Shown: positions 1 to 44,281 of the stretch, in pieces
How the letters are laid out: the number at the start of each line of letters is the position of its first letter
How positions within the stretch are numbered: position 1 is the first letter of the stretch
Sequence record: MW862804
Strand: one strand, 5' to 3'
Origin: Escherichia phage UAE_MI-01
DNA: 44,281 bases
Notes under the pieces: generated by a model
Database searches by the model: none
The model's input: the letters and a program-made list of their open reading frames with translations, nothing else
What the model was told of the DNA's origin: nothing
Program-made: the position numbers and the translations under genes

Positions 1-280
1 TCTGAAAGACTGGGCTTTGTCCCGCCTGTCCCGATCGGCTAAAACCCGCGGCAGCACTGGCGGGGACAGGGGTGCTGTCCCGCTTTGTCCCGCCTCATTC
101 TGTCCCGCTTTTTGTCCCGCTTAGTTTATGCAATAAAACTGCATAACTATTCACATTTTGGGGGCGGGACAGATCGGGACAGCACCCCTGTCCCGCTTTT
201 AATTTATGCAATTGTGGTGAGTAAATATGCAGTTTTAGAGGTGCGGGACAAAACGGGACGTCCCGCCTGTCCCGCTCCGT
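1..280. repeat. Noncoding module copy A (right part): 13-nt mini-hairpin TCTGAAAGACTGG, array of at least 12 GTCCCGC/GCGGGAC heptamers, palindrome TTATGCA-ataaaac-TGCATAA at 126..146
   Basis: Direct reading; heptamers at 19-25, 77-83, 87-93, 102-108, 114-120, 164-170, 190-196, 243-249, 260-266, 269-275; near-identical to 16698..16850. Confidence 0.85.
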
Positions 281-956
281 TATGCGGGGTTCTGCCGCGC
301 CATTTCATCCAGCGCAACGCGTTCCATTAGCTTGATATATTTAAACGCACGTTGCGCGTTTTCGATGCCGTGCATCTTAAATAGCCATTCCAGTACGCCG
401 TAGTCGATGCCGTATGCGCCGCCGAATCCGGTACGCCATTGCGTGGCGCAATCGGTGAAGACTGCGACTATCTTCGCATTGTCGGGCCATATCGCAACAG
501 GCGGACAAACATCTTCGGGGGCCGCACCCCATAAACTTGCGGCTAAATCTTCGGAGGGTGGCGGCGGGCCATAAAAGCGTCGCGCCGCCTCAATTAGTTT
601 TTTTCACGCAGGCCCATCAGTTCGAGATAGTACGACGTGTGGAACACACCGAACGCGCGAGGGTAGTTAACCACCAGGCGGCGGACGTTCTCCGCGTTAA
701 ATTCATCTGGCAGATTCCAGCCTTCAGCGACGTGCATGATGGCCTCGACCATAACGTTAAATCCTTCCGGGTCGTTGTCGTCGTATTCCGACAGCTTGCG
801 CTCCGTGTCCTGCATGGTCTGCGAAAACTCGTCGATCGGACGGTGGCGTACTGTAAACGTCATTTTTCCCGGTTCGTTCTCACCAGGGCGCGGGATCTCA
901 ATCGGCAGCTTAAAAGTCGGCTTAGGGTCAAGTGTAAAGAGTGGTGCTTTAGCCAT
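280..956 (-). CDS. Tail assembly chaperone, -1 frameshift-extended form (lambda G-T-like fusion)
   Basis: Slippery heptamer A_AAA_AAC (minus strand, plus 597..603) two codons before the G stop; the -1 frame stays open for about 105 further codons to TAA at 280..282; position between major tail protein and TMP. Confidence 0.6.
594..956 (-). CDS. Tail assembly chaperone (lambda gpG-like), short form
   Basis: ATG at 956 with GGAGAA RBS just after a terminator hairpin; acidic small protein directly downstream of major tail protein gene. Confidence 0.6.
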   Translation of the reverse strand: MAKAPLFTLDPKPTFKLPIEIPRPGENEPGKMTFTVRHRPIDEFSQTMQDTERKLSEYDDNDPEGFNVMVEAIMHVAEGWNLPDEFNAENVRRLVVNYPRAFGVFHTSYYLELMGLREKN

Positions 957-960
957 TGTA

Positions 961-984
961 GTATTCTCCAATAAAAAGGGGCCG
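961..984 (-). terminator. Rho-independent terminator/attenuator between major tail protein and chaperone genes
   Basis: Minus-strand hairpin GGGGCCAGCACGGCCCC followed by TTTTTAT. Confidence 0.6.
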
Positions 985-1024
985 TGCTGGCCCCATATTA
1001 TCACTCGCTATTTAAGCGACCAAA

Positions 1025-1750
1025 TCAAGACAATGCCTCGACCAGATCCTTACGGTAGATAACCATATCAGACTGCATGGTCAGAGTGGACTCCACCGTC
1101 TCCACGTTGTTTACTTCAGCCGATGGAATCTTCCGGAAAGACACTTTAGCCGGGTAAATGCGGATCTCACCTTTGCCGCTTGCCGCTGCCGGGTTAGTGA
1201 ACTTGATCACAGTAGTTTTCTGTGTGTCGTCCAGGTCTTCCAGAATCGGGCGGATCGGGTCTTCTTCGTCGTGGGTGAAGGTGTAAGTCTGGACCAACGG
1301 GTTTTTCGTGGTGTTCAGACTAATCGCGGTATTCACCTGCAACGGCTGGAAGGTAGTAGTCTGCTGGTCGCCACCAGACACGGCGACGTTAGTGATAAAC
1401 GGGAAGTCGATAAAGCCCGACACCTTCACCACCTCGCCTGGTGTGCCTACGCCGAAAGCACCGGTAGGATATTTGGTAACGTCCGAGGTGTCGAAGCGCG
1501 CCAGTGTAACGTCGTTAGTCGCCACTTTACCCACGATGAACGCGCGGTTCAGCGCACGGACCCACGGGGTTTTAGTGAACATAACCACGTCACCAACTTG
1601 CAGGCCATGAGAAGCCGCGCAGGTGATAACGCAACCTTTCGTAAGATCAGAGATCGACGCGGCGGCGTTGGTAGCTGCCGTAACAGCGATGCCGTCGCCC
1701 AGTACGGACCCAATCTGGACGCTAGACCCGTTAGGAAGTTGATAACCCAT
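1025..1750 (-). CDS. Major tail (tube) protein
   Basis: 241 aa; AGGAG RBS; position upstream of G/GT chaperone and followed by terminator, typical for highly expressed tail tube gene. Confidence 0.65.
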   Translation of the reverse strand: MGYQLPNGSSVQIGSVLGDGIAVTAATNAAASISDLTKGCVITCAASHGLQVGDVVMFTKTPWVRALNRAFIVGKVATNDVTLARFDTSDVTKYPTGAFGVGTPGEVVKVSGFIDFPFITNVAVSGGDQQTTTFQPLQVNTAISLNTTKNPLVQTYTFTHDEEDPIRPILEDLDDTQKTTVIKFTNPAAASGKGEIRIYPAKVSFRKIPSAEVNNVETVESTLTMQSDMVIYRKDLVEALS

Positions 1751-1811
1751 AATGAACGCTCCTGTTTAGATATACGGTTTAATGATACAGCACGCGCAGA
1801 ATTGCGCCAAA

Positions 1812-2234
1812 TCAGGCGCAACAGGTGTAGGGGACTGTAACCACAATGCGGGCACGATCAACATCCTCAACCACTGAACTGGTATAGGGCGCATCCTGAA
1901 GCTGGAATGCCGCGCCGGAAATCTTTACCGCCAGCCACTTATCCGACGTAGCGATGGCGTCCGCCAGTTCGCTCGCGTACTGTGTGCCAGTACCCGCGGG
2001 AAACACAACGGCAACCTGATAAACGCCTGCATATATTCTCCCCTTTTGCTGGAGGCCCACAAACTGGGTCGGGGCCGGTAGCAGGTACGGCTCCAGGTAG
2101 ACACCACTCCCGATTGCGTGGTCCCCTTGCACGTTCTCCCAGTTAACCCGGATCGGACGCGGGCTTGTGCTCAGGCTCGCCGATAACTCTTCTACCACGC
2201 TGTTAAGCGCTTTGCGGATTGCGGTATTGCTCAT
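1812..2234 (-). CDS. Tail terminator / tail completion protein (putative)
   Basis: 140 aa; synteny immediately upstream of major tail protein; start overlaps upstream stop (TAATGA). Confidence 0.4.
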   Translation of the reverse strand: MSNTAIRKALNSVVEELSASLSTSPRPIRVNWENVQGDHAIGSGVYLEPYLLPAPTQFVGLQQKGRIYAGVYQVAVVFPAGTGTQYASELADAIATSDKWLAVKISGAAFQLQDAPYTSSVVEDVDRARIVVTVPYTCCA

Positions 2235-2827
2235 TATTTCACCTTCGAATTAATTTCTGCCGCTACGACGCGAACAATCCCCGCTGGCGCTTGTTTACTC
2301 CAGCCATACTCAAGTCGCTGCGCGTATGGCACGTTGTTAGTAAACCAGATCGACCCGTATTCACTCGAATCATAGTGCGCCAACACTTCACGCCCAGCGG
2401 CTAATGTTGCCGTTCCAGCCTTGTCCACGCGATCAATAGCGCCAACAGCCGGGCGGTCGAACGTCACCTGCCAGTTTCCCCGGAAGCGTCCGCCGGTGTA
2501 ATTCTTCGCAGCCCAGCCACGCTGGCGGAACGTGACGTTGCCGTTTTTAGTCTTGAATGATACCAGCACGCTGGCGTGCTTTTTCTGCCCGCGCTTCAGT
2601 TTGCCACCATTCTTGCGACGCTGCGCGGCGTTCACCTTGTTCGCGTGCTGGCGGGCCAGCGCGTAAGCCCTGTTAATTTTCCACCGGCGAGGGTCGCCCA
2701 CCGGGGAGATCTCAATAAGGCGTCCGAGTATTTGCATCCCGTACGCCCGCACCGCCTTATCGTTGTTCTCCTTCGTCTTATCCACCCACGTAGCAATAGT
2801 GGCGGCGAATGAGTAGACTTCAGCCAC
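2234..2827 (-). CDS. Head-tail joining protein (HK97 gp10-like, putative)
   Basis: 197 aa; GTG start with AAGGGG RBS; synteny in neck module. Confidence 0.4.
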   Translation of the reverse strand: MAEVYSFAATIATWVDKTKENNDKAVRAYGMQILGRLIEISPVGDPRRWKINRAYALARQHANKVNAAQRRKNGGKLKRGQKKHASVLVSFKTKNGNVTFRQRGWAAKNYTGGRFRGNWQVTFDRPAVGAIDRVDKAGTATLAAGREVLAHYDSSEYGSIWFTNNVPYAQRLEYGWSKQAPAGIVRVVAAEINSKVK

Positions 2828-2828
2828 G

Positions 2829-3182
2829 TTAGCCCCTTAGCTGTAGTTGAAACAGCATGGTCGTCCCCGCCGGTTGCAGTGGGTTAGGGTTAACGACCCG
2901 GTAGTCAGTGCCGTTCAGGTTAACAAGGTCGCCCACCCGCAATTGCTCAACTGCCCGACATAAAAACTTCACATCACCGGCAACGATACGCGTTCCGTCG
3001 ATCTCGCTAGGCTTGTACTCCTCGCGAAGACCGATGACGTCGAACGACGTTGGCGGGACCACCACTTCGTCGCCGTCTACGCGATTAACCGATCCCGGAC
3101 GCGTAACCGTAACGGTCATGCCGAATTTTTTAATCAGCGGATTCACTTTCCGCTTTAATCCCGCGTAATTAAAGCCCGCCAT
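2829..3182 (-). CDS. Head-tail adaptor / head closure protein (putative)
   Basis: 117 aa; synteny. Confidence 0.4.
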   Translation of the reverse strand: MAGFNYAGLKRKVNPLIKKFGMTVTVTRPGSVNRVDGDEVVVPPTSFDVIGLREEYKPSEIDGTRIVAGDVKFLCRAVEQLRVGDLVNLNGTDYRVVNPNPLQPAGTTMLFQLQLRG

Positions 3183-3288
3183 CTTCTTCGCTCTCCTGTG
3201 CCGGTGGTACTGGTTCTGGCTCCGGTTCTTGTTCCGTCGGCTGTTTAGTATATGCGGCGAGAATAGCCGCCAGTAATGCAGGATTCAT
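3169..3288 (-). CDS. Small hypothetical protein (39 aa, hydrophobic N-terminus, Pro/Glu-rich C-terminus)
   Basis: ATG 4 nt after upstream stop with GGGGG RBS; fills the gap between 3290 and 3182; overlaps next start by 14 nt. Confidence 0.3.
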   Translation of the reverse strand: MNPALLAAILAAYTKQPTEQEPEPEPVPPAQESEEDGGL

Positions 3289-3289
3289 A

Positions 3290-3790
3290 TCACCCCCGGA
3301 ATACGTCAAAATTACCCGCTGCGTTGCCGTCGGAGTCAATCCAGTGGCCCAGCAAGCCATCCCACCACGGGAACGAGACACCGCTACCAATCGTCGCAGG
3401 GTCATATTCCATCGTGATCGGGCCAACAGTCTCGCGGATAGTCTCCTTACCACTGCCAACCGGAGAAATATCGACCTCGTCAGCCACCAACATTGCCAAC
3501 CGGTAAACGGCTTGCTCAACGGCAACAGGGATTGATGCGAAGTCTACAATCTGCCCCGCGGGAACTACCGACACGACTTTGGTTAGCGTGTCGCGCACCG
3601 GCTTACCGTCCGATGGGTAATTGATGCGGGGCCATGCGTCGATGCCTGTCTGGTCTGCGGGTTCTCCGATCCAGTTGATGCCGTTAAGGAAGTCATTAAC
3701 TACGGTAATGTGTCGAGTTGCATCGCTCAGCGTGACTTCAACGCCTCGCACTGCGGCATAATCGACAAAGGTTTGCGGGTCGCCATACAT
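3290..3790 (-). CDS. Head-tail connector protein (putative)
   Basis: ATG at 3790 with AGGAG RBS directly after the capsid terminator; synteny downstream of major capsid gene. Confidence 0.45.
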   Translation of the reverse strand: MYGDPQTFVDYAAVRGVEVTLSDATRHITVVNDFLNGINWIGEPADQTGIDAWPRINYPSDGKPVRDTLTKVVSVVPAGQIVDFASIPVAVEQAVYRLAMLVADEVDISPVGSGKETIRETVGPITMEYDPATIGSGVSFPWWDGLLGHWIDSDGNAAGNFDVFRG

Positions 3791-3803
3791 TTCATTCACT
3801 CCT

Positions 3804-3832
3804 ATAAAAAAGGCGGGCATAAGCCCGCCCCT
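3804..3832 (-). terminator. Rho-independent terminator after major capsid gene
   Basis: Minus-strand hairpin GGGCGGGC-ttat-GCCCGCC followed by TTTTTTA. Confidence 0.7.
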
Positions 3833-3848
3833 TTGGGATGTGCGCCCG

Positions 3849-4949
3849 TTAAGACGCGGTAGTCGCAGTCAGCGTAACCAGTACGCCAGCCGTTTCCTTG
3901 ATGTGACGGGTAGGCACTTCCTGTGCGGCCTGGGTCTTACGACGGCCTTTAGTATCGCCATCACCCACAGCGCCAACATCTTGAACGGTTGCCGGTGCGT
4001 TGTCTACCTGGCCCTGATCCAGCTCCCAGTTAGCGGAAGTGGTGATGTCGGACAGTTTGAACGAGCGAACACCTTCAACCGGAGTACGCGCGGACGCCTT
4101 CAGACGATAGCCTTTAACCGCCACGTTGAAGTCGAACTCGCCCTGCCACCAACGTTCGATGTTCTCGTTACCGCCTTTCTCCTGCGCCAGCATATCAAGA
4201 CCGTTGGTGGTAACTGCAACCGCGCCAGGGACCAGACCCAGCATGTTACCCGTGCCCATAGCATCGGCAGCGGCATCGGAGATAATGAAGCGACGGCCCA
4301 GGCCATCACCCATTACCTGGAGATCGCCAATTGCGAATACCTGTTCAGCGGAAGGGAGTGCCTGGTACGCAATGAAGTTTGCCCAGGTGACGCCGTCCAT
4401 AAACCAGGACTTAATCAAAGACGCCTGATCGCCGAACTTAGAAGCCGCCAGCGGGAAGTCTGCCAGGGTCGGGAAGGTACGACCGCCAACGCCGTCAACG
4501 CGCGCCGGTTGGGTGTATTTTGCCGCTGCGTTGCTCTCGATCGCCGCTTTACTTGCGCCGATGCCAGCCTTCAGGTAATGCAGCATAATCGCTTGAGTAG
4601 CCTGTGCCGCAATCTCAGCCGCAACGCTGTTAACGTTGGTTTCGATTTTAGCCATCATAGCCTTAGTGATTGCTACCGGACCCACTTTCGCGGACAGGTT
4701 GACGGAGTTGGTCAGCATACGCGCCAGCACTTTTGCGGTCGCCGGAGTACCTACAGGGGCATAGGCGTTGCGGTCGGTAACGAGGTTGGCGATCAAGCCT
4801 ACGGACATTTTTTCTATAACATCCTTCAGCACTTCACCCGTGCCGAGAACAACAGCACCGTTAGCGGCAGCGTTGAACACGTTCAGGTTGTCGGGGATCA
4901 TTTGCGTAACCGCGGTGACGAGTTTACGCTGGAACACTGTTAAAGACAT
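3849..4949 (-). CDS. Major capsid protein
   Basis: 366 aa; Ala/Gly/Val-rich composition; scaffold gene upstream, strong terminator downstream. Confidence 0.75.
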   Translation of the reverse strand: MSLTVFQRKLVTAVTQMIPDNLNVFNAAANGAVVLGTGEVLKDVIEKMSVGLIANLVTDRNAYAPVGTPATAKVLARMLTNSVNLSAKVGPVAITKAMMAKIETNVNSVAAEIAAQATQAIMLHYLKAGIGASKAAIESNAAAKYTQPARVDGVGGRTFPTLADFPLAASKFGDQASLIKSWFMDGVTWANFIAYQALPSAEQVFAIGDLQVMGDGLGRRFIISDAAADAMGTGNMLGLVPGAVAVTTNGLDMLAQEKGGNENIERWWQGEFDFNVAVKGYRLKASARTPVEGVRSFKLSDITTSANWELDQGQVDNAPATVQDVGAVGDGDTKGRRKTQAAQEVPTRHIKETAGVLVTLTATTAS

Positions 4950-5046
4950 ATCGAAATCCTTTGAGTTGTGAGCATTCGCCCAGTACCGTTAATGTTACCT
5001 TAGATTTACGCGCTCGCAAAATTGCCCGCTTTCGCGGGCAATTTGC

Positions 5047-5748
5047 TTACTCGTCGCCCATTTTAGCGATGATTTCACCAGCCTGTTTCGTCAGATCGGT
5101 GATGCCGAAGCTGTGGCCCATAGAGATTTTCGACTTCACATCTTCGACAACATGCGTCGGTTTGCTCGGCGCACCACCGGCTGGCGTGCCAGCCAGGACG
5201 GATGCAAAATCGGCGTTATTACGGAACTCTTTTTCAAGCTCTTCCATAGTCAGCGCGGATGGTTTGCCATCCTGCAAGACACGCACCTTCAAGCTGCCGT
5301 CTTCGCCGTCTTCCAGCGTCAGGCGGTCCATAACGTGGCGTTGCATGATGCCCGCATTCTTACCGAACAGCTTCGAGGCCAGGTCTTTGGCAGCGCTGCC
5401 GATGGTTAGATCGTGGATCTGCTTGCGGTAGGCTTCGATTTTTCCCGATGTGTCTGCTTCGTGTTTCGCAAACTTATCTTTCCAGGACTTGTCGATCGCT
5501 TCGAGGTCGCCATTTTTGCGCGCGGCGGCTTCCTCTTTCTCTTTCGCAAGGCGCTCAGCTTCGGCGCGGCGTTCGGCTTCTGCTTTCTTCTCGCTCACTA
5601 GCTTCGCGTTGTTGTCTTTCAGACCCTTGATCTCCGCCTGTACTTCTTCGGCGGTCATGAACGTTGATTTATACCCGTCACCATCGGCAACAAAAAGCGC
5701 CTTCATACCTTCCGGCAACGCGTCATATTCTGCTTTAGTAAGTTTCAT
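5047..5748 (-). CDS. Scaffolding protein
   Basis: ATG at 5748 with AGGGGGA RBS; charged coiled-coil-like (KEKEEAAARK, AEAERRAEAERLAKE) protein immediately upstream of capsid. Confidence 0.65.
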   Translation of the reverse strand: MKLTKAEYDALPEGMKALFVADGDGYKSTFMTAEEVQAEIKGLKDNNAKLVSEKKAEAERRAEAERLAKEKEEAAARKNGDLEAIDKSWKDKFAKHEADTSGKIEAYRKQIHDLTIGSAAKDLASKLFGKNAGIMQRHVMDRLTLEDGEDGSLKVRVLQDGKPSALTMEELEKEFRNNADFASVLAGTPAGGAPSKPTHVVEDVKSKISMGHSFGITDLTKQAGEIIAKMGDE

Positions 5749-5903
5749 GCTATCCCCCTGGGATTGTGGCAGAGCAGGCCACCCGCTCGACTTCACGCTT
5801 CTAATATTATCAGCGATAAAAATAATCGCAAAATTCGCTTGCGTTGCGGGAATTGGTTGCGCTATATTGGTTGCACACCAACAGAGATATGAAGGAAAAC
5901 AAG

Positions 5904-6218
5904 ATGACTAACATGACCGTAGCAACTCCAGTAGACGCCGCAATGGCCCGTTTCAATAAAGCTACCGTAGCGAACACCTTTACCTTTCACGCAATGCGTA
6001 ACGCGGAAGCGTTGAATCTGTGCCAGAGCATGAATGCTTCCGAAGCGGCAAAAGCGGCGATCAACTCCGCAACATTTGATAATCCGGCTTGCGGCCTGGT
6101 TCCGGCATCTTTCATAAACGCCCTGGTCGAAGCCTTTAACGATTTCATGTGCGTCGATGCCGTTGAAGCTGTATGTGCCCGCTTAACTTCCACCGGTGGC
6201 AACATCAAATTCAACTAA
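5904..6218 (+). CDS. Hypothetical protein (moron, opposite orientation to flanking structural genes)
   Basis: ATG 5904 with GAAGGA RBS; preceded by TTGGTTGCACACCAACA motif. Confidence 0.5.
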   Translation: MTNMTVATPVDAAMARFNKATVANTFTFHAMRNAEALNLCQSMNASEAAKAAINSATFDNPACGLVPASFINALVEAFNDFMCVDAVEAVCARLTSTGGNIKFN

Positions 6219-6257
6219 ACCAACCGGGGCGAAAGCCCCAATAATGAGGACATAAAA

Positions 6258-7042
6258 ATGAGACTGACGAAAGACATTAAAAATCAGATCCTGGCTAACA
6301 TCCTGCGCGACCACGAAATAGCGACCGAAGCCAAACAAATCATGATGGACTCGCGCGATCTGGCTTATGCCATTACGCTGGACTGTATGCCATTACGCTG
6401 GACTGTATGCCAGAAGGCATTCGCACGTTCGCAGCGCTCCGCGAGCATATCAAGGCAATTCGCGACGACCAGTCGCAGATGTACGGCGTCAGCGTATACA
6501 CCAACAAGGCGACGTATAGTTATAACTCCGACCGCCCGAAAGGTATCGGCAGCGTTTACAACGCCACTTTCGAAATCAACGCAGGCGGAAATGTTCGCAC
6601 CTTGTCATTGAGTGGAGACGGTCGCCAATACCGCGTGCATCGCGGGTACTGGGAAGAGAAATATATGAATAAGCTCGCGCCCGATCTCGGCGATATCGTT
6701 CCGGGGTTCGAGACAGTTATGCTGGCTTCAGTGTGCGAAGTGGACGAGGACGGGAAAGCGCTGCCGATATATCTCCCACGCGGTCGCGTAGACTACCCGG
6801 CGGACCATGACTTCTGTAAGCGCCTGGACCGCAACGACAAGGCCCGTAGCGAGTTGCGCGCGAAGTATGATGCGTTCAGACTCACCGTTACCGGTGTACT
6901 GGACCTGCACAATACTGACAAGAAGCTGATTAAAGCATGGCCTGAAGTTGAGCAATTCATCCCATACCCGGACAAGCCAAAATCCACGGCGGTGGCGCTG
7001 GATGTGAAAACACTCAACGAGATTTGCGGCATTCCGCGCTAA
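6258..7042 (+). pseudogene. Hypothetical moron gene split by a 20-bp tandem duplication (frames rejoin if one copy is removed)
   Basis: ORF 6258..6611 and ORF 6407..7042 are in different frames; the 20-mer TATGCCATTACGCTGGACTG occurs twice in tandem (6366..6405); deleting one copy restores one continuous ORF of about 255 codons. Confidence 0.6.
6366..6410 (+). repeat. Perfect 20-bp tandem duplication (2.25 copies) inside a coding region
   Basis: Direct reading. Confidence 0.9.
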
Positions 7043-7044
7043 CG

Positions 7045-7072
7045 AAAAAGGGGCCATTATGGCCCCTTAATT
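7045..7072. terminator. Bidirectional terminator between moron island and Rz1
   Basis: GGGGCC-attat-GGCCCC flanked by A-run and T-rich tract. Confidence 0.6.
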
Positions 7073-7287
7073 ATTTGCTGCAACTCCAGCACCTGCGCCC
7101 TTAGCTTCGCCCCGCATTCCATATTTTTCACGTCAATCATCAAATCCTCGTCGGGGTCTGCGGACGGGTTATCGAACTTGCACGGCGGTCGCAGTGCCGA
7201 CTCCGTTAGCGGCATCAACGGCACGTTGCTTGATCCGCACGCGCTCAGCATCAAAACTACAATCAGGGCGGTTAGGGCGCGTAACAT
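7057..7287 (-). CDS. Rz1: o-spanin (Rz1-like outer membrane lipoprotein), overlapping the Rz gene in another frame
   Basis: Signal peptide plus lipobox MLSAC, Pro-rich; start embedded in Rz reading frame and extending past Rz stop. Confidence 0.6.
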   Translation of the reverse strand: MLRALTALIVVLMLSACGSSNVPLMPLTESALRPPCKFDNPSADPDEDLMIDVKNMECGAKLRAQVLELQQIIKGP

Positions 7288-7498
7288 ATTTAACAACCTC
7301 TTTTGTAATGGTCCGGTACTCCACGTCGCGGGCTTGTTCTGCCTGCACGGAGCGCTCAATAACTTTAGTTTGCTGCCGTTGGGCTTGGGCTTGCGCTTCT
7401 TGCGCCGCCTCCGCCACTACGCCAGCGCGATAGGAGTCGCCTAGCCAGAATCCTACAGCCAGACCGATAACCAGTCCGATCGCTGCATATTTAATCAC
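7169..7498 (-). CDS. Rz: i-spanin (Rz-like)
   Basis: N-terminal TM segment (IGLVIGLAVGFWLG) followed by Gln/Ala-rich coiled coil; overlapped Rz1. Confidence 0.65.
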   Translation of the reverse strand: MIKYAAIGLVIGLAVGFWLGDSYRAGVVAEAAQEAQAQAQRQQTKVIERSVQAEQARDVEYRTITKEVVKYVTRPNRPDCSFDAERVRIKQRAVDAANGVGTATAVQVR

Positions 7499-8594
7499 GC
7501 CATAGCCCCCGGTTTTTAAGCTGTGCGATAGTCATTAGTTCGCCGGAATCGGTGAACATCTTCGGCACTTTCACGCCGCGCATAATCTGGTCGGCGCGTT
7601 GCACTCCATATAATTCCTCCAGGATATGGCGCGGCTGGCGCTGCACCCATGAGAAGAAATCAGTCTGCGCGTCGACCTGCTCACTCAGCAATCTGCCTGC
7701 GTCAGCCTTCAGTGCCGGACGCTTACCACTGGGCCAATCTTCCATACCTTTGACTTTCCACGTCTCCGTCGAACGGCAGCAATAATGTAGCTTGCCCGGA
7801 CCAGCGCCATATTGTGATCCCGCCACCACTTTCCCGCCACGCTTCCCTTTCGTATCGGGAGTAACATCAACCGGATAAAACAGGCGATCGCGTAGCTGGC
7901 ACATGGGAGAAGTATGCGTGTCCAATGTAGATAACCATTGGCGGCCTTCGAGAATATCGTCATTTGCTTTTACCATTAGTTCGCGGGCGGTCGCCGCGTA
8001 GTGGTTGACTGCGGACTTAACAACGCTTGAGATGGCTTGCGCACTACGACCGCCGAGCGCGCGCCTCACGTCCGCGATAATTTCCATAGTCGGCTTGCCC
8101 TGGATGAATCCGGCGCGCACCTGATTGCCGATCTGCGTCCTGGTCCACTCAGAAAGTGAATCAGGCCATTGCATCATGGTATTACCCTGGAACGGGTTTT
8201 TCATAGCCGTCGCTGCGATCTGCGCACCGGTCACTACGCCCACAACCTCAACCGCGGGCACAGCGACCACTGGCTGGATTGCTGCCGTTAGCGTGTCGGC
8301 GAGATAATCAGCCTCGGTGTCAGCGAACTCCTGAAGGCTTTCTGCCAGCGCCTTAAACTCGGTGCGCAGTTCCGTTTTGACGGTCTTGTCGAGTTGCGTT
8401 AGCAGGGTGGAAAGCGCCCTGTTATTCATTGACGATTTGCCATCAAGCAACTCGGTCAGCTTTCCCAGTAATGTGGGCCGGAACTTCTCCCACATAGCCA
8501 ACACCCTCCGCGCCTGGTCATTGCTCAGGCGCTGGGTGAAGATGTGACGGCGAATCATTCGATCCGCCATATATTGATTAATTGTCTTCGCCAT
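7491..8594 (-). CDS. Head morphogenesis / minor head protein (Mu F / SPP1 gp7-like, putative)
   Basis: 367 aa; immediately downstream of portal gene. Confidence 0.55.
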   Translation of the reverse strand: MAKTINQYMADRMIRRHIFTQRLSNDQARRVLAMWEKFRPTLLGKLTELLDGKSSMNNRALSTLLTQLDKTVKTELRTEFKALAESLQEFADTEADYLADTLTAAIQPVVAVPAVEVVGVVTGAQIAATAMKNPFQGNTMMQWPDSLSEWTRTQIGNQVRAGFIQGKPTMEIIADVRRALGGRSAQAISSVVKSAVNHYAATARELMVKANDDILEGRQWLSTLDTHTSPMCQLRDRLFYPVDVTPDTKGKRGGKVVAGSQYGAGPGKLHYCCRSTETWKVKGMEDWPSGKRPALKADAGRLLSEQVDAQTDFFSWVQRQPRHILEELYGVQRADQIMRGVKVPKMFTDSGELMTIAQLKNRGLWRD

Positions 8595-10098
8595 TGTCCG
8601 CTACCTTGTCCGGGTCTTCTTCGGTAGATTCTACCGCATCCGGGGACATTTGAGGCAATGGATTCTGATTTCGCAATTCGTCTTCCACCTGCTCGACGGT
8701 TTGCGAGTCGTCAATAACGCCCTGGGCCATCATCCACTTGATAAAGTCCGCCAGACGGACCGTACCGGTCTGCACACCCGCCATCATTGCGGTCATAAGC
8801 TGTGCGTCAACCGTGATTTCGGTGTAAAACTTATTCAGCGTTACGCGTTGGTCTGCGGTGTCGCCAGTGAACAGCTTAACGATTTGCAGCGCACGGTTGA
8901 AAGCCTTCTCAACGTTACCGGCAATCAGTGACAGGATACTGTTATCAGTCTGCGCATCGTAGGCCGCTTCAGTTGCCGTCTTCGGTGCGGTCCCCTTCTC
9001 GACCAGGGCCGCGCCCAGTTTAGCCATTTGCAATTCGCGTCGCTCACACAGTGCGACCGATAAGTTGCGCTCCTCCGCCTGAAGCAGTTTGGCGTCCATG
9101 TTCTGGCCCAGGATAACGCCCTTAGTTGCCCCGAGCGCGATTCCGCCTTTCAGGTTCTTGTCCGCCCACGATTGGGTCAGACCAGTCGCAATGAGGGTAG
9201 GTTGCCCCACGATGTGCGCAATCTCAGCGACGTCTGCTTCGGCGTTGTAGTGCTTAATGTTGAGGGACGCAATATCCGCCAGCGGTGCGGCGTCCGGTGT
9301 CGCGTTGTTGTCCACCGCACCACACCAGCAAAATGGCAGTTGAGTAAGCGCATTACCGGAGGCATCCACCAGCGGTACAAGATCGGTGCGGGTGAATCCA
9401 CGCGGCAAGTCCATTTGCACTTCTGACGTGTCTGCATTGTAAAACCAGCGGCGGGCGTGTGCCTTGCCGTCAATCATGCGAAGCTCGGTCCAGATGGTCA
9501 CTTCGTGGTTTGCGAAGTCGTCCGGGTCTTCGGTGCTGATTTCGTCTGTTTCCTTCAGCACAATTAGCGTATCTACGCCGTGGGTCTGCCGCCAGTTGAT
9601 GATCTGTTCAGCCGTATACAGGCGGATAAGCGGGCGGTGTGCTGCCATTTCAGCGGCGGTCTGCGGTACTACGTTACCCAGTTCGTCAAAATGCGCCTGG
9701 CGGTCGTAGTCGACCATAAACCCGGCACGGCCTGATTGCAGAACTTCAGACATAGCACCGCGCAGGAGTTGCGCCAGCGGCATACCGCTGCCGTCAACGT
9801 CATCAATCAGGTCAGCCATCGCCCCGGAAAGGTCCATACTCACCGGTTTGGCGAAGGCAACGCCTAACAGTGCATTCAGTGTGCGGGCGGTGGCGTTCAG
9901 GAAGACCGCACGTTGCTTATACGCCTTATAGCGTGCACGCGATTTCGGATCGGTAGTGTCGCCGCTGGCTGGGTGTGGCAGGTACAATGGCCCGCACGCC
10001 TTTACGGCGCGCTCCCCTGCCACACAATCACGGATCATTTTCCACTCGGGCGCGATGCGCGCATAGAGCGGGTGCTGGTTGTCAACGTTAACGGTCAT
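8578..10098 (-). CDS. Portal protein
   Basis: 506 aa; between terminase large subunit and head morphogenesis gene; acidic C-terminus. Confidence 0.75.
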   Translation of the reverse strand: MTVNVDNQHPLYARIAPEWKMIRDCVAGERAVKACGPLYLPHPASGDTTDPKSRARYKAYKQRAVFLNATARTLNALLGVAFAKPVSMDLSGAMADLIDDVDGSGMPLAQLLRGAMSEVLQSGRAGFMVDYDRQAHFDELGNVVPQTAAEMAAHRPLIRLYTAEQIINWRQTHGVDTLIVLKETDEISTEDPDDFANHEVTIWTELRMIDGKAHARRWFYNADTSEVQMDLPRGFTRTDLVPLVDASGNALTQLPFCWCGAVDNNATPDAAPLADIASLNIKHYNAEADVAEIAHIVGQPTLIATGLTQSWADKNLKGGIALGATKGVILGQNMDAKLLQAEERNLSVALCERRELQMAKLGAALVEKGTAPKTATEAAYDAQTDNSILSLIAGNVEKAFNRALQIVKLFTGDTADQRVTLNKFYTEITVDAQLMTAMMAGVQTGTVRLADFIKWMMAQGVIDDSQTVEQVEDELRNQNPLPQMSPDAVESTEEDPDKVADNGEDN

Positions 10099-10109
10099 GG
10101 TCGGTTTCC

Positions 10110-11495
10110 TTAGTAGAAGTCTACAGTAGGAACAGCGGCGATTGGACGAATCACAGGGAACAGGTGCGCAATAGGGTATCCCGCTGCGTCATTCATGTGG
10201 TCCACTCCTGCAGTTTTATCCGGCTCGCCTTTCTTAAGGTCGTACACCTGCTGTTCCAGACATTTCGCTAGTGTAGGGCATTTATCCAGGTTGACAAAAT
10301 ACTGGCGCACGCCCTTCGAGTTGCACATCATCGTATTCATCGCGATCAATCGGTCTTTCACAGGTGGGTTAACGCTGTCATATTCCACCTCGAAGCCAGC
10401 GTCTTCCAGTTGTGCGATATCGGACGACGACGCGTTGACCGTCTTGCGGGATTTGCCGCTGCTGTCCGGGTAAACGACAACACGACCGGCAGCACAATGA
10501 TCGGGGTAGCGCTCCTCGATCGCTTCAATCATAGCCGGGGTATCAAACAGGTCCACTAATTCATCCACGGCGTGAATCTCGTCGCGGAACTCCTTGTTCT
10601 CGGTGGTACGCTGCCGTCTTACATACACGACCGCCGCCATTTTCGTGACGTTAAAGTCCATACCGATAATCAGCGTATCTTCCGGTTGTACTTCTTCGGT
10701 GCTGGCGTTCTCCTCGCGATTGAACATCTTGTACACCGCGCCCGACGTAAGGTTAACAAACAGGCCGTTCAGGTACGCGTCGATCAGGTTAGCCGGGTAC
10801 TGACTGCGCAGCGTGTCGATAAAGTCTGCCGGTAAATGGTGGTTGTCTGTGGTCTTCGCCCGGATCAGGCGCTTTTGGCTATCCTTCTCCACCTCGAAAA
10901 TTTGGTACATCGCCCGGTAGCCTTCAGGCGTGGATACTATGACGAACTGGCGGACGAAGCCCGCACGCAGACGACCGAGCAATTTGTGATACGCCGCCAG
11001 CGCAACGTCTTGCTTCGTGGTGTCGAACTCGTCGGCAACAATCCACGCGGCGTTGACCCCGATCAGGCGAGTATAATTCTCCATTGATTCACAGATAACG
11101 CGAGTCCATTTGCCTTTCACCAGCACATTATAGATCTTGTCCTGCTTATTGAACTTCCACCGGAAGCCAGCCTCGTCAAACGCCTTTTCCAATTCCGGGT
11201 ACATGATCTTGACCAGGAGGGGAATAGTCGGCTCCGTCACAATGCCATCATGACCGGGGTTTAGTGTGAGAAGCTGGATTACCTTACGCGCAGCGACCCA
11301 CGACTTTCCGCCCCCGAAGCCGGAACACAGGCCGAGGATTTTAGTCTTCGTGTCGCGTAGTAGTTCGACCTGGTGCGGTAGGCAATCAGGCTGGTAAAGA
11401 CGCACCGCCTGCGCAACGCGTGTAGGGCGTGGCGGTCGGTTGCGCTTTGCGATCGCGCGTTCCAGTGCGCGGTGCTCTGCCGCATAGTTACGCAT
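10110..11495 (-). CDS. Terminase large subunit
   Basis: 461 aa; P-loop-like GFGGGKS near N-terminus; follows TerS-like gene with overlapping stop/start. Confidence 0.8.
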   Translation of the reverse strand: MRNYAAEHRALERAIAKRNRPPRPTRVAQAVRLYQPDCLPHQVELLRDTKTKILGLCSGFGGGKSWVAARKVIQLLTLNPGHDGIVTEPTIPLLVKIMYPELEKAFDEAGFRWKFNKQDKIYNVLVKGKWTRVICESMENYTRLIGVNAAWIVADEFDTTKQDVALAAYHKLLGRLRAGFVRQFVIVSTPEGYRAMYQIFEVEKDSQKRLIRAKTTDNHHLPADFIDTLRSQYPANLIDAYLNGLFVNLTSGAVYKMFNREENASTEEVQPEDTLIIGMDFNVTKMAAVVYVRRQRTTENKEFRDEIHAVDELVDLFDTPAMIEAIEERYPDHCAAGRVVVYPDSSGKSRKTVNASSSDIAQLEDAGFEVEYDSVNPPVKDRLIAMNTMMCNSKGVRQYFVNLDKCPTLAKCLEQQVYDLKKGEPDKTAGVDHMNDAAGYPIAHLFPVIRPIAAVPTVDFY

Positions 11496-12046
11496 TATTC
11501 GCCCTGGCCTTTGCCGGTAGGTTCCACTACGACGTCGCCGTTATCATCGTCGTCGTCATCCAGTGGGATATCGTCGCGGACTCCGTGGTTGGCTTTAAGC
11601 AGGAACGTAGCGAAGCCCGCCGCGATGGTTACGCCGCCAGCTTCCATCAGGAAAGTTTTCTGCAATTCCATAGCGTCCGCCATCGCCTCGGCGAACTCCT
11701 CATGTGCGCGCGCCCAGCGGTACAGGCAGGCAACGCCTACGCCAATTTCTGCGGCAAATCGGCCGAAGGTTGGCATTTTATTGCGCGGTATTACCTGCGC
11801 GGCCCCCTTATCAGAGTAGTTGACCTGCCAGGCTACGGCATCGGCGAAATAACGACGAAGCTGATCACAATACACAGTGCGGTAGTCGGTAGGGCGTCCG
11901 CATTTCCCGCCTTTACGGCGCTTGCCGTATTCGATCTCAGGTCCGAGATTGGTATGTTCGGTTTGCTCGCCTGGTTTACGGCGCGGGGTAACTGCGACTC
12001 GCCCGTCCAGTTTGGCGCGTCGGCCCTTAACTTTGATTTCTGCCAT
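11495..12046 (-). CDS. Terminase small subunit (putative)
   Basis: ATG 12046; basic N-terminus, HTH-like segment (FGRFAAEIGVGVACLYRWA), acidic tail; directly upstream of TerL. Confidence 0.55.
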   Translation of the reverse strand: MAEIKVKGRRAKLDGRVAVTPRRKPGEQTEHTNLGPEIEYGKRRKGGKCGRPTDYRTVYCDQLRRYFADAVAWQVNYSDKGAAQVIPRNKMPTFGRFAAEIGVGVACLYRWARAHEEFAEAMADAMELQKTFLMEAGGVTIAAGFATFLLKANHGVRDDIPLDDDDDDNGDVVVEPTGKGQGE

Positions 12047-12176
12047 GATATAAGCCCTTTTGTGCATATGCGCCGACCATCGGCAACATAGGAGACGGCC
12101 CTGCCATCTAACGGGGATTATAACAGGCACAAAAAAGCCCACCAAATCGGCAGGCTGGGGTGGTTACAGCGCTGGG

Positions 12177-13319
12177 TTACTTCAACATTTCCGGGCTAAT
12201 GGTTAAGCGTGCAACTTCGCCGTAGTTGGCGCTATAGGTAATGACGTTGGCGCTACGGCCGGACATCCAACCGCCACGACTGGCGTAGGCGTCTTTCGCT
12301 GCGAGCGTCCGGTGCTGTTCAACAATCATATTGCGAGACTCGACAATCTTCTGGTGGTGAAAATGGCCTACGTGCGCGTAGCTGTATTCGCTGGCCCCGA
12401 AAGCCTGTCTGAATTTAGAAATCATGACGGTTTCGATAGCGTCAAAGCGCGCTTTGTGCCCGTGGTGGAAGAATAGCGTGGTCTTACCGTGCTGCACCAT
12501 TTTGTAGACGTCCGGGGACGTATCCACATCGACGCGCGGCTCGTTCTCGTACAGCGTGTTGAACATCTCAGCAAGCCAAATCATGCCCGACTCATCATGA
12601 TTCCCCTGGACGATTAGCAGTTTGACTTTGTGGTGTTTTTGCAGCGCCAGTTCGACGACGTTGCGCACCATGCGAATCATGTAGCGGACAAGTTTCTGAT
12701 ATCGGGTGTCGGCGTCCAGTATGTGACCACTTGCCGGAGTGACAGCATCGAGGCTATCAAAGTGGGCCATATCACCGAGGATATTAATTACGGCAGTGCC
12801 TGCGTCCGGTGCGCGGGCGAAGGCTTCGACAAACCAGCGGTAGAACAGGTCTTCGGCGATCGCCATATCCCAGTCTTCGCCAGTCTCCTCGCCCCAGGCC
12901 AACATTCCCAGGTGGAAGTCTGACACGGTGTACAGGTTGAGCAAGTCGAGCGCCTGGATCGGGACTGGCGGGGCGTTTACTGGCGCTGCCGGTGTGATTT
13001 CGCTGTTCATACCCTCGACAACAGCGCGCATAGCTTCGAGTTGGCGCTCCTTGTCCTGCTCAGTGATAACCCACGACATGACCTCTTCGCCATTGCCGCG
13101 TACCAGGGCCGATACGCGCTTAACACCGAAGCCATCGGCAACGCGCTTGCGGATTACGGCATCGTTGCCGTGTCCAATGCCTTTTTTCGACAGGCGGGCT
13201 TTCCGCATGTAGACGTTTCGGAGGGACAAACCGTACTTCTTAGAAATCTCTTTCGATGTAGCGCCGGATTGTAATTCAGCAATCAATTGCTCGTCTGTGA
13301 TTTTAGTTTGCGGGTGCAT
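12177..13319 (-). CDS. HTH domain fused to calcineurin-like metallophosphoesterase
   Basis: ATG 13319 with AGGAAG RBS; N-terminal HTH-like segment (TSKEISKKYGLSLRNVYMRKARL); phosphoesterase motifs GDMAHFD, GNHD, HGH, GHFHH. Confidence 0.65.
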   Translation of the reverse strand: MHPQTKITDEQLIAELQSGATSKEISKKYGLSLRNVYMRKARLSKKGIGHGNDAVIRKRVADGFGVKRVSALVRGNGEEVMSWVITEQDKERQLEAMRAVVEGMNSEITPAAPVNAPPVPIQALDLLNLYTVSDFHLGMLAWGEETGEDWDMAIAEDLFYRWFVEAFARAPDAGTAVINILGDMAHFDSLDAVTPASGHILDADTRYQKLVRYMIRMVRNVVELALQKHHKVKLLIVQGNHDESGMIWLAEMFNTLYENEPRVDVDTSPDVYKMVQHGKTTLFFHHGHKARFDAIETVMISKFRQAFGASEYSYAHVGHFHHQKIVESRNMIVEQHRTLAAKDAYASRGGWMSGRSANVITYSANYGEVARLTISPEMLK

Positions 13320-13384
13320 AATTACTTCCTGATTATGGGACCGGGGACAATATATCACGGGACTTATCGAGGCGGGCAATAAAA

Positions 13385-13404
13385 AGCCCGGATAATACCG
13401 GGCT
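13385..13404. terminator. Bidirectional terminator hairpin
   Basis: AGCCCGG-ataata-CCGGGCT flanked by A5 and TTATT. Confidence 0.6.
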
Positions 13405-13411
13405 TTATTGT

Positions 13412-13579
13412 TTACGTCACGGGGTCAGATTCTTCCTGTGGCGGCGGGCTTGGCAGCTTCGCATCGAATACCCCAGCGTGGTTGATAGTATCCGCGATGA
13501 TAGCTCGCGCGCCAGGGTCTTCGGTTTTAGCCAGCGCGGCGAGCGCGTCGGCGTTATGATCAAGAATGCTTTTTAACAT
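13412..13579 (-). CDS. Small hypothetical protein (54 aa) downstream of endolysin
   Basis: ATG 13579 with GAGGAA RBS 16 nt after endolysin stop; stop just before terminator; translated by hand. Confidence 0.4.
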   Translation of the reverse strand: MLKSILDHNADALAALAKTEDPGARAIIADTINHAGVFDAKLPSPPPQEESDPVT

Positions 13580-13594
13580 ACTGTGTTCCTCGTA

Positions 13595-14086
13595 TTATGC
13601 TGCGTTACGACCGATTCTCTCGGCAACGTCCCACTGCTTACCATCAAACAACGCCTGTCTGCCGATTGCACGGCGCACCAGACCCTTAAGCACTTCGCCA
13701 CCCTGCTTGCGGAACTGCGGCAGAGTAGCTCGTACCTTCGCCCAGTCGCCCAGTCGCACCGCATCGTCAAAGTCGTTGGCAATGTTGTCCGGTACGATCG
13801 GGCCAGGACCGGCATTGATTACCAGGTCCACCAGCGCGTCGAATTGCGCCTGGTTAATGCTCGGATGCGCGTATTTGTTCACCCAGTCCTCGGCATACGC
13901 CACATCGCGCTTGAGCAGTTCCAGCGCTTCAGCACGGGTAATGCTTCGAGGCGGATTAGTGCCGGTGTGCCCATAACCCCAGGTGTACAGGCCGCGGGCC
14001 TGCTCTTTCTTGGTCGCGAAATACGGCACGGGGCTGAAAGCCTCCCATGCTGCCGTAAATCGTAGACCGTTATCACTGAATCGCAT
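13595..14086 (-). CDS. Endolysin (lysozyme, T4/P22-type glycoside hydrolase family 24)
   Basis: N-terminal catalytic signature E...YTWGYGHTG; follows two small membrane proteins. Confidence 0.75.
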   Translation of the reverse strand: MRFSDNGLRFTAAWEAFSPVPYFATKKEQARGLYTWGYGHTGTNPPRSITRAEALELLKRDVAYAEDWVNKYAHPSINQAQFDALVDLVINAGPGPIVPDNIANDFDDAVRLGDWAKVRATLPQFRKQGGEVLKGLVRRAIGRQALFDGKQWDVAERIGRNAA

Positions 14087-14318
14087 GTTTTACCCCATTT
14101 AAAACAGCATTACGCAGTGTGCGCAATGCAAACAGCCAGATTAACGCGGTCCAGGTGGTGTCCGATACGTCTCCTGTTTGCAACAATCCGATAAGACAGA
14201 CCATTGCCGTTAACAGATATAACACCCGGCCGAAGAAGCCATCCTGAACGGATGGCGCGTACACGTTAAACAGGGACGAAGCCCCTATGATAACAAACAA
14301 CAGGACGGTGATAATCAT
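14073..14318 (-). CDS. Holin-like small membrane protein
   Basis: 81 aa, at least two hydrophobic segments; overlaps endolysin start. Confidence 0.55.
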   Translation of the reverse strand: MIITVLLFVIIGASSLFNVYAPSVQDGFFGRVLYLLTAMVCLIGLLQTGDVSDTTWTALIWLFALRTLRNAVLNGVKHAIQ

Positions 14319-14605
14319 TTTGCGCCCCCCGGAAGGTGTAGCGACGCAATTGTCTCCCGGATCCGGTCAGCGATTGGCATCCAGAAGATGGCAGTTACGA
14401 AGCCCAAACCGGCGACAGTGCGCTCCCCGGACAAACCAGACCACTCGGCAATAGCTGGCGCACCAAATATGGCGCACAGGAAGCCAACTACGACATATAA
14501 AACGAAGTTCAACGGCCCTTTCGTCGCCTCGCCGTGAATGCGTGCGCCTACGAAGCCACCAGCAAGACACGCAAGGGCGAATAACCACTCGTTTAGCTTA
14601 TCCAT
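14315..14605 (-). CDS. Holin/antiholin-like membrane protein
   Basis: 96 aa, multiple hydrophobic segments; overlaps next gene (ATGA-type coupling). Confidence 0.5.
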   Translation of the reverse strand: MDKLNEWLFALACLAGGFVGARIHGEATKGPLNFVLYVVVGFLCAIFGAPAIAEWSGLSGERTVAGLGFVTAIFWMPIADRIRETIASLHLPGGAK

Positions 14606-14610
14606 AAAAA

Positions 14611-14638
14611 AGTCCCAGTAAGTTTTAGCTCACTGGGA
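14611..14638 (-). promoter_or_regulatory. Stem-loop immediately upstream of the first lysis-cassette start codon (possible attenuator or RBS-sequestering structure)
   Basis: Minus strand GTCCCAGT-12 nt-ACTGGGAC followed by TTTTTT and then ATG at 14605. Confidence 0.45.
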
Positions 14639-14657
14639 CTATATCACGCTTGCATAA

Positions 14658-14945
14658 TTAATCGAAAATAGACCACTTGCCGACGCCTTTCCACTCCCAC
14701 CCGGATGACCGGACGGCTTCGAATGTTCGACCGCCTATCATATCCCGATACCACAGCCACCACATGCGAATCCTGGTCGGGTGCTCCTTGATTCCACGGC
14801 GCTTGTATACCTCGAACGTCATGCGGGTAATGCTGGCAGCTTCGACGGCGGGCCAAATCAGGAAGACCCACACCAACAGCGCCAGCACCATAGCAAAGAG
14901 TGTCGCGCACCCCAATCCAAACCAATAAATCAAATCGTGTAACAT
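14658..14945 (-). CDS. Hypothetical membrane protein
   Basis: ATG 14945 with GGAAGGGG RBS; hydrophobic N-terminal half. Confidence 0.45.
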   Translation of the reverse strand: MLHDLIYWFGLGCATLFAMVLALLVWVFLIWPAVEAASITRMTFEVYKRRGIKEHPTRIRMWWLWYRDMIGGRTFEAVRSSGWEWKGVGKWSIFD

Positions 14946-15066
14946 CGTATTGCCCCTTCCGGTTTGCCGATATGGCGCGCCCATGCACGCGCCACGAAGT
15001 AATTGCGAAATACCCGACCGCCTATCTCAAATCGGTTATGCATCAGCATATCACGGATAGACGCGC

Positions 15067-15639
15067 TCATTTCAGAATCACCGAGCGCGGGTCGATAGCT
15101 TTCATGCTGCCGTCTTGTTCCACCCGGATGAATCCAACGCCGTATTCCAGCGCATGGCGCTGTGCATTCGTCACGGCATCAAAGCGATTGACGATTTCGT
15201 GTGCGGCGCGGCCCATATTCGCCTGCACCTGGTGGGAGTCGTAGGTTGCGTAGGCGTGTTGTGTCTTGCGGAACTCAACGCGCTCATGCGGATGGCGGTC
15301 ACGAAGGCGGTAGTTTCTGCCTACTCGCTCGTAGTTGATTAGCCCGAAAAATGCCACGCTCTTAACCATGTTGCCAGCTACGCCGCCCTTGCGCGTCTGC
15401 ATACGAAGGTTACTAAAACCCACATATTCTACGATCCACAATTGCCCGTCGCGGATATCACGCAGCACATCGCCGCGCTCAATATCGTGCGTGAGTACGT
15501 CGAAGAACTGCGGCAGCGTGTGTTTCGGTGCCCGCCACACCCGATTGCCTGCCGCGTTTTGTAGGCGGACGTAGGAATCCAGGGTCTGGATCGGCTTCAG
15601 GATTTTGCCATCGTGCTTACGGCGGAATAGTAATTTCAT
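15067..15639 (-). CDS. Hypothetical protein
   Basis: ATG 15639 with AAAGGAGA RBS; 190 aa. Confidence 0.5.
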   Translation of the reverse strand: MKLLFRRKHDGKILKPIQTLDSYVRLQNAAGNRVWRAPKHTLPQFFDVLTHDIERGDVLRDIRDGQLWIVEYVGFSNLRMQTRKGGVAGNMVKSVAFFGLINYERVGRNYRLRDRHPHERVEFRKTQHAYATYDSHQVQANMGRAAHEIVNRFDAVTNAQRHALEYGVGFIRVEQDGSMKAIDPRSVILK

Positions 15640-15652
15640 TGCTCTGTCTCCT

Positions 15653-15862
15653 TTAAAGTTTAACCGTGCCGCACTTGTCGCACACGATGATTTCTTGCTG
15701 GTGGTCGTGGTTGCATTCGCTTTCGTCGATCTCGTCGGCGGTAAGGTTGTCGCCGTCACATACCGTAGCGATGCCGTAATGCTTGTAGTCGTCGTGGCAG
15801 GATTCCAGGTCGATAAACTCCTGCGAGAATCCCTCCATTAGTGTTTTTTGCATTGGTGTCAT
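15653..15862 (-). CDS. Small Cys-rich (zinc-ribbon-like) protein
   Basis: 69 aa; C-terminal CDKC pair plus additional Cys/His; ATGA start/stop coupling with upstream gene. Confidence 0.45.
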   Translation of the reverse strand: MTPMQKTLMEGFSQEFIDLESCHDDYKHYGIATVCDGDNLTADEIDESECNHDHQQEIIVCDKCGTVKL

Positions 15863-16128
15863 TTGCTCAGTCTCCAGTGTTTGCTTACCCGCTCAACGGC
15901 AGGCTTCCGGCGTAATGTAATACGAATGCCAATTGGTTGCAAGGACGTTTTTATGGCTAACCCATGCTCCCTGGCGAACTGGTGCAAGTAGCGAGTCTGC
16001 GTTAATGGCTTCACATCATCGCGGTAGCACCAGAACACAGAATCGCCCTCATTCGCATTCTTAGCCCATATTCGTACGCAATGCAGTGGGATGCTCCACG
16101 AAAGGCGTTTTGCGCGTCTGCGGTCCAT
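15859..16128 (-). CDS. Hypothetical protein
   Basis: 89 aa; tightly packed in operon. Confidence 0.4.
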   Translation of the reverse strand: MDRRRAKRLSWSIPLHCVRIWAKNANEGDSVFWCYRDDVKPLTQTRYLHQFAREHGLAIKTSLQPIGIRITLRRKPAVERVSKHWRLSK

Positions 16129-16137
16129 TTTGGCCCC

Positions 16138-16443
16138 TTATTTCGCAAGCTGGGCGAATAGTTCGCGCTGGGCTTTAATCCGGGCGACGTTTGTCACTGC
16201 TGTCTCACCGATCCCGAAGCGATACGCCAGGCGCTCGCGGGCAAAAGCCATCGCATATTCGCAGATTGCCACGCGCAGCGGTTCTAGTTCGTCCAGGCTG
16301 GCGAACATATCGTCGAACGCGTGCATGATTCCCTGCTGGGCCAGGATGACAACCTGGCGAGCGTCGTCTGCGTTGCCGTCTGTGTGCTTCGCTTCATACA
16401 GCTTCGCCACCGCCATTGTGTAATTCCAGATTAAAGCTCTCAT
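16138..16443 (-). CDS. Hypothetical protein (first gene of the minus-strand operon)
   Basis: ATG 16443 with AAGAGGA RBS; TTGGTTGC motifs upstream. Confidence 0.45.
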   Translation of the reverse strand: MRALIWNYTMAVAKLYEAKHTDGNADDARQVVILAQQGIMHAFDDMFASLDELEPLRVAICEYAMAFARERLAYRFGIGETAVTNVARIKAQRELFAQLAK

Positions 16444-16659
16444 CGTTCAGTCCTCTTGTTGGTGTGCAACCAAAATAGCAGGGTGCCAGGGTGAATGCAA
16501 CCAATATTAATCACGCGTATGAAAAAGTTGATCGCTATCTGCTGTGACTGCAAACTGCATTTCTCACCCTCCATTCTGCAACTCGCATTGGTTGCCTAGT
16601 TCATCGACGACCGCAATCCGCATCATGCTGCCGTGCGTTATGCAATCCTGGATTTTATG

Positions 16660-16850
16660 CAGTCTCAGACGAGGGGGGTGACAGACCCCCCGTCTAGTCT
16701 GAAAGACTGGGGTTTGTCCCGCTTGTCCCGCCCCCCCCCAGGCCGCGTCATCCGTGGGTGGGACGGGGTGCTGTCCCGCTTTGTCCCGCCCCTGGTCTGT
16801 CCCGCTTTTTGTCCCGCTTAGTTTATGCAGTTTTATTGCATAACTATGCA
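16660..16850. repeat. Noncoding module copy B: hairpin, mini-hairpin, GTCCCGC heptamer array (6-7 copies), C9 homopolymer, palindrome TTATGCA-gttttat-TGCATAA at 16823..16843
   Basis: Direct reading; about 85-90% identical to the junction copy over the conserved core. Confidence 0.85.
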
Positions 16851-16902
16851 CTATATTCACACTACACGGCAACCAATGCGACCGCCTAAAAGCCCATAAA
16901 AT

Positions 16903-16983
16903 GGCAACCAATGCGCGCAAAATTTAATCATTTACCGATATGGGAATTCCCATAACGGCAACCAATGCGCGCAAAATTTAATC
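16903..16983. repeat. Two 27-bp direct repeats GGCAACCAATGCGCGCAAAATTTAATC (16903..16929, 16957..16983) flanking a perfect 16-bp palindrome TATGGGAATTCCCATA (16939..16954); third partial copy at 16868..16882
   Basis: Direct reading; lies at and just beyond the 3' end of the primase gene. Confidence 0.8.
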
Positions 16984-19242
16984 TTTTAAATCGTCATCGG
17001 TCGCTGAAAGCGTGATAGGGATATCCGATTTGATGACCAAATTAGACGACCCATAGATGGCCCCGGTGTGCGGATCGGTATAGAAACCTATCACTCCGCG
17101 CTCCACCATATCGTCGATTGCCTTCGTCGAAGTGCCACCTTTTGCGAGTCCCGCCTGGCGGACGATTGCCGATTTACTGAATCCGGTATGGTCCGGGTTA
17201 TCTTCCATCAGTTTTTCCAGTGCCGCATAAAGCACTTTCTCTTTTTCATTGCGCGGTCCGGCGGTGTTCTCTTCCTTAACTGCGGCCTTGCCTGCTGCCT
17301 TCGCCTGTTCGATGGCGAACGGTGCCAGGGCAACCGGTACAAGATACAGCGTCTCATCGCGCGGGGTGGATGCAATCGGCTTGACGTCCCAACCGGCAAC
17401 CACATCTCCGAAGTCTGGCCCGGTGCTGGTGGACTGGTGTGCCTCGAACGCTTCTGACTTGCGGAGATCCACCTTAACTTTGCACTTGAGCAGGACGAAG
17501 CCGCGCGGCGCTTGCTTGATGCCGTTACGTGACTTTTCGTGATACAGGTTCAATTGTCCGGGCTGGTTGTCGTCCGGCTGTTCCAGGAAGAAAGCGGAAT
17601 CGACAGCACCATGCAGCGCGCCGGACCCGCGTGGGGTTCTGCTGCCGTTTGCACCTTTCGCCGGGTGGTGAATGACGCCCGCACTGCCACCTGTGTTTTC
17701 CGCGATGGCCTTCAGAGCTTTGACCACTTCGCCCATATCGCTGGCGTTGTTCTCGTCGAACGGTTTAGCATCGGCGGACCGCAACGCAACCGTCTGGTTG
17801 AGTGAGTCGAACGCCACCAGGCCAACCGGCTCGCCGTTAGCGGTGCGGTTGATAAAGCTGATAACTTCACGCAAGCCAGATTTGCTGGTGATATCCCAGC
17901 CGCGGGATTGCAGATCGATAATGTGCAGCTTGTCCAGGTCGTGCTCGTATTTAATCTGCAATGCTTCTTTACGCTGGTTGGAGGCTTCACCACCTTCCGC
18001 GTCGAAATAGAAGCAATGAGACTGGACGACCTTCGCACCGCCGAACGGGATCCCTGCGGCAACCGCGCCCATTTGGCCCAGCACATAGAAAGACTTACCG
18101 ATATTCGACTCACCCGCCATGTACCAGGTCGATTTAAAGTTAATCAACCCCTCGATAATCGGGTCGTGCTTACTGAACAGCGCGACCGGCTCGTTATCCA
18201 GATCCGCATCGGTGCACACGCCGTATTCTTCGCCGTCGCCAACCGCATCAACAATATGTTCGTATAAGGATTCGACTTCCTCGTCGTCCAGCCCCGGAAG
18301 GATGGCGGCGATTTGCTTGCGCGACATGTTGTGTGGCTCGACGTTCAGGTGGTCCGGGATCCCGATAAGACGCAGCGCCAGGTGCTGGTGTCTGTTCAGT
18401 TCCGAGCAACACTCGTTGCCGGTGTGCATACACTTGAAACGGATCTCGCCATCCTTGACCATAATGGCGGTGGACCCTTCGCCGCTGTGCAGATGTTCGT
18501 TCGGGCACGGCACTTCATAACCGCGACCGGAAGATAACTCCTCGAATCCTGCCTGGAAGCACCAGTCCAGAATGCCGTCTGCCACTGCGTCGTCGCCCTG
18601 GGTCAGTTCGCGGCGGACTTCCTCTTTCTCAACTCCCAGCTTGTCCGCCAGGCGGAGCAGACGACGGACGCGGGCGCGCTTGCCATAGTGGCATTTAATA
18701 ACAGACTGCTGGTGTGGCAGGTACATCAGGCGGTTTGTGTCTTTCGTGCAGTCGTCGAAGTCCACATCTGACAGGCCCAGTTGGTGTAATAGCGCATACT
18801 GGACACGGCCCAGGTCTTCAGCCGGTACAGGCTTGTCAGTGAGTACCAGGAATCGAGCGCAACGCGTGCCGCCTTTCAGTGGGTGACGGTCGCCGGTTGT
18901 GGTGTGGAAGACGTGCTCCAGCCCCGCGTCAGTGAACGCCTTACGGCAACGGCGTAAAGTGCGGGTGTCGGTGCGGTCAATATCGAAGAACAGGATCGAG
19001 CGGTCCACCGCACTGGTCTTACGACGCAATCCGTCACTGGTATACGCCACGATGCCGTCGGCCTTACGCTTGCGGCGCGCATACTCGGCTTTATCTTCTG
19101 TCTTGTTGATATGCACCGAGGAGATTTCTTTCGCATCTTTGATAAATTCGAAAAATTCATCGGTGGTCATCTGGAAGTTTTCCGCCCTGGCTTTTTCGCC
19201 TTTTTTAGCGGGTCTTGTTACAGCGAATTTAATTAAGCTCAT
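16978..19242 (-). CDS. Bifunctional primase-polymerase / P-loop (RecA/DnaB-like) replicative NTPase
   Basis: 754 aa; N-terminal FFDIDR-type primase-polymerase motif, Cys/His zinc-binding cluster, Walker A GESNIGKS in C-terminal half. Confidence 0.7.
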   Translation of the reverse strand: MSLIKFAVTRPAKKGEKARAENFQMTTDEFFEFIKDAKEISSVHINKTEDKAEYARRKRKADGIVAYTSDGLRRKTSAVDRSILFFDIDRTDTRTLRRCRKAFTDAGLEHVFHTTTGDRHPLKGGTRCARFLVLTDKPVPAEDLGRVQYALLHQLGLSDVDFDDCTKDTNRLMYLPHQQSVIKCHYGKRARVRRLLRLADKLGVEKEEVRRELTQGDDAVADGILDWCFQAGFEELSSGRGYEVPCPNEHLHSGEGSTAIMVKDGEIRFKCMHTGNECCSELNRHQHLALRLIGIPDHLNVEPHNMSRKQIAAILPGLDDEEVESLYEHIVDAVGDGEEYGVCTDADLDNEPVALFSKHDPIIEGLINFKSTWYMAGESNIGKSFYVLGQMGAVAAGIPFGGAKVVQSHCFYFDAEGGEASNQRKEALQIKYEHDLDKLHIIDLQSRGWDITSKSGLREVISFINRTANGEPVGLVAFDSLNQTVALRSADAKPFDENNASDMGEVVKALKAIAENTGGSAGVIHHPAKGANGSRTPRGSGALHGAVDSAFFLEQPDDNQPGQLNLYHEKSRNGIKQAPRGFVLLKCKVKVDLRKSEAFEAHQSTSTGPDFGDVVAGWDVKPIASTPRDETLYLVPVALAPFAIEQAKAAGKAAVKEENTAGPRNEKEKVLYAALEKLMEDNPDHTGFSKSAIVRQAGLAKGGTSTKAIDDMVERGVIGFYTDPHTGAIYGSSNLVIKSDIPITLSATDDDLKD

Positions 19243-19252
19243 TGCCGTGGCC

Positions 19253-19582
19253 TTACTTAGAAGTTTTATTATTGCGTACCCAGGAGCGCACTGTGCTCTG
19301 ATTAATCCCAGTCAACTCGGCAATCATCGCCCATGATTTGCCCTCGGCGCGCAAACGGATAACCTGCTTTTTGTATTCTTCCATTTCTTCATTGTGCTTC
19401 TGCAGCTTGCTTGCTGCCGTGCCGTTGAGCAATTCCAGCCTGGCGCGTAATTCTTTTTCTACACTGCGCAGACGTTCAATCTCAAATAGCACCGCCCCCA
19501 CGGCATCGGTATACGCCCATGACCGGCTTGTCTCACTGCAAACAGTCTTCGTTAACATTTCGATTGCGTCGTTGATATTCAT
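19253..19582 (-). CDS. HTH DNA-binding regulator (putative)
   Basis: 109 aa; coiled-coil middle, C-terminal HTH-like segment (KSWAMIAELTGINQSTVRSWVRN); palindrome GTTGGT-taatga-ACCAAC 14 nt upstream of its start. Confidence 0.5.
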   Translation of the reverse strand: MNINDAIEMLTKTVCSETSRSWAYTDAVGAVLFEIERLRSVEKELRARLELLNGTAASKLQKHNEEMEEYKKQVIRLRAEGKSWAMIAELTGINQSTVRSWVRNNKTSK

Positions 19583-19759
19583 TGCTCTGCCCTCAGTTGG
19601 TTAATGACCAACGAAACTACACCTAAAACCGAAAGGTGTCAAATCCTTTGGATATTGAAACGGGCGCGCACGCGTGTAATAATAATTCCCGTCTCATTGT
19701 CTCTTATTGGTTAGCGCCGTCGCATTTTGCCTCGGCGCTTTTTTTTTTGAAATTAGTTG

Positions 19760-19788
19760 TTGACTCCCTTCTGCAACCAATCTAATAT
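19760..19788 (+). promoter_or_regulatory. Sigma70-like early promoter (TTGACT-17 bp-TAATAT) with CAACCAAT motif in the spacer and a T10 tract upstream
   Basis: Direct reading of the -35/-10 hexamers and spacing. Confidence 0.55.
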
Positions 19789-19984
19789 TCACTCCGTCGA
19801 CAGGATGCAGGACGCAAACTGGAGAGGGGCAACGCAGGGGCCGGATCGAAGTGTCAGGATTCCCAACCGTGATTATATAACCAGGTCCACTACCCGAAAG
19901 GGAGAACGCGTAACCTGGCAATATGTTAAGGCCACCGACGAAGTTTACTGCCGACACCTAAACTTAACCAATCGGAGATACACC

Positions 19985-20527
19985 ATGTTTGAACAAATCG
20001 TAAACCTGATCACTCGCGGCGTAGTAGCACTGGAAATCATCGCTAAACATTATGAAACCGTTGGCGCTGCCGTAGACCCAAAAGCAAACGGCACTGCTAA
20101 GAAAGGCAAGGCCAAGCCAGATACTGAAGTCGAAGACGACGACGATCAGGACGAAGTCGAAGATACGCCTAAAACGAAAAAAGGCGCGGCAAAAGAAACC
20201 AAGTCTAAAGGTAAGGCCAAAAAAGAAGTCGTAGAAGATGACGACGACGATGACGCCGATGACGTGAAGCCAGCGAAGGGTAAAAAAGCTCCGGCGAAAG
20301 GCAAAGGCAAGAAAGATGCCGATCCGCTGGCAGAGATGCGCGACGAGATCAAACAGTATGCCGCTATTATCGCTGGTGGTGACGACGACGATGCCAACGA
20401 CGAATTCGACGACCTGCTGGAAGCGTTCGAGATCAAATCAATCGCCAAGCTGGAAGATGACGACGTCGAAGACTTCCACAAAGACCTGAAAGAAATCGTC
20501 GAAACCTATTTCGAATTGGAAGATTAA
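19985..20527 (+). CDS. Highly charged early protein with alternating Lys-rich and Asp/Glu-rich blocks
   Basis: ATG 19985 with GGAGAT RBS; first gene of the plus-strand operon; followed by terminator. Confidence 0.55.
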   Translation: MFEQIVNLITRGVVALEIIAKHYETVGAAVDPKANGTAKKGKAKPDTEVEDDDDQDEVEDTPKTKKGAAKETKSKGKAKKEVVEDDDDDDADDVKPAKGKKAPAKGKGKKDADPLAEMRDEIKQYAAIIAGGDDDDANDEFDDLLEAFEIKSIAKLEDDDVEDFHKDLKEIVETYFELED

Positions 20528-20533
20528 TGTATT

Positions 20534-20561
20534 CCGGCCCGCTAATCTGCGGGCCTCTTTT
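20534..20561 (+). terminator. Rho-independent terminator
   Basis: CCGGCCCGC-taatct-GCGGGCC followed by TCTTTT. Confidence 0.6.
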
Positions 20562-20574
20562 AGAGGACGAGACA

Positions 20575-20826
20575 ATGGCACGATTCACGCTAATCGAGGC
20601 GGTGGATTCCCGCGACCAGCGCCCGTACTATTGGCTATTCGAACGCATCGGCAGCTTTCAGTCACGAGTTGCCGTAATAGATAAACGCCGTAACACCCCC
20701 GCGCAAATTAAGCGCACCACCTTTACTAACCCCGACTTTTATATTTGGGCAGACTCCAATCTGGAATATGTTCGCTTCGCGGTTGCATCCGAAGCAAGAA
20801 CGATTGACCGCTGGGAGACGAAATAA
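20575..20826 (+). CDS. Hypothetical protein
   Basis: ATG 20575 with GAGGA RBS. Confidence 0.45.
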   Translation: MARFTLIEAVDSRDQRPYYWLFERIGSFQSRVAVIDKRRNTPAQIKRTTFTNPDFYIWADSNLEYVRFAVASEARTIDRWETK

Positions 20827-21015
20827 ATGGCTATATTCTTTGTTTTATTTCGTTGCCGTATTACCGGCGATGAGCAACCGGAAATCGTTATGAATCAGAA
20901 CTGGAATTGCTGCTGGATGCAAGCCCGAGGACTGGCGGCTACCATGAACGAAGCCGCGAAGCGGGCTGGGGTTAAACATGAATATTACATTGCTCAGTTT
21001 TCAAGGGTGGAATAA
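20827..21015 (+). CDS. Small hypothetical protein
   Basis: ATG directly after upstream stop; 62 aa. Confidence 0.35.
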   Translation: MAIFFVLFRCRITGDEQPEIVMNQNWNCCWMQARGLAATMNEAAKRAGVKHEYYIAQFSRVE

Positions 21016-22445
21016 TGGCGATTAAACCAAAACGTAAAACGCAATCCGGTAGCAATACGGAACACTCATTACTTGGTCCATCCGGTGCTAAAAAATGGAT
21101 GGGTTGCCCTGCCGCCCTGGTGGTGGAAAAAGATATCCCGAACGAATCCGGGCAAGCCGCGATTAACGGTACGAGTATGCACACCGTATCGGAGGTGGTG
21201 CTAAACCGCATTATCGCCGGTGAGAAGCTGATAACCGCGAAGACGTATAAAGGGTGCTACGTCGAGAACGAAGGCAAGGGGCCAGTAAAGGCACACCCGA
21301 AAGCACCGAAAGGCGGCGTACTGGTCAATGACGACATGGTGAAACAGTGCGACGCGTACATCGACCACTGGCGACCGCTCCTCGAAGTGGCGGAGTTTGT
21401 CCAGCTTGAGATGCGCGCCGATCTGACCCGCGTCCTTCACTCAGGCTACGAGATCGACGGCAACCGGATTAAAACGTTCGGTACTGCCGATATGGTCATG
21501 GTCATGAAAAAGACCGACGGTACGTACATGCTGATTGTTGGCGACCTGAAGACCGGGCGGCATAAGGTCGAGGCAAAAGAAAACAAACAGCTTATGTTGT
21601 ACGCGCTCGGCCTGCTGCGCAAGCTGCAAACCATGTACGACATTACGACCGTTCGCCTGGTTATCTTCCAGCCGTATTGCGGCGGGGCGTCGGAGTGGGA
21701 TATTTCGGTAGAAGCGCTGGAGATATTCGCGAAGTTTGCATCCAAGCGCGCTATTGCCGCACTGGAGGCGTATTCCCGAGGCAAGAAGGGGCTTACACGT
21801 GCCGACTTCCGTCCCAGCGTTGATGCGTGCCAGTGGTGCAGATTTGCGGATCAGTGTAGCGCCAGGGCGAAGGCCGCAATCGATACGATGACACCCCCAA
21901 CGGCAACCGACGAAGACCTGGGCGACGACGTGAGTATTGCGACTGCGGAAGAATGCGCCAACCATGACCGCAATATGACCCGCGAAGCCCGGAAGGCGGC
22001 ACGACGTGCGAAGCGTGGTAAGAAAGAAGCGGCCCCCGGGGCTATGAGCGCGGAGGAACTGCGCAAGGCTTATGAAGGCCTGGACGCAATGCGCCAGCAC
22101 ATCAAAGCTATCGAGTCCGCGGTATTCAAAGCGGTAATGGCGGGTGATGGCGAATCGCTGGGCCTCAAGATGGTCGCCGGTAAGGAAGGGATCCGTAAGT
22201 GGGCGGACGAGAGCGAAGTGATTGAAATCTTCACGAAGGCCCGGATCAAGCGCGATGTGATGTACAAAGAAACATTGCTCAGCCCTACGGATGCCGAGAA
22301 GGTACTGAAGGACGAAAAACCGAAAGTGTGGGCTAAGCTGTGTGATAAAATCACACGCGCGCCAGCTAAACCGGTGTTAGCACCGATCGACGACCCGCGC
22401 CCTGCGTGGTCGGAAGCTACTGACGAGGACTTAAGCAATGAATAA
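21015..22445 (+). CDS. PD-(D/E)xK exonuclease (Cas4/RecB-like, DUF2800-type)
   Basis: D...VGDLKTG motif, C-terminal Cys cluster CQWCRFADQC; position in PolA replication module. Confidence 0.55.
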   Translation: MAIKPKRKTQSGSNTEHSLLGPSGAKKWMGCPAALVVEKDIPNESGQAAINGTSMHTVSEVVLNRIIAGEKLITAKTYKGCYVENEGKGPVKAHPKAPKGGVLVNDDMVKQCDAYIDHWRPLLEVAEFVQLEMRADLTRVLHSGYEIDGNRIKTFGTADMVMVMKKTDGTYMLIVGDLKTGRHKVEAKENKQLMLYALGLLRKLQTMYDITTVRLVIFQPYCGGASEWDISVEALEIFAKFASKRAIAALEAYSRGKKGLTRADFRPSVDACQWCRFADQCSARAKAAIDTMTPPTATDEDLGDDVSIATAEECANHDRNMTREARKAARRAKRGKKEAAPGAMSAEELRKAYEGLDAMRQHIKAIESAVFKAVMAGDGESLGLKMVAGKEGIRKWADESEVIEIFTKARIKRDVMYKETLLSPTDAEKVLKDEKPKVWAKLCDKITRAPAKPVLAPIDDPRPAWSEATDEDLSNE

Positions 22446-22680
22446 AGTATTTGCAATCTTATTGATGTTTTTGCTCGGCGCGCTGGGCTTTATCCTGCAT
22501 TGCGTGCAAGGCGTGTTAATGGTGGCGTGGATGATTCGCCATCCGACCCGCTGGCTGGATGACGGCTATAGCGAAGTTGCCGTCGATTGGGTGGAAAAGA
22601 ACATCGACCGACCGCCGCTAAGCTGGATCGAGAACGCCACCAACTACGTTACCAGAAATCTTTTTAGTGAAAATGCTTGA
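22438..22680 (+). CDS. Small membrane protein
   Basis: 80 aa; two hydrophobic segments; start overlaps upstream stop. Confidence 0.4.
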   Translation: MNKVFAILLMFLLGALGFILHCVQGVLMVAWMIRHPTRWLDDGYSEVAVDWVEKNIDRPPLSWIENATNYVTRNLFSENA

Positions 22681-22770
22681 CCGCTTAGGCGCAACCAAGT
22701 AGATTAGCAACCAAGCCGAACGGGGTGGCTTCCAATAACCCCGATACATGTGAAAATGAGGAATTGGAAA

Positions 22771-23556
22771 ATGGCTAAAGTCAACCTGAAAAATGTGCGC
22801 GTATGTTTCCTGAAAATTTGGGAACGTGATACCCCTAAACAGGACGGACAAAAACCGGCATACCGCGCCGTGATTCTTCTTGATAAAGAAGATCCGCAGG
22901 TGGACAAAGTGGAAGCGGCAGCGCGCGCAGTGCTCACCGACAAGCTGAAATCCGAGAAGAATGCCGATAAGTGGATGGACCGCCACTACGCCCAGGATTC
23001 TAAGGAATGTGCAGTTCGCGACGGCGACGAGCGCGATGAAGTAACCGAAGAATTCGAAGGAATGTTGTACATCAACGCTAAATCGTTCAAACAGCCAAAC
23101 ATCCAAACGTCACTCGGCGAGAAGCAGACCGAACAGGGTCTGACCGTAGAAGGCGACGAAATCGAAGGCCAGGAGATCTACTCCGGTTGTTATTGCAATG
23201 TGTCACTGGATATTTGGGCGTGGAACAACACCAACGGCAAGGGACTCGGTGCTGGACTGCTGGGTTTACGCTTCCGTGATGACGGTGAAGCCTTCGGCGG
23301 TGGCGGATCTTCGTGCTCCGATGAAGACCTGGACAACGACGACGAAGATGAAAGCCCGCGCAAGTCCAAAAAGTCAAAACGTCGTGATGACGATGACGAA
23401 GACGACAAGCCGCGCAAGTCCAAAAAGTCCAAGCGCCGCGATGACGACGATGATGACGAAGACGAGAAACCTCGTAAACGTCGTAAGCCACGCGATGACG
23501 AAGATGATGAGGACGACGACGAAGACGAAGCACCACGCAAACGTCGCCGCCGTTAA
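22771..23556 (+). CDS. ssDNA-binding protein-like (DUF2815-type, putative) with C-terminal basic/acidic repeats
   Basis: ATG 22771 with GAGGAA RBS; synteny between DUF2800-like nuclease and PolA; C-terminus built from 54-63-nt tandem DNA repeats. Confidence 0.4.
   Translation: MAKVNLKNVRVCFLKIWERDTPKQDGQKPAYRAVILLDKEDPQVDKVEAAARAVLTDKLKSEKNADKWMDRHYAQDSKECAVRDGDERDEVTEEFEGMLYINAKSFKQPNIQTSLGEKQTEQGLTVEGDEIEGQEIYSGCYCNVSLDIWAWNNTNGKGLGAGLLGLRFRDDGEAFGGGGSSCSDEDLDNDDEDESPRKSKKSKRRDDDDEDDKPRKSKKSKRRDDDDDDEDEKPRKRRKPRDDEDDEDDDEDEAPRKRRRR
23356..23556 (+). repeat. Imperfect tandem coding repeats (54, 60 and 63 nt) encoding PRKSKKSKRRDDDD(E/D)n units
   Basis: Direct reading. Confidence 0.8.
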
Positions 23557-23574
23557 GGGCAAAGCCCACTATTC

Positions 23575-23597
23575 AAGCCCGCTTAGTGCGGGCTTTT
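23575..23597 (+). terminator. Rho-independent terminator
   Basis: AAGCCCGC-ttagt-GCGGGCTT followed by TTTT. Confidence 0.65.
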
Positions 23598-23614
23598 TAA
23601 TAGGACAATGGAAA

Positions 23615-23785
23615 ATGCGCATTAAAGCCAGCGAAGTAAAAGTCGGAATGCAGGTATGGTCTAAATTGCTGGGCGAGTATTTCACCGTTGCCGAGGTTCG
23701 CAACAACGGCGAGGAGATAACCCTTTCCGACGGTATCTTCTCCATGATCGGCAGCGCCGACGCCGTAGTGAGGATTAAGCAATGA
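23615..23785 (+). CDS. Small hypothetical protein translationally coupled to DNA polymerase
   Basis: ATG 23615 with AGGA RBS; stop overlaps polymerase start (ATGA). Confidence 0.45.
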   Translation: MRIKASEVKVGMQVWSKLLGEYFTVAEVRNNGEEITLSDGIFSMIGSADAVVRIKQ

Positions 23786-26073
23786 AAGACTTTGAACGCC
23801 TGTTTCTCGATACAGAGACATTTAGCGGGGTGGATCTGAAGAAAGCGGGAGCATACGCCTACGCGGAACACCCAACTACTGAGATTATGATTTGCACATA
23901 CGCCATCGACGAGGGCCGCGTGCAGACCTGGGATTGCACCGAATCCCCCACAATGCCGCGTGAACTGCGCAAGGCGCTCCGCCAGGTATCCCGCAAGAAA
24001 GCAAAAATCGTGATGGCTAACGGCCTCCTGTTTGACCGCCTGGTTATTCGCGAGAAGTGGGGCATTGACCTGCCGGTAGGCCAGATCGAAGATACCATGA
24101 TTATGGCCTTTCGCCACGCGCTGCCGGGTAGCCTCGATATGCAATGCCAGGTGCTGGGCGTTGACGCAGAGCACGCGAAGGATAAGGCGGGCAAGGCGCT
24201 GATCAAACGATTCTGTAAGCCAACCCCTAAGACCTACAAAATCCGCCGCTACACGCGCGAGACGCACCCCGAGGAGTGGGCTAAATTCCTGCGCTATGCC
24301 GCGCTTGACATTATAGCGATGAGGGAAGTCTACTGGCGCATACCGGACTGGGGTAACACGCCGAAGGAAGATGAAATCCTGCTTATTGACCAGTTGATCA
24401 ACGACCGCGGCTTCTATGTGGACGTTGACCTGGCGAACGCCGCGATCAAAGCGGTGCAGGCGCATAAGGAAGAATTGAAGGAAGAAGCATGGGAGCGCTT
24501 CGGCGGTAAGCTGACTGGCAATGACTTCCTGCCAGCGCTGCGCGACCTCGCGCCTGCGTTCACAATACACAACGCGCAGAAATCCACGCTTAACGACCTG
24601 CTGGAAGACCCGGACTTCCCCGACGAGGGCAAAGTGCTTATCGAGATGCGCCTCGGTGCATCATCAACGGCATCGACTAAGTACAATCCGCTCGTTAATG
24701 GCTTATCTGCAGATGGTCGCCGTCGTGGGTGTCTCCAGTATGGTGGGGCGAAACGCACGCTACGCTGGGCGGGCAAAGGCTTCCAGCCGCAAAACCTGGC
24801 GCGCGGCGAGTATAGCGACGACCACGAAGGGAAGATTAAGCGCCGTGATGGCGAGAGCGACGTTTCTTTTTGGGTCCGGTCGCACATGCTCACCAACGGC
24901 ATCAACTCCCTGTTACGCGGGACAGCGCACTGGGCGTATGACATATCGAAGTTAACGGCCTCGACCGTTCGCGGGTGCATTATCCCGGCTAAGGGCAAGA
25001 AGTTTGTTGTAGCTGACTATTCTAACGTGGAAGGTCGCGGGCTTGCCTGGATCGCTGGTGAGAAAACCGCGCTAATGGTGTTTAGGGCGGGTCGCGATAT
25101 CTATTGTGAAACTGCCGGTAAGATGTTTGGCCTCGACCCGGAATACATCAAAGCCAACCGAAAAGACTTGCGCCAGATTGGTAAGGCGTGCGAATTGGGG
25201 TTGGGCTATGGTGGCGGCGTTGCAGCGTTCCTGCAGTTTGCTAAAAACCTGGGCCTCGACCTTTACACGATGGCGGACGTCATGAAAGGCACATTCCCCG
25301 ATCACATTTGGGCAGCGGCGAAGCGGGGTTATGAATACGCCCGCATTAACGAAGCGAAGCGCCCGCCGAAGCCTGGCAAGAAGGACGAGCGCCCAACTTA
25401 CATACTGCCGAAAAACGTGTGGTTGACGTGTGACGCGATCAAACGTATGTGGCGTGAGGCCCACCCGAAGACGGTAGCCTTTTGGGCAGAGCTTGAGGAC
25501 GCGGTGTTGTGCGCAATCCGCAATCCGGGCAAAGCATACTGGGCTGGCGCTAACGTTCGCCCGGATGGTAAGAAAGCGCTCAAGATAGTGCGCACGAAGG
25601 CGAAGCATGACCCAACCTTCGACGAGGAGCGCGACGACCCGAACGCGGCGGGGTGGTGGCTTAAAATTGAGTTGCCTTCAGGGCGCATCATGAGCTATCC
25701 CGGCATCGCGCTGTCTGTCACGACCGAGATAGACGAGGACACCGGCAAGAAGCGCACCAGTACCCGCATCAAATACCAGGGCGAGAATCAGACGACGCGC
25801 CAGTGGGGCTTCCAGTATACCTACGGCGGCAAACTGACGGAAAACATCGTACAGGCGCTGTGTCGCGATATCCTCGCGTGGTCCATGCCGGGGGTTGAAG
25901 CCGCGGGCTATGAGATCGTACTGTCAGTGCACGATGAATTGATAACCGAAGTGCCGGATACTGACGACTACACGACCGAGGAGCTATGCGCGCTGATGTG
26001 CGACCTGCCTGTTTGGGCGAAAGGCTTCCCGCTTGCCGCTGAAGGCGACATTATGTACAGGTATAGAAAATAA
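23782..26073 (+). CDS. DNA polymerase, family A, with 3'-5' exonuclease domain
   Basis: Exo I motif LFLDTETFS; polymerase motifs DYSNVEGR (A), RQIGKACELGLGYGGG (B), SVHDE (C). Confidence 0.9.
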   Translation: MKDFERLFLDTETFSGVDLKKAGAYAYAEHPTTEIMICTYAIDEGRVQTWDCTESPTMPRELRKALRQVSRKKAKIVMANGLLFDRLVIREKWGIDLPVGQIEDTMIMAFRHALPGSLDMQCQVLGVDAEHAKDKAGKALIKRFCKPTPKTYKIRRYTRETHPEEWAKFLRYAALDIIAMREVYWRIPDWGNTPKEDEILLIDQLINDRGFYVDVDLANAAIKAVQAHKEELKEEAWERFGGKLTGNDFLPALRDLAPAFTIHNAQKSTLNDLLEDPDFPDEGKVLIEMRLGASSTASTKYNPLVNGLSADGRRRGCLQYGGAKRTLRWAGKGFQPQNLARGEYSDDHEGKIKRRDGESDVSFWVRSHMLTNGINSLLRGTAHWAYDISKLTASTVRGCIIPAKGKKFVVADYSNVEGRGLAWIAGEKTALMVFRAGRDIYCETAGKMFGLDPEYIKANRKDLRQIGKACELGLGYGGGVAAFLQFAKNLGLDLYTMADVMKGTFPDHIWAAAKRGYEYARINEAKRPPKPGKKDERPTYILPKNVWLTCDAIKRMWREAHPKTVAFWAELEDAVLCAIRNPGKAYWAGANVRPDGKKALKIVRTKAKHDPTFDEERDDPNAAGWWLKIELPSGRIMSYPGIALSVTTEIDEDTGKKRTSTRIKYQGENQTTRQWGFQYTYGGKLTENIVQALCRDILAWSMPGVEAAGYEIVLSVHDELITEVPDTDDYTTEELCALMCDLPVWAKGFPLAAEGDIMYRYRK

Positions 26074-26351
26074 TGACCCCCGAAGGCAAGATCCAAAGTC
26101 ACCTTATGAAGCTGGTGAAAGCCGTCGGCGGATTCTGCCGTAAAGTGGCATGGGAGGGGCGCGCGGGAGCGCCCGACCTTATAATCATCATCAACGGCAA
26201 GATAGTTTTCGTCGAAGTGAAGCGCCCAGGCGGTAAACCTAAGCCGCACCAGGTACGAGAACATGAGCGAATGGCCCGCCGCGGTGCGGACGTTCGCGTC
26301 ATAGACAACATAGCCGACTGTGATTTATTGGTTGCTGAATTGGTCGCGTAG
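26073..26351 (+). CDS. VRR-NUC domain nuclease
   Basis: 92 aa; ...IVFVEVKRPGGKPKPHQ... signature; ATGA coupling to polymerase. Confidence 0.65.
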   Translation: MTPEGKIQSHLMKLVKAVGGFCRKVAWEGRAGAPDLIIIINGKIVFVEVKRPGGKPKPHQVREHERMARRGADVRVIDNIADCDLLVAELVA

Positions 26352-26391
26352 CGGTATAGTGTGCCGGTTAGCCATATCGAGGATTTTAGAG

Positions 26392-26565
26392 ATGATTGAA
26401 GAAAAACGTTGCAGTAATTGCGGCTGCGTTAAACCGCTATCCCAGTTCCATAAATACACCGGGAAGACTGCGCGAAGCCCGGACGGGTATCGGGCAGAGT
26501 GCAAATCATGCCGCAATAAAAAAGAGCGCGAACGGCAGCGCCGCTACCGCGCAGAGCAAAAATAA
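26392..26565 (+). CDS. Small zinc-finger protein
   Basis: CSNCGC ... CKSC pairs followed by basic tail; GAGGA RBS. Confidence 0.45.
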   Translation: MIEEKRCSNCGCVKPLSQFHKYTGKTARSPDGYRAECKSCRNKKERERQRRYRAEQK

Positions 26566-26572
26566 TTAATAC

Positions 26573-26596
26573 GGCGGGCTTGTCCCGCCATTTTTG
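26573..26596 (+). terminator. Rho-independent terminator (stem contains a GTCCCGC heptamer)
   Basis: GGCGGGC-ttgt-CCCGCC followed by ATTTTT. Confidence 0.55.
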
Positions 26597-26608
26597 GGAG
26601 ACATGACG

Positions 26609-26827
26609 ATGAAAGAACATTACCGACTCACCAAGCTGGGCGAATGTAAACCGGGCGATCGCGTATGGCTTATTGCTGGCATTAATTCCCCGCTGCCGTT
26701 GACGGTGTGCTGGCAGAAGTTTAAGCGCTTCCGGGCCACCGGTGTCCATATCGGACACGCCACCAACTACGACGCCACAAAAAGGAACTGGAACAGTGAG
26801 ACAGAAGTCTGGAAAAAGGCGGAATAA
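26609..26827 (+). CDS. Hypothetical protein
   Basis: ATG 26609, GGGAG RBS 8 nt upstream. Confidence 0.4.
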   Translation: MKEHYRLTKLGECKPGDRVWLIAGINSPLPLTVCWQKFKRFRATGVHIGHATNYDATKRNWNSETEVWKKAE

Positions 26828-26831
26828 AGAA

Positions 26832-28256
26832 ATGGCAAGATTCCGACGTCGCGAATATCAGAAATTGATAACCGCGTTCATCCTCAAGCATAAGCGCTGC
26901 AATATATGGGCGACAATGGGGTCGGGTAAAACCGGCGCGACTATGTGGGCGCTGAATAAAATGTTCCAGACTGGCATCCTGTCCAGCCAGGAGGACCGCG
27001 TACTGGTGCTGGCCCCGCTTCGCGTTGCGTCGGGCACATGGCCCCCGGAGCAAGAAAAATGGCGCTTCCCCGCCCTGCTGGTAGTAGACGGCACCGGACC
27101 AGAGAAGGACCGCATCGCTGCGCTTGAGAGCGACGCTAACGTGGTTTGTGTTAACTATGATGTGGTTGAGTGGCTGGTTGACTATTGCGGCGACGAGTGG
27201 CCCTTTACGGTCGTTGTTGCCGATGAATCCACTAAGCTGAAAGGCTACCGCAGCAAGCAGGGCAGCAAGCGCGCCCGCGCCCTGGCCGCGATCGCGCATA
27301 AGCACGTCAAGCGCTGGATTAACCTGACCGGCACACCCGCGCCAAATGGCTTGAAAGACTTATGGGGTCAGACGTGGTTTGTCGACGGCGGCGAACGCCT
27401 CGGCAGTAGCTATAAGGCATTCACAGACCGCTGGTTTATTAGCAAGCCGGTTAAGCCTGGCAGCTTCACTATGCAGCACGCTCCGCTAAAGAACTCCGAG
27501 AAAGAGATACAACAACGTCTGTCAGATGTATCCCTCACCGTTGACGCGGCTGAATACTTCGGGTGCGACAAGCCAATCTATACGCCGGTTGTTGTGGACC
27601 TGCCGAAGAAAGCCCGCAAGATTTACGACCAGTTTGAAAGCGAGCTATTTGCCGAACTGGAAAGCGGGACAGTGGAAGCGGCGAACGCGGCATCGAAGAC
27701 AATTAAGTGCCTTCAGCTTGCTTCGGGGGCCGTGTATAAAGTCGACGAAGACGGCGAGCGCACCGATGAATGGGTGAAAATTCACGACGCAAAGCTGGAC
27801 GCGCTGGAAAGTATCGTGGAAGAGTTGAACGGTGCGCCGTTGCTCGTTGCGTATCAGTACAAGCATGACCTGGCACGTCTTAAGAAGAAATTTCCGCACG
27901 GCGTTGCGTTGGGTAAAGGAAAGCAGGGCAATAAGGATATGGAAGCATGGAACAGGGGCGAGATCCCCATCATGTTTGCACACCCGGCATCGGCGGGCCA
28001 CGGCCTTAACTTGCAGGACGGCGGTCATCACCTGGCAATCTTCTCCGACACCTGGAACTTTGAACACTTTTCGCAGATCGTCGAACGTATCGGGCCGGTT
28101 CGCCAGATGCAAGCCGGGCACCCTCGTCCGGTATTCGTCTACATTATCCAGGCGCGTGGCACACTTGACGAACTTGTCGCCGAGCGGCGCGACAGTAAGC
28201 GGGATATTCAGGACGACTTGATGGAATACATGAAAGCTAAAAAGGCGCGTAAATGA
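26832..28256 (+). CDS. SNF2/DEAD-box superfamily II helicase
   Basis: Walker A MGSGKTGAT, DEAD-like VVADESTKLK, C-terminal helicase domain; start chosen at MARFRR to avoid an 86-nt overlap. Confidence 0.8.
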   Translation: MARFRRREYQKLITAFILKHKRCNIWATMGSGKTGATMWALNKMFQTGILSSQEDRVLVLAPLRVASGTWPPEQEKWRFPALLVVDGTGPEKDRIAALESDANVVCVNYDVVEWLVDYCGDEWPFTVVVADESTKLKGYRSKQGSKRARALAAIAHKHVKRWINLTGTPAPNGLKDLWGQTWFVDGGERLGSSYKAFTDRWFISKPVKPGSFTMQHAPLKNSEKEIQQRLSDVSLTVDAAEYFGCDKPIYTPVVVDLPKKARKIYDQFESELFAELESGTVEAANAASKTIKCLQLASGAVYKVDEDGERTDEWVKIHDAKLDALESIVEELNGAPLLVAYQYKHDLARLKKKFPHGVALGKGKQGNKDMEAWNRGEIPIMFAHPASAGHGLNLQDGGHHLAIFSDTWNFEHFSQIVERIGPVRQMQAGHPRPVFVYIIQARGTLDELVAERRDSKRDIQDDLMEYMKAKKARK

Positions 28257-28948
28257 TTATCTGGTCATTGTTTGACGGCAGCGGCTTGATGATTGAGCGT
28301 GCTGCCGAGATGGGGCATAAGTGCTATTGCTTCAACTACTCCGAATCCGACCACGGGTCGTACCTGGACTACCGGATTTATGGTCGCGGGATCCGCTATC
28401 GCAATGCGTTTATTGATCTGGACTTTGTAGACCGCGCGATGAATGGCGATTTCGGTACGCCGGATATCATTTATGCGTTCCCACCGTGTACGGATCTGGC
28501 GGTGAGCGGTGCACCCGCTTTCCCGCGCAAGCGCGCCCGCGACCCCGCCTTTCAGCTTAAGGCGGTGCGCACCGCGAAGATCGCCGCTTACCTGGGTGAT
28601 TTCTTCGAAGTGCCATATATGATTGAGAATCCGCGCAGCGTGCTATCAACTCAATGGCGTAAGCCGGACCACTCGTTTGACCCGTGGGAGTATGGAGGAT
28701 ATCTTCCGGAGGATGACGTGCACCCGCTCTTCCCGGAATACATCAACGCCCGCGATTCATATCCGAAGCTGACCTGCTTATGGACTGGCAACGGCTTCCG
28801 TATGCCCGAGAAGAAACCTGTTTTCGTTGAAAAAGGGTACTCGAAGCAGTATAGTCGCCTCGGAGGCAAATCAGCCCGCACAAAATTAATCCGGTCGCTC
28901 ACCCCGCGCGGCTTCGCGATAGCGGTCAATGAGGAAAATTTAAAATGA
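28253..28948 (+). CDS. C5-cytosine methyltransferase-like protein with atypical motifs
   Basis: Motif I-like SLFDGSG, motif IV-like FPPCT (PCT instead of PCQ), motif VI-like IENP; only 231 aa; ATGA coupling. Confidence 0.45.
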   Translation: MIIWSLFDGSGLMIERAAEMGHKCYCFNYSESDHGSYLDYRIYGRGIRYRNAFIDLDFVDRAMNGDFGTPDIIYAFPPCTDLAVSGAPAFPRKRARDPAFQLKAVRTAKIAAYLGDFFEVPYMIENPRSVLSTQWRKPDHSFDPWEYGGYLPEDDVHPLFPEYINARDSYPKLTCLWTGNGFRMPEKKPVFVEKGYSKQYSRLGGKSARTKLIRSLTPRGFAIAVNEENLK

Positions 28949-29268
28949 ATACTACATTCGAGGCCATTGATTTTTCGGTTGCAATGACTAACCAGTTATT
29001 CTCCTACGACAGCAAGACCGGCGTCATTCGCCTGAAGTCCACCGGATGCAAGATCGGCAACCTTAACACTGCCGATGGCGGTACTCGTATCGAATGCAAC
29101 GGCAAGACGCTATCCGGCGCACGCGTGGCGTGGATTATTGAGACTGGCAATACAATCCCTCCAGGCTATGCCGTAGTGTGCCGTCAACGCACACCAGGCC
29201 ATTACGGCAACCGCATTAGTAACCTGTATCTGGTAGACGTTGCGCGCGACCCAAATTTTTATTCGTAA
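28945..29268 (+). CDS. Hypothetical protein
   Basis: ATGA coupling; 107 aa. Confidence 0.45.
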   Translation: MNTTFEAIDFSVAMTNQLFSYDSKTGVIRLKSTGCKIGNLNTADGGTRIECNGKTLSGARVAWIIETGNTIPPGYAVVCRQRTPGHYGNRISNLYLVDVARDPNFYS

Positions 29269-29349
29269 ATTGGTTGCATAACCGTATTGGTTGCATTATA
29301 TTGAGGGTGTCCGGTTTGGACGCCCTTTTTAATACCCGGAGACAGTGAT

Positions 29350-29592
29350 ATGAAATCATTATTTTTCGACTACGACGGCGACCTTCGATTTTGGGTGCTC
29401 CTCACCCTAATGATTGCCGTTTGTGTTTGCGTACCTGCCGCGGGTGTCTACTACTCGGAACGCTACGAATGCCGGACTGTGTACGCGGAGCAAACAGGTC
29501 GCAACACCCAATGGCGCTATGGTGTCTGCTGGGTAGAGATGGACGGCAAATATATTCCACGCGATGAAATCCGCACTACGGAGACTAAATAG
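29350..29592 (+). CDS. Small membrane protein
   Basis: GGAGA RBS; one hydrophobic segment; preceded by tandem TTGGTTGCA motifs. Confidence 0.45.
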   Translation: MKSLFFDYDGDLRFWVLLTLMIAVCVCVPAAGVYYSERYECRTVYAEQTGRNTQWRYGVCWVEMDGKYIPRDEIRTTETK

Positions 29593-30057
29593 ATGAAAAT
29601 TTTACAAGAAGAAAAAGCATACTGGGCCGCGCAATGCCTCGAAGCCCGTGAACAGGCCGAACGTGCGAACGCGTTGGCGGACACCAACCAGGCGCTATAT
29701 GAAGGAGAGAAGAAAGTGCGCCGGGAGTTAGAGGAGCGCTTCGAACTGCTATTCGAATTGATGGGGATTATGCAACGCACAGGATACACCACCAGCGTTG
29801 CGCTAAACCGCATTACTGCCGAAGGTCTGCGTGAACATTGCAAACGTGCGGAGGCGTATGTGCCTCCGAAGGGTCGCCAGTCTAAGATCGACAGGAAAGA
29901 CCTGGTGCTTATGGCGTGGCGCAACCCTACAAACGGCAGCTTTTACCCAGACGCGCGCCCGCTTAGTGCCGAGGAGACAAAGCGCGTGCAACGCATTCTC
30001 AAAACCGGCAATAAAATCGCCCTGTATGCGATAGACACCGACCATGCAGAAGAGTGA
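29593..30057 (+). CDS. Hypothetical protein
   Basis: 154 aa; start abuts upstream stop. Confidence 0.45.
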   Translation: MKILQEEKAYWAAQCLEAREQAERANALADTNQALYEGEKKVRRELEERFELLFELMGIMQRTGYTTSVALNRITAEGLREHCKRAEAYVPPKGRQSKIDRKDLVLMAWRNPTNGSFYPDARPLSAEETKRVQRILKTGNKIALYAIDTDHAEE

Positions 30058-30529
30058 GCAAAAAGATAGCTGGCGCACGCCGCCAGCTTTATTTAAACCG
30101 CTGCGCCGGAAATACCGATTCCGTTACGATATGGCGGCAAGCGACACCAACCATCTGCTACCACGTTACTTCACGGCGGAGCACAGCGCGCTTGATGCGG
30201 ACTGGGCAGAGTTGAAAGGGTGGAAGTGGTGCAACCCGCCGTATTCCGATCCGCTGCCGTGGGTTGAGTGCGCAGCGCACGGGCGCCGGACTGTCATGCT
30301 GCTAAATCAGGATACGTCAACGAAGTGGGCGAAGCTGGCCCGGAAGACCGCAAACCTGATAATTCTTCTGGACTGGCGTATCCGATTTATACACGCTGTG
30401 ACCGGTGAAGTCGGGCCGAGCAATAACAAGTGTCAGCAATTGATAATCTTTGACGAAGCGCCACCCATAGGCAGCGCACAAATTGAAATAATGAGCGAAG
30501 GAGAACTCCTTGAATATCTTAATAGTTGA
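30044..30529 (+). CDS. DNA N6-adenine methyltransferase (phage Dam family)
   Basis: WRTPP...F near N-terminus and NPPYS catalytic motif; about 160 aa as typical for this family. Confidence 0.7.
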   Translation: MQKSEQKDSWRTPPALFKPLRRKYRFRYDMAASDTNHLLPRYFTAEHSALDADWAELKGWKWCNPPYSDPLPWVECAAHGRRTVMLLNQDTSTKWAKLARKTANLIILLDWRIRFIHAVTGEVGPSNNKCQQLIIFDEAPPIGSAQIEIMSEGELLEYLNS

Positions 30530-30734
30530 CCGCGACCCCGCGGTCGTAGACCAAATGCAAAAAGACTATAACATTGACCCGCGCCGCGATCGTGTGCGTC
30601 GCGTGTCACGACCTGAGTACCTCCTGGGCATGGACCTTACTGGGTGGCTTGTCATTACCCGACGTTGCCATTTCGTGTGCAACTCTTTCACCGCGCGGAG
30701 CGCCCGATACACCCTTATTGAGGCATTGAAATGA
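30510..30734 (+). CDS. Hypothetical protein (TTG start)
   Basis: AAGGAG RBS 6-7 nt before TTG; stop overlaps next start (ATGA). Confidence 0.35.
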   Translation: MNILIVDRDPAVVDQMQKDYNIDPRRDRVRRVSRPEYLLGMDLTGWLVITRRCHFVCNSFTARSARYTLIEALK

Positions 30735-31201
30735 AACTACTGATTTGTGACCTGGATGGCGTTATTAACGGTTCAAGCGATGCGCGTGCCGACCTGGTGC
30801 CGGGGATAAAAACGAAATCCACCTTCTGGGCGAAGTGGCACAAAGCGCATATACGCGAAGATCTGAACATGGATATGCTGCCGCTGTTGCGCATGTATAA
30901 AGCGCAAGGCTTCGAGATCGCGTATCTGACAAACCGGCAGCGAGAATGTTGGGACACCACCGCCGAACAACTGGAAGTATTCCCGACAGGCCGGTTGTTT
31001 ATGCGCCACATGCTGGACGATACCCCGCCGCCAGAGTTTAAGGCGTGCGCCGTGTTCAAAATGGTCTGCTATGCGGACGTGTCGGAACTGGTCATCATTG
31101 AAGATTGCGAGAAGAACATCGCGGCAATTCGTCGGGCGTGCGGAGATTTGGTCCCGAAAATTTATGCGATAAACGTTGCAAAATTCACTTGCAACCAATA
31201 G
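30731..31201 (+). CDS. HAD-superfamily hydrolase (nucleotidase/phosphatase-like)
   Basis: N-terminal LICDLDGVI matches HAD motif I (DxDG). Confidence 0.55.
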   Translation: MKLLICDLDGVINGSSDARADLVPGIKTKSTFWAKWHKAHIREDLNMDMLPLLRMYKAQGFEIAYLTNRQRECWDTTAEQLEVFPTGRLFMRHMLDDTPPPEFKACAVFKMVCYADVSELVIIEDCEKNIAAIRRACGDLVPKIYAINVAKFTCNQ

Positions 31202-31264
31202 GTTGGTTGCACTATAGTAAACGTGTCGGGGGCAATACTGCCCCCTCACTAAAAGGGTAATACT

Positions 31265-31756
31265 GTGAAAGCATACGAATACTGCAAAAACGCCGCCACC
31301 ACTATGGAACAGCGCGGGAAAGAAAACGGCTATGACAACGCTAAAGAAGAACGCAGCGCTAAACAGATCGCCGCCGTGTTTAACGCGCTTACCGGTCGCG
31401 ACCTTACCGAGCAAGAAGCCTGGACCTTCCTGATCTGCCTGAAGCTGGTGCGCCAGCACCGTAAGCACCAGGAAGATAACATCGTGGATCTGGTCGCGTA
31501 TGCGGCCCTGCTGGGCGAATCTTACATGACCGTGCATGACGAGATCCAGATCGATACAACGGCAGCACAATTCGACAGCCTCAAAGGCGGGCATTCATCT
31601 GAGGGCAAGACGGTTAAAGCCGCTAATTTTGGCATCGCAGATCAGGACGTCCAGCCTATGGTCGTGCTCACCGGCGAAGACGGATCTAAAATCTGCATGA
31701 CGCAGGAAGATTTCCGTAACATGGAAAAAACACTGGTGACTGGCGCACTTAAATAA
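31265..31756 (+). CDS. Hypothetical protein (GTG start)
   Basis: AAGGG RBS; preceded by palindrome CAACCAA-tagg-TTGGTTG. Confidence 0.4.
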   Translation: MKAYEYCKNAATTMEQRGKENGYDNAKEERSAKQIAAVFNALTGRDLTEQEAWTFLICLKLVRQHRKHQEDNIVDLVAYAALLGESYMTVHDEIQIDTTAAQFDSLKGGHSSEGKTVKAANFGIADQDVQPMVVLTGEDGSKICMTQEDFRNMEKTLVTGALK

Positions 31757-31798
31757 TTCTAATCGCGGGCTTCGGCCCGCATCAATGAGGACCACACA

Positions 31799-32374
31799 AT
31801 GTACGGCGAATATGAAATATCGGGTAAACAATTCCACCTTGCGGCAATGATAGCAAGCATCGAGTTTGACCAGTGGCGATACAAGTCTGACGCGTGCAAG
31901 CAAAGCCGTCTGGTCGGTGTGCTGGGTGAGATGTTTGCGGGCATGTACCTCGAAGGGCAGGCGGGCGGGCGTAGCTGTATCCCGCAAGGTTTGCTAATGC
32001 GCACCGGCCTGTTTAGCGCTAACACTATCGACCGCGGCGATATTATCATGGTCGGCAAGCGCAAGGTAAAATCCGGTCCCGACTTCCGCGAACATGTGAT
32101 CGATGCCGTATGGACTTACGAGGTTAAAGCCACCAGCGGCATCCGTCGAGGACTGGTAGAGGCACGCTGCGCTCGCGAGTATCTTACCCGTCGCGTTGCC
32201 GGTGTTATCCTTGTGGGCGTAGATTTCGGGCAACATAGCGCGCACGGCGTGATCGAGGATATCGCGGAGCCATACGTGATAGTGAACGACTGGCCCCTGG
32301 TGGAAGTGGATGGTAAGGAATACTACGAAAGCCCGCTTGTGCGGCGCAAAATGGACTGGGAAAACTCAAACTAA
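31799..32374 (+). CDS. Hypothetical protein (possibly nuclease-like)
   Basis: 191 aa; D...EVK arrangement is weakly suggestive of a PD-(D/E)xK site; last gene before bidirectional terminator. Confidence 0.35.
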   Translation: MYGEYEISGKQFHLAAMIASIEFDQWRYKSDACKQSRLVGVLGEMFAGMYLEGQAGGRSCIPQGLLMRTGLFSANTIDRGDIIMVGKRKVKSGPDFREHVIDAVWTYEVKATSGIRRGLVEARCAREYLTRRVAGVILVGVDFGQHSAHGVIEDIAEPYVIVNDWPLVEVDGKEYYESPLVRRKMDWENSN

Positions 32375-32378
32375 AAAA

Positions 32379-32395
32379 GGGGGCCGCACGGCCCC
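32379..32395. terminator. Bidirectional terminator between replication module and tail fibre gene
   Basis: GGGGGCC-gcac-GGCCCC flanked by A6 and T-rich tract. Confidence 0.65.
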
Positions 32396-32401
32396 TTCTC
32401 C

Positions 32402-34018
32402 TTATTTACCTTCCAGCTTCTCCACTTTATGCAACAGGTGGACGAAGGCGGCACACAGATCCATCAACAGCACGTTACTATCCAAAGACAGCACATCGTC
32501 GGTATACCCGATCTCCTTGCGGTCGACTACAACCTCATTCCCTTCCTCGTCCACCCCCTTGACGTCCTCATAAATGGCGTAACCCGGCAGCAAATGCACG
32601 TATTCTGGGTCGATCCTTGCCAGGTCCTGCGCGATAAGGCCGTATCGCTGTACGTCCGACTCCTTATACTTGAACATTGCCGGAAGCCATTGGCGAACGC
32701 GGTTGTAGCTTTCCTCGCCGTCTGTGTATTGGATTTCTTTTTTAAGGTCGCGGTCCGATAGCGGCGCTTTCTGGAACTCGTTAACCGACGGGTTGCCGCT
32801 GTTACCGCTAATAAGCCTTTGGTCTGGCAAGAAGCGGAATAGCGCCTCAGTCACACCATTCTTCCACACATGGACGCGGTAGTCTGATACGTGTGTATCC
32901 CCACCCCTTACCAGGCCCGCGCGCGTCCAGTCCGCATACCACCTATACATCGTATGCCCAACCCAGCTATCAATCCCGTATAAAGCGTTTGACAGACTTA
33001 GCCCGTTAGCCTCTAGGGGCGCTAACTCTACTGAACTGCCGCCATTCAGGTGCAGCGCACCTAACTTAACTAAACTATCCTCGCCGACCCCAAGATTAGT
33101 GCGCGCAGCGGCTACAGTAGTCGCCCCTGTTCCGCCCTTGGTGATAGGCACTGTGTTCTCCGTAGCGACAGACCCCAAACCTAGATTTGAGCGTGCCGCC
33201 GATTGATCTGCTACGTCTGCCAGGTTCTGAGACGTCTTCATGAATTGCGTAGGGTCGATCGCGTTTTTGAAGTCTTCTGCTTCGTCCCGATACCCTTTCG
33301 CGGCATCTCTGGCGGCTTGCGCGTCAGTCTTCGCCGTATTGGCCTGGTCCCGAATAATGCCGGTATCCGTCCTGATCTGATTCGTCTGGTCCTTGATGGC
33401 TTGCGTATCGGCCTTAATCTGATTCGTCTGCGTCTTGATGGTGTTGGTGGCGTCGTGGATCGCCTGCGTATCGGCCTTGATTTGGTCGGTCTGCGTCTTG
33501 ATGGTATTGGCATCGTTCTTGAAGCCTTCGGCCTCATTGCGAAATCCTTGCGCGGCTGCTTCAGACGCGGCGGCTTGTTGTTGTAGGTTGCGCATCTCCA
33601 CCGGGTCGATCTGCTTCATTAGCTGCGACAGATATCCCCATGACATGCCCTGCATAACCTGCCCGTTAGGTAACGTCACTGTGATTTCTTCAGCGTCGCC
33701 AAAGATTGCACGCCAGTTGTTTTCGTCAGCGATCATCAAGCGCAACGCTTTTTGGGCCTGTACTGTTACGCCCATCGTTGCCAGAGACATGGTATCGCGC
33801 TTAACGCCATCCCACGCGAGGCCAGTTGCCGTGGGGCCGTCGAACGGCAGCACAAGCGTAAGCGCGGTGTCGCTTTCTATGGACGCGATTGCCACGGTGT
33901 ATGGGACTTGCCCTACCACCAACGTTAAGAAGTCGCCAGATGCAAACGCGGTAAACGTCGTGCCTACCCCGACAACCGCCTTGCTGTTATTCGTTACGGA
34001 TAGTGTACCCGCTGCCAT
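32402..34018 (-). CDS. Tail fibre protein with coiled-coil repeats and C-terminal intramolecular chaperone (peptidase S74-like) domain
   Basis: ATG 34018 with GAGGA RBS; repeated IKTQTDQIKADTQAI heptad-like units; C-terminal SDRDLKKEI ... GLIAQDL segment characteristic of auto-cleaving fibre chaperone domains. Confidence 0.65.
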   Translation of the reverse strand: MAAGTLSVTNNSKAVVGVGTTFTAFASGDFLTLVVGQVPYTVAIASIESDTALTLVLPFDGPTATGLAWDGVKRDTMSLATMGVTVQAQKALRLMIADENNWRAIFGDAEEITVTLPNGQVMQGMSWGYLSQLMKQIDPVEMRNLQQQAAASEAAAQGFRNEAEGFKNDANTIKTQTDQIKADTQAIHDATNTIKTQTNQIKADTQAIKDQTNQIRTDTGIIRDQANTAKTDAQAARDAAKGYRDEAEDFKNAIDPTQFMKTSQNLADVADQSAARSNLGLGSVATENTVPITKGGTGATTVAAARTNLGVGEDSLVKLGALHLNGGSSVELAPLEANGLSLSNALYGIDSWVGHTMYRWYADWTRAGLVRGGDTHVSDYRVHVWKNGVTEALFRFLPDQRLISGNSGNPSVNEFQKAPLSDRDLKKEIQYTDGEESYNRVRQWLPAMFKYKESDVQRYGLIAQDLARIDPEYVHLLPGYAIYEDVKGVDEEGNEVVVDRKEIGYTDDVLSLDSNVLLMDLCAAFVHLLHKVEKLEGK

Positions 34019-34098
34019 AGCTGAATCCTCATAAATTGGTTGCAATCCAGGTCGAGCGGTGTAATACTAAAACTCAACCAAATATAGGGGATGATACC

Positions 34099-34317
34099 AT
34101 GAAAACCTTAATTATGATTTGTGCGGTTCTTTTGTCCGGTTGCGCCAACATGCCGTCTAAAATCTGCGACGCGACATATGTTAATAGCGGCATGGAATAC
34201 TCGGTCCCGGTGTTCGGTGTTGCCGATTTTAGTGGGCATAAAATGCTGCGGGCGGGCTACCCGTTCAACTTCCGGTATGTTTCGGTAGACCACTTCAAAA
34301 GCACCACTTGCAAATAA
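34099..34317 (+). CDS. Small outer-membrane lipoprotein, Cor/Llp-like superinfection exclusion candidate
   Basis: Signal peptide with lipobox LLSGC; 72 aa; divergently oriented inside the tail fibre region; own RBS and terminator. Confidence 0.45.
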   Translation: MKTLIMICAVLLSGCANMPSKICDATYVNSGMEYSVPVFGVADFSGHKMLRAGYPFNFRYVSVDHFKSTTCK

Positions 34318-34333
34318 GCCCCAGAAGGGGCTT
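34318..34333. terminator. Bidirectional terminator
   Basis: AGCCCC-agaa-GGGGCT. Confidence 0.55.
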
Positions 34334-35005
34334 TCATATTCCATCCACGTTAATCGCTGTCAAAGCAACCCCAGTGTTTTGATACCCCGCGACGCTACCA
34401 GACCCCGCTTGTGTTGCCACGGCGTTAATCCGTGTTCCGCTTCCGTTGTCGTAAGCCCCTGCCCCCGCCGTGATCTGGATAATCTGCGGCTGCCCCTGTA
34501 CAAAGATCTGAATCAGAGTAGCGCCCATTAACATAGGTGATACCGCGTACTTACCTGGTAGCGTCTGGTCTATGTTAATCCCTCCGTTATTGCCGAAGCT
34601 GCCAACGGTGACTAAATCGGTGAGTACCTTGCTTTCGTTGGTTAGTATGCAAGTCCCGCTGGCGTCCCAAATAGCAAACCCCCATCTCGGCAGCGGTTGC
34701 GGGAATCGCGCGAATATGTACGCCGTGACGGTAAAATGTGGGTTATTCTGCCCCTGAATGCTTCCGCTAAATATAATCCGGTTACCTGATCGTGACGCCG
34801 CCAGGACGCAGCGGTTATTTGACCGCATAAACACCATCGCCGGATAGTTCGATGGGATATCCACGCCCCCGCTTGCGGTTTTATAATCAGCACCGGCGTC
34901 CACTGAATTTGCCGACACCTTAGCGTAGAGGACGAACGGCGTTGAGTTTGGCGTGACGAATGGGTTGCCGTTGTTGTTATCGATTAACGCGCCGAAGTTT
35001 GCCAT
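34334..35005 (-). CDS. Tail-associated protein (putative distal tail / fibre protein)
   Basis: 223 aa Gly/Asn/Ser-rich; downstream of J-like gene; GGAGAA RBS. Confidence 0.4.
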   Translation of the reverse strand: MANFGALIDNNNGNPFVTPNSTPFVLYAKVSANSVDAGADYKTASGGVDIPSNYPAMVFMRSNNRCVLAASRSGNRIIFSGSIQGQNNPHFTVTAYIFARFPQPLPRWGFAIWDASGTCILTNESKVLTDLVTVGSFGNNGGINIDQTLPGKYAVSPMLMGATLIQIFVQGQPQIIQITAGAGAYDNGSGTRINAVATQAGSGSVAGYQNTGVALTAINVDGI

Positions 35006-35007
35006 TT

Positions 35008-35310
35008 TTACGCTTTCTCCACAAAAACTACTACTTCACATTCTGACGCCGGGTAGTTTCCAATACCGACGCTGTTTGCCGCAGATACTGTTATCGTGTT
35101 CCCGCTGGCACGGATCGCCCGACCGACCGTAGTGCCGCCTACGTCCAGCGTAACCGCAAAACCTACTTTCATACCGGACGGGATATCGAACGACCACGCC
35201 CCCCATGTTTGACCTTGAGTCAGTTTAATAATTCCGACAACCGAGACAGGCTTGATCCCGTAGTTGTTTGGTCGCCCTTGCGCGTCCCATGTTGCGACAC
35301 CGAAAGCCAT
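35008..35310 (-). CDS. Small tail-associated protein (putative)
   Basis: ATG 35310 with GGAGG RBS after intergenic hairpin; synteny. Confidence 0.4.
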   Translation of the reverse strand: MAFGVATWDAQGRPNNYGIKPVSVVGIIKLTQGQTWGAWSFDIPSGMKVGFAVTLDVGGTTVGRAIRASGNTITVSAANSVGIGNYPASECEVVVFVEKA

Positions 35311-35347
35311 GCTATACCTCCAAAAGAAAGGGGCCGAAGCCCCTATG

Positions 35348-38300
35348 CTACCAACTACCAGTGAGTTCACCAATCTGCACGCGGAGCACGCCGTTTCCGT
35401 CCCTAACGCTGATTTGCGTGTTTGTCTGTTTCATCCCGCCGCCGTTACCGGTTCCCAGGTTGATAAACGTTCCGTCTTTCCCTAAGCGCCAACCACGCGT
35501 GTTGCCGTCATAGTTATTCGATTGCAGCGTGTCCGTGATCTGCGCGAAGTTGATGGACGCATTCTTGATGCGTGCGGTGTCAATGTACACCTGTCCGCCG
35601 TCAACAATAAACGCGGACGAAAGCGACCCATTCGACGGGTGCATGATGTAGAACTGGTCCGCCTTGAACGCGATGCGTGATTTAACCGCGCCGCCTTCCG
35701 CAACGACGGAAAGTTGCATACCGGCATCGTAGTAAGTCCCGTTATACGTTACGCCCGCCTTGAGGCTGTAGGTAGCGTTACCACCGGAGTGGTTAAACGT
35801 AGACGTCATCTTCTGCTCTATAGCGGCGGACTGCTGCCCGAACTGTGCCGCCACCTGGGTCTTGTACTCCGCCAGCGCGCCCGCTACGTCTGCCGTTGCC
35901 GTTTGTACCTGCTGGATGGCGGCTTCCTGTTCCCCAAACTTAGCGGCAACAGTTTGCTGATACTGGGCGAATGCTTGCTCGTGCGTGCTTTGCGCGGTCT
36001 GCAACGTGTGGATTGCCGCTTCCGCATCGTCAAGGCGCGTGCCGATCAACGTCTCCAGTTGCGCTACGGCCTTGTTGGCATCCGCGGCTACGTTATAAGC
36101 CACCTTGATTTCTGCGTAAATCCCTTTGTACTCGGCACGGGCGTTAAACAACTGCTGCGCGTCGGTGAGCATTGCCTCGTAAATACCCTGCGGGATCGTG
36201 TCGATTGCTTCCTGGAAGCGTTTACCATCCTCGGAAGTCAAGAACTCGTTATCAAGCCCCTTCATGTACTCGTCAACTTTGTCACTCACCTGCCCTTCAA
36301 ACGGGGCCGACCAGTCCGACAGGTTGCCGATTTTATCCGCTACACGGGCGCGCAACTGCTGGTAAATTCCGAACTCCAGCGACGTTTGAGCGTACTCCGC
36401 GCCAGGATATGGGACGTTTGTTAAGAATTTCCATTCCGTTTCGCCCGTCTTGCGCACTTCAAGCTCGGTGTAAGAGATATCCGTCGCGGCGTTGTTGTGG
36501 TTCCACTTCCATAGGATCTGGTGCAAACCTGAAATCGCGTTGGTGATGATTGGCGCATTAAGTCCACCGAGGCGACCTTCGATCGGCGTGATGGGAGACG
36601 ACACCCACGGGGACGAGATTTCACCCATACCGATTGCGCGGACGCGTGCCTGATAGTTACCGGAGAACACGTTGGGGATGTGCGCCCCATTCGACGCCGT
36701 GCGCGGGATATTCACCCAGTCGTTACCCCACTGGATTTCCATATTCTGCAGGCTTGTACGCCGCCACTGGATTTCATACACCACGGCATCCTTCACCGGC
36801 GGGAAAACAATATCCACGTTGGTGATTAGCTGGCCTTGCGATGAGATCTGCGACGGGGTGATGGTAACGGATTCCGGCCCCTTCATTACACCGTCTGGCA
36901 CTTGCGTGAAGATACCAGGATCAAGGCGAGCGCCATTATCAACGGCATCATACTTGCTGTCGTTGTATTCAATCCCGCGCACCGAAAAAGTGCTCGTAGA
37001 GTCGTCATACTCCAGATCGGTGATGCGGAATTTTTGCAACTGGATATCGTCGCCATCAACGCAAAACGGCTGGTCTGGAATCGGGTCGGCATCCAGTGCG
37101 GTTTTTAGCGTGACCTTGTTGCCGTTGACGCTGGCGATCTCGCGAGTCTCCACATTTCCGCTATCTGTGCGGACCAGGAACTTATCGCCAGGGCGGAATG
37201 TGATTTCGCTGTCTGTGTTAAGCACGGTACGCGTGCCAGGGTCCGACAACAGGCGACCGCCGCGAGTCTCGAATCCGCCAGAAATATTAGTATCTGCGAT
37301 CGCAACTACGCTACCAGGGATAAAGAATAACCCCTCCATGCCCACCTTAAAACTAACTTGCTGGTCAAGCTGGTTTGAGATTAGCGCCCAGTGCCCGCGG
37401 CGTTGCGCTTCAGATTCACGCGTACAGCCGATCGCCGTAATATCAAGACGGTTAATCTTATGGCGGCGCACCAGTTCGACGCGCTGTCCCGTTGCGATGG
37501 CATCTTCATAGTGGTTCTTCGGGTTGCCGTATGCGACCGCGAAAGTTGAATACCGAGTTTTCTGGCTGCCAGATGCGTAGTCGAATCGTCCATCAATAAC
37601 CGAGGCGTTGGTGATAGTGTGTGACACTGCCGCGACCGGTTGGTCACTGACGATATTCAACATCTGGTTTCCCCACCAGGTCATTCCGGCGAAGATGGCG
37701 GCTAAATCCTTAAGCACGGTCCAGGCGTCTGTCTGCGACTGGATGTACATATCATTCTTAAATCGGATTTCCCGTCCGCCGTTGCCGTCGCTGACCAGCT
37801 GGTCGCAGCGCTGCGCAATCTGGTAGAGCGCGTACCGGTTCAGCATTTGCGGTTTGATACGCCGACCGAGGCCGAATCGCTCAGTAATACAAATATCGTA
37901 CCAGTGCCACGCTGGGTTATCCGTCCATGCGCGTTTGAATGTGCCGTCCCAGTCTCCCGAATAAGTATGATTGATCGGGTCGTAGTTGTTCGGGATTAAA
38001 ACCTTGCGGCCTTTGCACTTGATGGACACGCGCGGGATGTTCTGGAACGCTTTAGCGTCGAACTCCACAAACAACAGCGCAGTTAGAGGGTAACGCAGGC
38101 GGGCGTCGATAATCTCAGTGATGGACTGCACCCGGATATCATTAACCACTTTCGCCGATGTGGAGTCTGCCGTTATGCGGTGCACCTCCACGCGCCAGCC
38201 GGTGTTAACGTTCGGCGGCAGTTCGATGCGGTGATCGCGCTCGTACAGCGACATTGTTTTACCAACGGCAGCGAATGTAAACTCACGCGGGTCGGCGTTA

Positions 38301-38767
38301 TCCGTATACACAACGATCTTATAATCGATGCGCCCGCCCACCAGGTCGCCATTATCTTCGTTTGTGTACAAGGCCGGAATGCCGATGCGAATGCGCACGG
38401 CGTCCAAACTGGTGTCGTTAATCTGGCGCACCCACGGCGTGCCGTTTTCCAGTTTTACACCGACGGATTGCTCACTTTCCACCGCTGAAAATCCGTGGAT
38501 CACGTCCTGGTGCTGTGTGCCTGGGCGGAACTCCACTCGCGCGCCGGGGAAGTTTTCGGACAAGTCAGCGTTCTGGATCGGCGTTCCGTCCAGATATACA
38601 CGCTGCCGCAATTCGCTGGCGCTGGTAATACTTTCGAATTCACCCTCGCCCAGCGCAAGCAAGATGCGGATTTTAGCCAGGGAATGCAGGCTATCCGGCG
38701 TTTCCTGCGGAGTGTGCTGTTTGCCGCCGCCGCCTTTATGCCCTGTGACGTCGTAGATAATCGTCAT
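35348..38767 (-). CDS. Central tail fibre / host specificity protein (lambda gpJ-like)
   Basis: 1139 aa; N-terminus MTIIYDVTGHKGGGGKQHTPQETPDSLHS resembles the lambda J N-terminus; follows I/K/L/M genes. Confidence 0.85.
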   Translation of the reverse strand: MTIIYDVTGHKGGGGKQHTPQETPDSLHSLAKIRILLALGEGEFESITSASELRQRVYLDGTPIQNADLSENFPGARVEFRPGTQHQDVIHGFSAVESEQSVGVKLENGTPWVRQINDTSLDAVRIRIGIPALYTNEDNGDLVGGRIDYKIVVYTDNADPREFTFAAVGKTMSLYERDHRIELPPNVNTGWRVEVHRITADSTSAKVVNDIRVQSITEIIDARLRYPLTALLFVEFDAKAFQNIPRVSIKCKGRKVLIPNNYDPINHTYSGDWDGTFKRAWTDNPAWHWYDICITERFGLGRRIKPQMLNRYALYQIAQRCDQLVSDGNGGREIRFKNDMYIQSQTDAWTVLKDLAAIFAGMTWWGNQMLNIVSDQPVAAVSHTITNASVIDGRFDYASGSQKTRYSTFAVAYGNPKNHYEDAIATGQRVELVRRHKINRLDITAIGCTRESEAQRRGHWALISNQLDQQVSFKVGMEGLFFIPGSVVAIADTNISGGFETRGGRLLSDPGTRTVLNTDSEITFRPGDKFLVRTDSGNVETREIASVNGNKVTLKTALDADPIPDQPFCVDGDDIQLQKFRITDLEYDDSTSTFSVRGIEYNDSKYDAVDNGARLDPGIFTQVPDGVMKGPESVTITPSQISSQGQLITNVDIVFPPVKDAVVYEIQWRRTSLQNMEIQWGNDWVNIPRTASNGAHIPNVFSGNYQARVRAIGMGEISSPWVSSPITPIEGRLGGLNAPIITNAISGLHQILWKWNHNNAATDISYTELEVRKTGETEWKFLTNVPYPGAEYAQTSLEFGIYQQLRARVADKIGNLSDWSAPFEGQVSDKVDEYMKGLDNEFLTSEDGKRFQEAIDTIPQGIYEAMLTDAQQLFNARAEYKGIYAEIKVAYNVAADANKAVAQLETLIGTRLDDAEAAIHTLQTAQSTHEQAFAQYQQTVAAKFGEQEAAIQQVQTATADVAGALAEYKTQVAAQFGQQSAAIEQKMTSTFNHSGGNATYSLKAGVTYNGTYYDAGMQLSVVAEGGAVKSRIAFKADQFYIMHPSNGSLSSAFIVDGGQVYIDTARIKNASINFAQITDTLQSNNYDGNTRGWRLGKDGTFINLGTGNGGGMKQTNTQISVRDGNGVLRVQIGELTGSW

Positions 38768-39375
38768 TCGTTCAAGTCCTCGGTTACGATTCCGGCTGAA
38801 ATAATAGCGCCGCCGATCTCACGCTCGCCCCATAATACACCAAGAGCCGTGCCTTGCGCGGTCGTGTTTACCGGCCCCCCGAACGCATACGACGCCTTGT
38901 TATCCACGTCCTGCCTTGTCTGCAATCCTTTCGGTTGTGGCGACAGCAATTGCATAACGCCACCCAGCGCCATCGACATCCCGAACGAAAACGTCGCCGT
39001 ACCGATAGCGGCAGCGGTTGCAGCCGAAGCCCCAAAAGCGGCAGTAGCAAGTCCGCCCGTATAGAACGACGCCACTACGATAGCGACACCCGCCAGCAAT
39101 TGTCCCAACCCTCTTTTTGCGCCCGTCATAACCGGCGCGATGGTAACGACGCGGTTGCCGTGGAACTCGCCCAGCTCATCATAGCCGGTCATCGTGTGGT
39201 CGCCTTTGCGCACCTTGAACATCATATTGTCCAGGTGGGCCGACATTAGAAAGTCCTGTAAGCCGGGTAACTTCACGCACAGGCCGGTAATACCCTCGCC
39301 AGGAGTGAAGCAGTCCAGTTTATGCACTTTACCGAATCGACGTCCTAAAACGCCGTATAATTTAAATGTGGTCAT
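38764..39375 (-). CDS. Tail assembly protein (lambda gpI-like)
   Basis: ATGA coupling with K; hydrophobic Gly/Ala-rich C-terminal half; synteny. Confidence 0.55.
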   Translation of the reverse strand: MTTFKLYGVLGRRFGKVHKLDCFTPGEGITGLCVKLPGLQDFLMSAHLDNMMFKVRKGDHTMTGYDELGEFHGNRVVTIAPVMTGAKRGLGQLLAGVAIVVASFYTGGLATAAFGASAATAAAIGTATFSFGMSMALGGVMQLLSPQPKGLQTRQDVDNKASYAFGGPVNTTAQGTALGVLWGEREIGGAIISAGIVTEDLNE

Positions 39376-40112
39376 TGCCATTCTGTGATATCCCACGGTA
39401 AGTCTTTGTGACGCACCCATTTAACCACATTGTCGCGGAAAAATCCTGCCCGGAAGGGGACCACGCTCGACAGACTGCCGTAGATATGGTGTAGGAGTTG
39501 GTTGCCCGGAAGGAATATCCCGGCGTGGTTAGGCACTGGCGCGCTAATCTGCATGATGACCATCGCCCCCGGCGTATTCTCCTCGCATTCCCTGAAGCCC
39601 GCGCCGTACCAGTTATCCATATACAGATTTTCGCCTGTCTCCCACCAGTTATATGGCACGCGGAAGTCTGGCAGGTTTACGCCCTGCTTTTTGTGCCATG
39701 CCATGACGAGGCCGTAACAGTCAGTAACCCCGAGAACAAATCGGCGGCCTACCAGCGGCGGGTCTTCCGGGTCGATCTCGATAAAGTCGCCATATTCGTT
39801 AGTGATGGTCCAGACGACGCCGCTGCCGTTGCATCCGTTAACGTCTCCCAGTGATGGGGTAAGCTCGCGCTGACCCGGGTGTGAGTGGACTACGCGAACG
39901 ACGTCGCCCATATCCTCGGCATCCATCCAGGCCATATCACTAATAGTAAACGCGTCTTTGCGTGAGCGCACGCCGGTCGGGTCTTCGAATACGTTCTGAC
40001 ATGGTACGAATACTTGCTTGCGACCCACCATGACTACCAACCCACAGGCTTCTTCCGGCAGACATGCCGCAACGTGCGCGGCGATATCGCTTTTAACCTT
40101 TTTCGTTAACAT
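39372..40112 (-). CDS. Tail assembly protein K-like (JAB/MPN metalloprotease plus NlpC/P60-like domain)
   Basis: JAMM-type motif VVHSHPGQ...S..D; synteny between L and I. Confidence 0.75.
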   Translation of the reverse strand: MLTKKVKSDIAAHVAACLPEEACGLVVMVGRKQVFVPCQNVFEDPTGVRSRKDAFTISDMAWMDAEDMGDVVRVVHSHPGQRELTPSLGDVNGCNGSGVVWTITNEYGDFIEIDPEDPPLVGRRFVLGVTDCYGLVMAWHKKQGVNLPDFRVPYNWWETGENLYMDNWYGAGFRECEENTPGAMVIMQISAPVPNHAGIFLPGNQLLHHIYGSLSSVVPFRAGFFRDNVVKWVRHKDLPWDITEWQ

Positions 40113-40114
40113 GG

Positions 40115-40903
40115 CTACCCCTTAATTAATCTGGACCCAGGAAAGCCGCCGAAGTCCAGCACCGCCGCTTTCGGGTCCGCAAGCCCTTGCCCAAATCGAA
40201 GATAACAGTCGGACAAACAGCCGCCGCATCGGTCCATATTCATCGCAATGACTTCATTACCTCGCTCGTCGTAATACTTGATGCCGGGCTTCGCAAGGTT
40301 CCAGGTGCACCCGTCCCCGCTGGCGTACTTCCCGTTGAGCGCCCATTCGCACATATTCATGATTTGGCGACGGGGAACGACCTGCCCTTCCATATCCGCA
40401 GGCGAGGATAGTGCGAAGGTAATTTGCTTGCCCGGATTGCGCCCGACCTGCGAGTCGATGTAATACTCCTGAACTCGTTTCTGCGTCGGGTCTGGATCTG
40501 TCCCGTTGTCCAGGAACTTCGCGAACGTATCAATGATCTCAACCTTCGCGCCCAGTAGCTGGTCGTGGTTCAGCGACAGCCGGGTTATTATGCCGCCAAT
40601 ATCGACGATTGTTAGTTGCGGTTCTGCTGCCGTCGATGTGGAGAAGTTAAGGCCAGACAGATCGAAGGGCCAGAATTCGAACTCCTGCCCCCCGAAGAAG
40701 ATGGATTTAGGTTTTAGCTTATCCTCGTCACCACCAGCGGCAGCAATATCCTCGGCAGTGTGCGGAATGAAGCAGTAATGAAAATAGTGATGGCCCGCTC
40801 CGATCGCGCCGTCGCCTGGTTCCACGTCCTGCGCGTCAATGTGAATCAGGCGAACGCGGCCCGATGGGTCGAAGCGCGTCGCCTCGCGATAAAGTTTATT
40901 CAT
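40115..40903 (-). CDS. Minor tail protein L-like
   Basis: 262 aa with C-terminal Cys cluster; synteny between M and K. Confidence 0.65.
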   Translation of the reverse strand: MNKLYREATRFDPSGRVRLIHIDAQDVEPGDGAIGAGHHYFHYCFIPHTAEDIAAAGGDEDKLKPKSIFFGGQEFEFWPFDLSGLNFSTSTAAEPQLTIVDIGGIITRLSLNHDQLLGAKVEIIDTFAKFLDNGTDPDPTQKRVQEYYIDSQVGRNPGKQITFALSSPADMEGQVVPRRQIMNMCEWALNGKYASGDGCTWNLAKPGIKYYDERGNEVIAMNMDRCGGCLSDCYLRFGQGLADPKAAVLDFGGFPGSRLIKG

Positions 40904-41499
40904 CTTACAAATCCAATAGCAGTCTTAAGGGTGGCGGATACAGTTGCCGTGTGGTGCCCGTTGTCTGTGTATGACAAGCTCGAACGCTCGACCACGAATA
41001 AACCTGTTTCGCCATCCGGGGCGGTGACGACAAACGGCTTGACGAAGTGCCCGCGAAGGAAGTTGTAAACCAGTTTAGGGTTGCACCATTTGTCAGTAGT
41101 CAGTCCGACGAATTGCACAGGGAACTGTTTCGTTTCGGCGTTCGGGCCGTCCGCGATGTTCTGCCCGTAGCCATTACCAAATTGCAATTCCTCCGACCGG
41201 AAAGCCAACTGCACGTCGCCGCCGCCCTGCAATTGCATGTGCCAGTAATAGGGCCATTCGTTTGATCGCGGGTCGTGTGCTTCGATTAGCTCATATGCCG
41301 CACCGGATTTCGTCGGACCGGCCCAGTTATCTTTCAGTGTAATGACCGTGTTCGAGTTGAACGCCGCAATTTTGCCGGTGTAGTCGTTGCCGTCGATGCG
41401 GGCGAATACGAGTACCTTCCCGATCTCGCTAAGGAACGCCGTTCCCGCGCCTGTAACGGTCTTACTTCCTTTCGTTAGTGTGATTGTACCTTGTGACAT
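40900..41499 (-). CDS. Minor tail protein M-like
   Basis: ATG 41499 with GGGGG RBS; synteny directly after TMP. Confidence 0.55.
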   Translation of the reverse strand: MSQGTITLTKGSKTVTGAGTAFLSEIGKVLVFARIDGNDYTGKIAAFNSNTVITLKDNWAGPTKSGAAYELIEAHDPRSNEWPYYWHMQLQGGGDVQLAFRSEELQFGNGYGQNIADGPNAETKQFPVQFVGLTTDKWCNPKLVYNFLRGHFVKPFVVTAPDGETGLFVVERSSLSYTDNGHHTATVSATLKTAIGFVR

Positions 41500-41534
41500 A
41501 AAAAGCCCCCACGATGGATGTGAGGGCCATTTTA

Positions 41535-44177
41535 TCATCGTTTATAAAGTACACCACCCGGTTTCGTTGCCTTCACGATCTCGGACTTCACCGCCTCGGT
41601 GATCTGCTTGCCGAACGCCTGCGCGGTACGGGGGTCCGGCCCGCTGACACTGGTATCCGTTTTACCGGTACCCGTGTAAACGTTAGTCGTCACGACCATA
41701 CCCCCGCCTGCGCCAGACGCGGCAACGCCCAGTTTCCCGTCCGGCCCGCGCTTCAGTGGCATGATGGCCTCGGGACCAGCCTCGCCCATCAATCCTGCGC
41801 CCTTAGCGAACGCCTGGACGCCATAACTGAAAAAGGTAGGCTGGCTTACCACTTTCCCCGAATAGGCCGCGAGATTGCCTCCTGCGTACGCTCCGCCGTC
41901 CGCATTCTTGGTGAGGCCCGAGAAGATAGCGCCGAACAATCCGTTTTTGCCGCCGTCGCCACCAAAAGCGCTAACGATCGACTTGAAAGCCTGCGAGGTA
42001 GCCAGCTTGATTAATTCGCTCAGGATGGACTTAACCATATCCTTTGCGTTCAGCTTGCCCGTCTCGAAAAACTCGTTCATCGTGTCTTGCATAGCGCTGA
42101 ACGTGAATTTTGTGAGCGTCGTCATCTGCGTATATCCGTTACCCATATCATCCACACTATCCTTAAGCCCGCGGCTGAAGCCATCCCATAGCGAGGCGTT
42201 AGCTCCGGTCTGTGCTTCCTGCACTTCGCGCAGCTTAGACACCGCCTTGTCTATATCGGTATCGTTAGCGCCAACCCGCTTCAGGCGATCAATTAGCTGC
42301 AATTCTTCGCGCAGGTTTGCCGCTTCGCGAGTGGAAAGCGCATACCCCGCGGCGGTGGCTTTTAGTTCGGCGTTCTGGTTCTTAACGAAGGCATCGATCT
42401 GCGCGTGCGCCTTAACCTGCTGCTCTTTCGCATCCAGCAATTTGGCTTCTTCGACGATCTGCTCGCGGACTTCCTTCACGCGCCCGAACTCGACTAATTG
42501 CTGCTTTTCTGCTGCCGTTAGCGCTCTTTCTTTGCTCGCAGCGATTAACTGCTCATTGTCGGCGATCAGCTTGTTTAAGGCCGCTTGAGCGCGTTGCGTG
42601 CGGGTCTGCGTAGACGCGTTGGCTTCGATCTGCTTGCCGGATTCTCGAAGCTGGGCCAGTTCGCTCCGTGCGACTTCCAGCATTTTCATACCGGCATCCA
42701 CGCGAACAGCCGCGGCCTTCTTCGGGGCGGGATCTTTGTAGCGCTCGTTTACCTGCTTCACCGCCTCGGCAAGCTCTTTCTCGTCAATAACGCCACGCTT
42801 ATTCAGCAAATTGAGACGGGCGATCTCGTCGGCGCGCTTCTTCGCGTTAGTTGCGTACTCCTTCTCGAACGCGGCGCGGTCGCGAGCGGTGCGGTTGGCC
42901 TCCTCGTTCGCCTTTGCGGATTCGTCCGCGGCACGGGCGTTGTCGCGCTCCGCACGGTTACGCAGGGTGAGCGACGCCACTACTTTCTCCTGGGCGACCA
43001 GTTCGCTGTAAAGCATGTTAATACGCGCTTTCTGCGCTTCAGTCATTACCCCACCGGCAGCGTTTACCGCTTTCATCTCGGCATAGTAAGCCGTGGTTAG
43101 TCGCTGCAATGACTCACGCGCTTTCATCTCAGATTCATTGGAGGACTGCGCGCGGCCCACATCCAGGATGGCGTCCCACATTGATTTGGCTGCCGATGTG
43201 ACGCCGTTCATCGACCGCTCAAGCGTACCCATGTTGGACTTGATTTCATTGGTCATGCTGGTGAACGACGCAGCGGCTGTTTTGTTAGCCAACGCAACTG
43301 CGTCTGTCTCACGACCCGCATCAACGAGCGACTGTACCTGCTGGATCTGCGCTTCGTTTACGACGTGATACTTATCCGCCAGCGCACGCAGTCCGCCAAC
43401 GGGGTCGGTTGACAGCTTCGCCACAGCCGCTACCACATCCTCGATCGGCTGGCTGGACACCTTCGCGAAGTCATTCACTACCTTAGCCAATGCGCCGAAG
43501 TCACCACCCGCTTTCACACCTGCCGCCGCCAGCGCCTGGATTGTGTCACGCGTCTTGCGAAATGACCCGCCCATGCGCTCGGCGTTCTCGGACAGCACCA
43601 GGATCTGGTTAGCGGTGAGGCCGGAGATATTACCAGACAGCGCCAGCGTCTTGTTAAGCGCTGCCACCTGGTTCTCTGCTCGGGACGTAATTGCCACGCC
43701 CACGCCTAAAGTCGCCGTTACAGCGGTGAGGCCGATCCCTACGGGGCCGAGGAAGCCCGCAACATACCGAAGCGTGTTACCCAGTCCGCCAAATGCGCCG
43801 GTTAGCTGTGGTAACTGCTGAAGCATGACGCGGTGCACCGGCATACCCATCTCAAGCGTAACCGCGATATCCTGTAACTGGAATGCGGCGTTACGCGAGG
43901 CAAAGCCCAAGTTTTTTGTCGACATGCCTAATCGGCTGGCGAGTCGCTCCTGTTTCGTCATGCCGTCGGCGGCGCGCTGCGATTCAGTCGCTAACTTTTC
44001 CATTCCGCCCGCGGCGTCGCCAGTAACCTTTTTCGACTTGCCGAGTGTGTCGTTTAATTTTTTTACTTTCTGTTCTGTGTTCTCGGATTTCTGCGCAAAT
44101 GTGTCCAGCACAGTATTAGCCGTTTTAATTTGCGCGACGTCCGCCTTGAGCGTGATGCCCGCTGCCTGATCTGCCAT
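41535..44177 (-). CDS. Tail tape measure protein
   Basis: 880 aa, Ala/Gln/Lys-rich predicted coiled coil with Gly-rich hydrophobic segments near N-terminus; follows chaperone genes across the window junction. Confidence 0.85.
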   Translation of the reverse strand: MADQAAGITLKADVAQIKTANTVLDTFAQKSENTEQKVKKLNDTLGKSKKVTGDAAGGMEKLATESQRAADGMTKQERLASRLGMSTKNLGFASRNAAFQLQDIAVTLEMGMPVHRVMLQQLPQLTGAFGGLGNTLRYVAGFLGPVGIGLTAVTATLGVGVAITSRAENQVAALNKTLALSGNISGLTANQILVLSENAERMGGSFRKTRDTIQALAAAGVKAGGDFGALAKVVNDFAKVSSQPIEDVVAAVAKLSTDPVGGLRALADKYHVVNEAQIQQVQSLVDAGRETDAVALANKTAAASFTSMTNEIKSNMGTLERSMNGVTSAAKSMWDAILDVGRAQSSNESEMKARESLQRLTTAYYAEMKAVNAAGGVMTEAQKARINMLYSELVAQEKVVASLTLRNRAERDNARAADESAKANEEANRTARDRAAFEKEYATNAKKRADEIARLNLLNKRGVIDEKELAEAVKQVNERYKDPAPKKAAAVRVDAGMKMLEVARSELAQLRESGKQIEANASTQTRTQRAQAALNKLIADNEQLIAASKERALTAAEKQQLVEFGRVKEVREQIVEEAKLLDAKEQQVKAHAQIDAFVKNQNAELKATAAGYALSTREAANLREELQLIDRLKRVGANDTDIDKAVSKLREVQEAQTGANASLWDGFSRGLKDSVDDMGNGYTQMTTLTKFTFSAMQDTMNEFFETGKLNAKDMVKSILSELIKLATSQAFKSIVSAFGGDGGKNGLFGAIFSGLTKNADGGAYAGGNLAAYSGKVVSQPTFFSYGVQAFAKGAGLMGEAGPEAIMPLKRGPDGKLGVAASGAGGGMVVTTNVYTGTGKTDTSVSGPDPRTAQAFGKQITEAVKSEIVKATKPGGVLYKR

Positions 44178-44245
44178 TATGCAGTCCCCCTTTTTATGCA
44201 GTTGCCGTCGGTTATTGTATCAGCGAATTTAAAACAAACCTTATT

Positions 44246-44281
44246 CAGTCTCAGACGAGGGGGGCCATTGACCCCGTCTAG
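44246..44281. repeat. Noncoding module copy A (left part): conserved hairpin CAGTCTCAGACGAGGGGGG-loop-CCCCGTCTAG, continuous with window position 1
   Basis: Matches 16660..16697 (same stem, different loop); window end plus window start reproduces the contiguous internal copy. Confidence 0.85.

Follow-up and report, generated by a model that had tools for sequence, protein, structure and literature searches.

The noncoding stretch between the tail assembly chaperone gene (G/GT) and the tape measure protein gene (TMP) of the Dhillonvirus genome analysed here, hereafter called region A, is probably a replication element of the iteron type: a second origin, or else a replication site acting in cis, paired with a second copy of the same module, region B, located after the primase-helicase gene. 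This reading has its footing in sequence comparison, namely in the association of the repeat word with replication genes in unrelated phages and in the architecture of the arrays.

The stretch of DNA that was analysed, hereafter called the window, corresponds to a complete, circularly permuted Dhillonvirus genome of 44,281 bp (HK578/SO-1-like E. coli siphoviruses). The first 6 kb of the window match 157 phage records with 80-95% identity, and the gene order is the same as in the annotated genomes of PaulFeyerabend, SO-1, HK578 and B2, the structural genes being on the minus strand (Table 1). The slippery sequence GAAAAAAAC is located just ahead of the G stop codon and the frameshift is present, the -1 frame after G coding for a T part of 107 amino acids with a DUF1799 domain. 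The two ends of the window are contiguous in related genomes, so the 280 bp at its beginning and the 104 bp at its end form a single gap of 384 bp on the circular map. An earlier reading of the same DNA, the initial annotation, had placed a noncoding gap of about 380 bp between the GT stop and the TMP start, and this was borne out. It had also regarded the G/GT-TMP junction as broken by an unusual insert, and the gap indeed consists of a conserved, non-random noncoding element. The order from G/GT to TMP is otherwise among the most rigid of siphovirus gene orders, which makes the interruption unusual: the rule in lambda-like phages that TMP directly follows GT is broken here by 384 bp, compared with a spacing of 5 bp in Pantoea phage MED16, the nearest outgroup with a homologous GT. 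When the spacing was compared among relatives, as the initial annotation had proposed, the gap was found in all of the 157 Dhillonvirus records.

Table 1 Features of the window discussed in the text (positions in the 44,281-bp window)
Feature	Position	Strand	Description
Region A, main body	1..280		13 GTCCCG/CGGGAC cores, consensus TGTCCCGC; 10-genome alignment
Inverted repeat arms, 32 nt	63-94 and 163-194		94% complementary; bracket AT-rich block 1
AT-rich block 1	121..160		75% AT; candidate DNA-unwinding element; TTATGCA-N6-TGCATAA; near-DnaA box CTATTCACA at 147
AT-rich block 2	197..240		73% AT; TTTATGCA-N15-TATGCA
Four-heptamer palindrome	243..275		GCGGGACAAAACGGGAC facing GTCCCGCCTGTCCCGC; directly past the GT stop codon; given as a weak 'terminator' in the HK578 and WF5505 annotations
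G/GT tail assembly chaperone	281..1004	-	-1 frameshift at GAAAAAAAC; TAA at 281-283
G	594..1004	-	Phage_TAC_4 domain
Region B	16655..16862		Repeat of the module, with the hairpin, an AT block and, at 16715-16817, 6 exact heptamers
Primase-helicase, 754 aa	16978..19242	-	AEP-type DxD/H motif, Cys/His zinc motif, RepA-like AAA_25 helicase
C-terminal winged helix of the primase-helicase (predicted)	17023..17265	-	Residues ~660-740; pLDDT 80-92 (model)
109-aa protein	19253..19582	-	C-terminal HTH (HTH_23 / Sigma70_r4_2-like); first gene of the primase-helicase operon
Tape measure protein gene (TMP)	41535..44177	-	TMP_2 and Tape_meas_lam_C domains
Region A, TMP-proximal 104 bp	44178..44281		Two TATGCA boxes, extended -10-like TGATACAAT, left half of the hairpin
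Imperfect hairpin	44246..44281, on into 1-12		CAGTCTCAGACGAGGGGGG-loop-CCCCGTCTAGTCTGAAAGACTG; fold z = -2.7

The exact heptamer GTCCCGC occurs 10 times in 1..280 (8 copies on the plus strand and 2 on the minus strand), compared with about 0.06 copies expected per 280 bp (shuffled sequences contained a mean of 9.5 in the whole 44-kb window, both strands counted). The GTCCCG core occurs 13 times, with one additional degenerate copy, GGGGACA, and the real repeat word is an 8-mer, TGTCCCGC, present in nine exact copies in region A. The initial annotation had counted at least 12 heptamers, a figure that holds for the hexamer core and slightly exceeds the number of exact heptamers. The perfect palindrome described there, GGGACGTCCC, was also found, at 255-264 rather than 256-265, and constitutes the middle of the 33-nt palindrome formed by four heptamers. 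Most heptamers are arranged as direct pairs with a spacing of 9-12 bp (18/27, 76/86, 101/113, 164/174, 243/253 and 259/268), and as in iteron origins multiple copies of a short word, 13 cores in 280 bp, thus recur at intervals of about one helical turn. The pairs are oriented head-to-head, as in GCGGGACAAAACGGGAC and GTCCCGCCTGTCCCGC, and flank two AT-rich blocks, both of which contain the TTTATGCA-N15-TATGCA pattern. The presence of an adjacent AT-rich stretch is likewise a feature of iteron origins; the genome has 45% AT, and 0.35% of its 40-mers reach 70% AT.

In the part of region A next to TMP, the two TATGCA boxes cover the ribosome-binding site and the start codon of TMP, and the extended -10-like TGATACAAT, spotted by eye, is on the minus strand at 44214-44222. 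The stem of the hairpin is kept while the loop is variable, and the hairpin is found in regions A and B, in Edwardsiella phage eiAU and in metagenomic relatives. With the hairpin, the TATGCA boxes and the extended -10, transcriptional and translational signals are interleaved with the array in region A. A search of the whole window against Rfam gave no matches to RNA families.

Region A is kept in the 157 Dhillonvirus records with 79-98% identity. In an alignment of 10 genomes the GTCCCG cores, the hairpin stem, ATTGTATCA and TGATACAAT were invariant, whereas the spacers and the hairpin loop varied, and whole extra heptamer pairs had been gained in some genomes. Dhillonvirus contigs in IMG/VR (14 contigs) contained 11-14 cores each. 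Judged from these comparisons, region A is non-random and under selection.

Outside the genus, neither MED16 nor Salmonella phage SE1 has region A, and SE1 contains only an analogue of region B, with TCTCCCC repeated five times. Phage eiAU, which belongs to a different genus, has a GT-TMP gap of 1.1 kb and a gap of 0.9 kb after its helicase-primase gene; the two gaps have approximately 60 nt in common, with TCGCCCCG repeats, and a related hairpin precedes TMP. A metagenomic relative with a helicase 68% identical (L019) has kept GCGGGAC and the hairpin, and one with a helicase 48% identical (L020) has TCGCAA/TTGCGA repeats instead. Lineage-specific repeats are thus placed after the primase-helicase gene in SE1, eiAU, L019 and L020, while in Kagunavirus and Jerseyvirus relatives no noncoding array was found after the helicase gene. 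This distribution indicates that region A is an addition common to Dhillonvirus and Eiauvirus.

Region B, a module of roughly 200 nt, begins 116 bp past the stop codon of the primase-helicase gene. It is collinear with positions 44241..44281 and 1..154 of the window and is 72-81% identical to this left arm of region A. Two iteron clusters with the same word, at 1-280 and 16715-16817, are thus present kilobases apart (16.7 and 27.6 kb between A and B on the circle), and both are kept in SO-1, HK578, PaulFeyerabend and CHD5UKE2. The cluster at 16715-16817 had passed unmentioned in the initial annotation. Region A has more heptamers and a fuller facing architecture than region B. The identities between A and B (72-81%), among A regions (84-90%) and among B regions (73-86%) indicate an old paralogy between region B and the left arm of region A, and derived states shared by the A and B regions of LM40P1 suggest exchange or gene conversion between the two.

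The two regions had been marked as mutually similar repeat regions, under the names 'region A' and 'region B', already in the GenBank record of SO-1 (2009). A literature search found no function assigned to them, and a search for the repeat word itself returned no relevant paper. An inversion between A and B, hinted at in the paper on phage B2, was rejected, the B2 record having the standard gene order. No homology to region B was found in E. coli chromosomes or plasmids (ecoli_genomes collection), and this collection therefore gives no evidence of a satellite borrowing the origin.

The main reason for reading the heptamers as origin iterons is the association of such arrays with primase-helicase and initiator genes. 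The IMG/VR database was scanned with TGTCCCGC-N1-4-TGTCCCG, an array being defined as at least 6 cores per 400 bp. Besides Dhillonviruses, approximately 40 unrelated viral contigs with a GC content from 35% to 69% contained arrays, and about 34 of the 40 had AT-rich blocks beside an array that was located at a gene for a primase-helicase, primase or initiator. It abutted or overlapped the 3' end of a primase-helicase gene (Toprim_3+AAA_25, AAA_25, Prim-Pol+AAA_25 or VapE/DUF5906) in about 19 contigs, followed a primase-related protein in 3, and was within a DnaD-like, O-like or 'replication initiation' gene in 12. One contig, L059, has six tandem 11-bp CGGGACAAnnn repeats followed by a 40-nt AT run just upstream of dnaB. 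Rhizobium phage 16-3, a cultured relative of one of the groups, likewise has an array, with the same arrangement, downstream of its primase gene p101, the word being TGTCACGC; this is the type of specificity variant to be expected from origin-initiator pairs.

The same word is thus present at replication-gene-linked sites of other replicons, as is typical of iteron origins. The linkage to an initiator or helicase gene that also characterizes such origins is seen for region B; region A, unlike region B, is not beside any replication gene, and is 16.7 kb away from the primase-helicase gene. The initial annotation had offered a regulatory or packaging element as one explanation of the split tail operon, which was too vague and probably names the wrong process, since the same arrays at the primase-helicase and initiator genes of unrelated phages point to replication. 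GC skew was rejected as an origin marker; it follows only transcription direction and gene orientation and gives no origin signal.

Two phage proteins are candidates for binding the heptamers. The primase-helicase, with its predicted C-terminal winged helix, is a candidate both for the iteron binder and for the origin helicase. Its AEP-type DxD/H residues are invariant, and its core resembles RSF1010 RepA (1g8y) with a TMt of 0.64. The best fold matches of the modelled winged helix were MarR/MepR-DNA, Rio2 wH, TFE-alpha and ArsR, with an additional weak hit to Ribosomal_S25. Homology of the Dhillonvirus winged helix to the C-terminal domains of the other array-bearing primase-helicases was considered and rejected, none being detectable (hhalign probability 1.8%), and it therefore offers no reason for different initiators sharing one word. 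The 109-aa HTH protein is an alternative candidate for the iteron binder. It is limited to Dhillonvirus and to relatives with 68% identity, i.e. to the lineages that use GCGGGAC. The HTH protein was also considered as the binder of GCAACCAA boxes across genera and discarded, as the HTH proteins of eiAU and SE1 are of an unrelated Cro type, yet eiAU has the box.

According to the proposed mechanism, one of these two proteins, either the primase-helicase through its winged helix or the 109-aa HTH protein, would bind the heptamers cooperatively. Binding to the facing arrays would melt the intervening blocks of 71-75% AT and load the RepA-like helicase bidirectionally, the first primers then being made by the AEP primase at the N-terminus. 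Regions A and B could fire independently or could communicate through protein-mediated looping in the manner of P4 ori/crr. As the element interrupts the tail operon, TMP has a separate promoter-like extended -10, TGATACAAT, shortly downstream of it. A genetic hint for the replication reading comes from HK578 mutants that escape the OLD defence, which are in the helicase-primase gene gp46 and in the gp45-46 promoter; OLD has been reported to sense origin iteron hairpins (bioRxiv 10.64898/2026.07.10.737580).

Several known replication systems resemble the proposed one in layout. The ori and crr of satellite phage P4 are reportedly two clusters of short iterons kilobases apart, one of them near the replication gene. 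The Dhillonvirus genome likewise has two clusters of the same word, together with a primase-helicase in which an AEP motif, a Zn motif, AAA_25 and a predicted winged helix follow in this order. Like this protein, P4 alpha combines a primase, a hexameric helicase and a C-terminal winged helix in one polypeptide, and the same domain order has been described for P4 alpha and for ORF904 of pRN1 (PMC2777425). P4 alpha, however, has a DnaG/Toprim primase, an SF3 helicase and the iteron TGTTCACC, whereas an AEP-like primase and a RepA/DnaB-like (AAA_25) helicase are predicted here. No homology to the DnaG primase or SF3 helicase of P4 alpha was detected, Pfam giving only AAA_25 and the PDB sequence and fold searches giving RepA/RecA-like matches. 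The second site is here within the virion tail operon of a virulent 44-kb phage, and binding of the word and a requirement for the sites in cis are predictions. By analogy, the Dhillonvirus system may be P4-like in how it works, and is not a member of the P4 family.

In the pri-rep-ori modules of PICI and SaPI the origin is directly past the primase/helicase genes, and two sets of short iterons flank an AT-rich melting region, the words differing among allelic Rep variants (PMC6092414). Both the placement after the primase/helicase gene and the two iteron sets around an AT-rich region have counterparts here. PICI and SaPI are satellites with a single origin, whereas in Dhillonviruses a half-site, region B, occupies the canonical place and the two-armed region A is displaced by 16.7 kb. 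In pRN1 the essential origin is in the noncoding DNA just downstream of orf904 (PMC4234260, PMC2777425), and the order of a small DNA-binding protein gene (orf56), a prim-pol/helicase/winged-helix gene and an origin is the same as here; pRN1 differs in its SF3 helicase, its single origin and its host domain, homology having been compared by Pfam only.

The lambda origin, within the O gene, has tandem initiator-binding repeats followed by an AT-rich stretch, and TGTCCCG contigs of the L059 type are arranged in this way in a DnaD/O-like gene upstream of dnaB. The Dhillonvirus arrays differ in being intergenic, in accompanying a self-contained primase-helicase rather than O/P-DnaB, and in having a 7-8-mer instead of a 19-bp palindrome. 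The virulent siphovirus SPP1 has two distant initiator-binding repeat regions, oriL and oriR, one in the replication region and one among the late genes, a distribution like that of regions B and A. It differs in relying on a distinct origin-binding protein, G38P, together with a loader and a helicase of the DnaB type, and its repeats are unrelated.

A role of regions A and B as modules controlling late transcription is unlikely, but several observations are in line with it. The heptamers would then bind a phage factor, e.g. the 109-aa HTH protein, which activates, insulates or terminates transcription, and the hairpin would be a terminator or RNA-processing site. Each region precedes a long same-strand run of late genes, B that of lysis, terminase, head and tail-tube and A that of TMP, tail-tip and fibres. 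The extended -10 before TMP is invariant, a canonical terminator separates GT from the array in L153 and LM40P1, and the annotators of HK578 and WF5505 called terminators at region A. The heptamer word accompanies the HTH protein in Dhillonvirus and in the relative with 68% identity, the outgroups with a Cro-type HTH having other repeats, and the separate operator-like box GCAACCAA indicates that the phage does use repeated regulatory words. Simple consensus scans of A and B for promoters and terminators were, however, essentially empty, with no sigma-70 promoter and no coding-strand terminator in either region, and the nearest plausible promoter is about 60 bp from the heptamers in A and about 250 bp from them in B. 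Transcription control also leaves unexplained why, in about 34 of 40 unrelated contigs, the word clusters at primase-helicase or initiator genes and sometimes inside the latter, and why facing arrays surround AT-rich blocks. A transcriptional boundary at region A may nevertheless coexist with the replication role: the invariant extended -10, and the presence in L153 and LM40P1 of a true terminator after GT, suggest that region A is also an operon boundary.

The initial annotation had also considered that the physical genome ends fall inside the tail operon. Region A would in that case be a pac-like site with imprecise terminase cuts, or a cos site, which is very improbable. Pac sites of P1 and SPP1 do consist of short repeats flanking the cut zone, and at least six independent records or contigs break in region A. 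The window, CHD5UKE2, Kente and contig L149 break within or next to the hairpin, 87-104 nt ahead of the TMP start codon, and the records of Maverick and eiAU also break in the gap. The CHD5UKE2 and Maverick records, however, have terminal overlaps of 127 nt across the break, and reads therefore cross the junction. A cos or pac site is expected to be unique and in or next to the terminase genes, whereas TerS (11495..12145) and TerL, both of the headful P22/Sf6/T4 type, are encoded 11 kb from region A, the module is present twice per genome, and the arrays of other phages are beside replication genes, not terminase genes. The relative Opt-212 was found to be headful by PhageTerm (PMC9022532), and the genomes assemble as circles. 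The sole claim of a cos site, ATCTTAAGGG in EE09, maps to early genes, where the EE09 record begins; this sequence is absent from the window, the terminase is headful, and the claim was rejected. The breaks in region A are probably assembler artefacts at the G6/C6 hairpin and the A/B repeats. The split of the tail operon is real, but the cause initially proposed for it is probably wrong.

It is barely credible that region A has no function of its own, being a duplicate of B or a selfish or recombination-prone repeat that landed between genes where it is tolerated. Its left arm is collinear with B (72-81% identity), LM40P1 shares derived A/B states suggestive of gene conversion, and MED16 and SE1 lack the region, but none of the 157 records or of the IMG/VR relatives has lost it, and it has invariant cores and drifting spacers, exceeds B in heptamers and in the completeness of its facing architecture, and has an analogue with its own repeats in the GT-TMP gap of eiAU.

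The replication reading can be extended, tentatively and with more doubt than confidence, to a widespread and undescribed origin module consisting of TGTCNCG and its layout (helical-turn pairs, facing arrays, AT blocks and a terminal GC hairpin). Such a module would occur in phages of enterobacterial, rhizobial, roseobacter and low-GC hosts, would be served by non-homologous initiators (AEP/Toprim primase-helicases, VapE/SF3 and DnaD/O-like proteins), and would have been split or duplicated into two cooperating sites in Dhillonviruses and Eiauviruses. The fuller site would be in the tail operon, where it would couple replication initiation physically to late transcription or TMP expression. 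One iteron word beside unrelated initiator families raises a question, open to testing, about how the specificity of an origin is encoded and exchanged.

Coliphages of the genus Dhillonvirus are common in therapy and biocontrol and are represented in the BASEL collection, and no mapped replication origin for them was found in a literature search. If regions A and B together form the replicator, they would be engineering targets for minimal replicons and replication-defective phages, and would help to account for the effect on Dhillonviruses of defences that detect origin hairpins, as in the OLD escape in gp45-46. A replication element retained throughout the history of a genus inside a tail-assembly operon would, if confirmed as such, be an unusual genome architecture. 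The contig ends cluster at region A, a clustering of which the replication model gives no account, and this recurrent assembly break point could be mistaken for genome termini.

Region A, the 384-bp gap between the tail chaperone (G/GT) and tape measure (TMP) genes, contains the ends of independent assemblies, namely those of the window, the phages CHD5UKE2, Maverick and Kente, one IMG/VR contig and the record of Edwardsiella phage eiAU. Several of the assemblies which break here end in the loop of the hairpin, and two of those ending in region A retain 127-nt overlaps of the SPAdes type. The clustering of ends is likely an assembly artefact, and these ends are open to being misread as genome termini. 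A different end has been published for the Dhillonvirus EE09 (OR756193), with a 5' cos end, ATCTTAAGGG, at the start of the record. With this end, the genome would begin in the early methyltransferase region, a claim at odds with the headful call for phage Opt-212. The sequence ATCTTAAGGG was not found in the window, and the EE09 cos end is probably a PhageTerm artefact.

Region A and region B, the second copy of the module after the primase-helicase gene, share further short words. The word (T)TATGCA is enriched in the window (18 copies, of which regions A and B contain 10) and is laid out in each AT block as TTTATGCA-N15-TATGCA. Two TATGCA copies straddle the ribosome-binding site and start codon of TMP. 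The enrichment and layout suggest a third bound word or, alternatively, a translational operator. Both regions also have a near-DnaA box with one mismatch (CTATTCACA / ATATTCACA), located at the AT-block edge in the same relative position. The exact DnaA box is absent from the whole genome. In Rhizobium phage 16-3, about 15 TGTCACGC/GCGTGACA repeats directly follow the primase gene p101, in an origin-like array. Metagenomic relatives (L024, L034, L037 and L097) have TGTCCCGC repeats in a matching layout, the repeat word differing by a one-base switch.

The 8-mer GCAACCAA occurs 19 times in the window, compared with 2.0 ± 1.4 expected from shuffles. Many copies are intergenic, six are within region B, and some sigma-70-like early promoters have the box inside or next to the spacer (e.g. 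TTGACT-N17-TAATAT). An identical box is present in eiAU, and Salmonella phage SE1 and the metagenomic relative L020 have variant forms (CAGCCAAC, CGGCCAAC). The box looks like an operator of some regulator.

The slippery sequence GAAAAAAAC directly precedes the G stop codon and produces a classic -1 frameshift that leads from G into the DUF1799 T domain. In the annotations of most relatives G and T are separate or spurious small ORFs, and in several relatives tiny 'hypothetical proteins' are called in the noncoding region A. Asp/Glu-rich coding repeats with KPRK-type spacers were additionally observed in two genes.

Coordinates of the sequence features (window positions unless another record is named)
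Feature	Position	Remark
(T)TATGCA	126, 140, 204, 16638, 16655, 16823, 16837, 44177, 44194	9 more elsewhere in window
Near-DnaA boxes	147..155, 16853..16861	
GCAACCAA	5853, 5867, 15933, 16466, 16497, 16588, 16869, 16904, 16958, 19773, 22691, 22707, 26328, 29270, 29287, 31191, 31203, 34036, 39498	example promoter at 19773
GAAAAAAAC	597..605	minus strand
Assembly ends	44246..44281 + 1..100	window; also L009, L011, L012, L149 (IMG/VR contig); eiAU KF772233 ends
Phage 16-3 repeat array	56249-56650 of record L141	after p101
Asp/Glu-rich repeats	20102..20421	first rightward early gene, 19757..20527
Asp/Glu-rich repeats	23320..23540	C-terminal tail, Gp2.5/Enc34-like ssDNA-binding protein gene, 22750..23556

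Follow-up and report, generated by a model that had tools for sequence, protein, structure and literature searches.

Spacer inversion polymorphism of a palindromic 21-mer, a putative symmetric recognition site in the repeat modules of Dhillonvirus genomes

Introduction

Hairpin-loop inversions in chloroplast DNA and the quasi-palindrome hotspots of Escherichia coli are established cases of template-switch mutation, also called quasi-palindrome mutation. Inter-strand template switching was furthermore reported to invert the loops of miRNA hairpins (bioRxiv 10.1101/2023.04.19.537475), and in inverted repeats of yeast promoters which bind dimeric factors a 5-bp spacer was found to be inverted by template switching (PMC13100816). 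The locus described here, a 21-mer of the form TTATGCA-N7-TGCATAA in a phage genome, resembles the yeast and miRNA mutations in that short perfect arms enclose a few bases that are reverse-complemented, the flanks are untouched and the variants are polymorphic among close relatives, and the yeast inversions likewise sit in dimeric transcription-factor sites. It differs from them in that the two states occur at intermediate frequency across a phage genus and in that the site has a paralog in the same genome and only the perfect copy of the two is polymorphic; moreover, we infer the mechanism here from comparison with these cases. The type of mutation is already known, and the novelty lies in another instance of it, in a phage.

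Two reverse-complement isomers of a palindrome are also found in the terminal hairpins of parvoviruses and poxviruses, in which flip and flop isomers arise at the genome termini via hairpin transfer; the phage site shares the two isomers with these viruses but differs in being internal. The operators of the 434 and P22 repressors are dyad-symmetric sites of dimeric helix-turn-helix (HTH) proteins, and their A/T-rich centre is not read base by base. Repeat regions which are bound by replication proteins at two separated places of a genome are known from the satellite phage P4, in which ori and crr are bound by the alpha primase-helicase via its C-terminal winged helix, and from Bacillus phage SPP1, in which oriL and oriR are bound by G38P.

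A sequence-only reading of the genome of Escherichia phage UAE_MI-01 (MW862804) had noted the 21-mer in two copies with mutually inverted spacers and had proposed that it reflects palindrome-mediated inversion or selection for a symmetric operator. This interpretation is partly supported by the analysis reported here: the idea of an inversion mediated by the palindrome at a symmetric site is correct in kind, but the event was wrongly assigned to the contrast of copies A and B in this genome. We favour an account in which the 21-mer serves as a recognition site with dyad symmetry, the spacer of copy B was flipped in place and copy A was perfected in this phage, and we assign to this account as a whole a probability of roughly 0.65.

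Genome Setting and Architecture of the Two Repeat Modules

The analysed stretch, referred to as the window, is 44,281 nt long and represents a complete, circularly permuted genome of a Dhillonvirus, an E. coli siphophage of the HK578/SO-1 type, and is about 92% identical to Shigella phage 1b and phage B2. Since members of this genus have circular assemblies and headful packaging is predicted for them (PMC9022532), the palindrome lies internally and does not form a telomere. The end of the window joins its start within a GC hairpin.

Both 21-mers belong to copies of a repeat module of about 170–190 nt each, and both copies are oriented like their downstream genes. Along the direction of transcription a module consists of the 21-mer, pairs of GCGGGACA octamers spaced 9–12 nt apart, the GC hairpin and two direct copies of CTGCATAA; 16 of the 22 GTCCCGC cores of the genome are located inside the modules. 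The record of Sodalis phage SO-1 (NC_013600.1) already marks both loci as mutually similar repeat regions, "region A" (11214–11597) and "region B" (40178–40657), with a description that mentions repeats of direct, inverted and palindromic type. The regions coincide with the two loci studied here; the annotation is purely descriptive, and its retrieved part is silent on spacer orientation, on the 13-mer and on the lineage-specific iterons described below. Our literature searches for papers describing these repeat regions returned none.

Module A is non-coding and occupies the interval between the tail assembly chaperone genes, of which one (594–1004) lies on its upstream side, and the tape-measure gene (41535–44177, minus strand), the first gene downstream. 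Its main part (1–290, minus strand) corresponds to SO-1 region A and carries ten octamer cores (GTCCCGC), which occur in both orientations. The remainder (44178–44281, minus strand) lies across the circular junction and contains the 3' half of the GC hairpin (44249–44281, continuing into 1–14), an invariant extended -10-like element TGATACAAT (44222–44214, minus strand) and the two direct CTGCATAA copies (44201–44194 and 44184–44177). At a distance of 78 nt from the 21-mer of this module, a degenerate second site, TTATGCA-ATTGTGG-TGAGTAA (204–224, plus strand), is followed by ATATGCAG. The 21-mer itself lies near the apex of a large imperfect inverted repeat (63–194) with arms at 63–94 and 163–194 that are 94% complementary, and the segment 55–200 folds as single-stranded DNA with -44 kcal/mol (z = -8.8).

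Module B (16584–16977, minus strand; SO-1 region B) is likewise non-coding and extends from the stop codon of the helicase-primase gene to the next operon, which encodes lysis, terminase and head proteins. It comprises six GTCCCGC cores, the 21-mer, four copies of GGCAACCAATGCG and a GC-rich hairpin (16660–16709) with an invariant stem, a variable loop and no T/U tract after either strand. Immediately upstream lies the helicase-primase gene (16978–19242, minus strand), whose product of 754 amino acids combines an ATPase core of the AAA_25 type with a winged-helix domain at its C-terminus. Upstream of the helicase-primase gene, a gene (19253–19582, minus strand) encodes a 109-aa protein with a C-terminal HTH of the HTH_23 or Sigma70_r4_2-like type, which is a candidate lineage-specific DNA-binding protein. 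A search for concerted evolution of modules A and B across the whole module gave no signal.

The 21-mer Pair and Its Mirror-Image Spacers

Copy A reads TTATGCA-ATAAAAC-TGCATAA (126–146) and copy B reads TTATGCA-GTTTTAT-TGCATAA (16823–16843), so that both copies were found at the positions and with the sequences previously described for them, including spacers which are exact reverse complements of each other between flanks that are not turned. The left flanks are identical over 27 nt (99–125 and 16796–16822, repeat family D6); on the right, 8 nt follow in the same orientation (CTATTCAC at copy A, CTATGCAC at copy B), and homology stops beyond. The pattern TTATGCA-N7-TGCATAA matches the window at these two places only, even if one mismatch is allowed, and shuffled sequences predict 0.01 matches. 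The pair and its mirror-image spacers are genuine and beyond chance.

The half-site TTATGCA occurs 18 times in the window, compared with 5.4 expected, and half of these occurrences (9/18) lie inside the two modules; the other nine are near the chance expectation. The isolated half-sites that had been reported do recur, starting at 44177, 44194 and 16655, each shifted by one position from the numbers given originally (44178, 44195 and 16654). The sequence-only reading had also pointed out overlaps of TTATGCA with the start codons of the tape-measure gene and of the HTH-phosphoesterase gene, and both appear incidental. At the tape-measure gene a single nucleotide is shared, the A of the ATG at 44177. 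The ATG of the phosphoesterase (13319–13317, minus strand) lies within a TTATGCA that is situated outside the modules and in the opposite orientation relative to the gene, and this overlap is most likely a coincidence because the motif itself contains ATG.

Copy B Exists in Two Spacer Orientations Across the Genus

The alignment of both copies across related phages, which had been suggested as a check, finds the palindrome present at copy B throughout the genus and copy A imperfect elsewhere. For copy B, 37 distinct local sequences were drawn from GenBank, IMG/VR and metagenomes. Their arms, TTATGCA and TGCATAA, are invariant, including in the divergent Ioannina, LM40P1 and L223, and the spacer is always 7 nt long and A/T-rich. 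Six different spacer sequences occur: GTTTTAT (21), ATAAAAC (11), CTTATTT (2), ACAAAAC (1), GTAAAAC (1) and CGTATTT (1).

The two main orientations were further counted by reciprocal discriminating BLAST with 53-nt queries differing in the spacer, covering about 154 GenBank records. The ATAAAAC query matched 61 of 154 records at ≥95% and 79 at 80–90%; the GTTTTAT query gave the mirror picture, with 52 records at ≥95%, and each class fell by the expected five mismatches against the opposite query. The orientations ATAAAAC and GTTTTAT coexist at copy B of the genus at roughly 40:60, and the genome studied here carries the GTTTTAT allele. In one pair of relatives, L201 and StarDew, the orientations are opposite and the left flank is identical for 192 nt.

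At least one in-place inversion at copy B is certain. Recurrent flipping is likely, and one old inversion combined with recombination fits equally well. In a neighbour-joining tree built from about 500 nt of B flanks after removal of the spacer, orientation requires 8 parsimony changes compared with 11.7 for random labels. The region is heavily recombined or homoplastic, and the four-gamete test does not separate recurrent flips from recombination, because ordinary SNP pairs within 15–30 nt are already highly incompatible (26–46%); among the orientation-SNP pairs, 5/9 were incompatible. The comparison thus places the inversion in the history of copy B, as a genus-wide polymorphism of this copy. 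The earlier claim of palindrome-mediated inversion stands as a flip in place at the copy-B site, both orientations being found in the genus between identical arms and flanks. It does not stand as an inversion separating copies A and B, since copy A has the orientation xxAAAAC in every relative examined.

Copy A Is Fixed in Orientation and Was Probably Perfected in This Phage

In every relative examined copy A is an imperfect palindrome and keeps the xxAAAAC orientation, the most divergent relatives included. It reads TTATGCA-CGAAAAC-TGAATAG in contig L122, TTATGCA-GAAAAAC-TGAATAG in phage B2, TTATGCG-CGAAAAC-TGCATAA in HK578 and TTATGCA-CGAAAAC-TGCATAG in Ioannina and LM40P1. A query with the typical copy A matched over its full length in 110 records, and flipped copies amounted to 0/110; a query with the spacer flipped matched in KarlBarth alone, and more poorly than the unflipped query did. 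The right arm of copy A decays in relatives without compensating changes, and the left TTATGCA is kept.

A perfect palindrome at copy A is found in this phage only. Its exact copy-A version is unique among roughly 190 relatives; neither the GenBank records, about 155 in number, nor the contigs examined from IMG/VR and metagenomes contain it. Compared with L122, which has the closest A-type flank and is 95% identical overall, six substitutions are clustered in 133–148. Compared with the right half of HK578 copy A, the sole difference is a change of CG to AT in the spacer, HK578 already carrying TGCATAA-CTATTCAC. The resulting 21-mer is identical to the ATAAAAC allele of copy B, and the exact complementarity of copies A and B in this genome exists because the cluster of substitutions in 133–148 makes copy A equal to the alternative B allele. 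Probably, a B-type site donated a short patch to copy A, by conversion or recombination, and thereby perfected it; possibly, two point changes arose instead on a recombinant A background. The reading as a conversion patch draws on six clustered differences against one 95%-identical contig. An intra-site template switch was rejected as the source of this copy A, since it accounts neither for an additional T in the left flank nor for the change of CG to AT, which is untemplated.

The perfect copy A, and with it the mirror relation, could also be an artefact of sequencing or assembly, for instance of an assembly path through ATAAAAC-type copy-B reads of a co-occurring strain. The uniqueness of the 126–146 version among the GenBank records and contigs examined fits such an origin, as do the borders of the patch 133–148, which lie in sequence common to A and B, and the ends of the window inside a repeat module, which indicate that the assembler broke there. 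However, an assembler could place a B-type spacer next to the right flank specific to A only via a shared k-mer of about 15–20 nt, which is below the usual k, and the natural recombinant A represented by HK578 is separated from the present one by CG to AT only. Moreover, the polymorphism of the B site is independent of this window. We regard an artefact as very unlikely.

The 21-mer as a Putative Symmetric Protein-Binding Site

The conservation pattern points to the 21-mer being a symmetric protein-binding site read by its sequence rather than a stem. Across the 37 B sequences the inverted half-sites are conserved and the spacer is free in sequence but fixed in length, single half-sites are conserved as well, and the core recurs far outside the genus, L265 even retaining the inverted pair around N7. 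This agrees with the symmetric-operator idea of the sequence-only reading, as invariant arms around a spacer that is free except for its length and A/T-richness are what a symmetric recognition site predicts. A half-site read by sequence is also suggested over a stem because the right arm of copy A decays uncompensated and the left TTATGCA is kept. In the operators of the 434 and P22 repressors the invariant inverted half-sites, the fixed spacer length and the A/T-rich centre are the same; unlike in these operators, the half-sites of the phage modules also occur singly and as direct repeats, the inverted or direct arrangement shifts between related phages and the cognate protein is hypothetical. 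The invariance of the arms neither supports nor contradicts pairing by covariation.

The alternative that the palindrome acts as a hairpin or cruciform, as RNA on late transcripts or as single-stranded DNA at an origin, with selection on the stem and a free loop, draws on several observations. A kept stem with an inverted loop is the classic hairpin pattern, the folds of the site with its flanks beat those of shuffled sequences (RNA -7.0 to -8.6 kcal/mol, z about -3; DNA z -2.8 to -3.2), the region-A site is found at the tip of a 146-nt foldback, and TGCATAA copies are mostly sense-oriented relative to downstream genes. However, the stem is A/T-rich and weak; alone, the 21-mer hairpin reaches -4.4 to -4.6 kcal/mol as DNA with an arm of 7 bp, or 10 bp if a bulge is allowed. 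The uncompensated decay of the right arm of copy A in all relatives next to an intact left half-site, the conservation of isolated half-sites and the 13-mer described below, whose directly repeated copies in L260, L263 and FSL SP-031 are unable to pair, further argue against selection for a stem. No match to an Rfam family was obtained: a search with Rfam 15 covariance models returned no matches for module B and, for module A, only sub-threshold matches to miRNA hairpins that stem from the long foldback. A hairpin function is unlikely, and a symmetric protein-binding site is preferred.

DnaA boxes were also considered and rejected. TTATGCAC-G and CTATTCACA resemble TTATNCACA, yet such 9-mers are not enriched, with 30 compared with 24.9 expected at up to one mismatch and one per module, and their positions 8–9 vary between lineages.

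Template Switching as the Probable Mechanism of the Flip

In the mechanism we propose, the 21-mer is built from a conserved element, with the core TTATGCA and the extended form GAATAGTTATGCA, which is present twice in inverted order around a 7-bp A/T-tract spacer. The 21-mer lies at the border of a non-coding, iteron-rich module, of which Dhillonvirus genomes have two copies. During replication, an inter-strand template switch would let the nascent strand jump to the opposite template at one arm, copy the spacer there and return at the other arm, leaving an inverted spacer. The flip would be functionally neutral, as the site is symmetric and the reversed A-tract represents the same duplex, and copy A of relatives would not flip because it has no perfect right arm.

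The observations agree with such a switch. The segment is the exact reverse complement of its alternative, both within the window and between B alleles; the arms are perfect and the flanks unchanged, with flank identity up to 192 nt; and the imperfect paralog was never found flipped (0/110 at copy A), which selection on the orientation of A predicts as well.

A segment in two orientations between inverted repeats is also the expected product of a site-specific recombinase, so that the flip could be a programmed switch in the style of Hin/Gin or of Fim phase variation, and a small protein annotated as "transposase" is encoded nearby. However, the segment and the arms measure 7 bp each, much less than synapsis and strand exchange require, and the "transposase" is the 109-aa HTH protein, which contains no catalytic domain. 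Serine or tyrosine recombinases are absent from the annotations of relatives, and orientation carries phylogenetic signal (8 vs. 11.7 changes for random labels), which rapid switching would erase. Invertases of the Hin/Gin/Cin and Fim types, whose crossover sites measure about 26 bp or more, do not agree with the dimensions of this site, and we consider a programmed switch extremely improbable compared with template switching.

Conservation Beyond the Genus and Possible Functions of the Module

The 13-mer GAATAGTTATGCA is conserved beside helicase-primase genes whose products are only 37–45% identical, in arrangements that differ between lineages. In L265, whose helicase-primase is just 37% identical, it forms an inverted pair, TTATGCA-TAAAAAG-TGCATAA, again with an N7 spacer. 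L260, L263 and Salmonella phage FSL SP-031 (Cornellvirus) carry direct repeats of it at a distance of 21 nt, and L264 carries an overlapping palindrome, TTATGCATAA. The linkage of the module to the helicase-primase gene is kept in L260, L263, L265 and FSL SP-031, and the GC hairpin is retained across these lineages. The neighbouring iterons are lineage-specific, with TTCCGACA, GGGATAA, GGGGATGA and GGGGGAGA in place of GCGGGACA. A search for a second module in an L263-type contig returned the known one only. Loose searches of IMG/VR with the patterns TTATGCA-N7-TGCATAA, TGAATAGTTATGCA and GTTCCGACAGAATT were dominated by chance matches among the matches listed.

As the conserved element neighbours iterons that change with the lineage, two readers are suggested: a conserved one, which may come from the host or be a conserved domain of a phage protein, and one co-evolving with the phage. 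The 109-aa HTH protein was dismissed as binder of the conserved 13-mer, since homologs of it are missing next to the distant modules; at best, it may read lineage-specific repeats. The C-terminal winged helix of the helicase-primase, its least conserved part (36–41% identity), would be the domain which reads the lineage-specific iterons. In homolog searches the C-terminal fragment alone gave no match and the full-length query gave matches, and single-sequence structure prediction of the C-terminus yielded no usable fold (pLDDT 33).

Of the possible roles of the module, that of an origin-like region on which the neighbouring primase-helicase would act is slightly favoured, because of the two-reader layout and the constant linkage to the helicase-primase gene, and transcription control follows close behind in likelihood. 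As in iteron origins, the repeats are about one helical turn apart, an A/T-rich element is present and a putative initiator gene is near: module B starts at most 140 nt from the stop of the helicase-primase gene, and the A/T-rich dyad adjoins the GCGGGACA pairs. GC skew, evaluated as an origin marker, tracks gene orientation only.

Alternatively, the modules may be control regions of late transcription, in which the 21-mer would be an operator or activator site of a phage regulator, possibly of the 109-aa HTH protein. This concerns the role of the module and leaves the inversion untouched, as a dimer would be indifferent to the orientation of the spacer. The gene order favours late control, since module B heads the operon for lysis, terminase and head proteins, module A heads the tape-measure and tail genes, and both are co-oriented with them. 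An invariant extended -10-like cTGaTACAAT is located 37 nt upstream of the tape-measure ATG and about 190 nt downstream of the module-A 21-mer, the annotation of HK578 has a terminator just before region A, and the modules of L260 and L263 precede a consensus sigma-70 promoter (TTGACA/T-17-TATTGT/TATTAT). Against late control, no promoter of the sigma-70 type was found in either module of the window: scans of both modules for consensus sigma-70 promoters and for intrinsic terminators found none at the 21-mer or at the GC hairpin, which has no U tract and was not called as a terminator on either strand. Furthermore, distant modules keep the 13-mer without a homolog of the 109-aa HTH protein alongside, the module is linked to the helicase-primase gene across genera, and the helicase-primase has an initiator-like winged helix. 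Late control by such a regulator stays a serious, if tentative, candidate next to the slightly favoured origin-like role.

A more far-reaching form of the origin-like reading, which is speculative and somewhat unlikely as a whole, is a bipartite origin, an ori with a crr-like partner, for an initiator of the primase-helicase-winged-helix type, common to Dhillonvirus, Cornellvirus and related siphophages. In this arrangement GAATAGTTATGCA would be the landing site of a conserved host or phage factor, and copy B would flip recurrently where replication starts. The slightly favoured origin-like reading itself, apart from this extension, resembles P4 ori and crr in the octamer iterons in two separated regions, one of them beside a gene for a primase-helicase with a winged helix. 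Unlike alpha, which is a TOPRIM/SF3 protein, the phage enzyme has a RecA-type AAA_25 core, so that the likeness is one without demonstrated homology, and to our knowledge P4 has no equivalent of the TTATGCA dyad. SPP1 offers a similar parallel, as it is a headful siphophage which appears to match the present phage in having two initiator-type repeat regions, one at replication genes and one among late genes; unlike in SPP1, the origin activity in Dhillonvirus is putative, and the proteins and repeats are unrelated.

Significance for Phage Biology

Module A explains about 400 non-coding bases between the tail chaperone and tape-measure genes, and for annotators the modules are a caution, as a repeat of 150–190 nt is able to break assemblies. 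The 21-mer provides a clean natural viral case of spacer inversion in a short inverted repeat with a built-in control, the perfect copy being found in both orientations at about 40:60 over more than 150 genomes and the imperfect paralog never flipped. If the bipartite origin were true, the orientation of copy B would naturally record template switches at an origin. As the flip is apparently tolerated, the reader of the site would read it symmetrically. In these coliphages and Salmonella phages, which are in wide use, the replication origin or the late-control region has yet to be mapped, and the module is a concrete candidate for it.

Genome Ends and Circularity

A hairpin together with the TCTGAAAGACTGGG sequence is found intact at 16663-16720, in the module between the helicase-primase stop and the next operon (module B), and the same arrangement is regenerated when 44241-44281 is joined to 1-30. 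That the join of end and start restores both elements indicates that the window is a circular genome which was cut within the repeat module. The cut point is probably the site at which the assembler broke at the repeat.

The Region Between the Chaperone and Tape-Measure Genes

In siphophages, the tail assembly chaperone genes and the tape-measure gene are normally adjacent; here they are separated by ~400 non-coding bases (290-594 and 1-290), and this gap is common to all Dhillonviruses examined. Within the module occupying it (region A), the 146 nt of 55-200 can fold back imperfectly into a hairpin or cruciform, with -44 kcal/mol when folded as DNA (z = -8.8); its arms lie at 63-94 and 163-194 and place the palindromic 21-mer close to the tip. 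The equivalent foldback of phage B2 returned miRNA matches in Rfam, which were exclusively sub-threshold.

Directly after the chaperone ORF, a perfect 12-bp palindrome, CGGGACGTCCCG, is followed by TTTTG on the minus strand (260-285). The equivalent element is annotated in HK578 as a rho-independent terminator, and the palindrome is composed of two GGGAC cores which belong to the module itself. At the other side of the region, an extended -10-like element, TGATACAAT, is located on the minus strand at 44214-44222, with the start codon of the tape-measure gene 37 nt downstream of it. The element is unchanged in all 10 aligned Dhillonvirus genomes, including the divergent ones, and no accompanying -35 element can be recognised.

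Variation of Half-Sites and Modules Among Dhillonviruses

In copy B of the 21-mer in phage BF9, the spacer GTAAAAC lengthens the palindrome to 8-bp arms, TTATGCAG-TAAAA-CTGCATAA, which fits an 8-mer half-site TTATGCAG. This 8-mer form is present also at the isolated half-sites at 16655, 44177, and 44194 of the window. Region A of Dhillonvirus Kente lacks ~80 nt, so that the GC hairpin has lost its 5' half, and the surviving hairpin half carries the loop TCTGTCA, resembling module B of the window. The gap represents either a deletion, an exchange between the A and B modules, or an assembly problem in the Kente record.

Coding Repeats in the Window

Repeats are observed in coding sequence as well. 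Two ORFs of the early region (19757-20527 and 22750-23556) contain imperfect tandem repeats rich in GAC, GAT, and GAA, encoding acidic Asp/Glu runs, at 20100-20420 and 23320-23540. Inside the minus-strand tail-fibre ORF 32402-34045, a 42-nt unit occurs five times (33363-33530) with a sub-period of 21 nt, which implies a 7-residue protein repeat.

The Helicase-Primase Locus and Its Counterparts in Other Genera

Module B is bracketed by a second repeat family confined to its surroundings, GGCAACCAATGCG, with three direct copies (16868-16880, 16903-16915, and 16957-16969) and one inverted copy on the minus strand (16584-16596). In a distant contig (L264), the equivalent region is filled by a related repeat, GCAACCAAC. 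The C-terminus of the helicase-primase (16978-17300) contains in its last ~90 residues a winged-helix domain that carries no Pfam annotation and shows the lowest conservation of any part of the protein among homologs. A matching module layout follows the helicase-primase gene in other genera, namely in Salmonella phage FSL SP-031 (L558, 880-1130) and in the compared sequences L260, L263, and L265 (about 4740-5100); the iteron sequence is particular to each of these modules, and the GAATAGTTATGCA element is retained in all of them.

Follow-up and report, generated by a model that had tools for sequence, protein, structure and literature searches.

At the end of its tail assembly chaperone gene, Escherichia phage UAE_MI-01 carries a slippery heptamer, A_AAA_AAC, on which a classical programmed -1 ribosomal frameshift would give a 225-amino acid (aa) GT fusion beside the 120-aa G protein, a reading to which we assign a probability of about 0.9 on the strength of the sequence and its relatives. 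The site is an ordinary G/GT frameshift site with a textbook mechanism, that of phage lambda G/GT; it has already been noted for the T1-like and eiAU relatives of this phage and is mostly unannotated in public Dhillonvirus records.

The window analysed is the whole 44,281-nucleotide (nt) stretch of sequence record MW862804, and descending coordinates follow its minus strand. It is a Dhillonvirus genome, that of an HK578/SSL-2009a-like coliphage (an E. coli siphophage), and 150 phage records align with its first 1800 bases across 80% or more of the length, nearly all at 90-95% identity. The window opens in the middle of the tail module, with T ending at 280 and the tape measure ATG at 44177 (minus strand); because this module crosses the origin, the window appears to be a complete genome, circularly permuted and opened at an arbitrary point. 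The features of interest are as follows.

1025..1750, minus strand: major tail (tube) protein gene, a 241-aa ORF assigned by synteny with annotated CDS of SSL-2009a, Pandora71, EE09 and HK578
594..956, minus strand: G-like tail assembly chaperone gene (0 frame), 120 aa plus TAA, Phage_TAC_4 family
604..606, minus strand: TGA of the -1 frame, which closes that frame on the upstream side and leaves a usable overlap of 7 nt
597..603, minus strand: slippery heptamer A_AAA_AAC, 0-frame codons AAA (Lys) and AAC (Asn), the proposed -1 shift site
594..596, minus strand: 0-frame stop TAA, directly 3' of the heptamer, a possible 'shifty stop' contributor
560..589, minus strand: candidate stimulatory hairpin, stem GGCGGCG (589..583) / CGCCGCC (566..560) with a 16-nt loop, starting 7 nt past the heptamer
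280..597, minus strand: T-like -1 frame extension, 105 codons plus TAA at 282..280
41535..44177, minus strand: tape measure protein gene (880 aa), the predicted G/GT client, across the window origin and about 384 nt downstream of the T stop

The slip site and the two reading frames

On the minus strand the 3' end of the chaperone ORF reads ...CTG CGT GAA AAA AAC TAA TTG AGG..., and the canonical slippery heptamer that an earlier note on this DNA had recognized near the end of the gene lies in frame at 603..597. That note had placed the heptamer two codons before the stop, whereas the two codons with which it ends are also the final sense codons of the gene, and it directly adjoins TAA. The 0 and -1 frames overlap by 7 nt only, all of which the heptamer occupies, and because of the TGA at 606..604 a -1 shift can join the two frames only within this overlap. 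Downstream, the -1 frame had been described as open for about 105 codons, and exactly 105 codons were read before TAA at 282..280. Counted from the C of the heptamer, the translation of the extension starts LIEAARRFYGPPPPSEDL...GIDYGVLEWLFKMHGIEN... and ends ARQNPA; its first ATG, GTG or TTG stands at 375 (codon 76), about 75 codons beyond the slip site. The predicted GT fusion, join(956..597, 597..280) on the minus strand, is 225 aa long.

In the long ORFs of the window, the frequency of in-frame X_XXY_YYZ heptamers is about 0.0019 per codon, which gives a chance of about 0.004 that one falls at the two usable codon positions. The chance of a 105-codon open -1 frame is about 0.002, at a stop frequency of 5.8% that was taken from the -1 frames inside three long genes of the window; the length of the -1 frame past the stops of all ORFs was unsuitable as a null, since it is contaminated by genuine downstream genes (23% reach at least 100 codons). 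Over the two strands of the 44-kb window together, the string AAAAAAC is present in only 4 copies, where 8.2 would be expected. Near its 5' end the tape measure gene also contains an in-frame A_AAA_AAC and A_AAA_AAA, at 43917..43911 and at 44064..44058 on the minus strand; a stop ends the -1 frame 6 codons past the first and 24 codons past the second. These two heptamers are probably of no consequence, and their occurrence means that an in-frame heptamer by itself is not diagnostic.

Gene order and protein families

Read along the minus strand, the genes follow in the order major tail (1750..1025), G (956..594), T (to 280) and tape measure (44177..41535), and the same order is annotated in SSL-2009a, Pandora71, EE09 and HK578. 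The spacer between the T stop and the tape measure gene is non-coding and crosses the window origin; in SSL-2009a the syntenic tape measure CDS, of 2640 nt, lies 385 nt past the T stop.

Each half of the predicted fusion holds a full-length Pfam domain. Residues 1-120 of G align with profile positions 1-124 of the 124 of Pfam PF08748 (Phage_TAC_4) at E 9e-24 and 84.5 bits (gathering threshold 21.1), and G matches phrog_569 in PHROGs at E 1e-40. Residues 25-101 of the -1 extension align with positions 1-80 of the 80 of PF08809 (DUF1799) at E 2.2e-20 and 73.1 bits (gathering threshold 26), and its PHROGs match is phrog_680, at E 2e-29. A single profile, phrog_17368 (213 positions), spans both halves, since G matches its positions 1-107 and T its positions 149-212. 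A Pfam scan at E up to 1 returned PF08748 only for G, and PF08809 together with a sub-threshold RecA_dep_nuc match for T, with no lambda-type G/T family. The PDB sequence search and NCBIfam gave no match for the chaperone or the extension, and a homology search with the 225-aa fusion as query returned only two 125-aa G-only proteins. The earlier note had proposed a G-T-type fusion, with which gene position, the Phage_TAC_4 and DUF1799 domains, the slip site, codon periodicity and conservation all agree.

Coding evidence and conservation among relatives

Among 19 unique Dhillonvirus sequences, the variable sites of the extension are distributed 68/23/9 over codon positions 3/1/2 of the -1 frame, to be compared with 76/10/6 for the upstream G gene in its own frame. 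Because the variable sites follow the codon periodicity of the -1 frame, the extension is taken to be translated, and the pattern indicates that purifying selection acts on this frame. In the same sequences the 27 nt around the slip site, from -12 to +15 and including the heptamer, are invariant.

Beyond the genus, four loci whose G protein is 42-56% identical retain CGN GAA AAA AAC T(A/G)A, and the change from TAA to TGA in these loci is synonymous in the T frame (CTA ATT to CTG ATA, both Leu-Ile). With the extension as query, tblastn found 1044 phage records, in which the match typically begins at the first residue past the junction, and in the distant relatives that were read T homology likewise begins right at the junction. 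The same architecture was found in 13/13 annotated phages of other genera that were read, with three types of slip site in one place. A_AAA_AAC is used in eiAU and in 5/6 of the T1-like Drexlerviridae read, so that its carriers among distant relatives comprise eiAU, Tunavirus, Warwickvirus, Tlsvirus and Henuseptimavirus; G_GGA_AAC is found in the Ralstonia, Vibrio and Stenotrophomonas phages read; and CAA_AAG is found in Klebsiella phage KPJD2 and Enterobacter phage ST22, with GCA_AAG in the T1-like Rogunavirus e4/1c. These A_AAG-type variants (three or four phages) have no X_XXY_YYZ heptamer, and their site sits one codon ahead of the final sense codon; they retain the 0-frame stop at the same T-frame position. 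Judged from these motifs, the shift in KPJD2, ST22 and e4/1c would be of the A_AAG type, with a single tRNA-Lys.

A survey of metagenomic relatives in IMG/VR, which was seeded with an alignment of T segments and counted non-identical loci, found an in-frame heptamer adjoining the 0-frame stop in 74/74 loci (72 A_AAA_AAC and 2 G_GGA_AAC). There are 0 codons between heptamer and stop in all of these loci, as in every heptamer-bearing annotated phage that was read. Every relative examined keeps the architecture, even where protein identity falls to about 30%. The identity of the slip site thus changes while its slipperiness and position are retained, as is predicted for a functional shift site.

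Two of the records recovered, MG065648.1 (Campylobacter phage A144) and MG065688.1 (A110b), are labelled as Campylobacter jejuni phages and contain sequence that is 93% identical to the coliphage tail region studied here, or a T segment with homology to this one (33% protein identity). Their Campylobacter label likely reflects contamination or a mis-assigned host.

Alternative explanations

The T ORF could be a separate gene with its own start, either at the ATT that overlaps the G stop or at internal ATG or GTG codons. Existing records lean this way: HK578 gp16 is annotated as a separate CDS from the A of the G stop (ATT), others call short ORFs over the last 31-90 codons of T, and a separate 103-aa DUF1799 protein is listed for VarioGold (PMC9658991). 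An independent start is nevertheless highly improbable, since the T frame lacks ATG, GTG and TTG for about 75 codons, no Shine-Dalgarno sequence precedes the ATT, and relatives have AAA, AAG, ATC, GAA, ATA or AGG in place of the ATT. A separately initiated T gene in orthologs, which the earlier note had named as the observation that would speak against a fusion, was looked for, and no conserved T-frame start was found in relatives, the first start-like codon wandering from 7 to 74 codons past the junction. The ORFs that have been called would, in addition, cut the conserved DUF1799 domain, which matches from extension residue 25, and an independent start leaves the heptamer adjoining the stop in 74/74 loci unexplained.

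It is also conceivable that the frame is changed in the transcript, with RNA polymerase adding one A within the seven consecutive A of the site, which would place T in frame (...REKK-LIEA...); A-rich motifs are indeed common at both transcriptional and ribosomal slip sites (PMC3711429). Relatives of the same architecture, however, have 6 A (GTA/GCA/CGA AAA AAC), G_GGA_AAC or CAA_AAG, which are too short for the polymerase and fit tRNA re-pairing, and a transcriptional mechanism leaves the conserved 3' C and the adjoining stop without a function. For E. coli RNA polymerase to slip efficiently, a run of at least about 9 is required, and the A run here is 7. Transcriptional slippage is therefore very unlikely to account for the fusion and, because relatives have no usable homopolymer, would be at most a minor contributor here. 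An artefact or decay reading, in which a homopolymer sequencing error or a frameshift mutation split a G-T gene, or in which T is a non-coding remnant open by chance, might appeal to the error-prone nature of homopolymer runs and to the missing annotation of the T region in most records. It is set against the two-frame arrangement in at least 143 independent Dhillonvirus records and 74/74 metagenomic relatives, the strong T-frame codon periodicity of substitutions and the Pfam match at E 2e-20. A natural in-frame G-T fusion was not found in the best 150 of 933 DUF1799 cluster representatives, which are ORFs of 38-150 aa with ragged N-termini. The comparative data already refute this last reading, whose probability is negligible, and it is on this evidence that a separately initiated T, a sequencing error and a decayed gene are all rejected in favour of a programmed -1 frameshift.

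Proposed mechanism and candidate stimulators

In the programmed -1 frameshift that we infer, the majority of ribosomes on G (956..594) would terminate at TAA (596..594) and release the 120-aa G-like chaperone. A minority would slip back one nucleotide on A_AAA_AAC (603..597), with tRNA-Lys re-pairing from AAA to AAA and tRNA-Asn from AAC to AAA; alternatively, tRNA-Asn alone might slip in the P site during slow reading of the adjacent stop. The shifted ribosomes would then read CTA ATT GAG... for 105 codons more, up to TAA at 282..280, to give the 225-aa fusion ...GLREKN-LIEAARRFYGPPPP.... By analogy to lambda gpG/gpGT, the G part shared by both products would coat the tape measure protein, the DUF1799 'T' part would recruit the major tail protein, and the efficiency of the shift would set a fixed, low GT:G ratio.

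How often ribosomes shift, and what helps them to do so, can be approached from the heptamer and its surroundings. In synthetic constructs tested in E. coli, shifting on A_AAA_AAC is much weaker than on A_AAA_AAG (PMC5009743), which fits a low GT:G ratio and suggests helpers, so the efficiency of the shift here may be low or depend on stimulators. A search by eye for an upstream Shine-Dalgarno-like stimulator gave no convincing candidate, the one feature noted being a conserved GGN Gly codon 11-13 nt upstream.

Two candidate helpers exist, and the first is the adjoining stop, which is conserved throughout the family. Weiss et al. are said to have found, in 1987, that adjacent stops stimulate shifts ('shifty stops'). 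Because the heptamer always adjoins the stop, and because the A_AAG variants keep the position of the stop, we tentatively suggest, as a possibility that we would not yet favour, that in the TAC_4/DUF1799 family the 0-frame stop is part of the frameshift signal, through a termination-coupled -1 slip of the P-site tRNA-Asn. If this is true, a shifty stop would compensate for the weakness of A_AAA_AAC in enterobacterial ribosomes, with the hairpin as a second stimulator.

A downstream stimulatory structure had been named in the earlier note as a point to check, and the outcome is mixed: a GC hairpin is predicted at 589..560 after a 7-nt spacer, but RNAalifold over 18 diverse relatives gave no consensus structure. 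The hairpin has a minimum free energy of -17.1 kcal/mol (z -2.0), with 8/200 shuffles equally good. In its register, pairing reaches 65% over the 18 diverse relatives; shuffles give 54% (0/500) and slid registers 29-50%. Of its pairs, 5/7 have changes on both sides, including C-G to U-A double changes. Among 26 representatives of less than 85% identity, the first 42 nt fold better than 3/4 control windows. Folding predicts a hairpin of this register for eiAU and for 4/6 T1-like phages; in Henuseptimavirus and Vibrio phage Marilyn the predicted hairpin lies one base earlier or in a shifted register, and it is missing from several relatives. It also counts against the hairpin that its arms encode conserved Ala and Pro-Pro residues. 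With no RNAalifold consensus, and with an 84-nt context that folds no better than shuffles (z -0.23), the hairpin is kept as a suggestive candidate stimulator only.

Comparison with known frameshift systems

A conserved tail-gene frameshift of the G/GT type has reportedly been described for long-tailed phages by Xu, Hendrix and Duda in 2004. The UAE_MI-01 proteins belong to Phage_TAC_4 and DUF1799 with no other above-threshold Pfam match, unlike lambda gpG/gpGT, and the pair is a functional analogue of lambda G/T, not a member of the same sequence families; here we go by the Pfam families that we take to contain lambda G and T. As in lambda, a pair of ORFs separates the major tail gene from the tape measure gene, and slippage by -1 on an X_XXY_YYZ heptamer close to the 3' end of the upstream ORF gives a minor fusion (predicted here), with roles presumed to be the same. 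For lambda, work by Levin, Hendrix and Casjens (1993) and Xu, Hendrix and Duda (2004), as cited in PMC5009743, has G binding the tape measure and T recruiting the tube protein. The systems differ in the heptamer, which is G_GGA_AAG in lambda and in UAE_MI-01 is an A_AAA_AAC that directly adjoins the 0-frame stop, and in the non-coding spacer of about 384 nt with GCGGGAC repeats that parts T from the tape measure gene in UAE_MI-01.

Closer parallels come from T1-like phages (Drexlerviridae), in which a tape measure chaperone frameshift has been annotated for Citrobacter phage Stevie (PMC4319613) and E. coli phage U136B (PMC8104045). The proteins are homologous, with T segments 33-38% identical, and A_AAA_AAC adjoins TAA in both groups, as GYA AAA AAC TAA in Shfl1, JLBYU26, Reinasaurus, Samwise and Rao1; in 4/5 of these five phages a hairpin in the same register lies 7 nt downstream. 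The T1-like phages, which belong to another genus and family, differ in that their tape measure gene follows about 40 nt after T, with no repeat spacer. For ORF22/23 of Edwardsiella phage eiAU, the conserved tail-gene frameshift has been stated to be present (PMC3025963). This close non-Dhillonvirus relative, which differs from UAE_MI-01 in host and genus, has a T protein 47% identical, reads CGC GAA AAA AAC TAA at the site and contains a GGCGG/CCGCC hairpin at the same spacing; unlike in UAE_MI-01, its T frame is already open 97 nt ahead of the G stop, and the annotated T CDS starts at a GTG within G.

Outside tail genes, the site resembles the A_AAA_AAG sites of E. coli dnaX and the IS911 type in being a -1 slip on an A-rich heptamer, which in those sites is helped by a downstream stem-loop and here has a candidate one, and differs from them in its A-site codon AAC (tRNA-Asn), which is reportedly far less shifty than AAG in E. 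coli (PMC5009743), in lacking a clear upstream Shine-Dalgarno-like stimulator and in its adjoining stop codon. A_AAA_AAC is used for g-t by the archaeal virus HCTV-2 (PMC5009743), and for another phage TAC cluster reporter assays gave a shift efficiency of 6-7% (PMC3711429). A literature search found no paper on this frameshift site in Dhillonviruses and no protein or genetic data on Dhillonvirus G/GT.

Repeats and terminator-like hairpins nearby

The extension had been thought to end inside an array of heptameric repeats, and this is not the case, as the stop at 282..280 precedes the first GCGGGAC copy (275..269) by 5 nt. That array, at 19..275, contains 10 copies in both orientations and lies in the gap between T and the tape measure gene; a second array of 7 copies is found at 16716..17154. 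The window holds 22 copies of GCGGGAC, against 8.6 +/- 3.0 expected (0/100 shuffles), and the arrays are possibly regulator-binding or stoperator-like.

Shortly past the T stop, at 264..250 (minus strand), stands a palindrome, GGGACGTCCC, followed by GTTTT, which a simple terminator scan passed over because it has only 4 T. It is probably the counterpart of the rho-independent terminator annotated just after HK578 gp16, and termination here, after GT and before the tape measure gene, would divide the tail operon. A further hairpin, GGGGCCAGCACGGCCCC with TTTTT behind it, resembles a terminator; it occupies 994..978 (minus strand), in the gap from the major tail stop to the chaperone start, and may attenuate expression downstream of the abundant tube protein.

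Annotation and implications

In most of 60 sampled Dhillonvirus records, the first 53 nt past the chaperone stop are without a feature, and a joined G-T CDS is present in 0/7 of the Dhillonvirus records that were read in detail. Across Dhillonvirus and related records the T ORF is unannotated, started internally or labelled 'tail length tape measure protein'. PHROG-based annotation gives this same name to both the chaperone and the T ORF, a systematic mislabel that is spreading in phage records.

The site opens no new biological question, and the main value of recognizing it lies in correct annotation, as a CDS marked for ribosomal slippage would yield the right 225-aa GT product. The rule that the heptamer adjoins the stop provides a simple, testable signature for annotating phages with TAC_4 and DUF1799 proteins. 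In addition, the site offers a modest test case for a 'eukaryote-style' A_AAA_AAC heptamer at work in E. coli.

Follow-up and report, generated by a model that had tools for sequence, protein, structure and literature searches.

A plus-strand cassette of Escherichia phage UAE_MI-01 combines an exchangeable first gene with an nmad5 gene apparently broken by a 20-bp duplication

Morons, in the sense of Juhala and Hendrix, are autonomous promoter-gene-terminator units inserted between conserved genes, and the classical examples are found in temperate phages and expressed from the prophage. A two-gene unit of roughly this shape lies in the head region of Escherichia phage UAE_MI-01, and its second gene, nmad5, has been met before in two published settings. 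The first is escape from the host system Tmn: in the dhillonviruses SM_A8 and SMS22, Tmn-escape mutants carry the nmad5 substitution K216E (K296E in a longer annotation), reversion of K216E brings Tmn sensitivity back, and a clean nmad5 deletion is viable, leaves Tmn sensitivity unchanged and gives no escape, while cloning of nmad5 was unsuccessful owing to apparent toxicity (PMC11846954). The second is thymidine hypermodification: the name Nmad5 comes from the position of the gene in M6/YuA-like hypermodification clusters, and in Yuavirus and Bordetella phages the gene indeed lies inside such a cluster (PMC9476957). The M6 pathway, for 5-NedU, has been rebuilt in vitro from kinase, aGPT-Pplase, radical-SAM and PLP enzymes alone, without Nmad5 (PMC8989533).

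The sequence analysed here (the window, 44,281 bp) is the complete Dhillonvirus genome of UAE_MI-01, for which the published announcement reported an identical length and GC content and 92.6% identity to SSL-2009a (PMC8281071), the last a value with which our own alignment agrees. The 3-kb region around the cassette matches 157 records in a phage collection at 85-96% identity, nearly all of them Escherichia Dhillonvirus. Two plus-strand genes between minus-strand scaffold and spanin genes had been described in the initial annotation, and both the open reading frames and the identity of the flanks, by matches to phrog_206, phrog_2536 and phrog_5672, bear this out (Table 1). The locus is already known, as it is the published Dhillonvirus nmad5 locus (PMC11846954): the SM_A8/SMS22 gene is the one found here, at the equivalent position (CDS7 of SM_A8), with 87% amino acid identity, a length of 254 residues that UAE_MI-01 shares once its duplication is removed, and the same K216. 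The published alleles differ in being intact, K216E or cleanly deleted, whereas the gene in UAE_MI-01 is frameshifted and a wild-type protein is impossible. Neither the UAE_MI-01 characterisation paper nor the 'unique gene' Dhillonvirus paper mentions the cassette locus. With head morphogenesis/spanin genes on one side and scaffold/capsid genes on the other, one might expect the cassette to encode head-assembly or other structural proteins, but this reading is effectively refuted. The cassette is on the opposite strand to the head genes, no structural family matches either protein, and homology to assembly proteins, which the initial annotation had named as the finding that would speak against its proposal, was looked for and not found for either gene. 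Moreover, a structural role is argued against by the deletion or absence of nmad5 in viable phages, by the lack of gene A in most relatives, and by the presence of Nmad5 in early replication operons of other phages.

Table 1. Features of the cassette and its flanks in UAE_MI-01.
Feature	Position	Strand	Details
Head scaffolding gene, left flank	5047..5748	-	phrog_206, E 3e-50; annotated as scaffold in relatives
Sigma-70-like promoter candidate	5839..5868	+	-35 TTGCGT 5839-5844, 18-nt spacer, -10 TATATT 5863-5868; read from sequence
Two TTGGTTGC copies	5853-5860 and 5867-5874	+	Upstream of gene A; both kept in all relatives inspected
Gene A (UAE_MI-01 gp11)	5904..6218	+	104 aa; phrog_24635; function not assigned; product identical to gp11
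Intercistronic GAAA-tetraloop hairpin	6226..6239	+	CGGGGC GAAA GCCCC; -11.5 kcal/mol; without T-run
nmad5, split gene (gene B)	6258..7042	+	Pfam PF18757; apparent pseudogene by frameshift
N-terminal frameshifted ORF	6258..6611	+	117 aa, native only over about the first 50 residues
Two full TATGCCATTACGCTGGACTG copies	6366..6405	+	Cause of frameshift; repeat register continues to 6412
C-terminal ORF, RefSeq gp12	6407..7042	+	211 aa; identical to QVD49019.1 / YP_010741626.1
Bidirectional terminator-like hairpin	7048..7068	both	9-bp stem; -16.3 kcal/mol; z = -3.7; overlaps o-spanin stop codon
o-spanin, right flank	7057..7287	-	phrog_5672; annotated in relatives; embedded in i-spanin
i-spanin, right flank	7169..7498	-	phrog_2536; annotated in relatives

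Neither cassette protein had been recognisable by eye, but gene B turns out to be a full-length match to the Pfam family Nmad5. When its reading frame is reconstructed, the product aligns with PF18757 over profile positions 1-206 of 206 (206.6 bits, E 5.8e-61, with a gathering threshold of 27 bits) and also matches phrog_1965, and the two reading frames actually present score 50.7 bits (profile 1-72) and 145.1 bits (profile 46-206). Across an alignment of 32 diverse members, L217, W221, L246, N247 and P253 are invariant, and M1-T4, G103-G104 and C250-G251 are at least 90% conserved; all of these residues are present in the UAE_MI-01 sequence, which thereby carries the family motifs of an N-terminal MRLT, a central GG and a C-terminal W-P...TLN..CG.P. 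With the Nmad5 proteins of the Pseudomonas phages M6, YuA and SN1 it shares the full-length profile match, MRLT, GG and the WPE...TLNxxCG[IL]P[RK] tail, but it is only ~37-40% identical to them, over the C-terminal third, and its genome lacks the hypermodification genes of their setting.

The gene is split by a perfect tandem repeat, reported by TRF at 6366-6412 with a 20-bp unit, TATGCCATTACGCTGGACTG, in 2.3 copies at 100% match. This 20-bp duplication puts the gene out of frame after residue 43 plus 7, and removal of one copy restores a 765-bp, 254-aa open reading frame, which is the length of nmad5 in all 14 relatives examined (the annotated HK1, SSL-2009a, JLBYU60 and SM_A8, and ten IMG/VR genomes). 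Every one of these 14 holds TATGCCATTACGCTGGACTG in single copy, an exact search of IMG/VR for the duplication found nothing, and the 117-aa protein of the N-terminal reading frame has no exact copy in a collection of 15 billion proteins. The 211-aa C-terminal reading frame is without the conserved N-terminal 43 residues and without a clear ribosome-binding site; its product may have residual function. Judged from the sequence, nmad5 of UAE_MI-01 is a member of the family by descent, but a pseudogene. Its protein is 98% identical to that of HK1 (dN 0.009 vs dS 0.134) and there is no decay besides the duplication, and the knock-out would therefore be recent. HK1, the closest relative, has TATGCCA at both ends of the 20-mer, 20 bp apart, an arrangement not found in more distant relatives, and we propose that replication slippage between these two microhomologies probably gave rise to the duplication, which would in turn have knocked out nmad5. 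Another explanation is that the split is a sequencing or assembly artefact and that the gene is intact in the real phage, as might be suspected from a duplication that is unique to the UAE_MI-01 record and missing from the 14 relatives and IMG/VR. We regard this as very unlikely: the genome was assembled from 2x301-nt MiSeq reads at 235x and five independent sub-assemblies yielded the same contig (PMC8281071), the 40-bp repeat fits well inside single reads, the 7-bp microhomology in HK1 offers a natural slippage route to the duplication, and other natural disruptions of nmad5 are known.

These other disruptions are of several kinds. The gene is found at the cassette position in ~148 of the 157 related records, and among the records seen its absence or loss at this site is confined to two: HK578, the type species, has a 135-aa gene only, with no nmad5, and in Teewinot nmad5 is mostly deleted, with the first 38 codons left. 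One metagenomic variant fuses the N-terminus of gene A in frame to the last 41 residues of Nmad5, another has a deletion in Nmad5 after residue 155, and the duplication in UAE_MI-01 makes a fifth kind of loss. Within the genus nmad5 is under purifying selection (dN/dS 0.12), and its composition is genome-like (GC 53.8%, GC3 66%). This pattern of loss fits a gene that is useful in nature and costly or dangerous in some hosts.

The first slot of the cassette is far more variable. In the window it holds gene A, for which phrog_24635 was the sole family match among Pfam, PHROG, PADLOC and NCBIfam. In a comparison with 13 relatives, the interval from the conserved promoter block to nmad5 takes at least five states. 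Counting matches at Dhillonvirus-level identity in the phage collection, gene A, the state of the window, HK1, SSL-2009a, JLBYU60 and others, occupies it in ~59 records, a 172-aa beta-clamp-like gene of the EP23 type, with weak PF02767 and phrog_947 matches, in 16, a 135-aa gene in seven and a 53-aa gene in four; in the remaining state the slot is empty and nmad5 sits directly behind the promoter. The TATATTGGTTGCACACCAACA promoter block stands in front of every state, and CCAACA and CCCCAACA mark the junctions. Inserts of types 1-3 come with a ribosome-binding site of their own and with the GAAA hairpin, which follows the slot gene in types 1, 2 and 3, is missing where the slot is empty and marks the 3' end of the swappable module. 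The comparison with related genomes that the initial annotation had suggested thus finds both a changing first slot and loss of nmad5 in HK578 and Teewinot. Homologues of gene A with 52-64% identity are carried by a Pantoea myophage, by ~155-kb Ackermannviridae phages and by other contigs, and outside Dhillonvirus they always lie in early DNA-metabolism regions and never adjoin nmad5. The gene is lower in GC than the genome (50.5% vs 54.7%) and in GC3 than core genes (55% vs 62-69%), and it is under purifying selection (dN/dS 0.07). An all-helical AF2 model of its product (pLDDT 48) is uninformative for fold search. Three further ideas about the slot were rejected. A zinc site in gene A was dropped, as C83 is not invariant among distant homologues; gene A is not Ksap1, the Dhillonvirus trigger of KpAvs2, which has 74 aa and lies between methyltransferase and phosphatase genes; and the clamp-like EP23-type gene is not an ancestral upstream partner of Nmad5, since no similarity was found between it and the upstream partner of Nmad5 in Jersey-like phages.

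The sequences at the two ends of the cassette are consistent with independent transcription. A promoter-type motif of its own had been attributed to the cassette, and two copies of TTGGTTGC do stand upstream of gene A, at 5853 and 5867, and are kept in relatives. This motif occurs 19 times genome-wide where 1.96 are expected (0 of 100 shuffles reach 19), mostly in intergenic positions, often paired and often with a -10-like hexamer 15-18 nt downstream. The second copy falls within TATATTGGTTGCACACCAACA, overlapping the -10 and the likely start site; if the promoter is read as -35 TTGCGT with -10 TATATT, the two motifs fall in the spacer and the start region. Both the -10 TATATT and the TTGC core of the -35 are kept in 8 of 8 relatives compared, and the TATATTGGTTGCACACCAACA block is kept in every relative inspected and recurs at 16466 on the minus strand, as does the block TAT(A/T)TTGGTTGCACACCAACA. 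A generic sigma-70 scan left the candidate cassette promoter below threshold and did not call it. At the other end, the bidirectional terminator proposed earlier corresponds to a real hairpin common to nmad5 (plus strand) and the spanin operon (minus strand), and in the HK578 record terminators are predicted at the same place. Its T-run is better on the minus strand, and the hairpin would therefore probably be no worse a terminator for the spanin operon than for the cassette. We infer promoter activity, terminator activity and the timing of cassette expression from these elements, and on this basis transcription of the cassette would start at a host-type promoter of its own, run counter to the head-gene cluster and end at the hairpin that the cassette has in common with the spanin operon.

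Whether such a unit is a moron, as the initial annotation supposed, depends on which of its genes is considered. Like morons, it is an opposite-strand unit with promoter-like and terminator-like elements, and gene A is variably present, lower in GC and common to unrelated phages, in a slot whose content is swapped. Unlike classical morons, it resides in a virulent phage, and nmad5 is not sporadic: it is near-universal in the genus, genome-like in composition and apparently long-resident, having probably been displaced from a replication module. The label suits the first slot well and nmad5 poorly.

What, then, does Nmad5 do? An AF2 model (pLDDT 79, pTM 0.76) predicts a long helical hairpin plus a small beta-sheet, ending in a low-confidence linker (233-242) and then a short helix. 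This helix, at the very C-terminus, bears TLNxxCG[IL]P[RK], the motif best conserved in the family, and in the model this end of the protein looks like a docking tail. Structure prediction had been suggested as a route to function, and it yielded a usable model for Nmad5 only, with no known fold: neither sequence nor fold comparison with solved structures found a resemblance, a viral structure library returned only other uncharacterised Nmad5 proteins, and no recognisable catalytic fold or motif was found. More can be learned from gene neighbourhoods in this family of 868 clusters at 50% identity. The non-Dhillonvirus contexts comprise 19 loci, dominated by one phage group, and at ten Jersey-like loci among them Nmad5 is the second gene of an early operon, placed between the helicase-primase and the DUF2800 exonuclease/SSB/PolA genes; the operon is divergent from the helicase-primase and runs Nmad5, DUF2800/PD-(D/E)XK exonuclease, gp2.5-like SSB, PolA. 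On one other contig the gene comes just after PolA, and the lambdoid phage mEp235 has a homologue in its pL accessory region, between N/Nun and cIII and upstream of recombination genes. The replication module of UAE_MI-01 and the Jersey-like one are collinear, with 48-66% identity, and the genes that flank nmad5 there (19985-20521 and 20581-20820 in the window) have only 60 bp between them. The Jersey-like (Guernseyvirinae-type) Klebsiella phage VLCpiS11a illustrates this well. Its Nmad5 is 28% identical over the full length, and its helicase-primase, DUF2800 exonuclease, gp2.5-like SSB and PolA are 48-66% identical to those of UAE_MI-01; it differs in that nmad5 comes second in the early replication operon, whereas in UAE_MI-01 this position is empty and nmad5 is 13 kb away in the head region.

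Given the absence of an enzyme-like fold, and a position in PolA-type modules elsewhere that is empty here, we take Dhillonvirus Nmad5, with moderate-to-low confidence, to be an accessory protein without catalytic activity, encoded by a gene displaced from the replication/recombination module. Its link to replication is an argument from guilt by association, of the type that also lies behind the 'nucleotide modification' name. That name would have Nmad5 be a real component of a DNA base-modification pathway and the cassette a means of protecting phage DNA. The family was indeed named for its M6/YuA-like neighbourhood (PMC9476957), and DNA methyltransferases are encoded elsewhere in the genome, which might point in the same direction. 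However, neither a catalytic fold nor a catalytic motif was recognised in Nmad5, the 5-NedU pathway of M6 was rebuilt without it (PMC8989533), its Dhillonvirus, Jersey-like and lambdoid carriers have no hypermodification genes near it, and a gene that is dispensable and repeatedly lost argues against such a role. Searches of the UAE_MI-01 genome by tblastn for homologues of the Yuavirus hypermodification enzymes, with the LKO4 TS-like, rSAM, PLP and gp17 proteins, gave no match, and the annotation of SSL-2009a includes no hypermodification genes. The label of DNA modification enzyme fails on both features examined, catalytic fold and pathway partners, and we consider it improbable that it describes what Nmad5 does. 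The only modification genes in the SSL-2009a annotation are two methyltransferases.

A second alternative to an accessory role in replication is a dedicated counter-defence island, in which gene A inhibits some host defence and Nmad5 interferes with systems such as Tmn. Host-interaction or anti-defence functions had been suggested for the cassette from the outset, and published genetics do tie nmad5 to Tmn, although deletion of nmad5 leaves Tmn sensitivity unchanged (PMC11846954). The slot is an exchange hot spot for mobile, fast-swapped small genes, as is typical of anti-defence loci, and the place of the mEp235 homologue, in the pL accessory region, could be taken the same way. Escape by K216E and not by deletion suggests a gain of inhibitory function in the mutant (PMC11846954). 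K216 is present in the UAE_MI-01 sequence and in 14 of 14 relatives, adjoining the invariant L217 and W221; its relevance in UAE_MI-01 is moot while nmad5 is frameshifted. Against a counter-defence island, wild-type nmad5 gives no protection from Tmn, and phage sensitivity to Tmn does not depend on it (PMC11846954), the commonest context of Nmad5 is a core replication module, and neither cassette protein matches a known anti-defence family in the general libraries searched (Pfam, PHROG, PADLOC and NCBIfam); PADLOC defence models gave no match for either protein at E up to 1, and NCBIfam gave none. The proven anti-Tmn gene is a different one, and the possibility that it lies at the cassette was rejected, because that gene, ORF35 of SMS22, has its place in another part of the genome. 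We see the counter-defence island as a possible but rather unlikely account, less improbable than a role in base modification.

Taken as a whole, the evidence leads us to favour, with some reserve, a conserved Dhillonvirus accessory cassette made up of a swappable slot and a displaced nmad5 that has been broken by a duplication in UAE_MI-01. The first slot is exchangeable, and gene A is a mobile gene that is also found in unrelated phages. nmad5 would be a long-resident gene, displaced in Dhillonvirus from a PolA-type replication/recombination module to the cassette. Nmad5 itself would most likely be a non-catalytic early protein with a helical hairpin, a small beta-sheet and a conserved, flexible C-terminal docking tail, and its target would be DNA replication/recombination or a host partner and not base modification. 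We infer these biochemical roles of Nmad5 and of gene A. More tentatively, we speculate that Nmad5 is a non-catalytic replisome/recombination adaptor of PolA-type modules whose activity is monitored by surveillance systems of the host, the KAP NTPase Tmn among them, that its recurrent knock-outs (the UAE_MI-01 duplication, HK578, Teewinot and the metagenomic deletions) are escapes from sensing or toxicity, and that the slot is a site for the exchange of counter-defence genes; this is an idea that we would not bet on. What this analysis adds is the duplication with its proposed mechanism, a slot with several states, the finding that HK578 lacks nmad5, the vacant ancestral position in the replication module and the mis-annotation of gp12. 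The finding is real and tidy but modest, and will hold little surprise for a specialist.

Nmad5 is a widespread family whose functional name comes from gene position, and recent phage-engineering work calls Nmad5 'a DNA modification enzyme'. If Nmad5 proves instead to be a replication-module accessory, the Tmn escape data will need to be re-read as sensing of a replication-linked activity and not of a modified base. UAE_MI-01 is a natural nmad5 knock-out, and together with HK1, which is 96% identical and has the intact gene, it forms a comparison pair. The RefSeq annotation can also be corrected, where the 211-aa gp12 fragment is entered as an ordinary protein. Finally, with a conserved promoter in front of it, the swappable slot offers a natural insertion site for Dhillonvirus engineering, and a place in which to seek counter-defence genes.

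The cassette of two plus-strand genes, gene A and the frameshifted nmad5, lies in the head region, but the nmad5 homologue of Jersey-like phages sits elsewhere. In the homologous replication operon of those phages, nmad5 occupies the site matching 20521-20581 of the window, where the flanking genes are just 60 bp apart. Because this gap is empty where the Jersey-like operon carries nmad5, the gene appears either to have relocated to the head region or, after loss from the replication operon, to have been regained in the head region. At its present location the cassette breaks up the minus-strand late head operon. The weak hairpin and T-run found on the minus strand within 5805-5843, together with a possible promoter on the same strand (see table), suggest that transcription of scaffold and capsid begins at a start of their own rather than reading through from the spanins. 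Both RefSeq and GenBank list UAE_MI-01 gp12, the 211-aa C-terminal part of the broken nmad5 (6407-7042), as a normal hypothetical protein and give no pseudogene flag.

Features in the window and, where stated, in a related phage
Feature	Position	Strand	Details
Weak hairpin, then T-run	5843..5827	-	within 5805-5843
Candidate promoter	within 5805-5843	-	TTGCGA-16 nt-TAATAT
Alternative slot gene	L009 (EP23-type Dhillonvirus) 2407-2919		172 aa; beta-clamp motif RYYLNGV...SDGHRLF
Direct repeat, ~200 bp	44241-44281 + 1-199; 16655-16851		75-89% identity
Iteron-like units	16851-16988		three, ~35 nt each; adjoin helicase-primase gene
TTGGTTGC clusters	16466-16965; 22691-22714; 29270-29294; 31191-31210

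The variable slot beside nmad5, filled here by gene A, can hold a different gene, whose clamp-motif product is common in Kagunavirus, Skatevirus and Jersey-like phages; in Skatevirus this gene is likewise an opposite-strand neighbour of the coat-protein gene. Its PHROG label, 'RusA-like resolvase' (phrog_3007), looks like a mis-annotation. Gene A and Nmad5 are also found joined: P0055, a protein from an 8.8-kb metagenome contig, is a natural in-frame fusion of 87 aa that links gene A residues 1-46 to the final 41 of Nmad5, the conserved C-terminal tail being the sole part of Nmad5 retained.

Repeats occur in other parts of the window. Asp/Glu-rich acidic coding units are repeated at 20102-20421 and 23320-23540, in a gp51-like gene and in the 3'-terminal part of a gp2.5-like SSB gene, with K/R-rich spacers between the units of the second stretch; they bring to mind T7-type SSBs with their acidic C-terminal tails. 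A 42-nt coding repeat (sub-period 21 nt) occurs five times at 33363-33530, in the tail-fibre region on its minus-strand side. The ~200-bp direct repeat, rich in TGTCCCGC / GGGACA units, has one copy 5' of the tape-measure region and a second in the long intergenic region following helicase-primase, and might serve as origin, pac site or regulatory region. All three iteron-like units contain GGCAACCAATGCGCGCAAAATTTAATC, at spacings of 35 and 54 nt.

The motif TTGGTTGC is over-represented about tenfold in the window, with 19 sites spread over 5853-39505, the majority intergenic and frequently paired at a spacing of 12-17 nt. The TTGC within it is frequently a -35 core, with a -10-like hexamer 16-18 nt downstream, an arrangement that also precedes the Cor-like exclusion gene at 34036. 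TTGGTTGC may be a genus-specific promoter element, or else the operator of a phage regulator.

Follow-up and report, generated by a model that had tools for sequence, protein, structure and literature searches.

The locus at positions 6258 to 7042 of the window, by which we mean the whole stretch of 44,281 nt of phage DNA analysed here, raises the question whether two neighbouring open reading frames encode two small proteins or are the remains of one gene and, if the latter, whether the break is a genuine mutation, an artefact or a reversible switch. A preliminary description had assigned them to a single "moron" gene that was split by a perfect 20-bp tandem duplication. A megablast comparison with the phage collection identified the window as a genome-sized Dhillonvirus, about 92-96% identical to HK1 (PP514360), Kente (OX460974) and SSL-2009a. 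A prophage origin of the window was rejected, since no match was found in 5,426 complete E. coli genomes. Dhillonviruses are virulent siphophages of E. coli.

Tandem Repeats Finder reported a perfect tandem repeat at 6366..6412 with a period of 20, about 2.35 copies, 100% matches and no indels. Direct reading of the plus strand agreed. The 20-nt unit TATGCCATTACGCTGGACTG occupies 6366..6385 and again 6386..6405, and the start of a third unit, TATGCCA, follows at 6406..6412. Hence, the duplication exists as first described, and its start had been placed correctly, whereas the repeat ends at 6412 and not at 6410. In total, the sequence matches itself perfectly over 27 nt when shifted by 20 nt, for which about 2.5e-12 occurrences are expected by chance in 44,281 nt, and the window contains no other perfect tandem duplication whose period is 10 or longer. 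The segment 6386..6405 represents 20 nt extra in comparison with all relatives and appears as a 20-column gap in the aligned sequences of HK1, L014 and Opt212, although which of the two units is the "new" copy is not definable. Deletion of either one results in an identical sequence of 768 nt encoding 254 amino acids and a stop, including ...DLAYAITLDCMPEGIRTFAALREH..., so that the proposed fusion into a single frame of about 255 codons was confirmed. An imperfect repeat of a different kind is located at 23336-23460, where a 54-nt unit rich in acidic codons is repeated in frame (2.3 copies, 83% matches). By position it lies inside the gene of a Gp2.5-like SSB (22771-23553), which aligned over its full length to the SSL-2009a ortholog with 2 gaps.

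The repaired frame (6258..7042, plus strand, 254 codons) is nmad5. Its product matched the Pfam family PF18757 (Nmad5) over the complete profile (1-206 of 206) with 206.6 bits at a cut-off of 27 (E 5.8e-61) as well as phrog_1965 (E 6.6e-63), and no family was matched in NCBIfam. The original description of Nmad5 reportedly goes back to Iyer et al. in 2013. The repaired protein shares 87% amino acid identity with the nmad5 product of SM_A8. Among 88 members of the family, L217, W221 and N247 are invariant and P222, E223 and L246 are conserved in at least 90%. The conserved C-terminal residues, these six included, are all kept in the repaired protein, and both family motifs, RLTxxIRxxIxxN in the N-terminal and KLxxxWPE ... 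LN in the C-terminal part, are present. The part of Nmad5 most widely conserved is the C-terminal one, residues 157-253 approximately. AlphaFold2 modelled the repaired protein with a pLDDT of 90.1 and a pTM of 0.83. Residues 5-42 form two helices in this model (5-17 and 20-42, pLDDT about 97). No solved structures resembling the Nmad5 model were found.

Comparison with orthologs had been named beforehand as the test that could refute the splitting of one gene into two out-of-frame frames. About 139 phage records aligned across nmad5 over 766-768 nt with a query of 786-788 nt and are thus 20 nt shorter, and at the position of both frames the relatives carry one annotated CDS of 765 nt. When read base by base, all 26 relatives that keep the site have one copy (26/26). 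Because the orthologs are single-copy and consist of one CDS, the two frames of the window are halves of one gene, as had been claimed, and not two separate genes. Neither the exact 40-nt duplication nor its 24-nt junction was present in IMG/VR or in JGI metagenome contigs, and an exact look-up of the 211-aa product of the downstream frame found no record. Among the sequences covered, the duplication is specific to the phage of the window. For PC2 and Over9000, length differences suggested further indels in nmad5. These were rejected, as both phages have an intact nmad5 and the indels lie between genes or in the spanin region. Two records labelled with other hosts, MG065648.1 ("Campylobacter phage A144") and OQ221563.1 ("Acinetobacter phage NJ01"), contain nmad5 regions 91% and 86% identical to that of the window, respectively, and their host labels look doubtful.

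In the relatives, nmad5 is flanked by the scaffold gene and the spanin genes and runs antisense to the head genes. No DNA-modification genes adjoining it were found in the window or the relatives. The label "moron" given to the gene was not supported. Most of nmad5 is kept in about 146 of about 150 Dhillonvirus records, its GC content (0.50-0.56) resembles that of its neighbours, and its absences in JL1 and Teewinot are secondary deletions which left remnants. With regard to transcription features of the moron type, the orientation of the gene is opposite to that of the head genes, and a GC-rich hairpin with a 9-bp stem, terminator-like on both strands, lies at 7048..7068 between the convergent nmad5 and o-spanin genes, but the promoter scan found no sigma-70 consensus upstream of the plus-strand cassette.

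This cassette also contains a co-oriented gene upstream of nmad5 (5889..6218, plus strand, 109 aa, phrog_24635, no Pfam family), whose presence varies across the genus and which is intact in the window. Of the two genes it resembles a moron more closely, as it is missing from SM_S22, Opt212, 101114B2, Teewinot and the metagenomic contig L022. The leader of the cassette contains about 2.4 direct repeats of a 14-nt unit (GTTGCG..ATTG) at 5843-5874. The sequence ATTGGTTGCACACCAACA, 3' of these repeats, is found directly 5' of nmad5 in Teewinot (L019) and in contig L022, both of which are devoid of the 109-aa gene. This repeat and leader region could be a candidate promoter or operator. An 8-bp GC-rich hairpin, ACCGGGGCGAAAGCCCCAAT, without a T-run on the plus strand, is located at 6223-6242 between the upstream gene and the ribosome-binding site of nmad5. 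The latter is a Shine-Dalgarno sequence GAGGA at 6246..6250 (plus strand), which serves the native start codon ATG 6258 with an anti-SD duplex of -6.0 kcal/mol.

The single-copy state points to the way in which the duplication arose. HK1 and Kente have the sequence of the window in single copy, GCT-TATGCCATTACGCTGGACTG-TATGCCA-GAAGG, in which TATGCCA occurs twice with starts 20 nt apart. The heptamer at 6406..6412 of the window corresponds to the second of these, ancestrally 20 nt downstream of the first TATGCCA. In 23 of the 24 other relatives with the site, identity at an offset of 20 comprises only 3-5 nt, as these 23 differ synonymously and have TACGCAA, TACGCCA or TATGACA followed by TATGCCG. 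The exception is contig L022, which likewise has a 7-nt identity at this offset. The exact single-copy sequence with its 7-nt repeat is common only to the two closest relatives, HK1 and Kente.

A perfect head-to-tail duplication without filler, whose unit equals the distance between pre-existing short direct repeats, is the classical signature of slipped-strand mispairing. The copies in the window are perfect, head-to-tail and filler-free and are bounded by a microhomology of the single-copy ancestor. No unusual feature sets them apart from such duplications, and the case is a textbook one. Since the unit is bounded by the TATGCCA repeat already present in HK1 and Kente, we infer that the duplication arose by slipped-strand mispairing in replication. 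In an immediate ancestor in the state of HK1 and Kente, synonymous changes would have resulted in two TATGCCA heptamers with starts 20 nt apart. During replication of the phage DNA, a nascent strand ending in the second heptamer would then have slipped back and paired with the first, so that 20 nt were copied twice. The insertion shifts the frame by +2 after codon 45.

A real lesion of recent date is the most likely interpretation. Alternatively, the duplication may be an artefact of sequencing, assembly or consensus calling, or a promoted minority variant, in a phage population that really carries an intact nmad5. Such an explanation would fit the occurrence of the junction in no other public sequence searched, the lack of a record for the 211-aa product and the isolated nature of the event in a gene that is otherwise strongly conserved. 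Moreover, the case for a real duplication is argued from the consensus sequence. However, a perfect head-to-tail copy of 20 nt bounded by a pre-existing 7-nt repeat is what polymerase slippage produces and not what a base-calling error looks like. An overlap from circular assembly would sit at the contig ends, whereas the duplication is located 6.3 kb from the end and the window has no terminal overlap. This variant was rejected, as no terminal direct repeat of at least 8 nt was found at the ends of the window. In a tblastn search, 62 of the 67 proteins of SSL-2009a matched the window, and all but nmad5 did so in a single frame over the full length. None of the 61 other matched CDSs is frameshifted, which indicates a consensus of high quality. 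Comparable lesions, described below, were found in relatives that had been sequenced independently. For these reasons an artefactual origin seems improbable. A putatively split HNH gene was considered as a second frameshift and rejected, as ORF 28945-29268 is intact (107 aa) and differs only by C-terminal divergence.

Taking the duplication as a real mutation, its age can be judged from the state of the remaining gene. The preliminary description had called it recent because of the lack of further decay, and this held true: the downstream frame is open over 211 codons with no accumulated stop, and the repaired nmad5 differs from that of HK1 at 26 positions, which correspond to 20 synonymous and 5 non-synonymous codons. 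Thus, the lesion seems to be recent relative to the divergence of the window phage and its relatives.

It had also been suggested that the duplication is a reversible slipped-strand switch. A programmed on/off switch of nmad5 by phase variation would be compatible with a unit length that is not a multiple of three and with the homology of 27 nt, by which precise reversion is mechanistically possible. A phase-variable locus would be expected to show a tract that varies among related strains. The site instead comprises two copies only, and neither a repeat tract nor any copy-number variation was seen in about 139 records or in the 26 aligned relatives, which all have one copy. Apart from contig L022, in which it also measures 7 nt, the microhomology of 7 nt that would permit slippage is limited to the closest relatives, and the other lesions found in nmad5 are irreversible deletions at different sites. 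A programmed switch is therefore exceedingly unlikely. Under the preferred reading of a spontaneous slippage event, the homology between the copies could still permit precise reversion by reverse slippage, as a by-product rather than as a designed property.

The duplication leaves no intact translatable nmad5 frame, since it breaks the frame after codon 45. In the ORF listing the two parts are in different frames. Likewise, residues 1-45 of gp07 of SSL-2009a aligned to the window in frame 3 and residues 37-254 in frame 2. The upstream ORF (6258..6611, plus strand) has 117 codons, of which 45 are native N-terminal Nmad5 codons and 72 are out of frame, followed by a stop at 6609-6611. The strong native start would thus give rise to a product composed of the native helical hairpin (45 residues) and 72 nonsense residues. 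The downstream ORF (6407..7042, plus strand) encodes 211 aa, namely residues 44-254 of Nmad5, and begins at the native codon for Met44. These 211 codons lie outside the frame read from the native start and are preceded by a weak internal one. Upstream of ATG 6407 only GGA is available as a Shine-Dalgarno sequence, with an anti-SD pairing of -3.0 kcal/mol compared to -6.0 kcal/mol at the native start, and this ATG lies within the translated upstream ORF, 200 nt ahead of its stop codon. Hence, neither translational coupling nor efficient internal initiation is expected at 6407, and the reinitiation initially considered for this ATG is unlikely to be efficient. The product of the downstream ORF lacks residues 1-43 and with them the helical hairpin and the family-conserved motif RLTxxIRxxIxxN. 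Given the weak Shine-Dalgarno sequence and this missing N-terminal part, the allele of the window is most likely null, as far as can be judged from sequence and model.

The split gene might nevertheless be functional if initiation at ATG 6407 yielded an active Nmad5 of 211 aa, possibly complemented in trans by the N-terminal fragment of 45 residues. In favour of this, the downstream frame is unbroken and has a native Met codon as its first, and the widest conservation of the family is found in its C-terminal part (about 157-253) with the invariant L217, W221 and N247. This possibility is weakened by the weakness of the Shine-Dalgarno sequence (-3.0 versus -6.0 kcal/mol) and by the position of the start, as ribosomes translating the upstream ORF cross 6407 and terminate 200 nt downstream. 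Furthermore, the model includes the N-terminal helices in the fold with very high confidence, the motif RLTxxIRxxIxxN is conserved family-wide, and the N-terminal fragment carries 72 nonsense residues. We consider a functional split gene highly improbable. The outcome of the duplication would rather be a null or strongly hypomorphic allele of nmad5, and a real, recent and spontaneous slippage duplication with this effect in a Dhillonvirus is probably the correct explanation of the locus.

Other lesions in nmad5 were found within the genus. In Opt212 (NC_073055; L018 1298-1316) a +2 expansion of (AT)n is found at codon 165 approximately, and the gene is annotated as two CDSs. In JL1 (NC_019419; L020 2001-2225) a deletion between CGCGCT repeats has removed all codons from 54 onwards, and Teewinot (NC_073053; L019 2001-2105) has lost codons from about 36 to about 248 between CGAAATCTG repeats, so that only the first 35-53 codons are left in these two phages. 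The gene inactivated in these viable plaque-purified isolates is the same as in the window, and the lesions are likewise situated at short direct or simple repeats. In contrast to the deletions of most of the gene in JL1 and Teewinot and the 2-nt expansion in Opt212, the lesion of the window is a duplication close to the 5'-end and precisely revertible. Among metagenomic sequences, a lineage of six 44-kb contigs (L022, 1114-1210) shows one additional A within an A-run near codon 27, and L023 (1640-1680) has an internal deletion at GCGAAGT. The protein clusters P0042, P0049, P0051, P0055 and P0057 are deletion or fusion products of nmad5. In P0057, ...ITLD is joined to VKTL... through CGCTGGA, which is the same spot as, and inside, the duplicated unit of the window.

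These numerous independent lesions at short repeats (the window, Opt212, JL1, Teewinot and at least six metagenomic alleles) raise the possibility that loss of nmad5 is adaptive, in the sense of recurrent selection for the loss of a protein to which the host is sensitive as a toxin or which lays the phage open to a defence other than the tested Tmn. In the samples examined, 3 of 148 isolate records (Opt212, JL1, Teewinot) have a lesion, and about 97% of the isolates are intact. The cluster-representative protein library over-represents aberrant forms of nmad5 and yields no loss rate. Substitutions in the gene are for the most part synonymous, and it appears to be normally maintained under purifying selection. 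Taken together with the high proportion of intact isolates, this suggests that loss is occasional and not generally favoured. Adaptive loss is conceivable, though rather unlikely.

Previous work on orthologs of nmad5 bears on possible reasons for its loss. The gene corresponds to CDS7 of SM_A8 and CDS6 of SM_S22 (Yamashita et al. 2025, Commun Biol 8:290; PMC11846954). Mutants of two Dhillonviruses that escaped Tmn carried K216E (K296E in the numbering of SM_S22), and an engineered deletion of nmad5 was viable yet still Tmn-sensitive (PMC11846954). Cloning of nmad5 failed, which the authors attribute to toxicity to E. coli, and DNA base modification by Nmad5 was asserted by inference only (PMC11846954). 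The nmad5 genes of SM_A8 and SM_S22 are orthologous to that of the window and occupy the same locus between scaffold and spanin genes, antisense to the head genes. The repaired protein of the window retains the escape residue K216 and, next to it, the invariant L217/W221 motif. The alleles differ, however, in that a missense mutation (K216E/K296E) and an engineered clean deletion were studied there, whereas the window has a spontaneous 20-bp frameshift at codon 45 with a wild-type K216. As the clean deletion did not escape Tmn (PMC11846954), the allele of the window is not expected to confer escape either, and escape from Tmn is not a good explanation for the duplication. The loss of nmad5 would be tolerated if the gene is dispensable for plaque formation in the window phage too, as was shown for the SM_S22 ortholog. 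Candidate selective reasons for the loss may be the reported toxicity of Nmad5 to E. coli on cloning and its tie to sensing by Tmn.

In the SM_S22 record (L021, PP627283.1, 2006-3010), the annotated nmad5 has 334 aa and extends into the scaffold gene. Its additional 80 residues at the N-terminus suggest that the start was called too far upstream, which would account for the numbering K296 in SM_S22 versus K216 in SM_A8. The length difference was described as an N-terminal truncation in SM_A8 (PMC11846954). Furthermore, the window encodes a 154-aa protein at 29593-30057 (plus strand) that is 82% identical to CDS0035 of SM_S22, annotated as "DNA ligase". It may be the ORF35 anti-Tmn protein of the same study (PMC11846954).

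Nmad5 genes are also found in thymidine-hypermodification cassettes of M6/YuA-like Pseudomonas phages, e.g. SN1_019 (PMC9476957). Their products belong to the same Pfam family, and the C-terminal 85 residues, approximately, are 37-40% identical to those of the window protein according to tblastn. The genomic contexts differ. The genes of the M6/YuA-like phages adjoin genes for aGPT-Pplase, a kinase, a radical-SAM enzyme and a PLP enzyme, whereas nmad5 of the window lies in the head module with only the 109-aa gene beside it.

The duplication as such is an ordinary kind of frameshift mutation in a known gene family. The modest interest of the case lies in the role of Nmad5 and in its link to Tmn immunity, as nmad5 is the only Dhillonvirus gene tied so far to sensing by the Tmn defence. 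In annotation, the two frames should be entered as a single nmad5 gene that is disrupted and not as two hypothetical proteins. If the lesion is real, the window phage represents a spontaneous, revertible null in a natural isolate, and with HK1 and Kente, whose sequence at the site is identical, intact relatives that are near-isogenic to it are available. Such a null may be used to test DNA modification by Nmad5, the cost of the protein and the host defences responding to it. Should the loss of nmad5 prove to be adaptive, the window phage would be a natural and precisely revertible nmad5-null which, together with HK1 or Kente, could reveal both the role of Nmad5 and the immune system that senses it.

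Follow-up and report, generated by a model that had tools for sequence, protein, structure and literature searches.

Mycobacteriophage A10ZJ24 encodes a metallophosphoesterase, gp48, that is made early, degrades host DNA through phosphodiesterase and DNase activity, and blunts defence (PMC12287305). It sets a precedent for the function proposed below: like the phosphoesterase described here, gp48 of this actinophage (Cluster A) is a stand-alone enzyme carrying all five motifs of the superfamily, but its motif I begins at residue 10 and it is without an N-terminal helix-turn-helix (HTH). By structure, the nearest relatives of the catalytic core are the Mre11/SbcD enzymes, a nuclease group that takes in T4 gp47. 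Serine/threonine phosphatases of the PPP family carry the signatures GDxVDRG and GNHE. For the repeat arrays found elsewhere in the same genome, the known comparison systems are the P4 alpha protein with ori/crr and the pri-rep-ori of SaPI/PICI elements.

Gene Position and Predicted Transcription Unit

The window analyzed, 44,281 nucleotides of Escherichia phage UAE_MI-01 (sequence record MW862804), is a complete genome of a Dhillonvirus, an HK578/JL1-like coliphage. A minus-strand open reading frame (ORF) spanning 12177..13379, with the lysis cassette on one side and the terminase genes on the other, encodes the HTH-metallophosphoesterase. This is an already known, standard annotated gene of Dhillonviruses, and the present copy is unexceptional, the gene being very common in phages and annotated in hundreds of genomes. 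Its place directly upstream of TerS (11498–12046) and TerL (10113–11495), pointed out in a preliminary description of the sequence, agrees with our coordinates. The start given there, 13379, does not: the TTG at that position is only the mechanical limit of the ORF, and translation begins with the ATG at 13319. The gene and its flanking signals are as follows:

13381..13406, minus strand: upstream intrinsic terminator found by scan, taken to end the lysis/orf55 transcript
13349..13357, minus strand: candidate sigma-70 extended −10 element, TGaTATATT, from conservation in 10 Dhillonviruses
13325..13330, minus strand: ribosome-binding site AGGAAG, 5 nt ahead of the ATG, read from the sequence
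12180..13319, minus strand: HTH-metallophosphoesterase coding sequence, 380 aa, from the ORF list and the sequence; relatives are annotated with the same ATG
12177–12179, minus strand: stop codon of the gene
12126..12156, minus strand: downstream terminator-like hairpin with a T-run, located ahead of TerS and found by scan

Both of the terminator-like hairpins earlier said to bracket the gene were detected. The upstream one (13406–13383; −17.6 kcal/mol, z −4.99) is followed by UUUUU and is present in 4 of 10 aligned Dhillonvirus relatives, while the downstream one (12156–12136) reaches −13 kcal/mol but a z of only −1.1 and is followed by UUUUUU. Across the 10 Dhillonviruses, GTG(R)TATATT is invariant between variable flanks, as is the GGAA of the ribosome-binding site; the candidate −10 element was not picked up by a two-hexamer promoter scan. 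Judged from this succession of terminator, candidate extended −10 promoter, ribosome-binding site, coding sequence and terminator, the phosphoesterase gene appears to be a transcription unit of its own.

Protein Architecture and Fold

The product carries the sequences VSDFHLG, GDMAHFD, GNHD, HHGH and GHFHH. An AlphaFold2 model (pLDDT 83) and the conserved motifs delimit the following regions:

13185..13295, minus strand: N-terminal three-helix HTH, residues 9–45 (AlphaFold2 helices 9–17, 22–29 and 33–45)
13008..13130, minus strand: conserved beta-hairpin and helix, residues 64–104 (AlphaFold2 strands 64–73 and 79–88, helix 90–104)
12180..12959, minus strand: metallophosphoesterase catalytic domain, residues 121–380

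The putative recognition helix in the AlphaFold2 model comprises residues 33–45. Pfam HTH families matched among 81 family members were HTH_1 (36), HTH_50 (24), HTH_8 (11) and Sigma70_r4_2 (8), and GerE also matches family members. For this protein itself, NCBIfam gave only weak UhpA and Lrp HTH hints, and a comparison of the family profile with PDB sequences returned GerE at E = 0.3, only a hint of a LuxR-like HTH. The beta-hairpin region has the family motif PDGFxVKGxSTL...G...QWVK, with G63, K67, S70, G77, W83 and V84 invariant or nearly so in family alignments.

The catalytic domain contains D134xH136, GD183xxH186, GN240H241D, H285H286GH288 and GH319xH321, that is, all five motifs of the calcineurin-like metallophosphoesterase superfamily (DxH, GD, GNH(D/E), H, GHxH), to which the protein belongs. 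Residues D134, H136, D183, N240, H241, H286, H319 and H321 are invariant in alignments of 40 and 81 members, and the Pfam Metallophos score (20.0 bits against a cut-off of 21.5) falls formally just under gathering. The fusion of an HTH to a calcineurin-type phosphoesterase, previously proposed from the sequence, is borne out by the AlphaFold2 HTH, the Pfam matches and the full set of motifs.

As to whether the fold is closer to SbcD/Mre11 or to Ser/Thr phosphatases, the nearest matches are Mre11/SbcD: about 185–190 residues align to Mre11/SbcD chains of 319–386 residues. Unlike these enzymes, the protein has an N-terminal HTH and a beta-hairpin. It appears to be without a capping or Rad50-binding region, the phosphoesterase core extending to its last residue, 380. 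Searches of PDB sequences with phmmer and with the family profile found neither Mre11/SbcD nor any other significant sequence relative; membership of a characterized nuclease family is not demonstrable by sequence. Two designed repeat proteins that appeared as PDB hits by protein sequence were rejected as spurious, their scores being summed from 4–6-bit stretches. A BFVD fold search returned only uncharacterized phage phosphoesterases, some of them named “DNA polymerase II small subunit”.

Family Distribution and Genomic Context

The protein matches PHROG 704 over its full length (E = 3.9e-160, residues 5–380 against profile positions 2–390 of 390), a very large, phage-specific family labeled “DNA repair exonuclease” with members in Dhillonvirus, Jerseyvirus, Kagunavirus, Drexlerviridae and other phages, including JL1 gp03, HK578 gp59, EP23 p56 and SETP13 AGX84627. 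There was also a partial match to the PHROG 284 “exonuclease” (E = 1.2e-13). Clustering at 50% identity gives 4,633 family clusters, of which 1,126 reach E ≤ 1e-30, and homologues are carried by 2,078 phage records. Identity to this protein is 94–99.5% in Dhillonvirus, ~75% in Jerseyvirus and ~43% in Webervirus. These relatives share the layout of HTH, beta-hairpin and phosphoesterase and all catalytic residues, and differ between genera only in genomic position, with nothing substantive otherwise. A functional study of PHROG 704 HTH-phosphoesterases was not found in the searchable literature. Genome papers merely name a “phosphoesterase”, and the RAZR paper mentioning SECphi18, considered as a source on the gene, concerns the portal protein instead. 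With upwards of 4,600 clusters at the 50% identity level, a presence in more than 2,000 sequenced phages and an intact active site, PHROG 704 is a family in which assigning a function would annotate thousands of genes.

The neighborhood of the gene changes from lineage to lineage. In LIMEzero the order is DNA polymerase, 5'-3' exonuclease, endonuclease VII, phosphoesterase and Pnk (polynucleotide kinase); in Drexlerviridae, Dam methyltransferase, phosphoesterase, Pnk with a dNMP kinase, and lysis genes; and in DSS3-P1, phosphoesterase, DNA methylase and HD hydrolase. A Vibrio phage has an OB-fold protein followed by the phosphoesterase, and metagenomic phages carry it near RecA_dep_nuc, NinG, lysis and terminase genes. 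The contexts of the phosphoesterase elsewhere are DNA-metabolism or accessory positions. Adjacency to the terminase recurs in some phages and is absent in Jerseyvirus, Drexlerviridae and LIMEzero.

GTCCC Cluster at the Promoter

Upstream of the gene lies a group of short motifs:

13337..13363, minus strand: GTCCC cluster, consisting of GTCCCG (13363–13358), GTCCCC (13348–13343) and GTCCC (13341–13337)

With the real start at the ATG at 13319, these motifs fall in the promoter and 5'UTR and hence outside the gene; together they straddle the −10 element as well as the predicted start of transcription. The preliminary description had reported three GTCCCG-type motifs near the start and equated them with the heptamer of the arrays. 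The triplet is indeed unusual, being the only cluster of three same-strand GTCCC in 27 bp outside the arrays in the genome and occurring in 0 of 300 Markov-1 simulations, but only one of the three (13363–13358) is an exact GTCCCG. The equation with the array motif failed on several counts. The GTCCCGC heptamer was absent from a sequence scan of 13300–13420, each site is two mismatches away from the array consensus TGTCCCGC, a level at which matches occur 10.8 times per kb, and the sites are spaced by 15 and 7 bp as against 9–12 bp in the arrays. They also vary among relatives: among the 10 Dhillonviruses, the first site is GGACCG six times, GTACCG once and GTCCCA once, and GTCC[C/G/A/T]CGGTCC is freely variable at its middle base. 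No covariation of the HTH with these upstream-site variants was seen in the same 10 phages, in which the recognition helix is invariant. The triplet simply overlaps the gene's own promoter and transcription start and is not the TGTCCCGC array motif. For the promoter-proximal element GTCCNCGGTCC, a second exact copy was not found in the genome and the two copies with one mismatch are at chance level; having no further copies beyond chance, the element defines no regulon.

Arrays and the Primase-Helicase

The arrays themselves are located outside the phosphoesterase unit:

16716..16817, plus strand: TGTCCCGC array B, adjoining the primase-helicase gene (16978–19242, minus strand); putative origin iterons
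19..275, plus strand: TGTCCCGC array A, with 13 GTCCCG

Array A is placed between the tail-chaperone genes and the start of the tape-measure gene (44179), and JL1 has an array at the matching position. In unrelated IMG/VR contigs, a primase-helicase homologue accompanied TGTCCCGC arrays at 23 of 44 loci versus 1 of 44 controls, and at 21 of these 23 loci the helicase ORF had its 3' end between −225 and +54 bp relative to the array. A phosphoesterase homologue was encoded at one array locus, and the other 43 (loci of up to ~15 kb each) were without it. Conversely, the complete genomes of Jerseyvirus SETP13, Bas71 and Webervirus KLPPOU149 contain no arrays, with at most two GTCCCG per 300 bp, despite homologues that are 43–75% identical. 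Phosphoesterase and arrays thus do not co-occur consistently across the genomes and loci compared.

As in P4 and SaPI, the repeats are octamers that occur both as direct and as inverted copies; they lie just downstream of a primase-helicase gene and have a second, distant copy, and this layout recurs in at least 21 unrelated contigs. Unlike the P4 alpha protein (D5/SF3 type), the helicase core here is AAA_25 (RepA/DnaB-like), and the repeat unit is TGTCCCGC. This arrangement suggests that the TGTCCCGC arrays are iterons of a primase-helicase replication origin. Their presence beside primase-helicase genes in many unrelated contigs re-assigns the modules to a putative origin function, which gives a concrete, testable candidate origin for Dhillonviruses, and the phosphoesterase gene is not to be treated as a regulator of the heptamer modules.

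These data bear on two ways in which the HTH might act in regulation. The first follows the preliminary description, which saw a candidate heptamer-binding factor: the protein would bind the GTCCCGC arrays of the two duplicated modules and act there as a regulator or nuclease. A DNA-binding-type HTH, the statistically unusual triple GTCCC at its own promoter and an array-bearing foreign contig (L061) with a homologue ~4.7 kb away speak for this proposal; the missing heptamer, the background frequency and different spacing of the upstream sites, their variation opposite an invariant recognition helix, the homologues in genomes free of arrays and the association of the arrays with the primase-helicase speak against it, and we regard it as very improbable. 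The other possibility is confined to autoregulation, with the HTH binding a private GTCC-N-CGGTCC over the −10 element and transcription start and repressing its own promoter. Here, the invariant −10 is directly followed by GTCCnCGGTCC in 8 of 10 Dhillonviruses, six relatives add an upstream GGACCG to form GGACCG-N15-CGGTCC around the −10, the element has its single exact copy at this promoter, and the cluster is non-random. In the window, TheodorHerzl and YD-2008.s, however, the upstream arm has disappeared or changed its orientation with the recognition helix unaltered, the Jerseyvirus and Drexlerviridae homologues have no comparable upstream element, and the conservation may merely reflect promoter and 5'UTR function. 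Autoregulation of this kind is unlikely; it is compatible with the enzymatic function proposed below.

Proposed Function

We propose, at a probability of roughly 0.6, that the protein is a DNA phosphodiesterase that depends on metal ions, either a nuclease or an enzyme that processes ends, tethered by its HTH and serving phage DNA metabolism, and that the arrays belong to the primase-helicase origin. The N-terminal HTH would hold the phosphoesterase on DNA, where the two-metal core would cleave DNA phosphodiesters as a nuclease or in end processing. Its biological role may be the breakdown of host or competitor DNA, or the trimming of replication and recombination intermediates. The enzyme would act without a Rad50/SbcC partner; a Rad50/SbcC/gp46 gene is not annotated in the JL1 genome or beside homologues in other phages. 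In favor of the proposal stand the invariant catalytic residues and the modeled fold, the contexts of the gene elsewhere and the gp48 precedent; the lack of an annotated partner in JL1 and the failure to place the protein in a characterized nuclease family by sequence count against it.

Three other activities were weighed against this DNA phosphodiesterase. The position of the gene directly upstream of TerS/TerL would suit a packaging accessory, a nuclease aiding the terminase by pac cleavage or by concatemer debranching or trimming in the manner of the HNH partner of HK97-type terminases. An unrelated phage whose terminase is of the lambda Nu1/GpA type likewise has the gene upstream of TerS/TerL, and in two other contigs it shares a stretch with lysis and terminase genes, ~3.5–4.7 kb from the terminase. 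Neither adjacency nor co-transcription is conserved, however: beyond this genome and one unrelated contig, the gene is distant from the terminase in Jerseyvirus, Bas71, Webervirus and LIMEzero. The 75%-identical Jerseyvirus homologue is ~13 kb away, on the opposite strand and inside the tail genes, the Webervirus homologue ~16 kb from TerS, and that of LIMEzero amid DNA polymerase, exonuclease and endonuclease VII genes. Moreover, a terminator-like hairpin stands between this gene and TerS, an RNaseH-like nuclease domain is already part of TerL, and an hhalign comparison of the family with the neighboring TerS showed no relation (probability 0.3%), all of which makes a packaging role quite unlikely.

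Somewhat less remote, though still unlikely, is end healing, in which a 3'-phosphate/2',3'-cyclic-phosphate esterase would join with a polynucleotide kinase in mending DNA or RNA ends that host defence nucleases have cut; the model is the metallophosphoesterase module of Clostridium thermocellum Pnkp. In Webervirus the next gene encodes a Pnk of kinase-only size (~163–167 aa), in LIMEzero one is close by, and generic small phosphodiesterases are close structural matches. Against end healing, the annotations of Dhillonvirus, Jerseyvirus and Warwickvirus include no Pnk, the fold is matched best by Mre11/SbcD, and an HTH suggests duplex DNA as the target, not RNA ends. The Pnk neighbor in two lineages fits an end-healing role no less well than a nuclease role. 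We consider it highly improbable that the substrate is something other than nucleic acid, as it would be for a Ser/Thr phosphatase of the lambda-PPase type or a phosphodiesterase directed against cyclic-nucleotide immune signals. Membership of the calcineurin-like superfamily and the Ser/Thr phosphatase annotation of some records would allow it, but motifs II and III read GDMAH and GNHD, not GDxVDRG and GNHE, and neither the PPP signatures nor a PPP-like fold was found. There was no match to a PADLOC or anti-defence family, and such an enzyme leaves the conserved fused HTH unexplained.

A bolder extension of the DNA phosphodiesterase reading, which we offer tentatively and at low probability, is that the family might form an unrecognized class of Rad50-independent, DNA-tethered phage nucleases, which the host RNAP would transcribe from promoters of their own at accessory positions and which would destroy the DNA of the host or of competing phages. 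Such positions would be the gap between lysis and terminase genes, an islet within the tail genes, or a site next to an integrase. The nucleases could feed nucleotide salvage, blunt defence and spare the phage's own methylated DNA, and the Dhillonvirus enzyme might in addition be autoregulated through its private GTCC-N-CGGTCC.

Gene Boundaries and Genomic Position

The gene order of the 44,281-base window is that of a complete Dhillonvirus genome, as compared to the annotation of the relative JL1, and the 2.8-kb surroundings of the phosphoesterase gene share 91–94% identity with many Escherichia Dhillonviruses (NHEP3, JL1, HK578, EP23). The minus strand reads primase-helicase, small genes, holins, endolysin, a 55-codon ORF, the phosphoesterase gene, TerS, TerL and portal, confirming the position beside the terminase genes given in the preliminary description. 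The ORF delimited there (12177..13379) is present, but the TTG at its head merely marks the mechanical limit of the reading frame. An ATG at 13319, with AGGAAG ahead of it, is the true start, and the resulting 380 aa protein has the same length as its annotated relatives. Terminator-like hairpins were indeed found on both sides of the gene:

13406–13383, minus strand: upstream terminator-like hairpin, strong (-17.6 kcal/mol, z -5.0), then U5
12156–12136, minus strand: downstream terminator-like hairpin, weaker (-13 kcal/mol, z -1.1), then U6

In the upstream alignment, the endolysin–phosphoesterase interval (upstream of window position 13380) is a hot spot of recombination in Dhillonviruses: the window and some relatives carry the 55-codon ORF and terminator only, while others have an extra segment of ~145 bp or an ORF with an Ig domain (Big_2; HK578, L-h 1M, WFI).

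Protein Family and Predicted Structure

Over its full length, the phosphoesterase belongs to PHROG 704 ("DNA repair exonuclease", E = 3.9e-160), with only weak matches to the Pfam Metallophos models. The family comprises 4,633 representatives at 50% identity (1,126 at E ≤ 1e-30), and homologues were found in 2,078 phage records. Identity is ~75% to Jerseyvirus and Kagunavirus proteins and 43–47% to those of Drexlerviridae, with lower-identity homologues in LIMEzero and in Vibrio, Ruegeria, Alteromonas, Rhizobium and Campylobacter phages; among solved structures, no sequence-level relative was found. The gene is an ordinary, already annotated member of a large uncharacterised phage family.

The proposed HTH-metallophosphoesterase fusion is real. 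An AlphaFold2 model built with 81 homologues (pLDDT 83) comprises the following parts:

Residues 9–45: three-helix HTH
Residues 64–88: long beta-hairpin
Residues 90–104: helix
Residues 121–380: phosphoesterase sandwich

Pfam DNA-binding HTH models matched many family members as well (HTH_1 in 36, HTH_50 in 24, HTH_8 in 11, Sigma70_r4_2 in 8 and GerE in 6 of the 81 members). The motifs GDMAHFD, GNHD, HHGH and GHFHH, listed from the sequence earlier, are all present, with VSDFHLG in addition. Eight residues (D134, H136, D183, N240, H241, H286, H319 and H321) are invariant in forty diverse full-length members, and a segment between the HTH and the catalytic core, PDGFxVKGxSTL...G...QWVK, is strikingly conserved.

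Putative Promoter Region and GTCCC Cluster

The preliminary description placed three GTCCCG-type motifs near the gene start and equated them with the array heptamer. The cluster itself stands, with one of its sites reading GTCCCG, and lies upstream of the true start:

13363–13358, minus strand: GTCCCG
13357–13349, minus strand: candidate extended -10 promoter element TGnTATATT, invariant in ten Dhillonviruses
13348–13343, minus strand: GTCCCC
13341–13337, minus strand: GTCCC

Three same-strand GTCCC in 27 bp are unusual: this is the sole such cluster outside the arrays, and 300 Markov-1 simulations of the genome with its arrays masked yielded no comparable one. The equation with the heptamer had to be abandoned, since GTCCCGC does not occur in the upstream region and each site has two differences from the array unit, the 8-mer TGTCCCGC (such matches occur at 10.8 per kb). 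The site spacings are 15 and 7 bp, versus 9–12 bp between paired units in the arrays, and the sites vary among relatives.

We aligned ~120 bp before the start codon from ten Dhillonviruses. The invariant block consists of GTG(R)TATATTGTCC and the RBS. At the first GTCCCG site, six relatives have GGACCG, one has GTACCG and another GTCCCA, and in GTCC[C/G/A/T]CGGTCC all four bases were found at the middle position. Because the -10 element and RBS are invariant while the GTCCCG sites vary, the conserved feature is, judging from this alignment, a putative sigma-70-type promoter with a private GTCC-containing sequence at the predicted transcription start, not the array motif. This private element has no second exact copy genome-wide, and its one-mismatch copies are at chance level.

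GTCCCGC Arrays and the Primase-Helicase

JL1 carries arrays at the same two places as the window (array A, 19–275; array B, 16716–16817). An IMG/VR scan for TGTCCCGC-N1-5-TGTCCCGC returned at least 120 loci. Among the matches listed, we took 44 non-Dhillonvirus loci with at least 7 GTCCCG within 300 bp, each of at most ~15 kb, and as controls 44 loci with no more than 3 motifs, i.e., chance matches. Of the proteins encoded in the window, only the primase-helicase (16978–19242), whose helicase core is Pfam AAA_25, had homologues in many of the array loci: an iterated profile of its helicase part detected a homologue in 23/44, versus 1/44 controls, among the matches listed. In 21 of these 23, the array lies at -225 to +54 bp from the 3' end of the helicase ORF; the remaining two arrays lie at +466 bp and about -2 kb (the latter a weak match). 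A KAFxRA...G(V/L)I motif is common to the C-termini of the array-locus helicases, and the helicase of the window shows a weak alignment to it. A phosphoesterase homologue was found in one of the 44 array loci (L061), among the matches listed and within loci of at most ~15 kb. With arrays absent from the complete SETP13, Bas71 and KLPPOU149 genomes, all three of which encode the phosphoesterase, and with the helicase fitting the arrays better among the matches listed, the earlier proposal of the phosphoesterase as array-binding factor is not supported.

In the window, putative iterons and then an AT-rich stretch follow the primase-helicase gene, and a second copy lies at a distance. The pri-rep-ori arrangement is classical in SaPI/PICI and in P4 ori/crr, which have the same primase-helicase and iteron layout. 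Because of this match, the arrays are best read as origin iterons (a probability of roughly 0.75). The TGTCCCGC arrays would belong to a pri-helicase/iteron type of origin module that seems widespread and whose 8-mer is unusually conserved, and the array A module may be a second origin or a crr-like enhancer.

Several further features of the arrays were recorded. Dozens of unrelated IMG/VR contigs (GC 48–70%; loci L018–L137) contain 7–17 GTCCCG in 300 bp. Array A, in the larger of the two modules (1–290 with 44241–44281), occupies a non-coding gap of ~380 bp (44180–44281 plus 1–~280). This gap, also present in JL1 (33888–34274), separates the tail-assembly-chaperone genes from the tape-measure start (44179, minus strand) and is an odd location for an element of replication or regulation. 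Between array B and the primase-helicase stop (16866–16983) lie three copies of GGCAACCAATGCG, two extended to GGCAACCAATGCGCGCAAAATTTAATC, the last overlapping the stop; they add another type of repeat to the putative origin. At least eight copies of TTATGCA(A/G)T, partly palindromic (TTATGCA-N7-TGCATAA), occur in or beside both modules (126–232, 16630–16850, 44186–44203). Immediately downstream of the arrays, this motif makes up promoter-like pairs on the plus strand, TTTATG-N17-TAT(G/T)CA, directed antisense to the genes on either side. Both modules bear at the corresponding edge (16668–16697, 44254–44281) a G/C-rich hairpin (GACGAGGGGGG...CCCCCCGTC) and then TCTGAAAGACTGGG; lacking a T-run, the hairpin is not a typical intrinsic terminator.

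Homologue Contexts and Possible Function

The phosphoesterase is only loosely tied to the terminase. In Jerseyvirus SETP13 and in Bas71, a 73–75% identical homologue lies in a small opposite-strand islet within the tail genes; a good TTGCAT-N17-TATTAT promoter and the gene of a small membrane protein precede it, and the terminase is ~13 kb away. In Webervirus and Warwickvirus, the order is Dam methyltransferase, phosphoesterase and lysis cassette, and the Webervirus gene is ~16 kb from TerS. In LIMEzero, the gene sits amid those for DNA polymerase, 5'-3' exonuclease, endonuclease VII and Pnk. In DSS3-P1, the gene adjoins those for a DNA methylase and an HD hydrolase, and in a Vibrio phage the gene before it encodes an OB-fold protein. 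In eight metagenomic contexts, its neighbours are lysis genes, terminases of three types (GpA, Terminase_3, Sf6-type TerS), NinG, RecA_dep_nuc or NusG-like genes or an integrase, or it comes after tail-fibre genes. Overall, the gene occupies module boundaries and accessory positions, often near the lysis cassette and frequently with its own predicted transcription.

Among side observations, the SETP13 homologue (comparison locus L004, 13003–15002) has a near-consensus promoter and a moron-like layout with co-transcription of a small two-pass membrane protein, and Bas71 (L005, 11983–13864) has the Jerseyvirus-type opposite-strand islet inside its tail cluster. In Drexlerviridae, a tiny hydrophobic ORF of ~25 codons (e.g., MRYIAILFTAILFTIAIFNYAIQLG) lies directly 5' of the phosphoesterase gene (L003, 3229–3306; L017, 1490–1564).

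Our literature searches found no functional work on the PHROG 704 HTH-phosphoesterase family, and the function of this large family is where the remaining interest of the gene lies. With GDxxH as motif II and GNHD as motif III, the sequence has signatures of the Mre11 type rather than the PPP type; of the two folds that the preliminary description asked to separate, the core is Mre11/SbcD-like and not Ser/Thr phosphatase-like, and a role as protein phosphatase or signal phosphodiesterase is very improbable. The protein combines a complete active site, a DNA-binding-type HTH and this core; its gene is predicted to be transcribed as a unit of its own and occurs in accessory positions or among genes of DNA metabolism. 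We infer that it would be a metal-dependent DNA nuclease or end-processing enzyme independent of Rad50. A stand-alone mycobacteriophage metallophosphoesterase, made early and degrading host DNA (PMC12287305), offers a functional precedent, but lacks the HTH.

Other roles can be set beside that of a DNA nuclease or end-processing enzyme. Autoregulation, with the HTH-phosphoesterase acting at its own promoter, seems doubtful: HTH and upstream sites showed no co-variation among the ten Dhillonviruses, changes in residues 1–73 were confined to helix 2 and the turn, and the recognition helix (residues 33–45) is invariant though the upstream sites differ. Assistance to the terminase in packaging would suit the gene order of the window and is distinctly unlikely; by hhalign the family is unrelated to TerS, and TerL has its own nuclease domain. 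End-healing as a partner of Pnk is also unlikely; in its favour, Pnk of kinase-only size and a dNMP kinase lie between phosphoesterase and lysis cassette in Webervirus, and a Pnk gene is close by in LIMEzero.

Additional Features of the Genome

The first gene of the leftward operon (19253–19582, minus strand) encodes a 109-aa protein, a "transposase" in the JL1 annotation, whose C-terminal HTH matches HTH_23, HTH_28 and Sigma70_r4_2 (E about 1e-6 to 1e-7). This protein, too, is a candidate regulator of the phage. Coding repeats at 20102–20480 and 23330–23550 give two early plus-strand proteins long acidic (D/E) runs alternating with K/R-rich stretches. At 33363–33530 and 41111–41231, there are 21/42-nt periodic repeats inside a tail gene region of the minus strand and five AATTGCA in 120 bp; the AATTGCA cluster is present in JL1 as well.

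Follow-up and report, generated by a model that had tools for sequence, protein, structure and literature searches.

A conserved terminator-type hairpin that overlaps a promoter-like element abuts the first holin gene of Dhillonvirus phages

The holin-holin-endolysin cassette of Escherichia phage UAE_MI-01 (sequence record MW862804) is preceded by a terminator-type hairpin whose T-run leads directly into the start codon of the first holin gene, whose 3′ arm holds the only Shine-Dalgarno (SD)-like bases of that gene and whose 5′ arm begins within an extended −10-like element. This hairpin is real and conserved, and it is almost certainly functional. We tentatively propose that it acts as a terminator, a translational lock and a carrier of an embedded promoter at once, so that the lysis genes would be expressed only from a promoter of their own. 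The stretch of DNA analysed here (44,281 bp, referred to below as the window) is a near-complete Dhillonvirus genome in reverse orientation with respect to the KarlBarth record, and 155 phage records match a 2.4-kb stretch around the hairpin with 80-95% identity; nearly all belong to Escherichia phages in the genus Dhillonvirus (HK578-like siphoviruses).

The hairpin and the holin, endolysin, terminase and spanin genes all lie on the minus strand of the window (Table 1). Read along this strand, an early-type promoter is followed by the gene for an HTH/sigma-70 region-4-like protein, a primase-helicase gene with small ORFs, and the hairpin; beyond the hairpin come the two holin genes, the endolysin gene and a 55-aa ORF, then a terminator with a −10 element ahead of an exonuclease gene, then another terminator with a −10 element ahead of the genes for the small and large terminase, the portal and a head-morphogenesis protein, and finally Rz/Rz1 and the terminator at 7068..7048. 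The first holin gene was assigned from its PHROG match, with no Pfam match found, and every feature expected of a holin-endolysin-spanin system of Gram-negative hosts is present.

Table 1. Positions of the features discussed, numbered along the window
Feature	Position	Strand	Remarks
Early-type promoter	19642..19637	−	Perfect −35 TTGACA; head of the upstream unit
HTH/sigma-70 region-4-like small protein	19253..19582	−	Pfam; first gene of the upstream operon
Upstream gene, 95-aa membrane protein	14658..14945	−	phrog_2531, function unassigned; last of the replication/early unit
Extended −10-like element TGATATAGT	14646..14638	−	Shares its last 3 nt with the start of the hairpin 5′ arm
Hairpin, terminator-type, 12 bp	14640..14611	−	5′ arm 14640..14629, loop 14628..14623, 3′ arm 14622..14611
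Weak SD-like GGGA	14616..14613	−	7 nt upstream of the AUG, within the 3′ arm
T-run (U-tract)	14611..14606	−	T6 counting the last stem base; doubles as the SD-AUG spacer
ATG of the first holin gene	14605..14603	−	Directly adjoins the T-run
Holin-family gene 1, 96 aa	14315..14605	−	phrog_2359, E = 5e-31
Holin-family gene 2, 81 aa	14073..14318	−	phrog_2508; ATG overlaps the gene 1 stop (ATGA)
Endolysin, GH24-type phage lysozyme	13595..14086	−	PF00959, E = 6e-21; first 14 nt shared with the end of holin gene 2
Terminator hairpin and extended −10-like TGATATATT	13406..13349	−	Hairpin 13406..13383, then TGATATATT 13357..13349; precedes the exonuclease gene (ATG 13319)
Terminator hairpin and perfect extended −10 TGTTATAAT	12156..12117	−	Hairpin 12156..12136, then TGTTATAAT 12125..12117; upstream of the small terminase gene
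i-Spanin, Rz-like	7169..7498	−	phrog_2536/5672 pair
o-Spanin, Rz1-like	7057..7287	−	phrog_2536/5672 pair; lipobox LSAC; overlapped with the i-spanin; last before the terminator 7068..7048
Recurrent layout after the tape-measure gene	41537..41497		TGATAAAAT-GGCCCTCAC-ATCCATC-GTGGGGGCT-TTTT-ATG; tape-measure/minor-tail junction
Partial layout after the major tail gene	994..978		TGATAATAT abuts a hairpin

A preliminary description of this DNA had noted that two membrane proteins and an endolysin are encoded well apart from Rz/Rz1, and the PHROG and Pfam identities of these genes bear this out, with the layout conserved. It had also called the placement unusual, which it is not. Lysis genes directly upstream of the terminase are the classical order of lambda and P22, and in the Dhillonvirus records and the record of Kagunavirus K1ind1 that we examined, where these genes are annotated, holin, holin and endolysin come before the terminase and Rz/Rz1 come after the head-morphogenesis gene. 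The same description placed the lysis and terminase genes in one operon; they are indeed contiguous on one strand, but a single operon is doubtful because two terminator-plus-promoter-like modules, together with the exonuclease gene, intervene between endolysin and terminase. The spanins of HK578, EP23, SO-1 and K1G have been catalogued in the ‘Jersey’ family, and in T4, too, the spanin genes are not linked to t and e (Kongari et al. 2018, PMC6139136). The window resembles T4 (pseT.3/pseT.2) and the ‘Jersey’ family in having its spanins apart from the holin and endolysin genes, but here the two halves of the lysis system occupy the two ends of one same-strand stretch, the holins and endolysin 5′ and Rz/Rz1 last, with terminator-plus-promoter modules between them. 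As a description, the split lysis layout is accurate but ordinary, and public records already annotate it.

The junction at the head of the cassette reads 5′-...TAATTATGCAAGCGTGATAT AGTCCCAGTGAG CTAAAA CTTACTGGGACT TTTTT ATG GAT AAG-3′, in which 5′-AGTCCCAGTGAG-CTAAAA-CTTACTGGGACT-3′ forms a hairpin of 12 pairs (six of them G-C) closed by a 6-nt loop, beginning 17 nt after the stop codon of the upstream gene. The hairpin alone has a folding energy of −19.3 kcal/mol, and a 76-nt context folds at −24.8 kcal/mol, compared with −11.5 ± 2.8 kcal/mol in 200 shuffled sequences, none of which folded as well (z = −4.83). It is the strongest terminator-like match within positions 6000..20000 and displays both sequence hallmarks of an intrinsic terminator, i.e. 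a stable, GC-containing, short-loop stem and a U-rich tract immediately 3′ of it. A search of Rfam gave no family at the gathering threshold; the best match, NsiR1, scored 29.3 bits against a threshold of 39 and is a generic resemblance to a hairpin with a U-tail.

No start codon precedes the ATG at 14605 in its ORF, and the MDK[L/F] N-terminus that this ATG gives is common to Kagunavirus holins; the next in-frame candidate, a TTG at 14512, would remove the first transmembrane segment of a protein whose N-terminus is conserved across genera, and we rejected it. Use of a different start codon, which the preliminary description had named as an outcome that would refute its reading, is therefore not the explanation of the layout, and its observations of a stem-loop and T6 set against this ATG (the T-run ends at 14606) and of a missing free SD both stand. 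Ahead of ATG 14605 there is no free SD, the sole purine-rich element being the GGGA inside the 3′ arm. The computed duplex of this GGGA with the anti-SD is worth only −3.9 kcal/mol, compared with −5 to −10 kcal/mol for most other genes of the window.

The accessibility of these bases was computed for RNAs of different origin. In a read-through RNA the probability of being unpaired is 0.00 for the SD-like bases and 0.13 for the AUG, and in the minimum-free-energy fold CGUGA pairs with UUAUG and covers the AUG; in an RNA starting at 14633-14629 the corresponding values rise to 0.29-0.46 and 0.45-0.56 respectively. On upstream-initiated RNA the SD and start codon thus lie in a helix in silico, as is characteristic of control of the T4 gene e type. 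Because the structure is conserved, occludes the initiation region and appears to be under selection for pairing (see below), structure-controlled translation of the first, coupled lysis gene, as had been suggested in the preliminary description, is plausible; what that suggestion had missed is the promoter-like element embedded in the same hairpin. Its companion proposal of attenuation is not supported, nothing in the region indicating a sensing attenuator. In its sequence the hairpin lacks none of the features of an ordinary intrinsic terminator ending the upstream operon, and a simple terminator of the upstream gene was an outcome that the same description had listed as refuting its reading.

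The hairpin element is invariant in approximately 30 relatives. Across 15 Dhillonvirus sequences aligned with MAFFT, the block consisting of CGTGATATAGT, stem, T-run and ATG is unchanged, whereas the loop and the holin codons vary, as do the coding sequence upstream and two bases immediately 5′ of CGTG; Dhillonvirus metagenome contigs keep the same block and vary in the same flanks. The length of the T-run ranges from 5 to 7 T across relatives. In the divergent phage Ioannina and in contig L034, CCC has become CCCC in the 5′ arm and GGG has become GGGG in the 3′ arm, a compensated C/G insertion, and this type also carries an A-U to G.U change. All alignment rows but two were invariant; the compensated insertion was not structurally aligned by MAFFT and its pairs were read directly. 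The Ioannina holin has a different N-terminus (MEVFHKLDEW), yet its ATG still adjoins the T-run. These comparative data point to selection on the pairing of the stem. Only Dhillonvirus, Kagunavirus and MED16-like sequences came out of the scans of viral contigs and of the one metagenome scan, so that covariation within the genus is thin, and since the whole intergenic region is invariant in Dhillonvirus, conservation by itself cannot separate a promoter from a hairpin.

A second lineage is provided by Kagunavirus (39 viral contigs and approximately 35 metagenome contigs), whose holin is of the same family and approximately 46% identical to that of the window. Here the layout is CGTG[G/C]T-ATCCTCCAG-(22-nt loop)-CTGGAGGAT-TCATC-TTG, in which the 3′ arm CTGGAGGAT holds a full SD, GGAGGA, 6 nt before the TTG start; no U-run follows this hairpin. 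A promoter-like TTA[A/G]GA-16-TG[G/C]TATCCT is present, its −10 overlapping the 5′ arm ATCCTCCAG, and no base of this −10 motif varies except the ‘n’ of its TGn (G/C). The ATCCT of this element is constrained by its pairing to the SD. In the 39 viral contigs each stem variant retains or gains pairs: an A to G change gives G.U, contig L050 gains a G-C pair and contig L065 has 13 of 13 pairs. Among the metagenome contigs of this type one stem pair is lost in L102, and two single variants fall on opposite sides of one pair. On the CCAG/CTGG core shared by the two genera, four stem positions differ on both sides and are still paired by direct reading. We found no homology between the genes upstream of the holin in Dhillonvirus and Kagunavirus, which indicates that the regulatory block travels with the lysis cassette.

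The unclassified coliphage KW1E_UTAR, with a holin approximately 35% identical to that of the window, gave a third version in our scan: TTGACC-17-TACTAT at 345..373 of that sequence, a terminator hairpin at 374..396, then T8 and the holin ATG, with the −10 stopping 1 nt before the hairpin. The positional counterparts of the GGGA of the window are GGAGGA in Kagunavirus and GGGGA in KW1E_UTAR. Each of the three lineages, with sequences that differ, has a −10 element overlapping or adjoining the 5′ arm. What is constant from one lineage to another is a helix occluding the holin initiation region, which in Dhillonvirus is also of the terminator type. The abutting layout is absent from the more distant holin relatives Pectobacterium Wc4-1, Pseudomonas Amjad_SA, Serratia Scapp and Pantoea MED16; in the last two a terminator is followed by a leader of approximately 40-60 nt with a free SD.

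The element TGATATAGT matches the extended −10 consensus TGnTATAAT at seven of the eight specified positions (TG-A-TATAGT, with five of six in the hexamer) and is invariant in the Dhillonvirus relatives, where the bases just upstream of it vary. A transcription start would be predicted near G14631/A14630, approximately 7 nt downstream, and RNA that began there would be without the 5′ arm of the hairpin. The −35 region is poor (TTCGAT), a sigma-70 promoter scan made no call at this site, and part of TGATATAGT could instead be conserved for the pairing of CGUGA with UUAUG. Three kinds of evidence, namely the geometry in other lineages, the next two junctions of the window and the position itself, would nevertheless make TGATATAGT more than a chance match.

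The next two junctions on the same strand each carry a terminator hairpin followed by an extended −10 (Table 1). At the position equivalent to 13406..13349, Ioannina has a terminator and CCGTGGTATATT, and at the terminase junction Ioannina and K1ind1 carry other terminators, with TGATATAAT or TTATATAAT after them; both pairs appear to be kept in these phages in function rather than in sequence. Of five TGNTATANT matches in the window, three fall in the three intergenic gaps on the coding strand, and all three CGTGNTATNNT matches are on the minus strand within 1.7 kb. There is no genome-wide enrichment of the −10-type motif (25 found against 21.7 expected; five against 2.85 for the TGNTATANT type), and the case for a promoter rests on position and conservation. 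With respect to position, TGnTAnnnT ends at the hairpin base in four of 12 late-strand terminator-like hairpins, where approximately 0.1 would be expected from motif density, compared with none of 39 on the other strand of the window, the minus strand of Ioannina and both strands of K1ind1 combined (Fisher p ~0.002). At two of the other sites where the motif precedes a hairpin, the TG or TA bases are supplied by stop codons or by a terminator A-tract; as stop codons (TGA, TAA and TAG) and A-tracts feed some of the matches, this enrichment at hairpin bases is only supportive.

Elements of the layout recur elsewhere in the window. After the tape-measure gene (41537..41497) an SD-like G-run again lies in a 3′ arm, with no free SD, and Ioannina keeps this site, with U.G replaced by U-A and with another loop. 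After the major tail gene the layout is partial, and at this place Ioannina has TGTTAACAT ahead of a different hairpin. Other hairpins of the window (e.g. 3831, 35344 and 994) have a free SD after the T-run. It is conceivable, if doubtful, that a reusable ‘promoter-inside-terminator’ cassette exists in Dhillonviruses and in other coliphages with this holin family, built from a −10 hexamer at the 5′ arm, an SD in the 3′ arm and a U-run as SD-AUG spacer, and that it recurs at the holin junction, at the tape-measure/minor-tail junction and, in part, after the major tail gene. As polymerases coming from upstream would have to pass the embedded promoter of such a cassette before they terminate, early transcription could occlude this promoter, which would provide a factor-free delay of the lysis and late genes.

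The mechanism that we tentatively favour for the holin junction is as follows. The hairpin and its U-run would act as the intrinsic terminator of the upstream replication-gene unit (HTH regulator, primase-helicase and small genes), which would be driven by the perfect −35 promoter near 19642. In any RNA that reads through, the hairpin would hold GGGA in its 3′ arm and the pairing of CGUGA with UUAUG would cover the AUG, leaving the holin untranslated. As each of the next two genes, for the second holin and the endolysin, overlaps the gene before it (by ATGA and by 14 nt respectively), the lock would extend by translational coupling to the whole cassette. Polymerase starting from TGATATAGT would, on the other hand, make an RNA from approximately G14631/A14630 that lacks the 5′ arm, has no terminator and offers an open, A/U-rich leader of 26 nt. 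Late timing would not follow from a plain sigma-70 promoter alone.

A simpler explanation, which we consider possible but rather unlikely, is that there is no internal promoter and that the hairpin is a leaky terminator and translational damper: the lysis genes would be expressed from a small read-through fraction, and slow build-up of holin would set the time of lysis. Holins need only modest expression, and the lambda S gene has an SD-masking stem-loop (sdi). The canonical terminator features of the hairpin fit this explanation, as do the weak, sequestered SD and the lack of genome-wide enrichment of the −10 motif; CGTG could be conserved for start-codon pairing, and in Kagunavirus the hairpin, having no U-run, does no more than mask the SD ahead of a weak TTG start, which is what a constitutive damper would do. 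If it were correct, the element would be an ordinary terminator whose masking of a weak ribosome-binding site is fortuitous. A damper leaves unexplained, however, why a −10-type hexamer sits exactly at the 5′ arm in three lineages with different sequences, with a good −35 at 17 nt in KW1E_UTAR, and why the two genera share the regulatory block but not the upstream gene. In addition, a stem of −19 kcal/mol followed by U6 predicts little read-through, and the downstream modules at 13349 and 12117 clearly have −10 elements of their own.

Regulated read-through is improbable in our view. Here the hairpin would be a terminator in the style of lambda tR′, and a phage factor (an antiterminator or an RNA-binding protein) or the position of a ribosome would permit late read-through, so that antitermination or attenuation would switch on the lysis and packaging genes. 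In its favour, replication genes precede the terminator and lysis/packaging genes follow it on one strand, the first gene of the operon encodes an HTH/sigma-70 region-4-like protein, and a protein might bind the 20 nt just before the hairpin, which are highly conserved. Among 19 neighbouring proteins, however, Pfam and PHROG scans found no Q-, N- or other antiterminator-like family, the HTH/sigma-70 region-4-like protein at the head of the operon being the only late-sigma or antiterminator candidate by Pfam; our folds contained no alternative, anti-terminator pairing; and the Kagunavirus version is not a terminator. Melting of the stem by a ribosome terminating at the upstream stop was rejected, as a distance of 17 nt is too far, and even after read-through the initiation region would be masked in the RNA. 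It is similarly improbable that the hairpin serves only to stabilize or process the 3′ end of the upstream mRNA, its position against the holin start being a by-product of genome compaction: terminator hairpins do protect RNA 3′ ends and this genome is tightly packed with many intergenic terminator-like hairpins, but the abutment is kept in KW1E_UTAR and despite the changed N-terminal coding sequence of Ioannina, Kagunavirus conserves the SD pairing and not a U-run, and the free SD after the T-run at other hairpins of the window argues that compaction does not force the loss of an SD.

The closest known parallel to the proposed terminator, lock and promoter is found in T4, where genes e, soc, 49 and I-TevI each have a hairpin that sequesters the ribosome-binding site and contains late promoters in its 5′ strand (McPheeters et al. 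1986, reviewed in PMC3014915). As at gene e, a lysis gene stands behind a hairpin that masks SD and/or AUG on long transcripts, with a promoter, here putative, at the 5′ strand. The promoter predicted here is, however, of the host sigma-70 extended −10 type, whereas T4 uses the gp55 late promoter TATAAATA; since a U-run follows it, the hairpin should also terminate upstream transcription; and the gene that would be gated is a holin gene heading a coupled holin-holin-endolysin cassette. The T4-type late promoter TATAAATA, served by the gp55/gp33-modified polymerase, is absent from the hairpin site and the phages studied here are unrelated siphoviruses, so that the element would work as in T4 but not belong to the T4 regulon. 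Compared with a canonical intrinsic terminator, the GC-containing 12-bp stem, the 6-nt loop and the U-tract directly 3′ are the same, but here the U-tract runs into a start codon and the stem holds SD-like bases and overlaps a −10-like element.

Late control in lambda depends on pR′-tR′ with Q antitermination, and a stem-loop (sdi) lies at the initiation region of the holin gene S. The window is like lambda in having a terminator upstream of the holin that heads the late genes, a stem that masks the holin SD and an order leading from lysis to terminase. In contrast with lambda, we found neither a Q-like protein nor a qut-type arrangement, the holin has no dual-start motif, and the promoter-like element lies upstream of, and overlaps, the terminator stem, whereas that of lambda is approximately 190 nt before its terminator. 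Coupled or overlapping promoters and terminators are also reported from bacteria, where the initiation and termination signals of adjacent units are physically coupled (bioRxiv 10.64898/2026.08.19.745784), as they would be here. The hairpin element is probably best filed as T4 e-type control fused to an intrinsic terminator.

We found nothing usable in the literature on promoters, terminators or transcriptomes of Dhillonvirus, HK578 or Kagunavirus. If the proposed mechanism is correct, one element of approximately 45 nt would stop upstream transcription, render read-through RNA untranslatable and launch a hairpin-free, translatable mRNA. A small virulent siphophage would in this way keep its lysis genes silent on the transcripts of its replication operon with neither an RNA polymerase of its own nor a recognizable antiterminator, and the T4 lysozyme paradigm would be widened to take in sigma-70 promoters, holin genes and terminator hairpins. 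Synthetic biology would also gain an insulator in which terminator, translational lock and promoter come ready combined, and the element would offer a handle for retiming lysis in the Dhillonvirus and Kagunavirus phages, which are often proposed for therapy.

The stretch running from the lysis genes to the packaging genes is probably organized, judging from its sequence, as several transcription units rather than as a single operon, because it holds two modules in which a terminator is followed by an extended -10 element, one upstream of the exonuclease gene and one upstream of the small-terminase gene. Whereas the candidate promoter from which the replication-gene unit begins carries a -35 element, the candidate promoters downstream of it are of the extended -10 type, with no recognizable -35. 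Such a split would suit, by analogy, a switch like that of T4 AsiA, in which -35 recognition is blocked; a Pfam scan of the neighbouring proteins identified no AsiA-like factor of this kind.

Features of the lysis, replication, packaging and tail regions, with their positions in the window
Feature	Position	Strand	Details
Second start-codon-abutting hairpin	41497..41537	-	TGATAAAAT + GGCCCTCAC/GTGGGGGCT + TTTT + ATG
Candidate promoter, head of replication-gene unit	19614..19642	-	Perfect -35 TTGACA, weak -10 TAGTTT
Predicted membrane protein, 95 aa, phrog_2531	14658..14945	-	Immediately upstream of main hairpin
Terminator then extended -10 element, upstream of exonuclease gene	13349..13406	-	
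Terminator then extended -10 element, upstream of small-terminase gene	12117..12156	-	
Terminator-like hairpin with preceding motif, 3' of major tail gene	978..1003	-	TGATAATAT ends at hairpin base

The second hairpin that abuts a start codon lies directly 3' of the tape-measure stop codon, and the ATG that it adjoins is the start of the minor tail gene, whose SD-like GGGGG is contained within the 3' arm. This site is kept in the divergent Dhillonvirus phage Ioannina, with a U.G pair changed to U-A. At the hairpin after the major tail gene a free SD (GGAG) is found 3' of the T-run, and at the corresponding site in Ioannina TGTTAACAT precedes a different hairpin.

The membrane protein encoded immediately upstream of the main hairpin has no homology with the product of the Kagunavirus gene at the same position. 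In Kagunavirus we also observed a small inverted repeat, AGGATAATTCCT, a short distance upstream of the -10-like element (approximately 1440..1460 in the Kagunavirus contigs L017 and L077, and approximately 38140..38160 in phage K1ind1), which folds or could form a binding site for a dimeric regulator; the Dhillonvirus genomes have an AT-rich TTAATTA there instead. Among the records matched by the region around the main hairpin, OQ221563.1, labelled Acinetobacter phage NJ01, has approximately 90% identity with the E. coli Dhillonviruses of this group and may carry a mislabelled host, and the 88.6 kb record PQ843332.1 (P-GXEC-L2P5), in which the region is present in two copies, may be a concatenated assembly.

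Between Rz1 and the scaffold gene the late strand is broken up by ORFs on the + strand (approximately 5844..7042), as it is in YD-2008.s, where opposite-strand genes likewise interrupt it. These ORFs are bounded by the hairpin at 7048..7068, which has a terminator score on each strand. On the 3' side of the primase-helicase gene, approximately 16444..16977 is without a confident gene, and the equivalent stretch of Sodalis phage SO-1 (480 bp, L079 2179..2658) bears the annotation 'region B', with direct, inverted and palindromic repeats, and could be an origin or a regulatory region.
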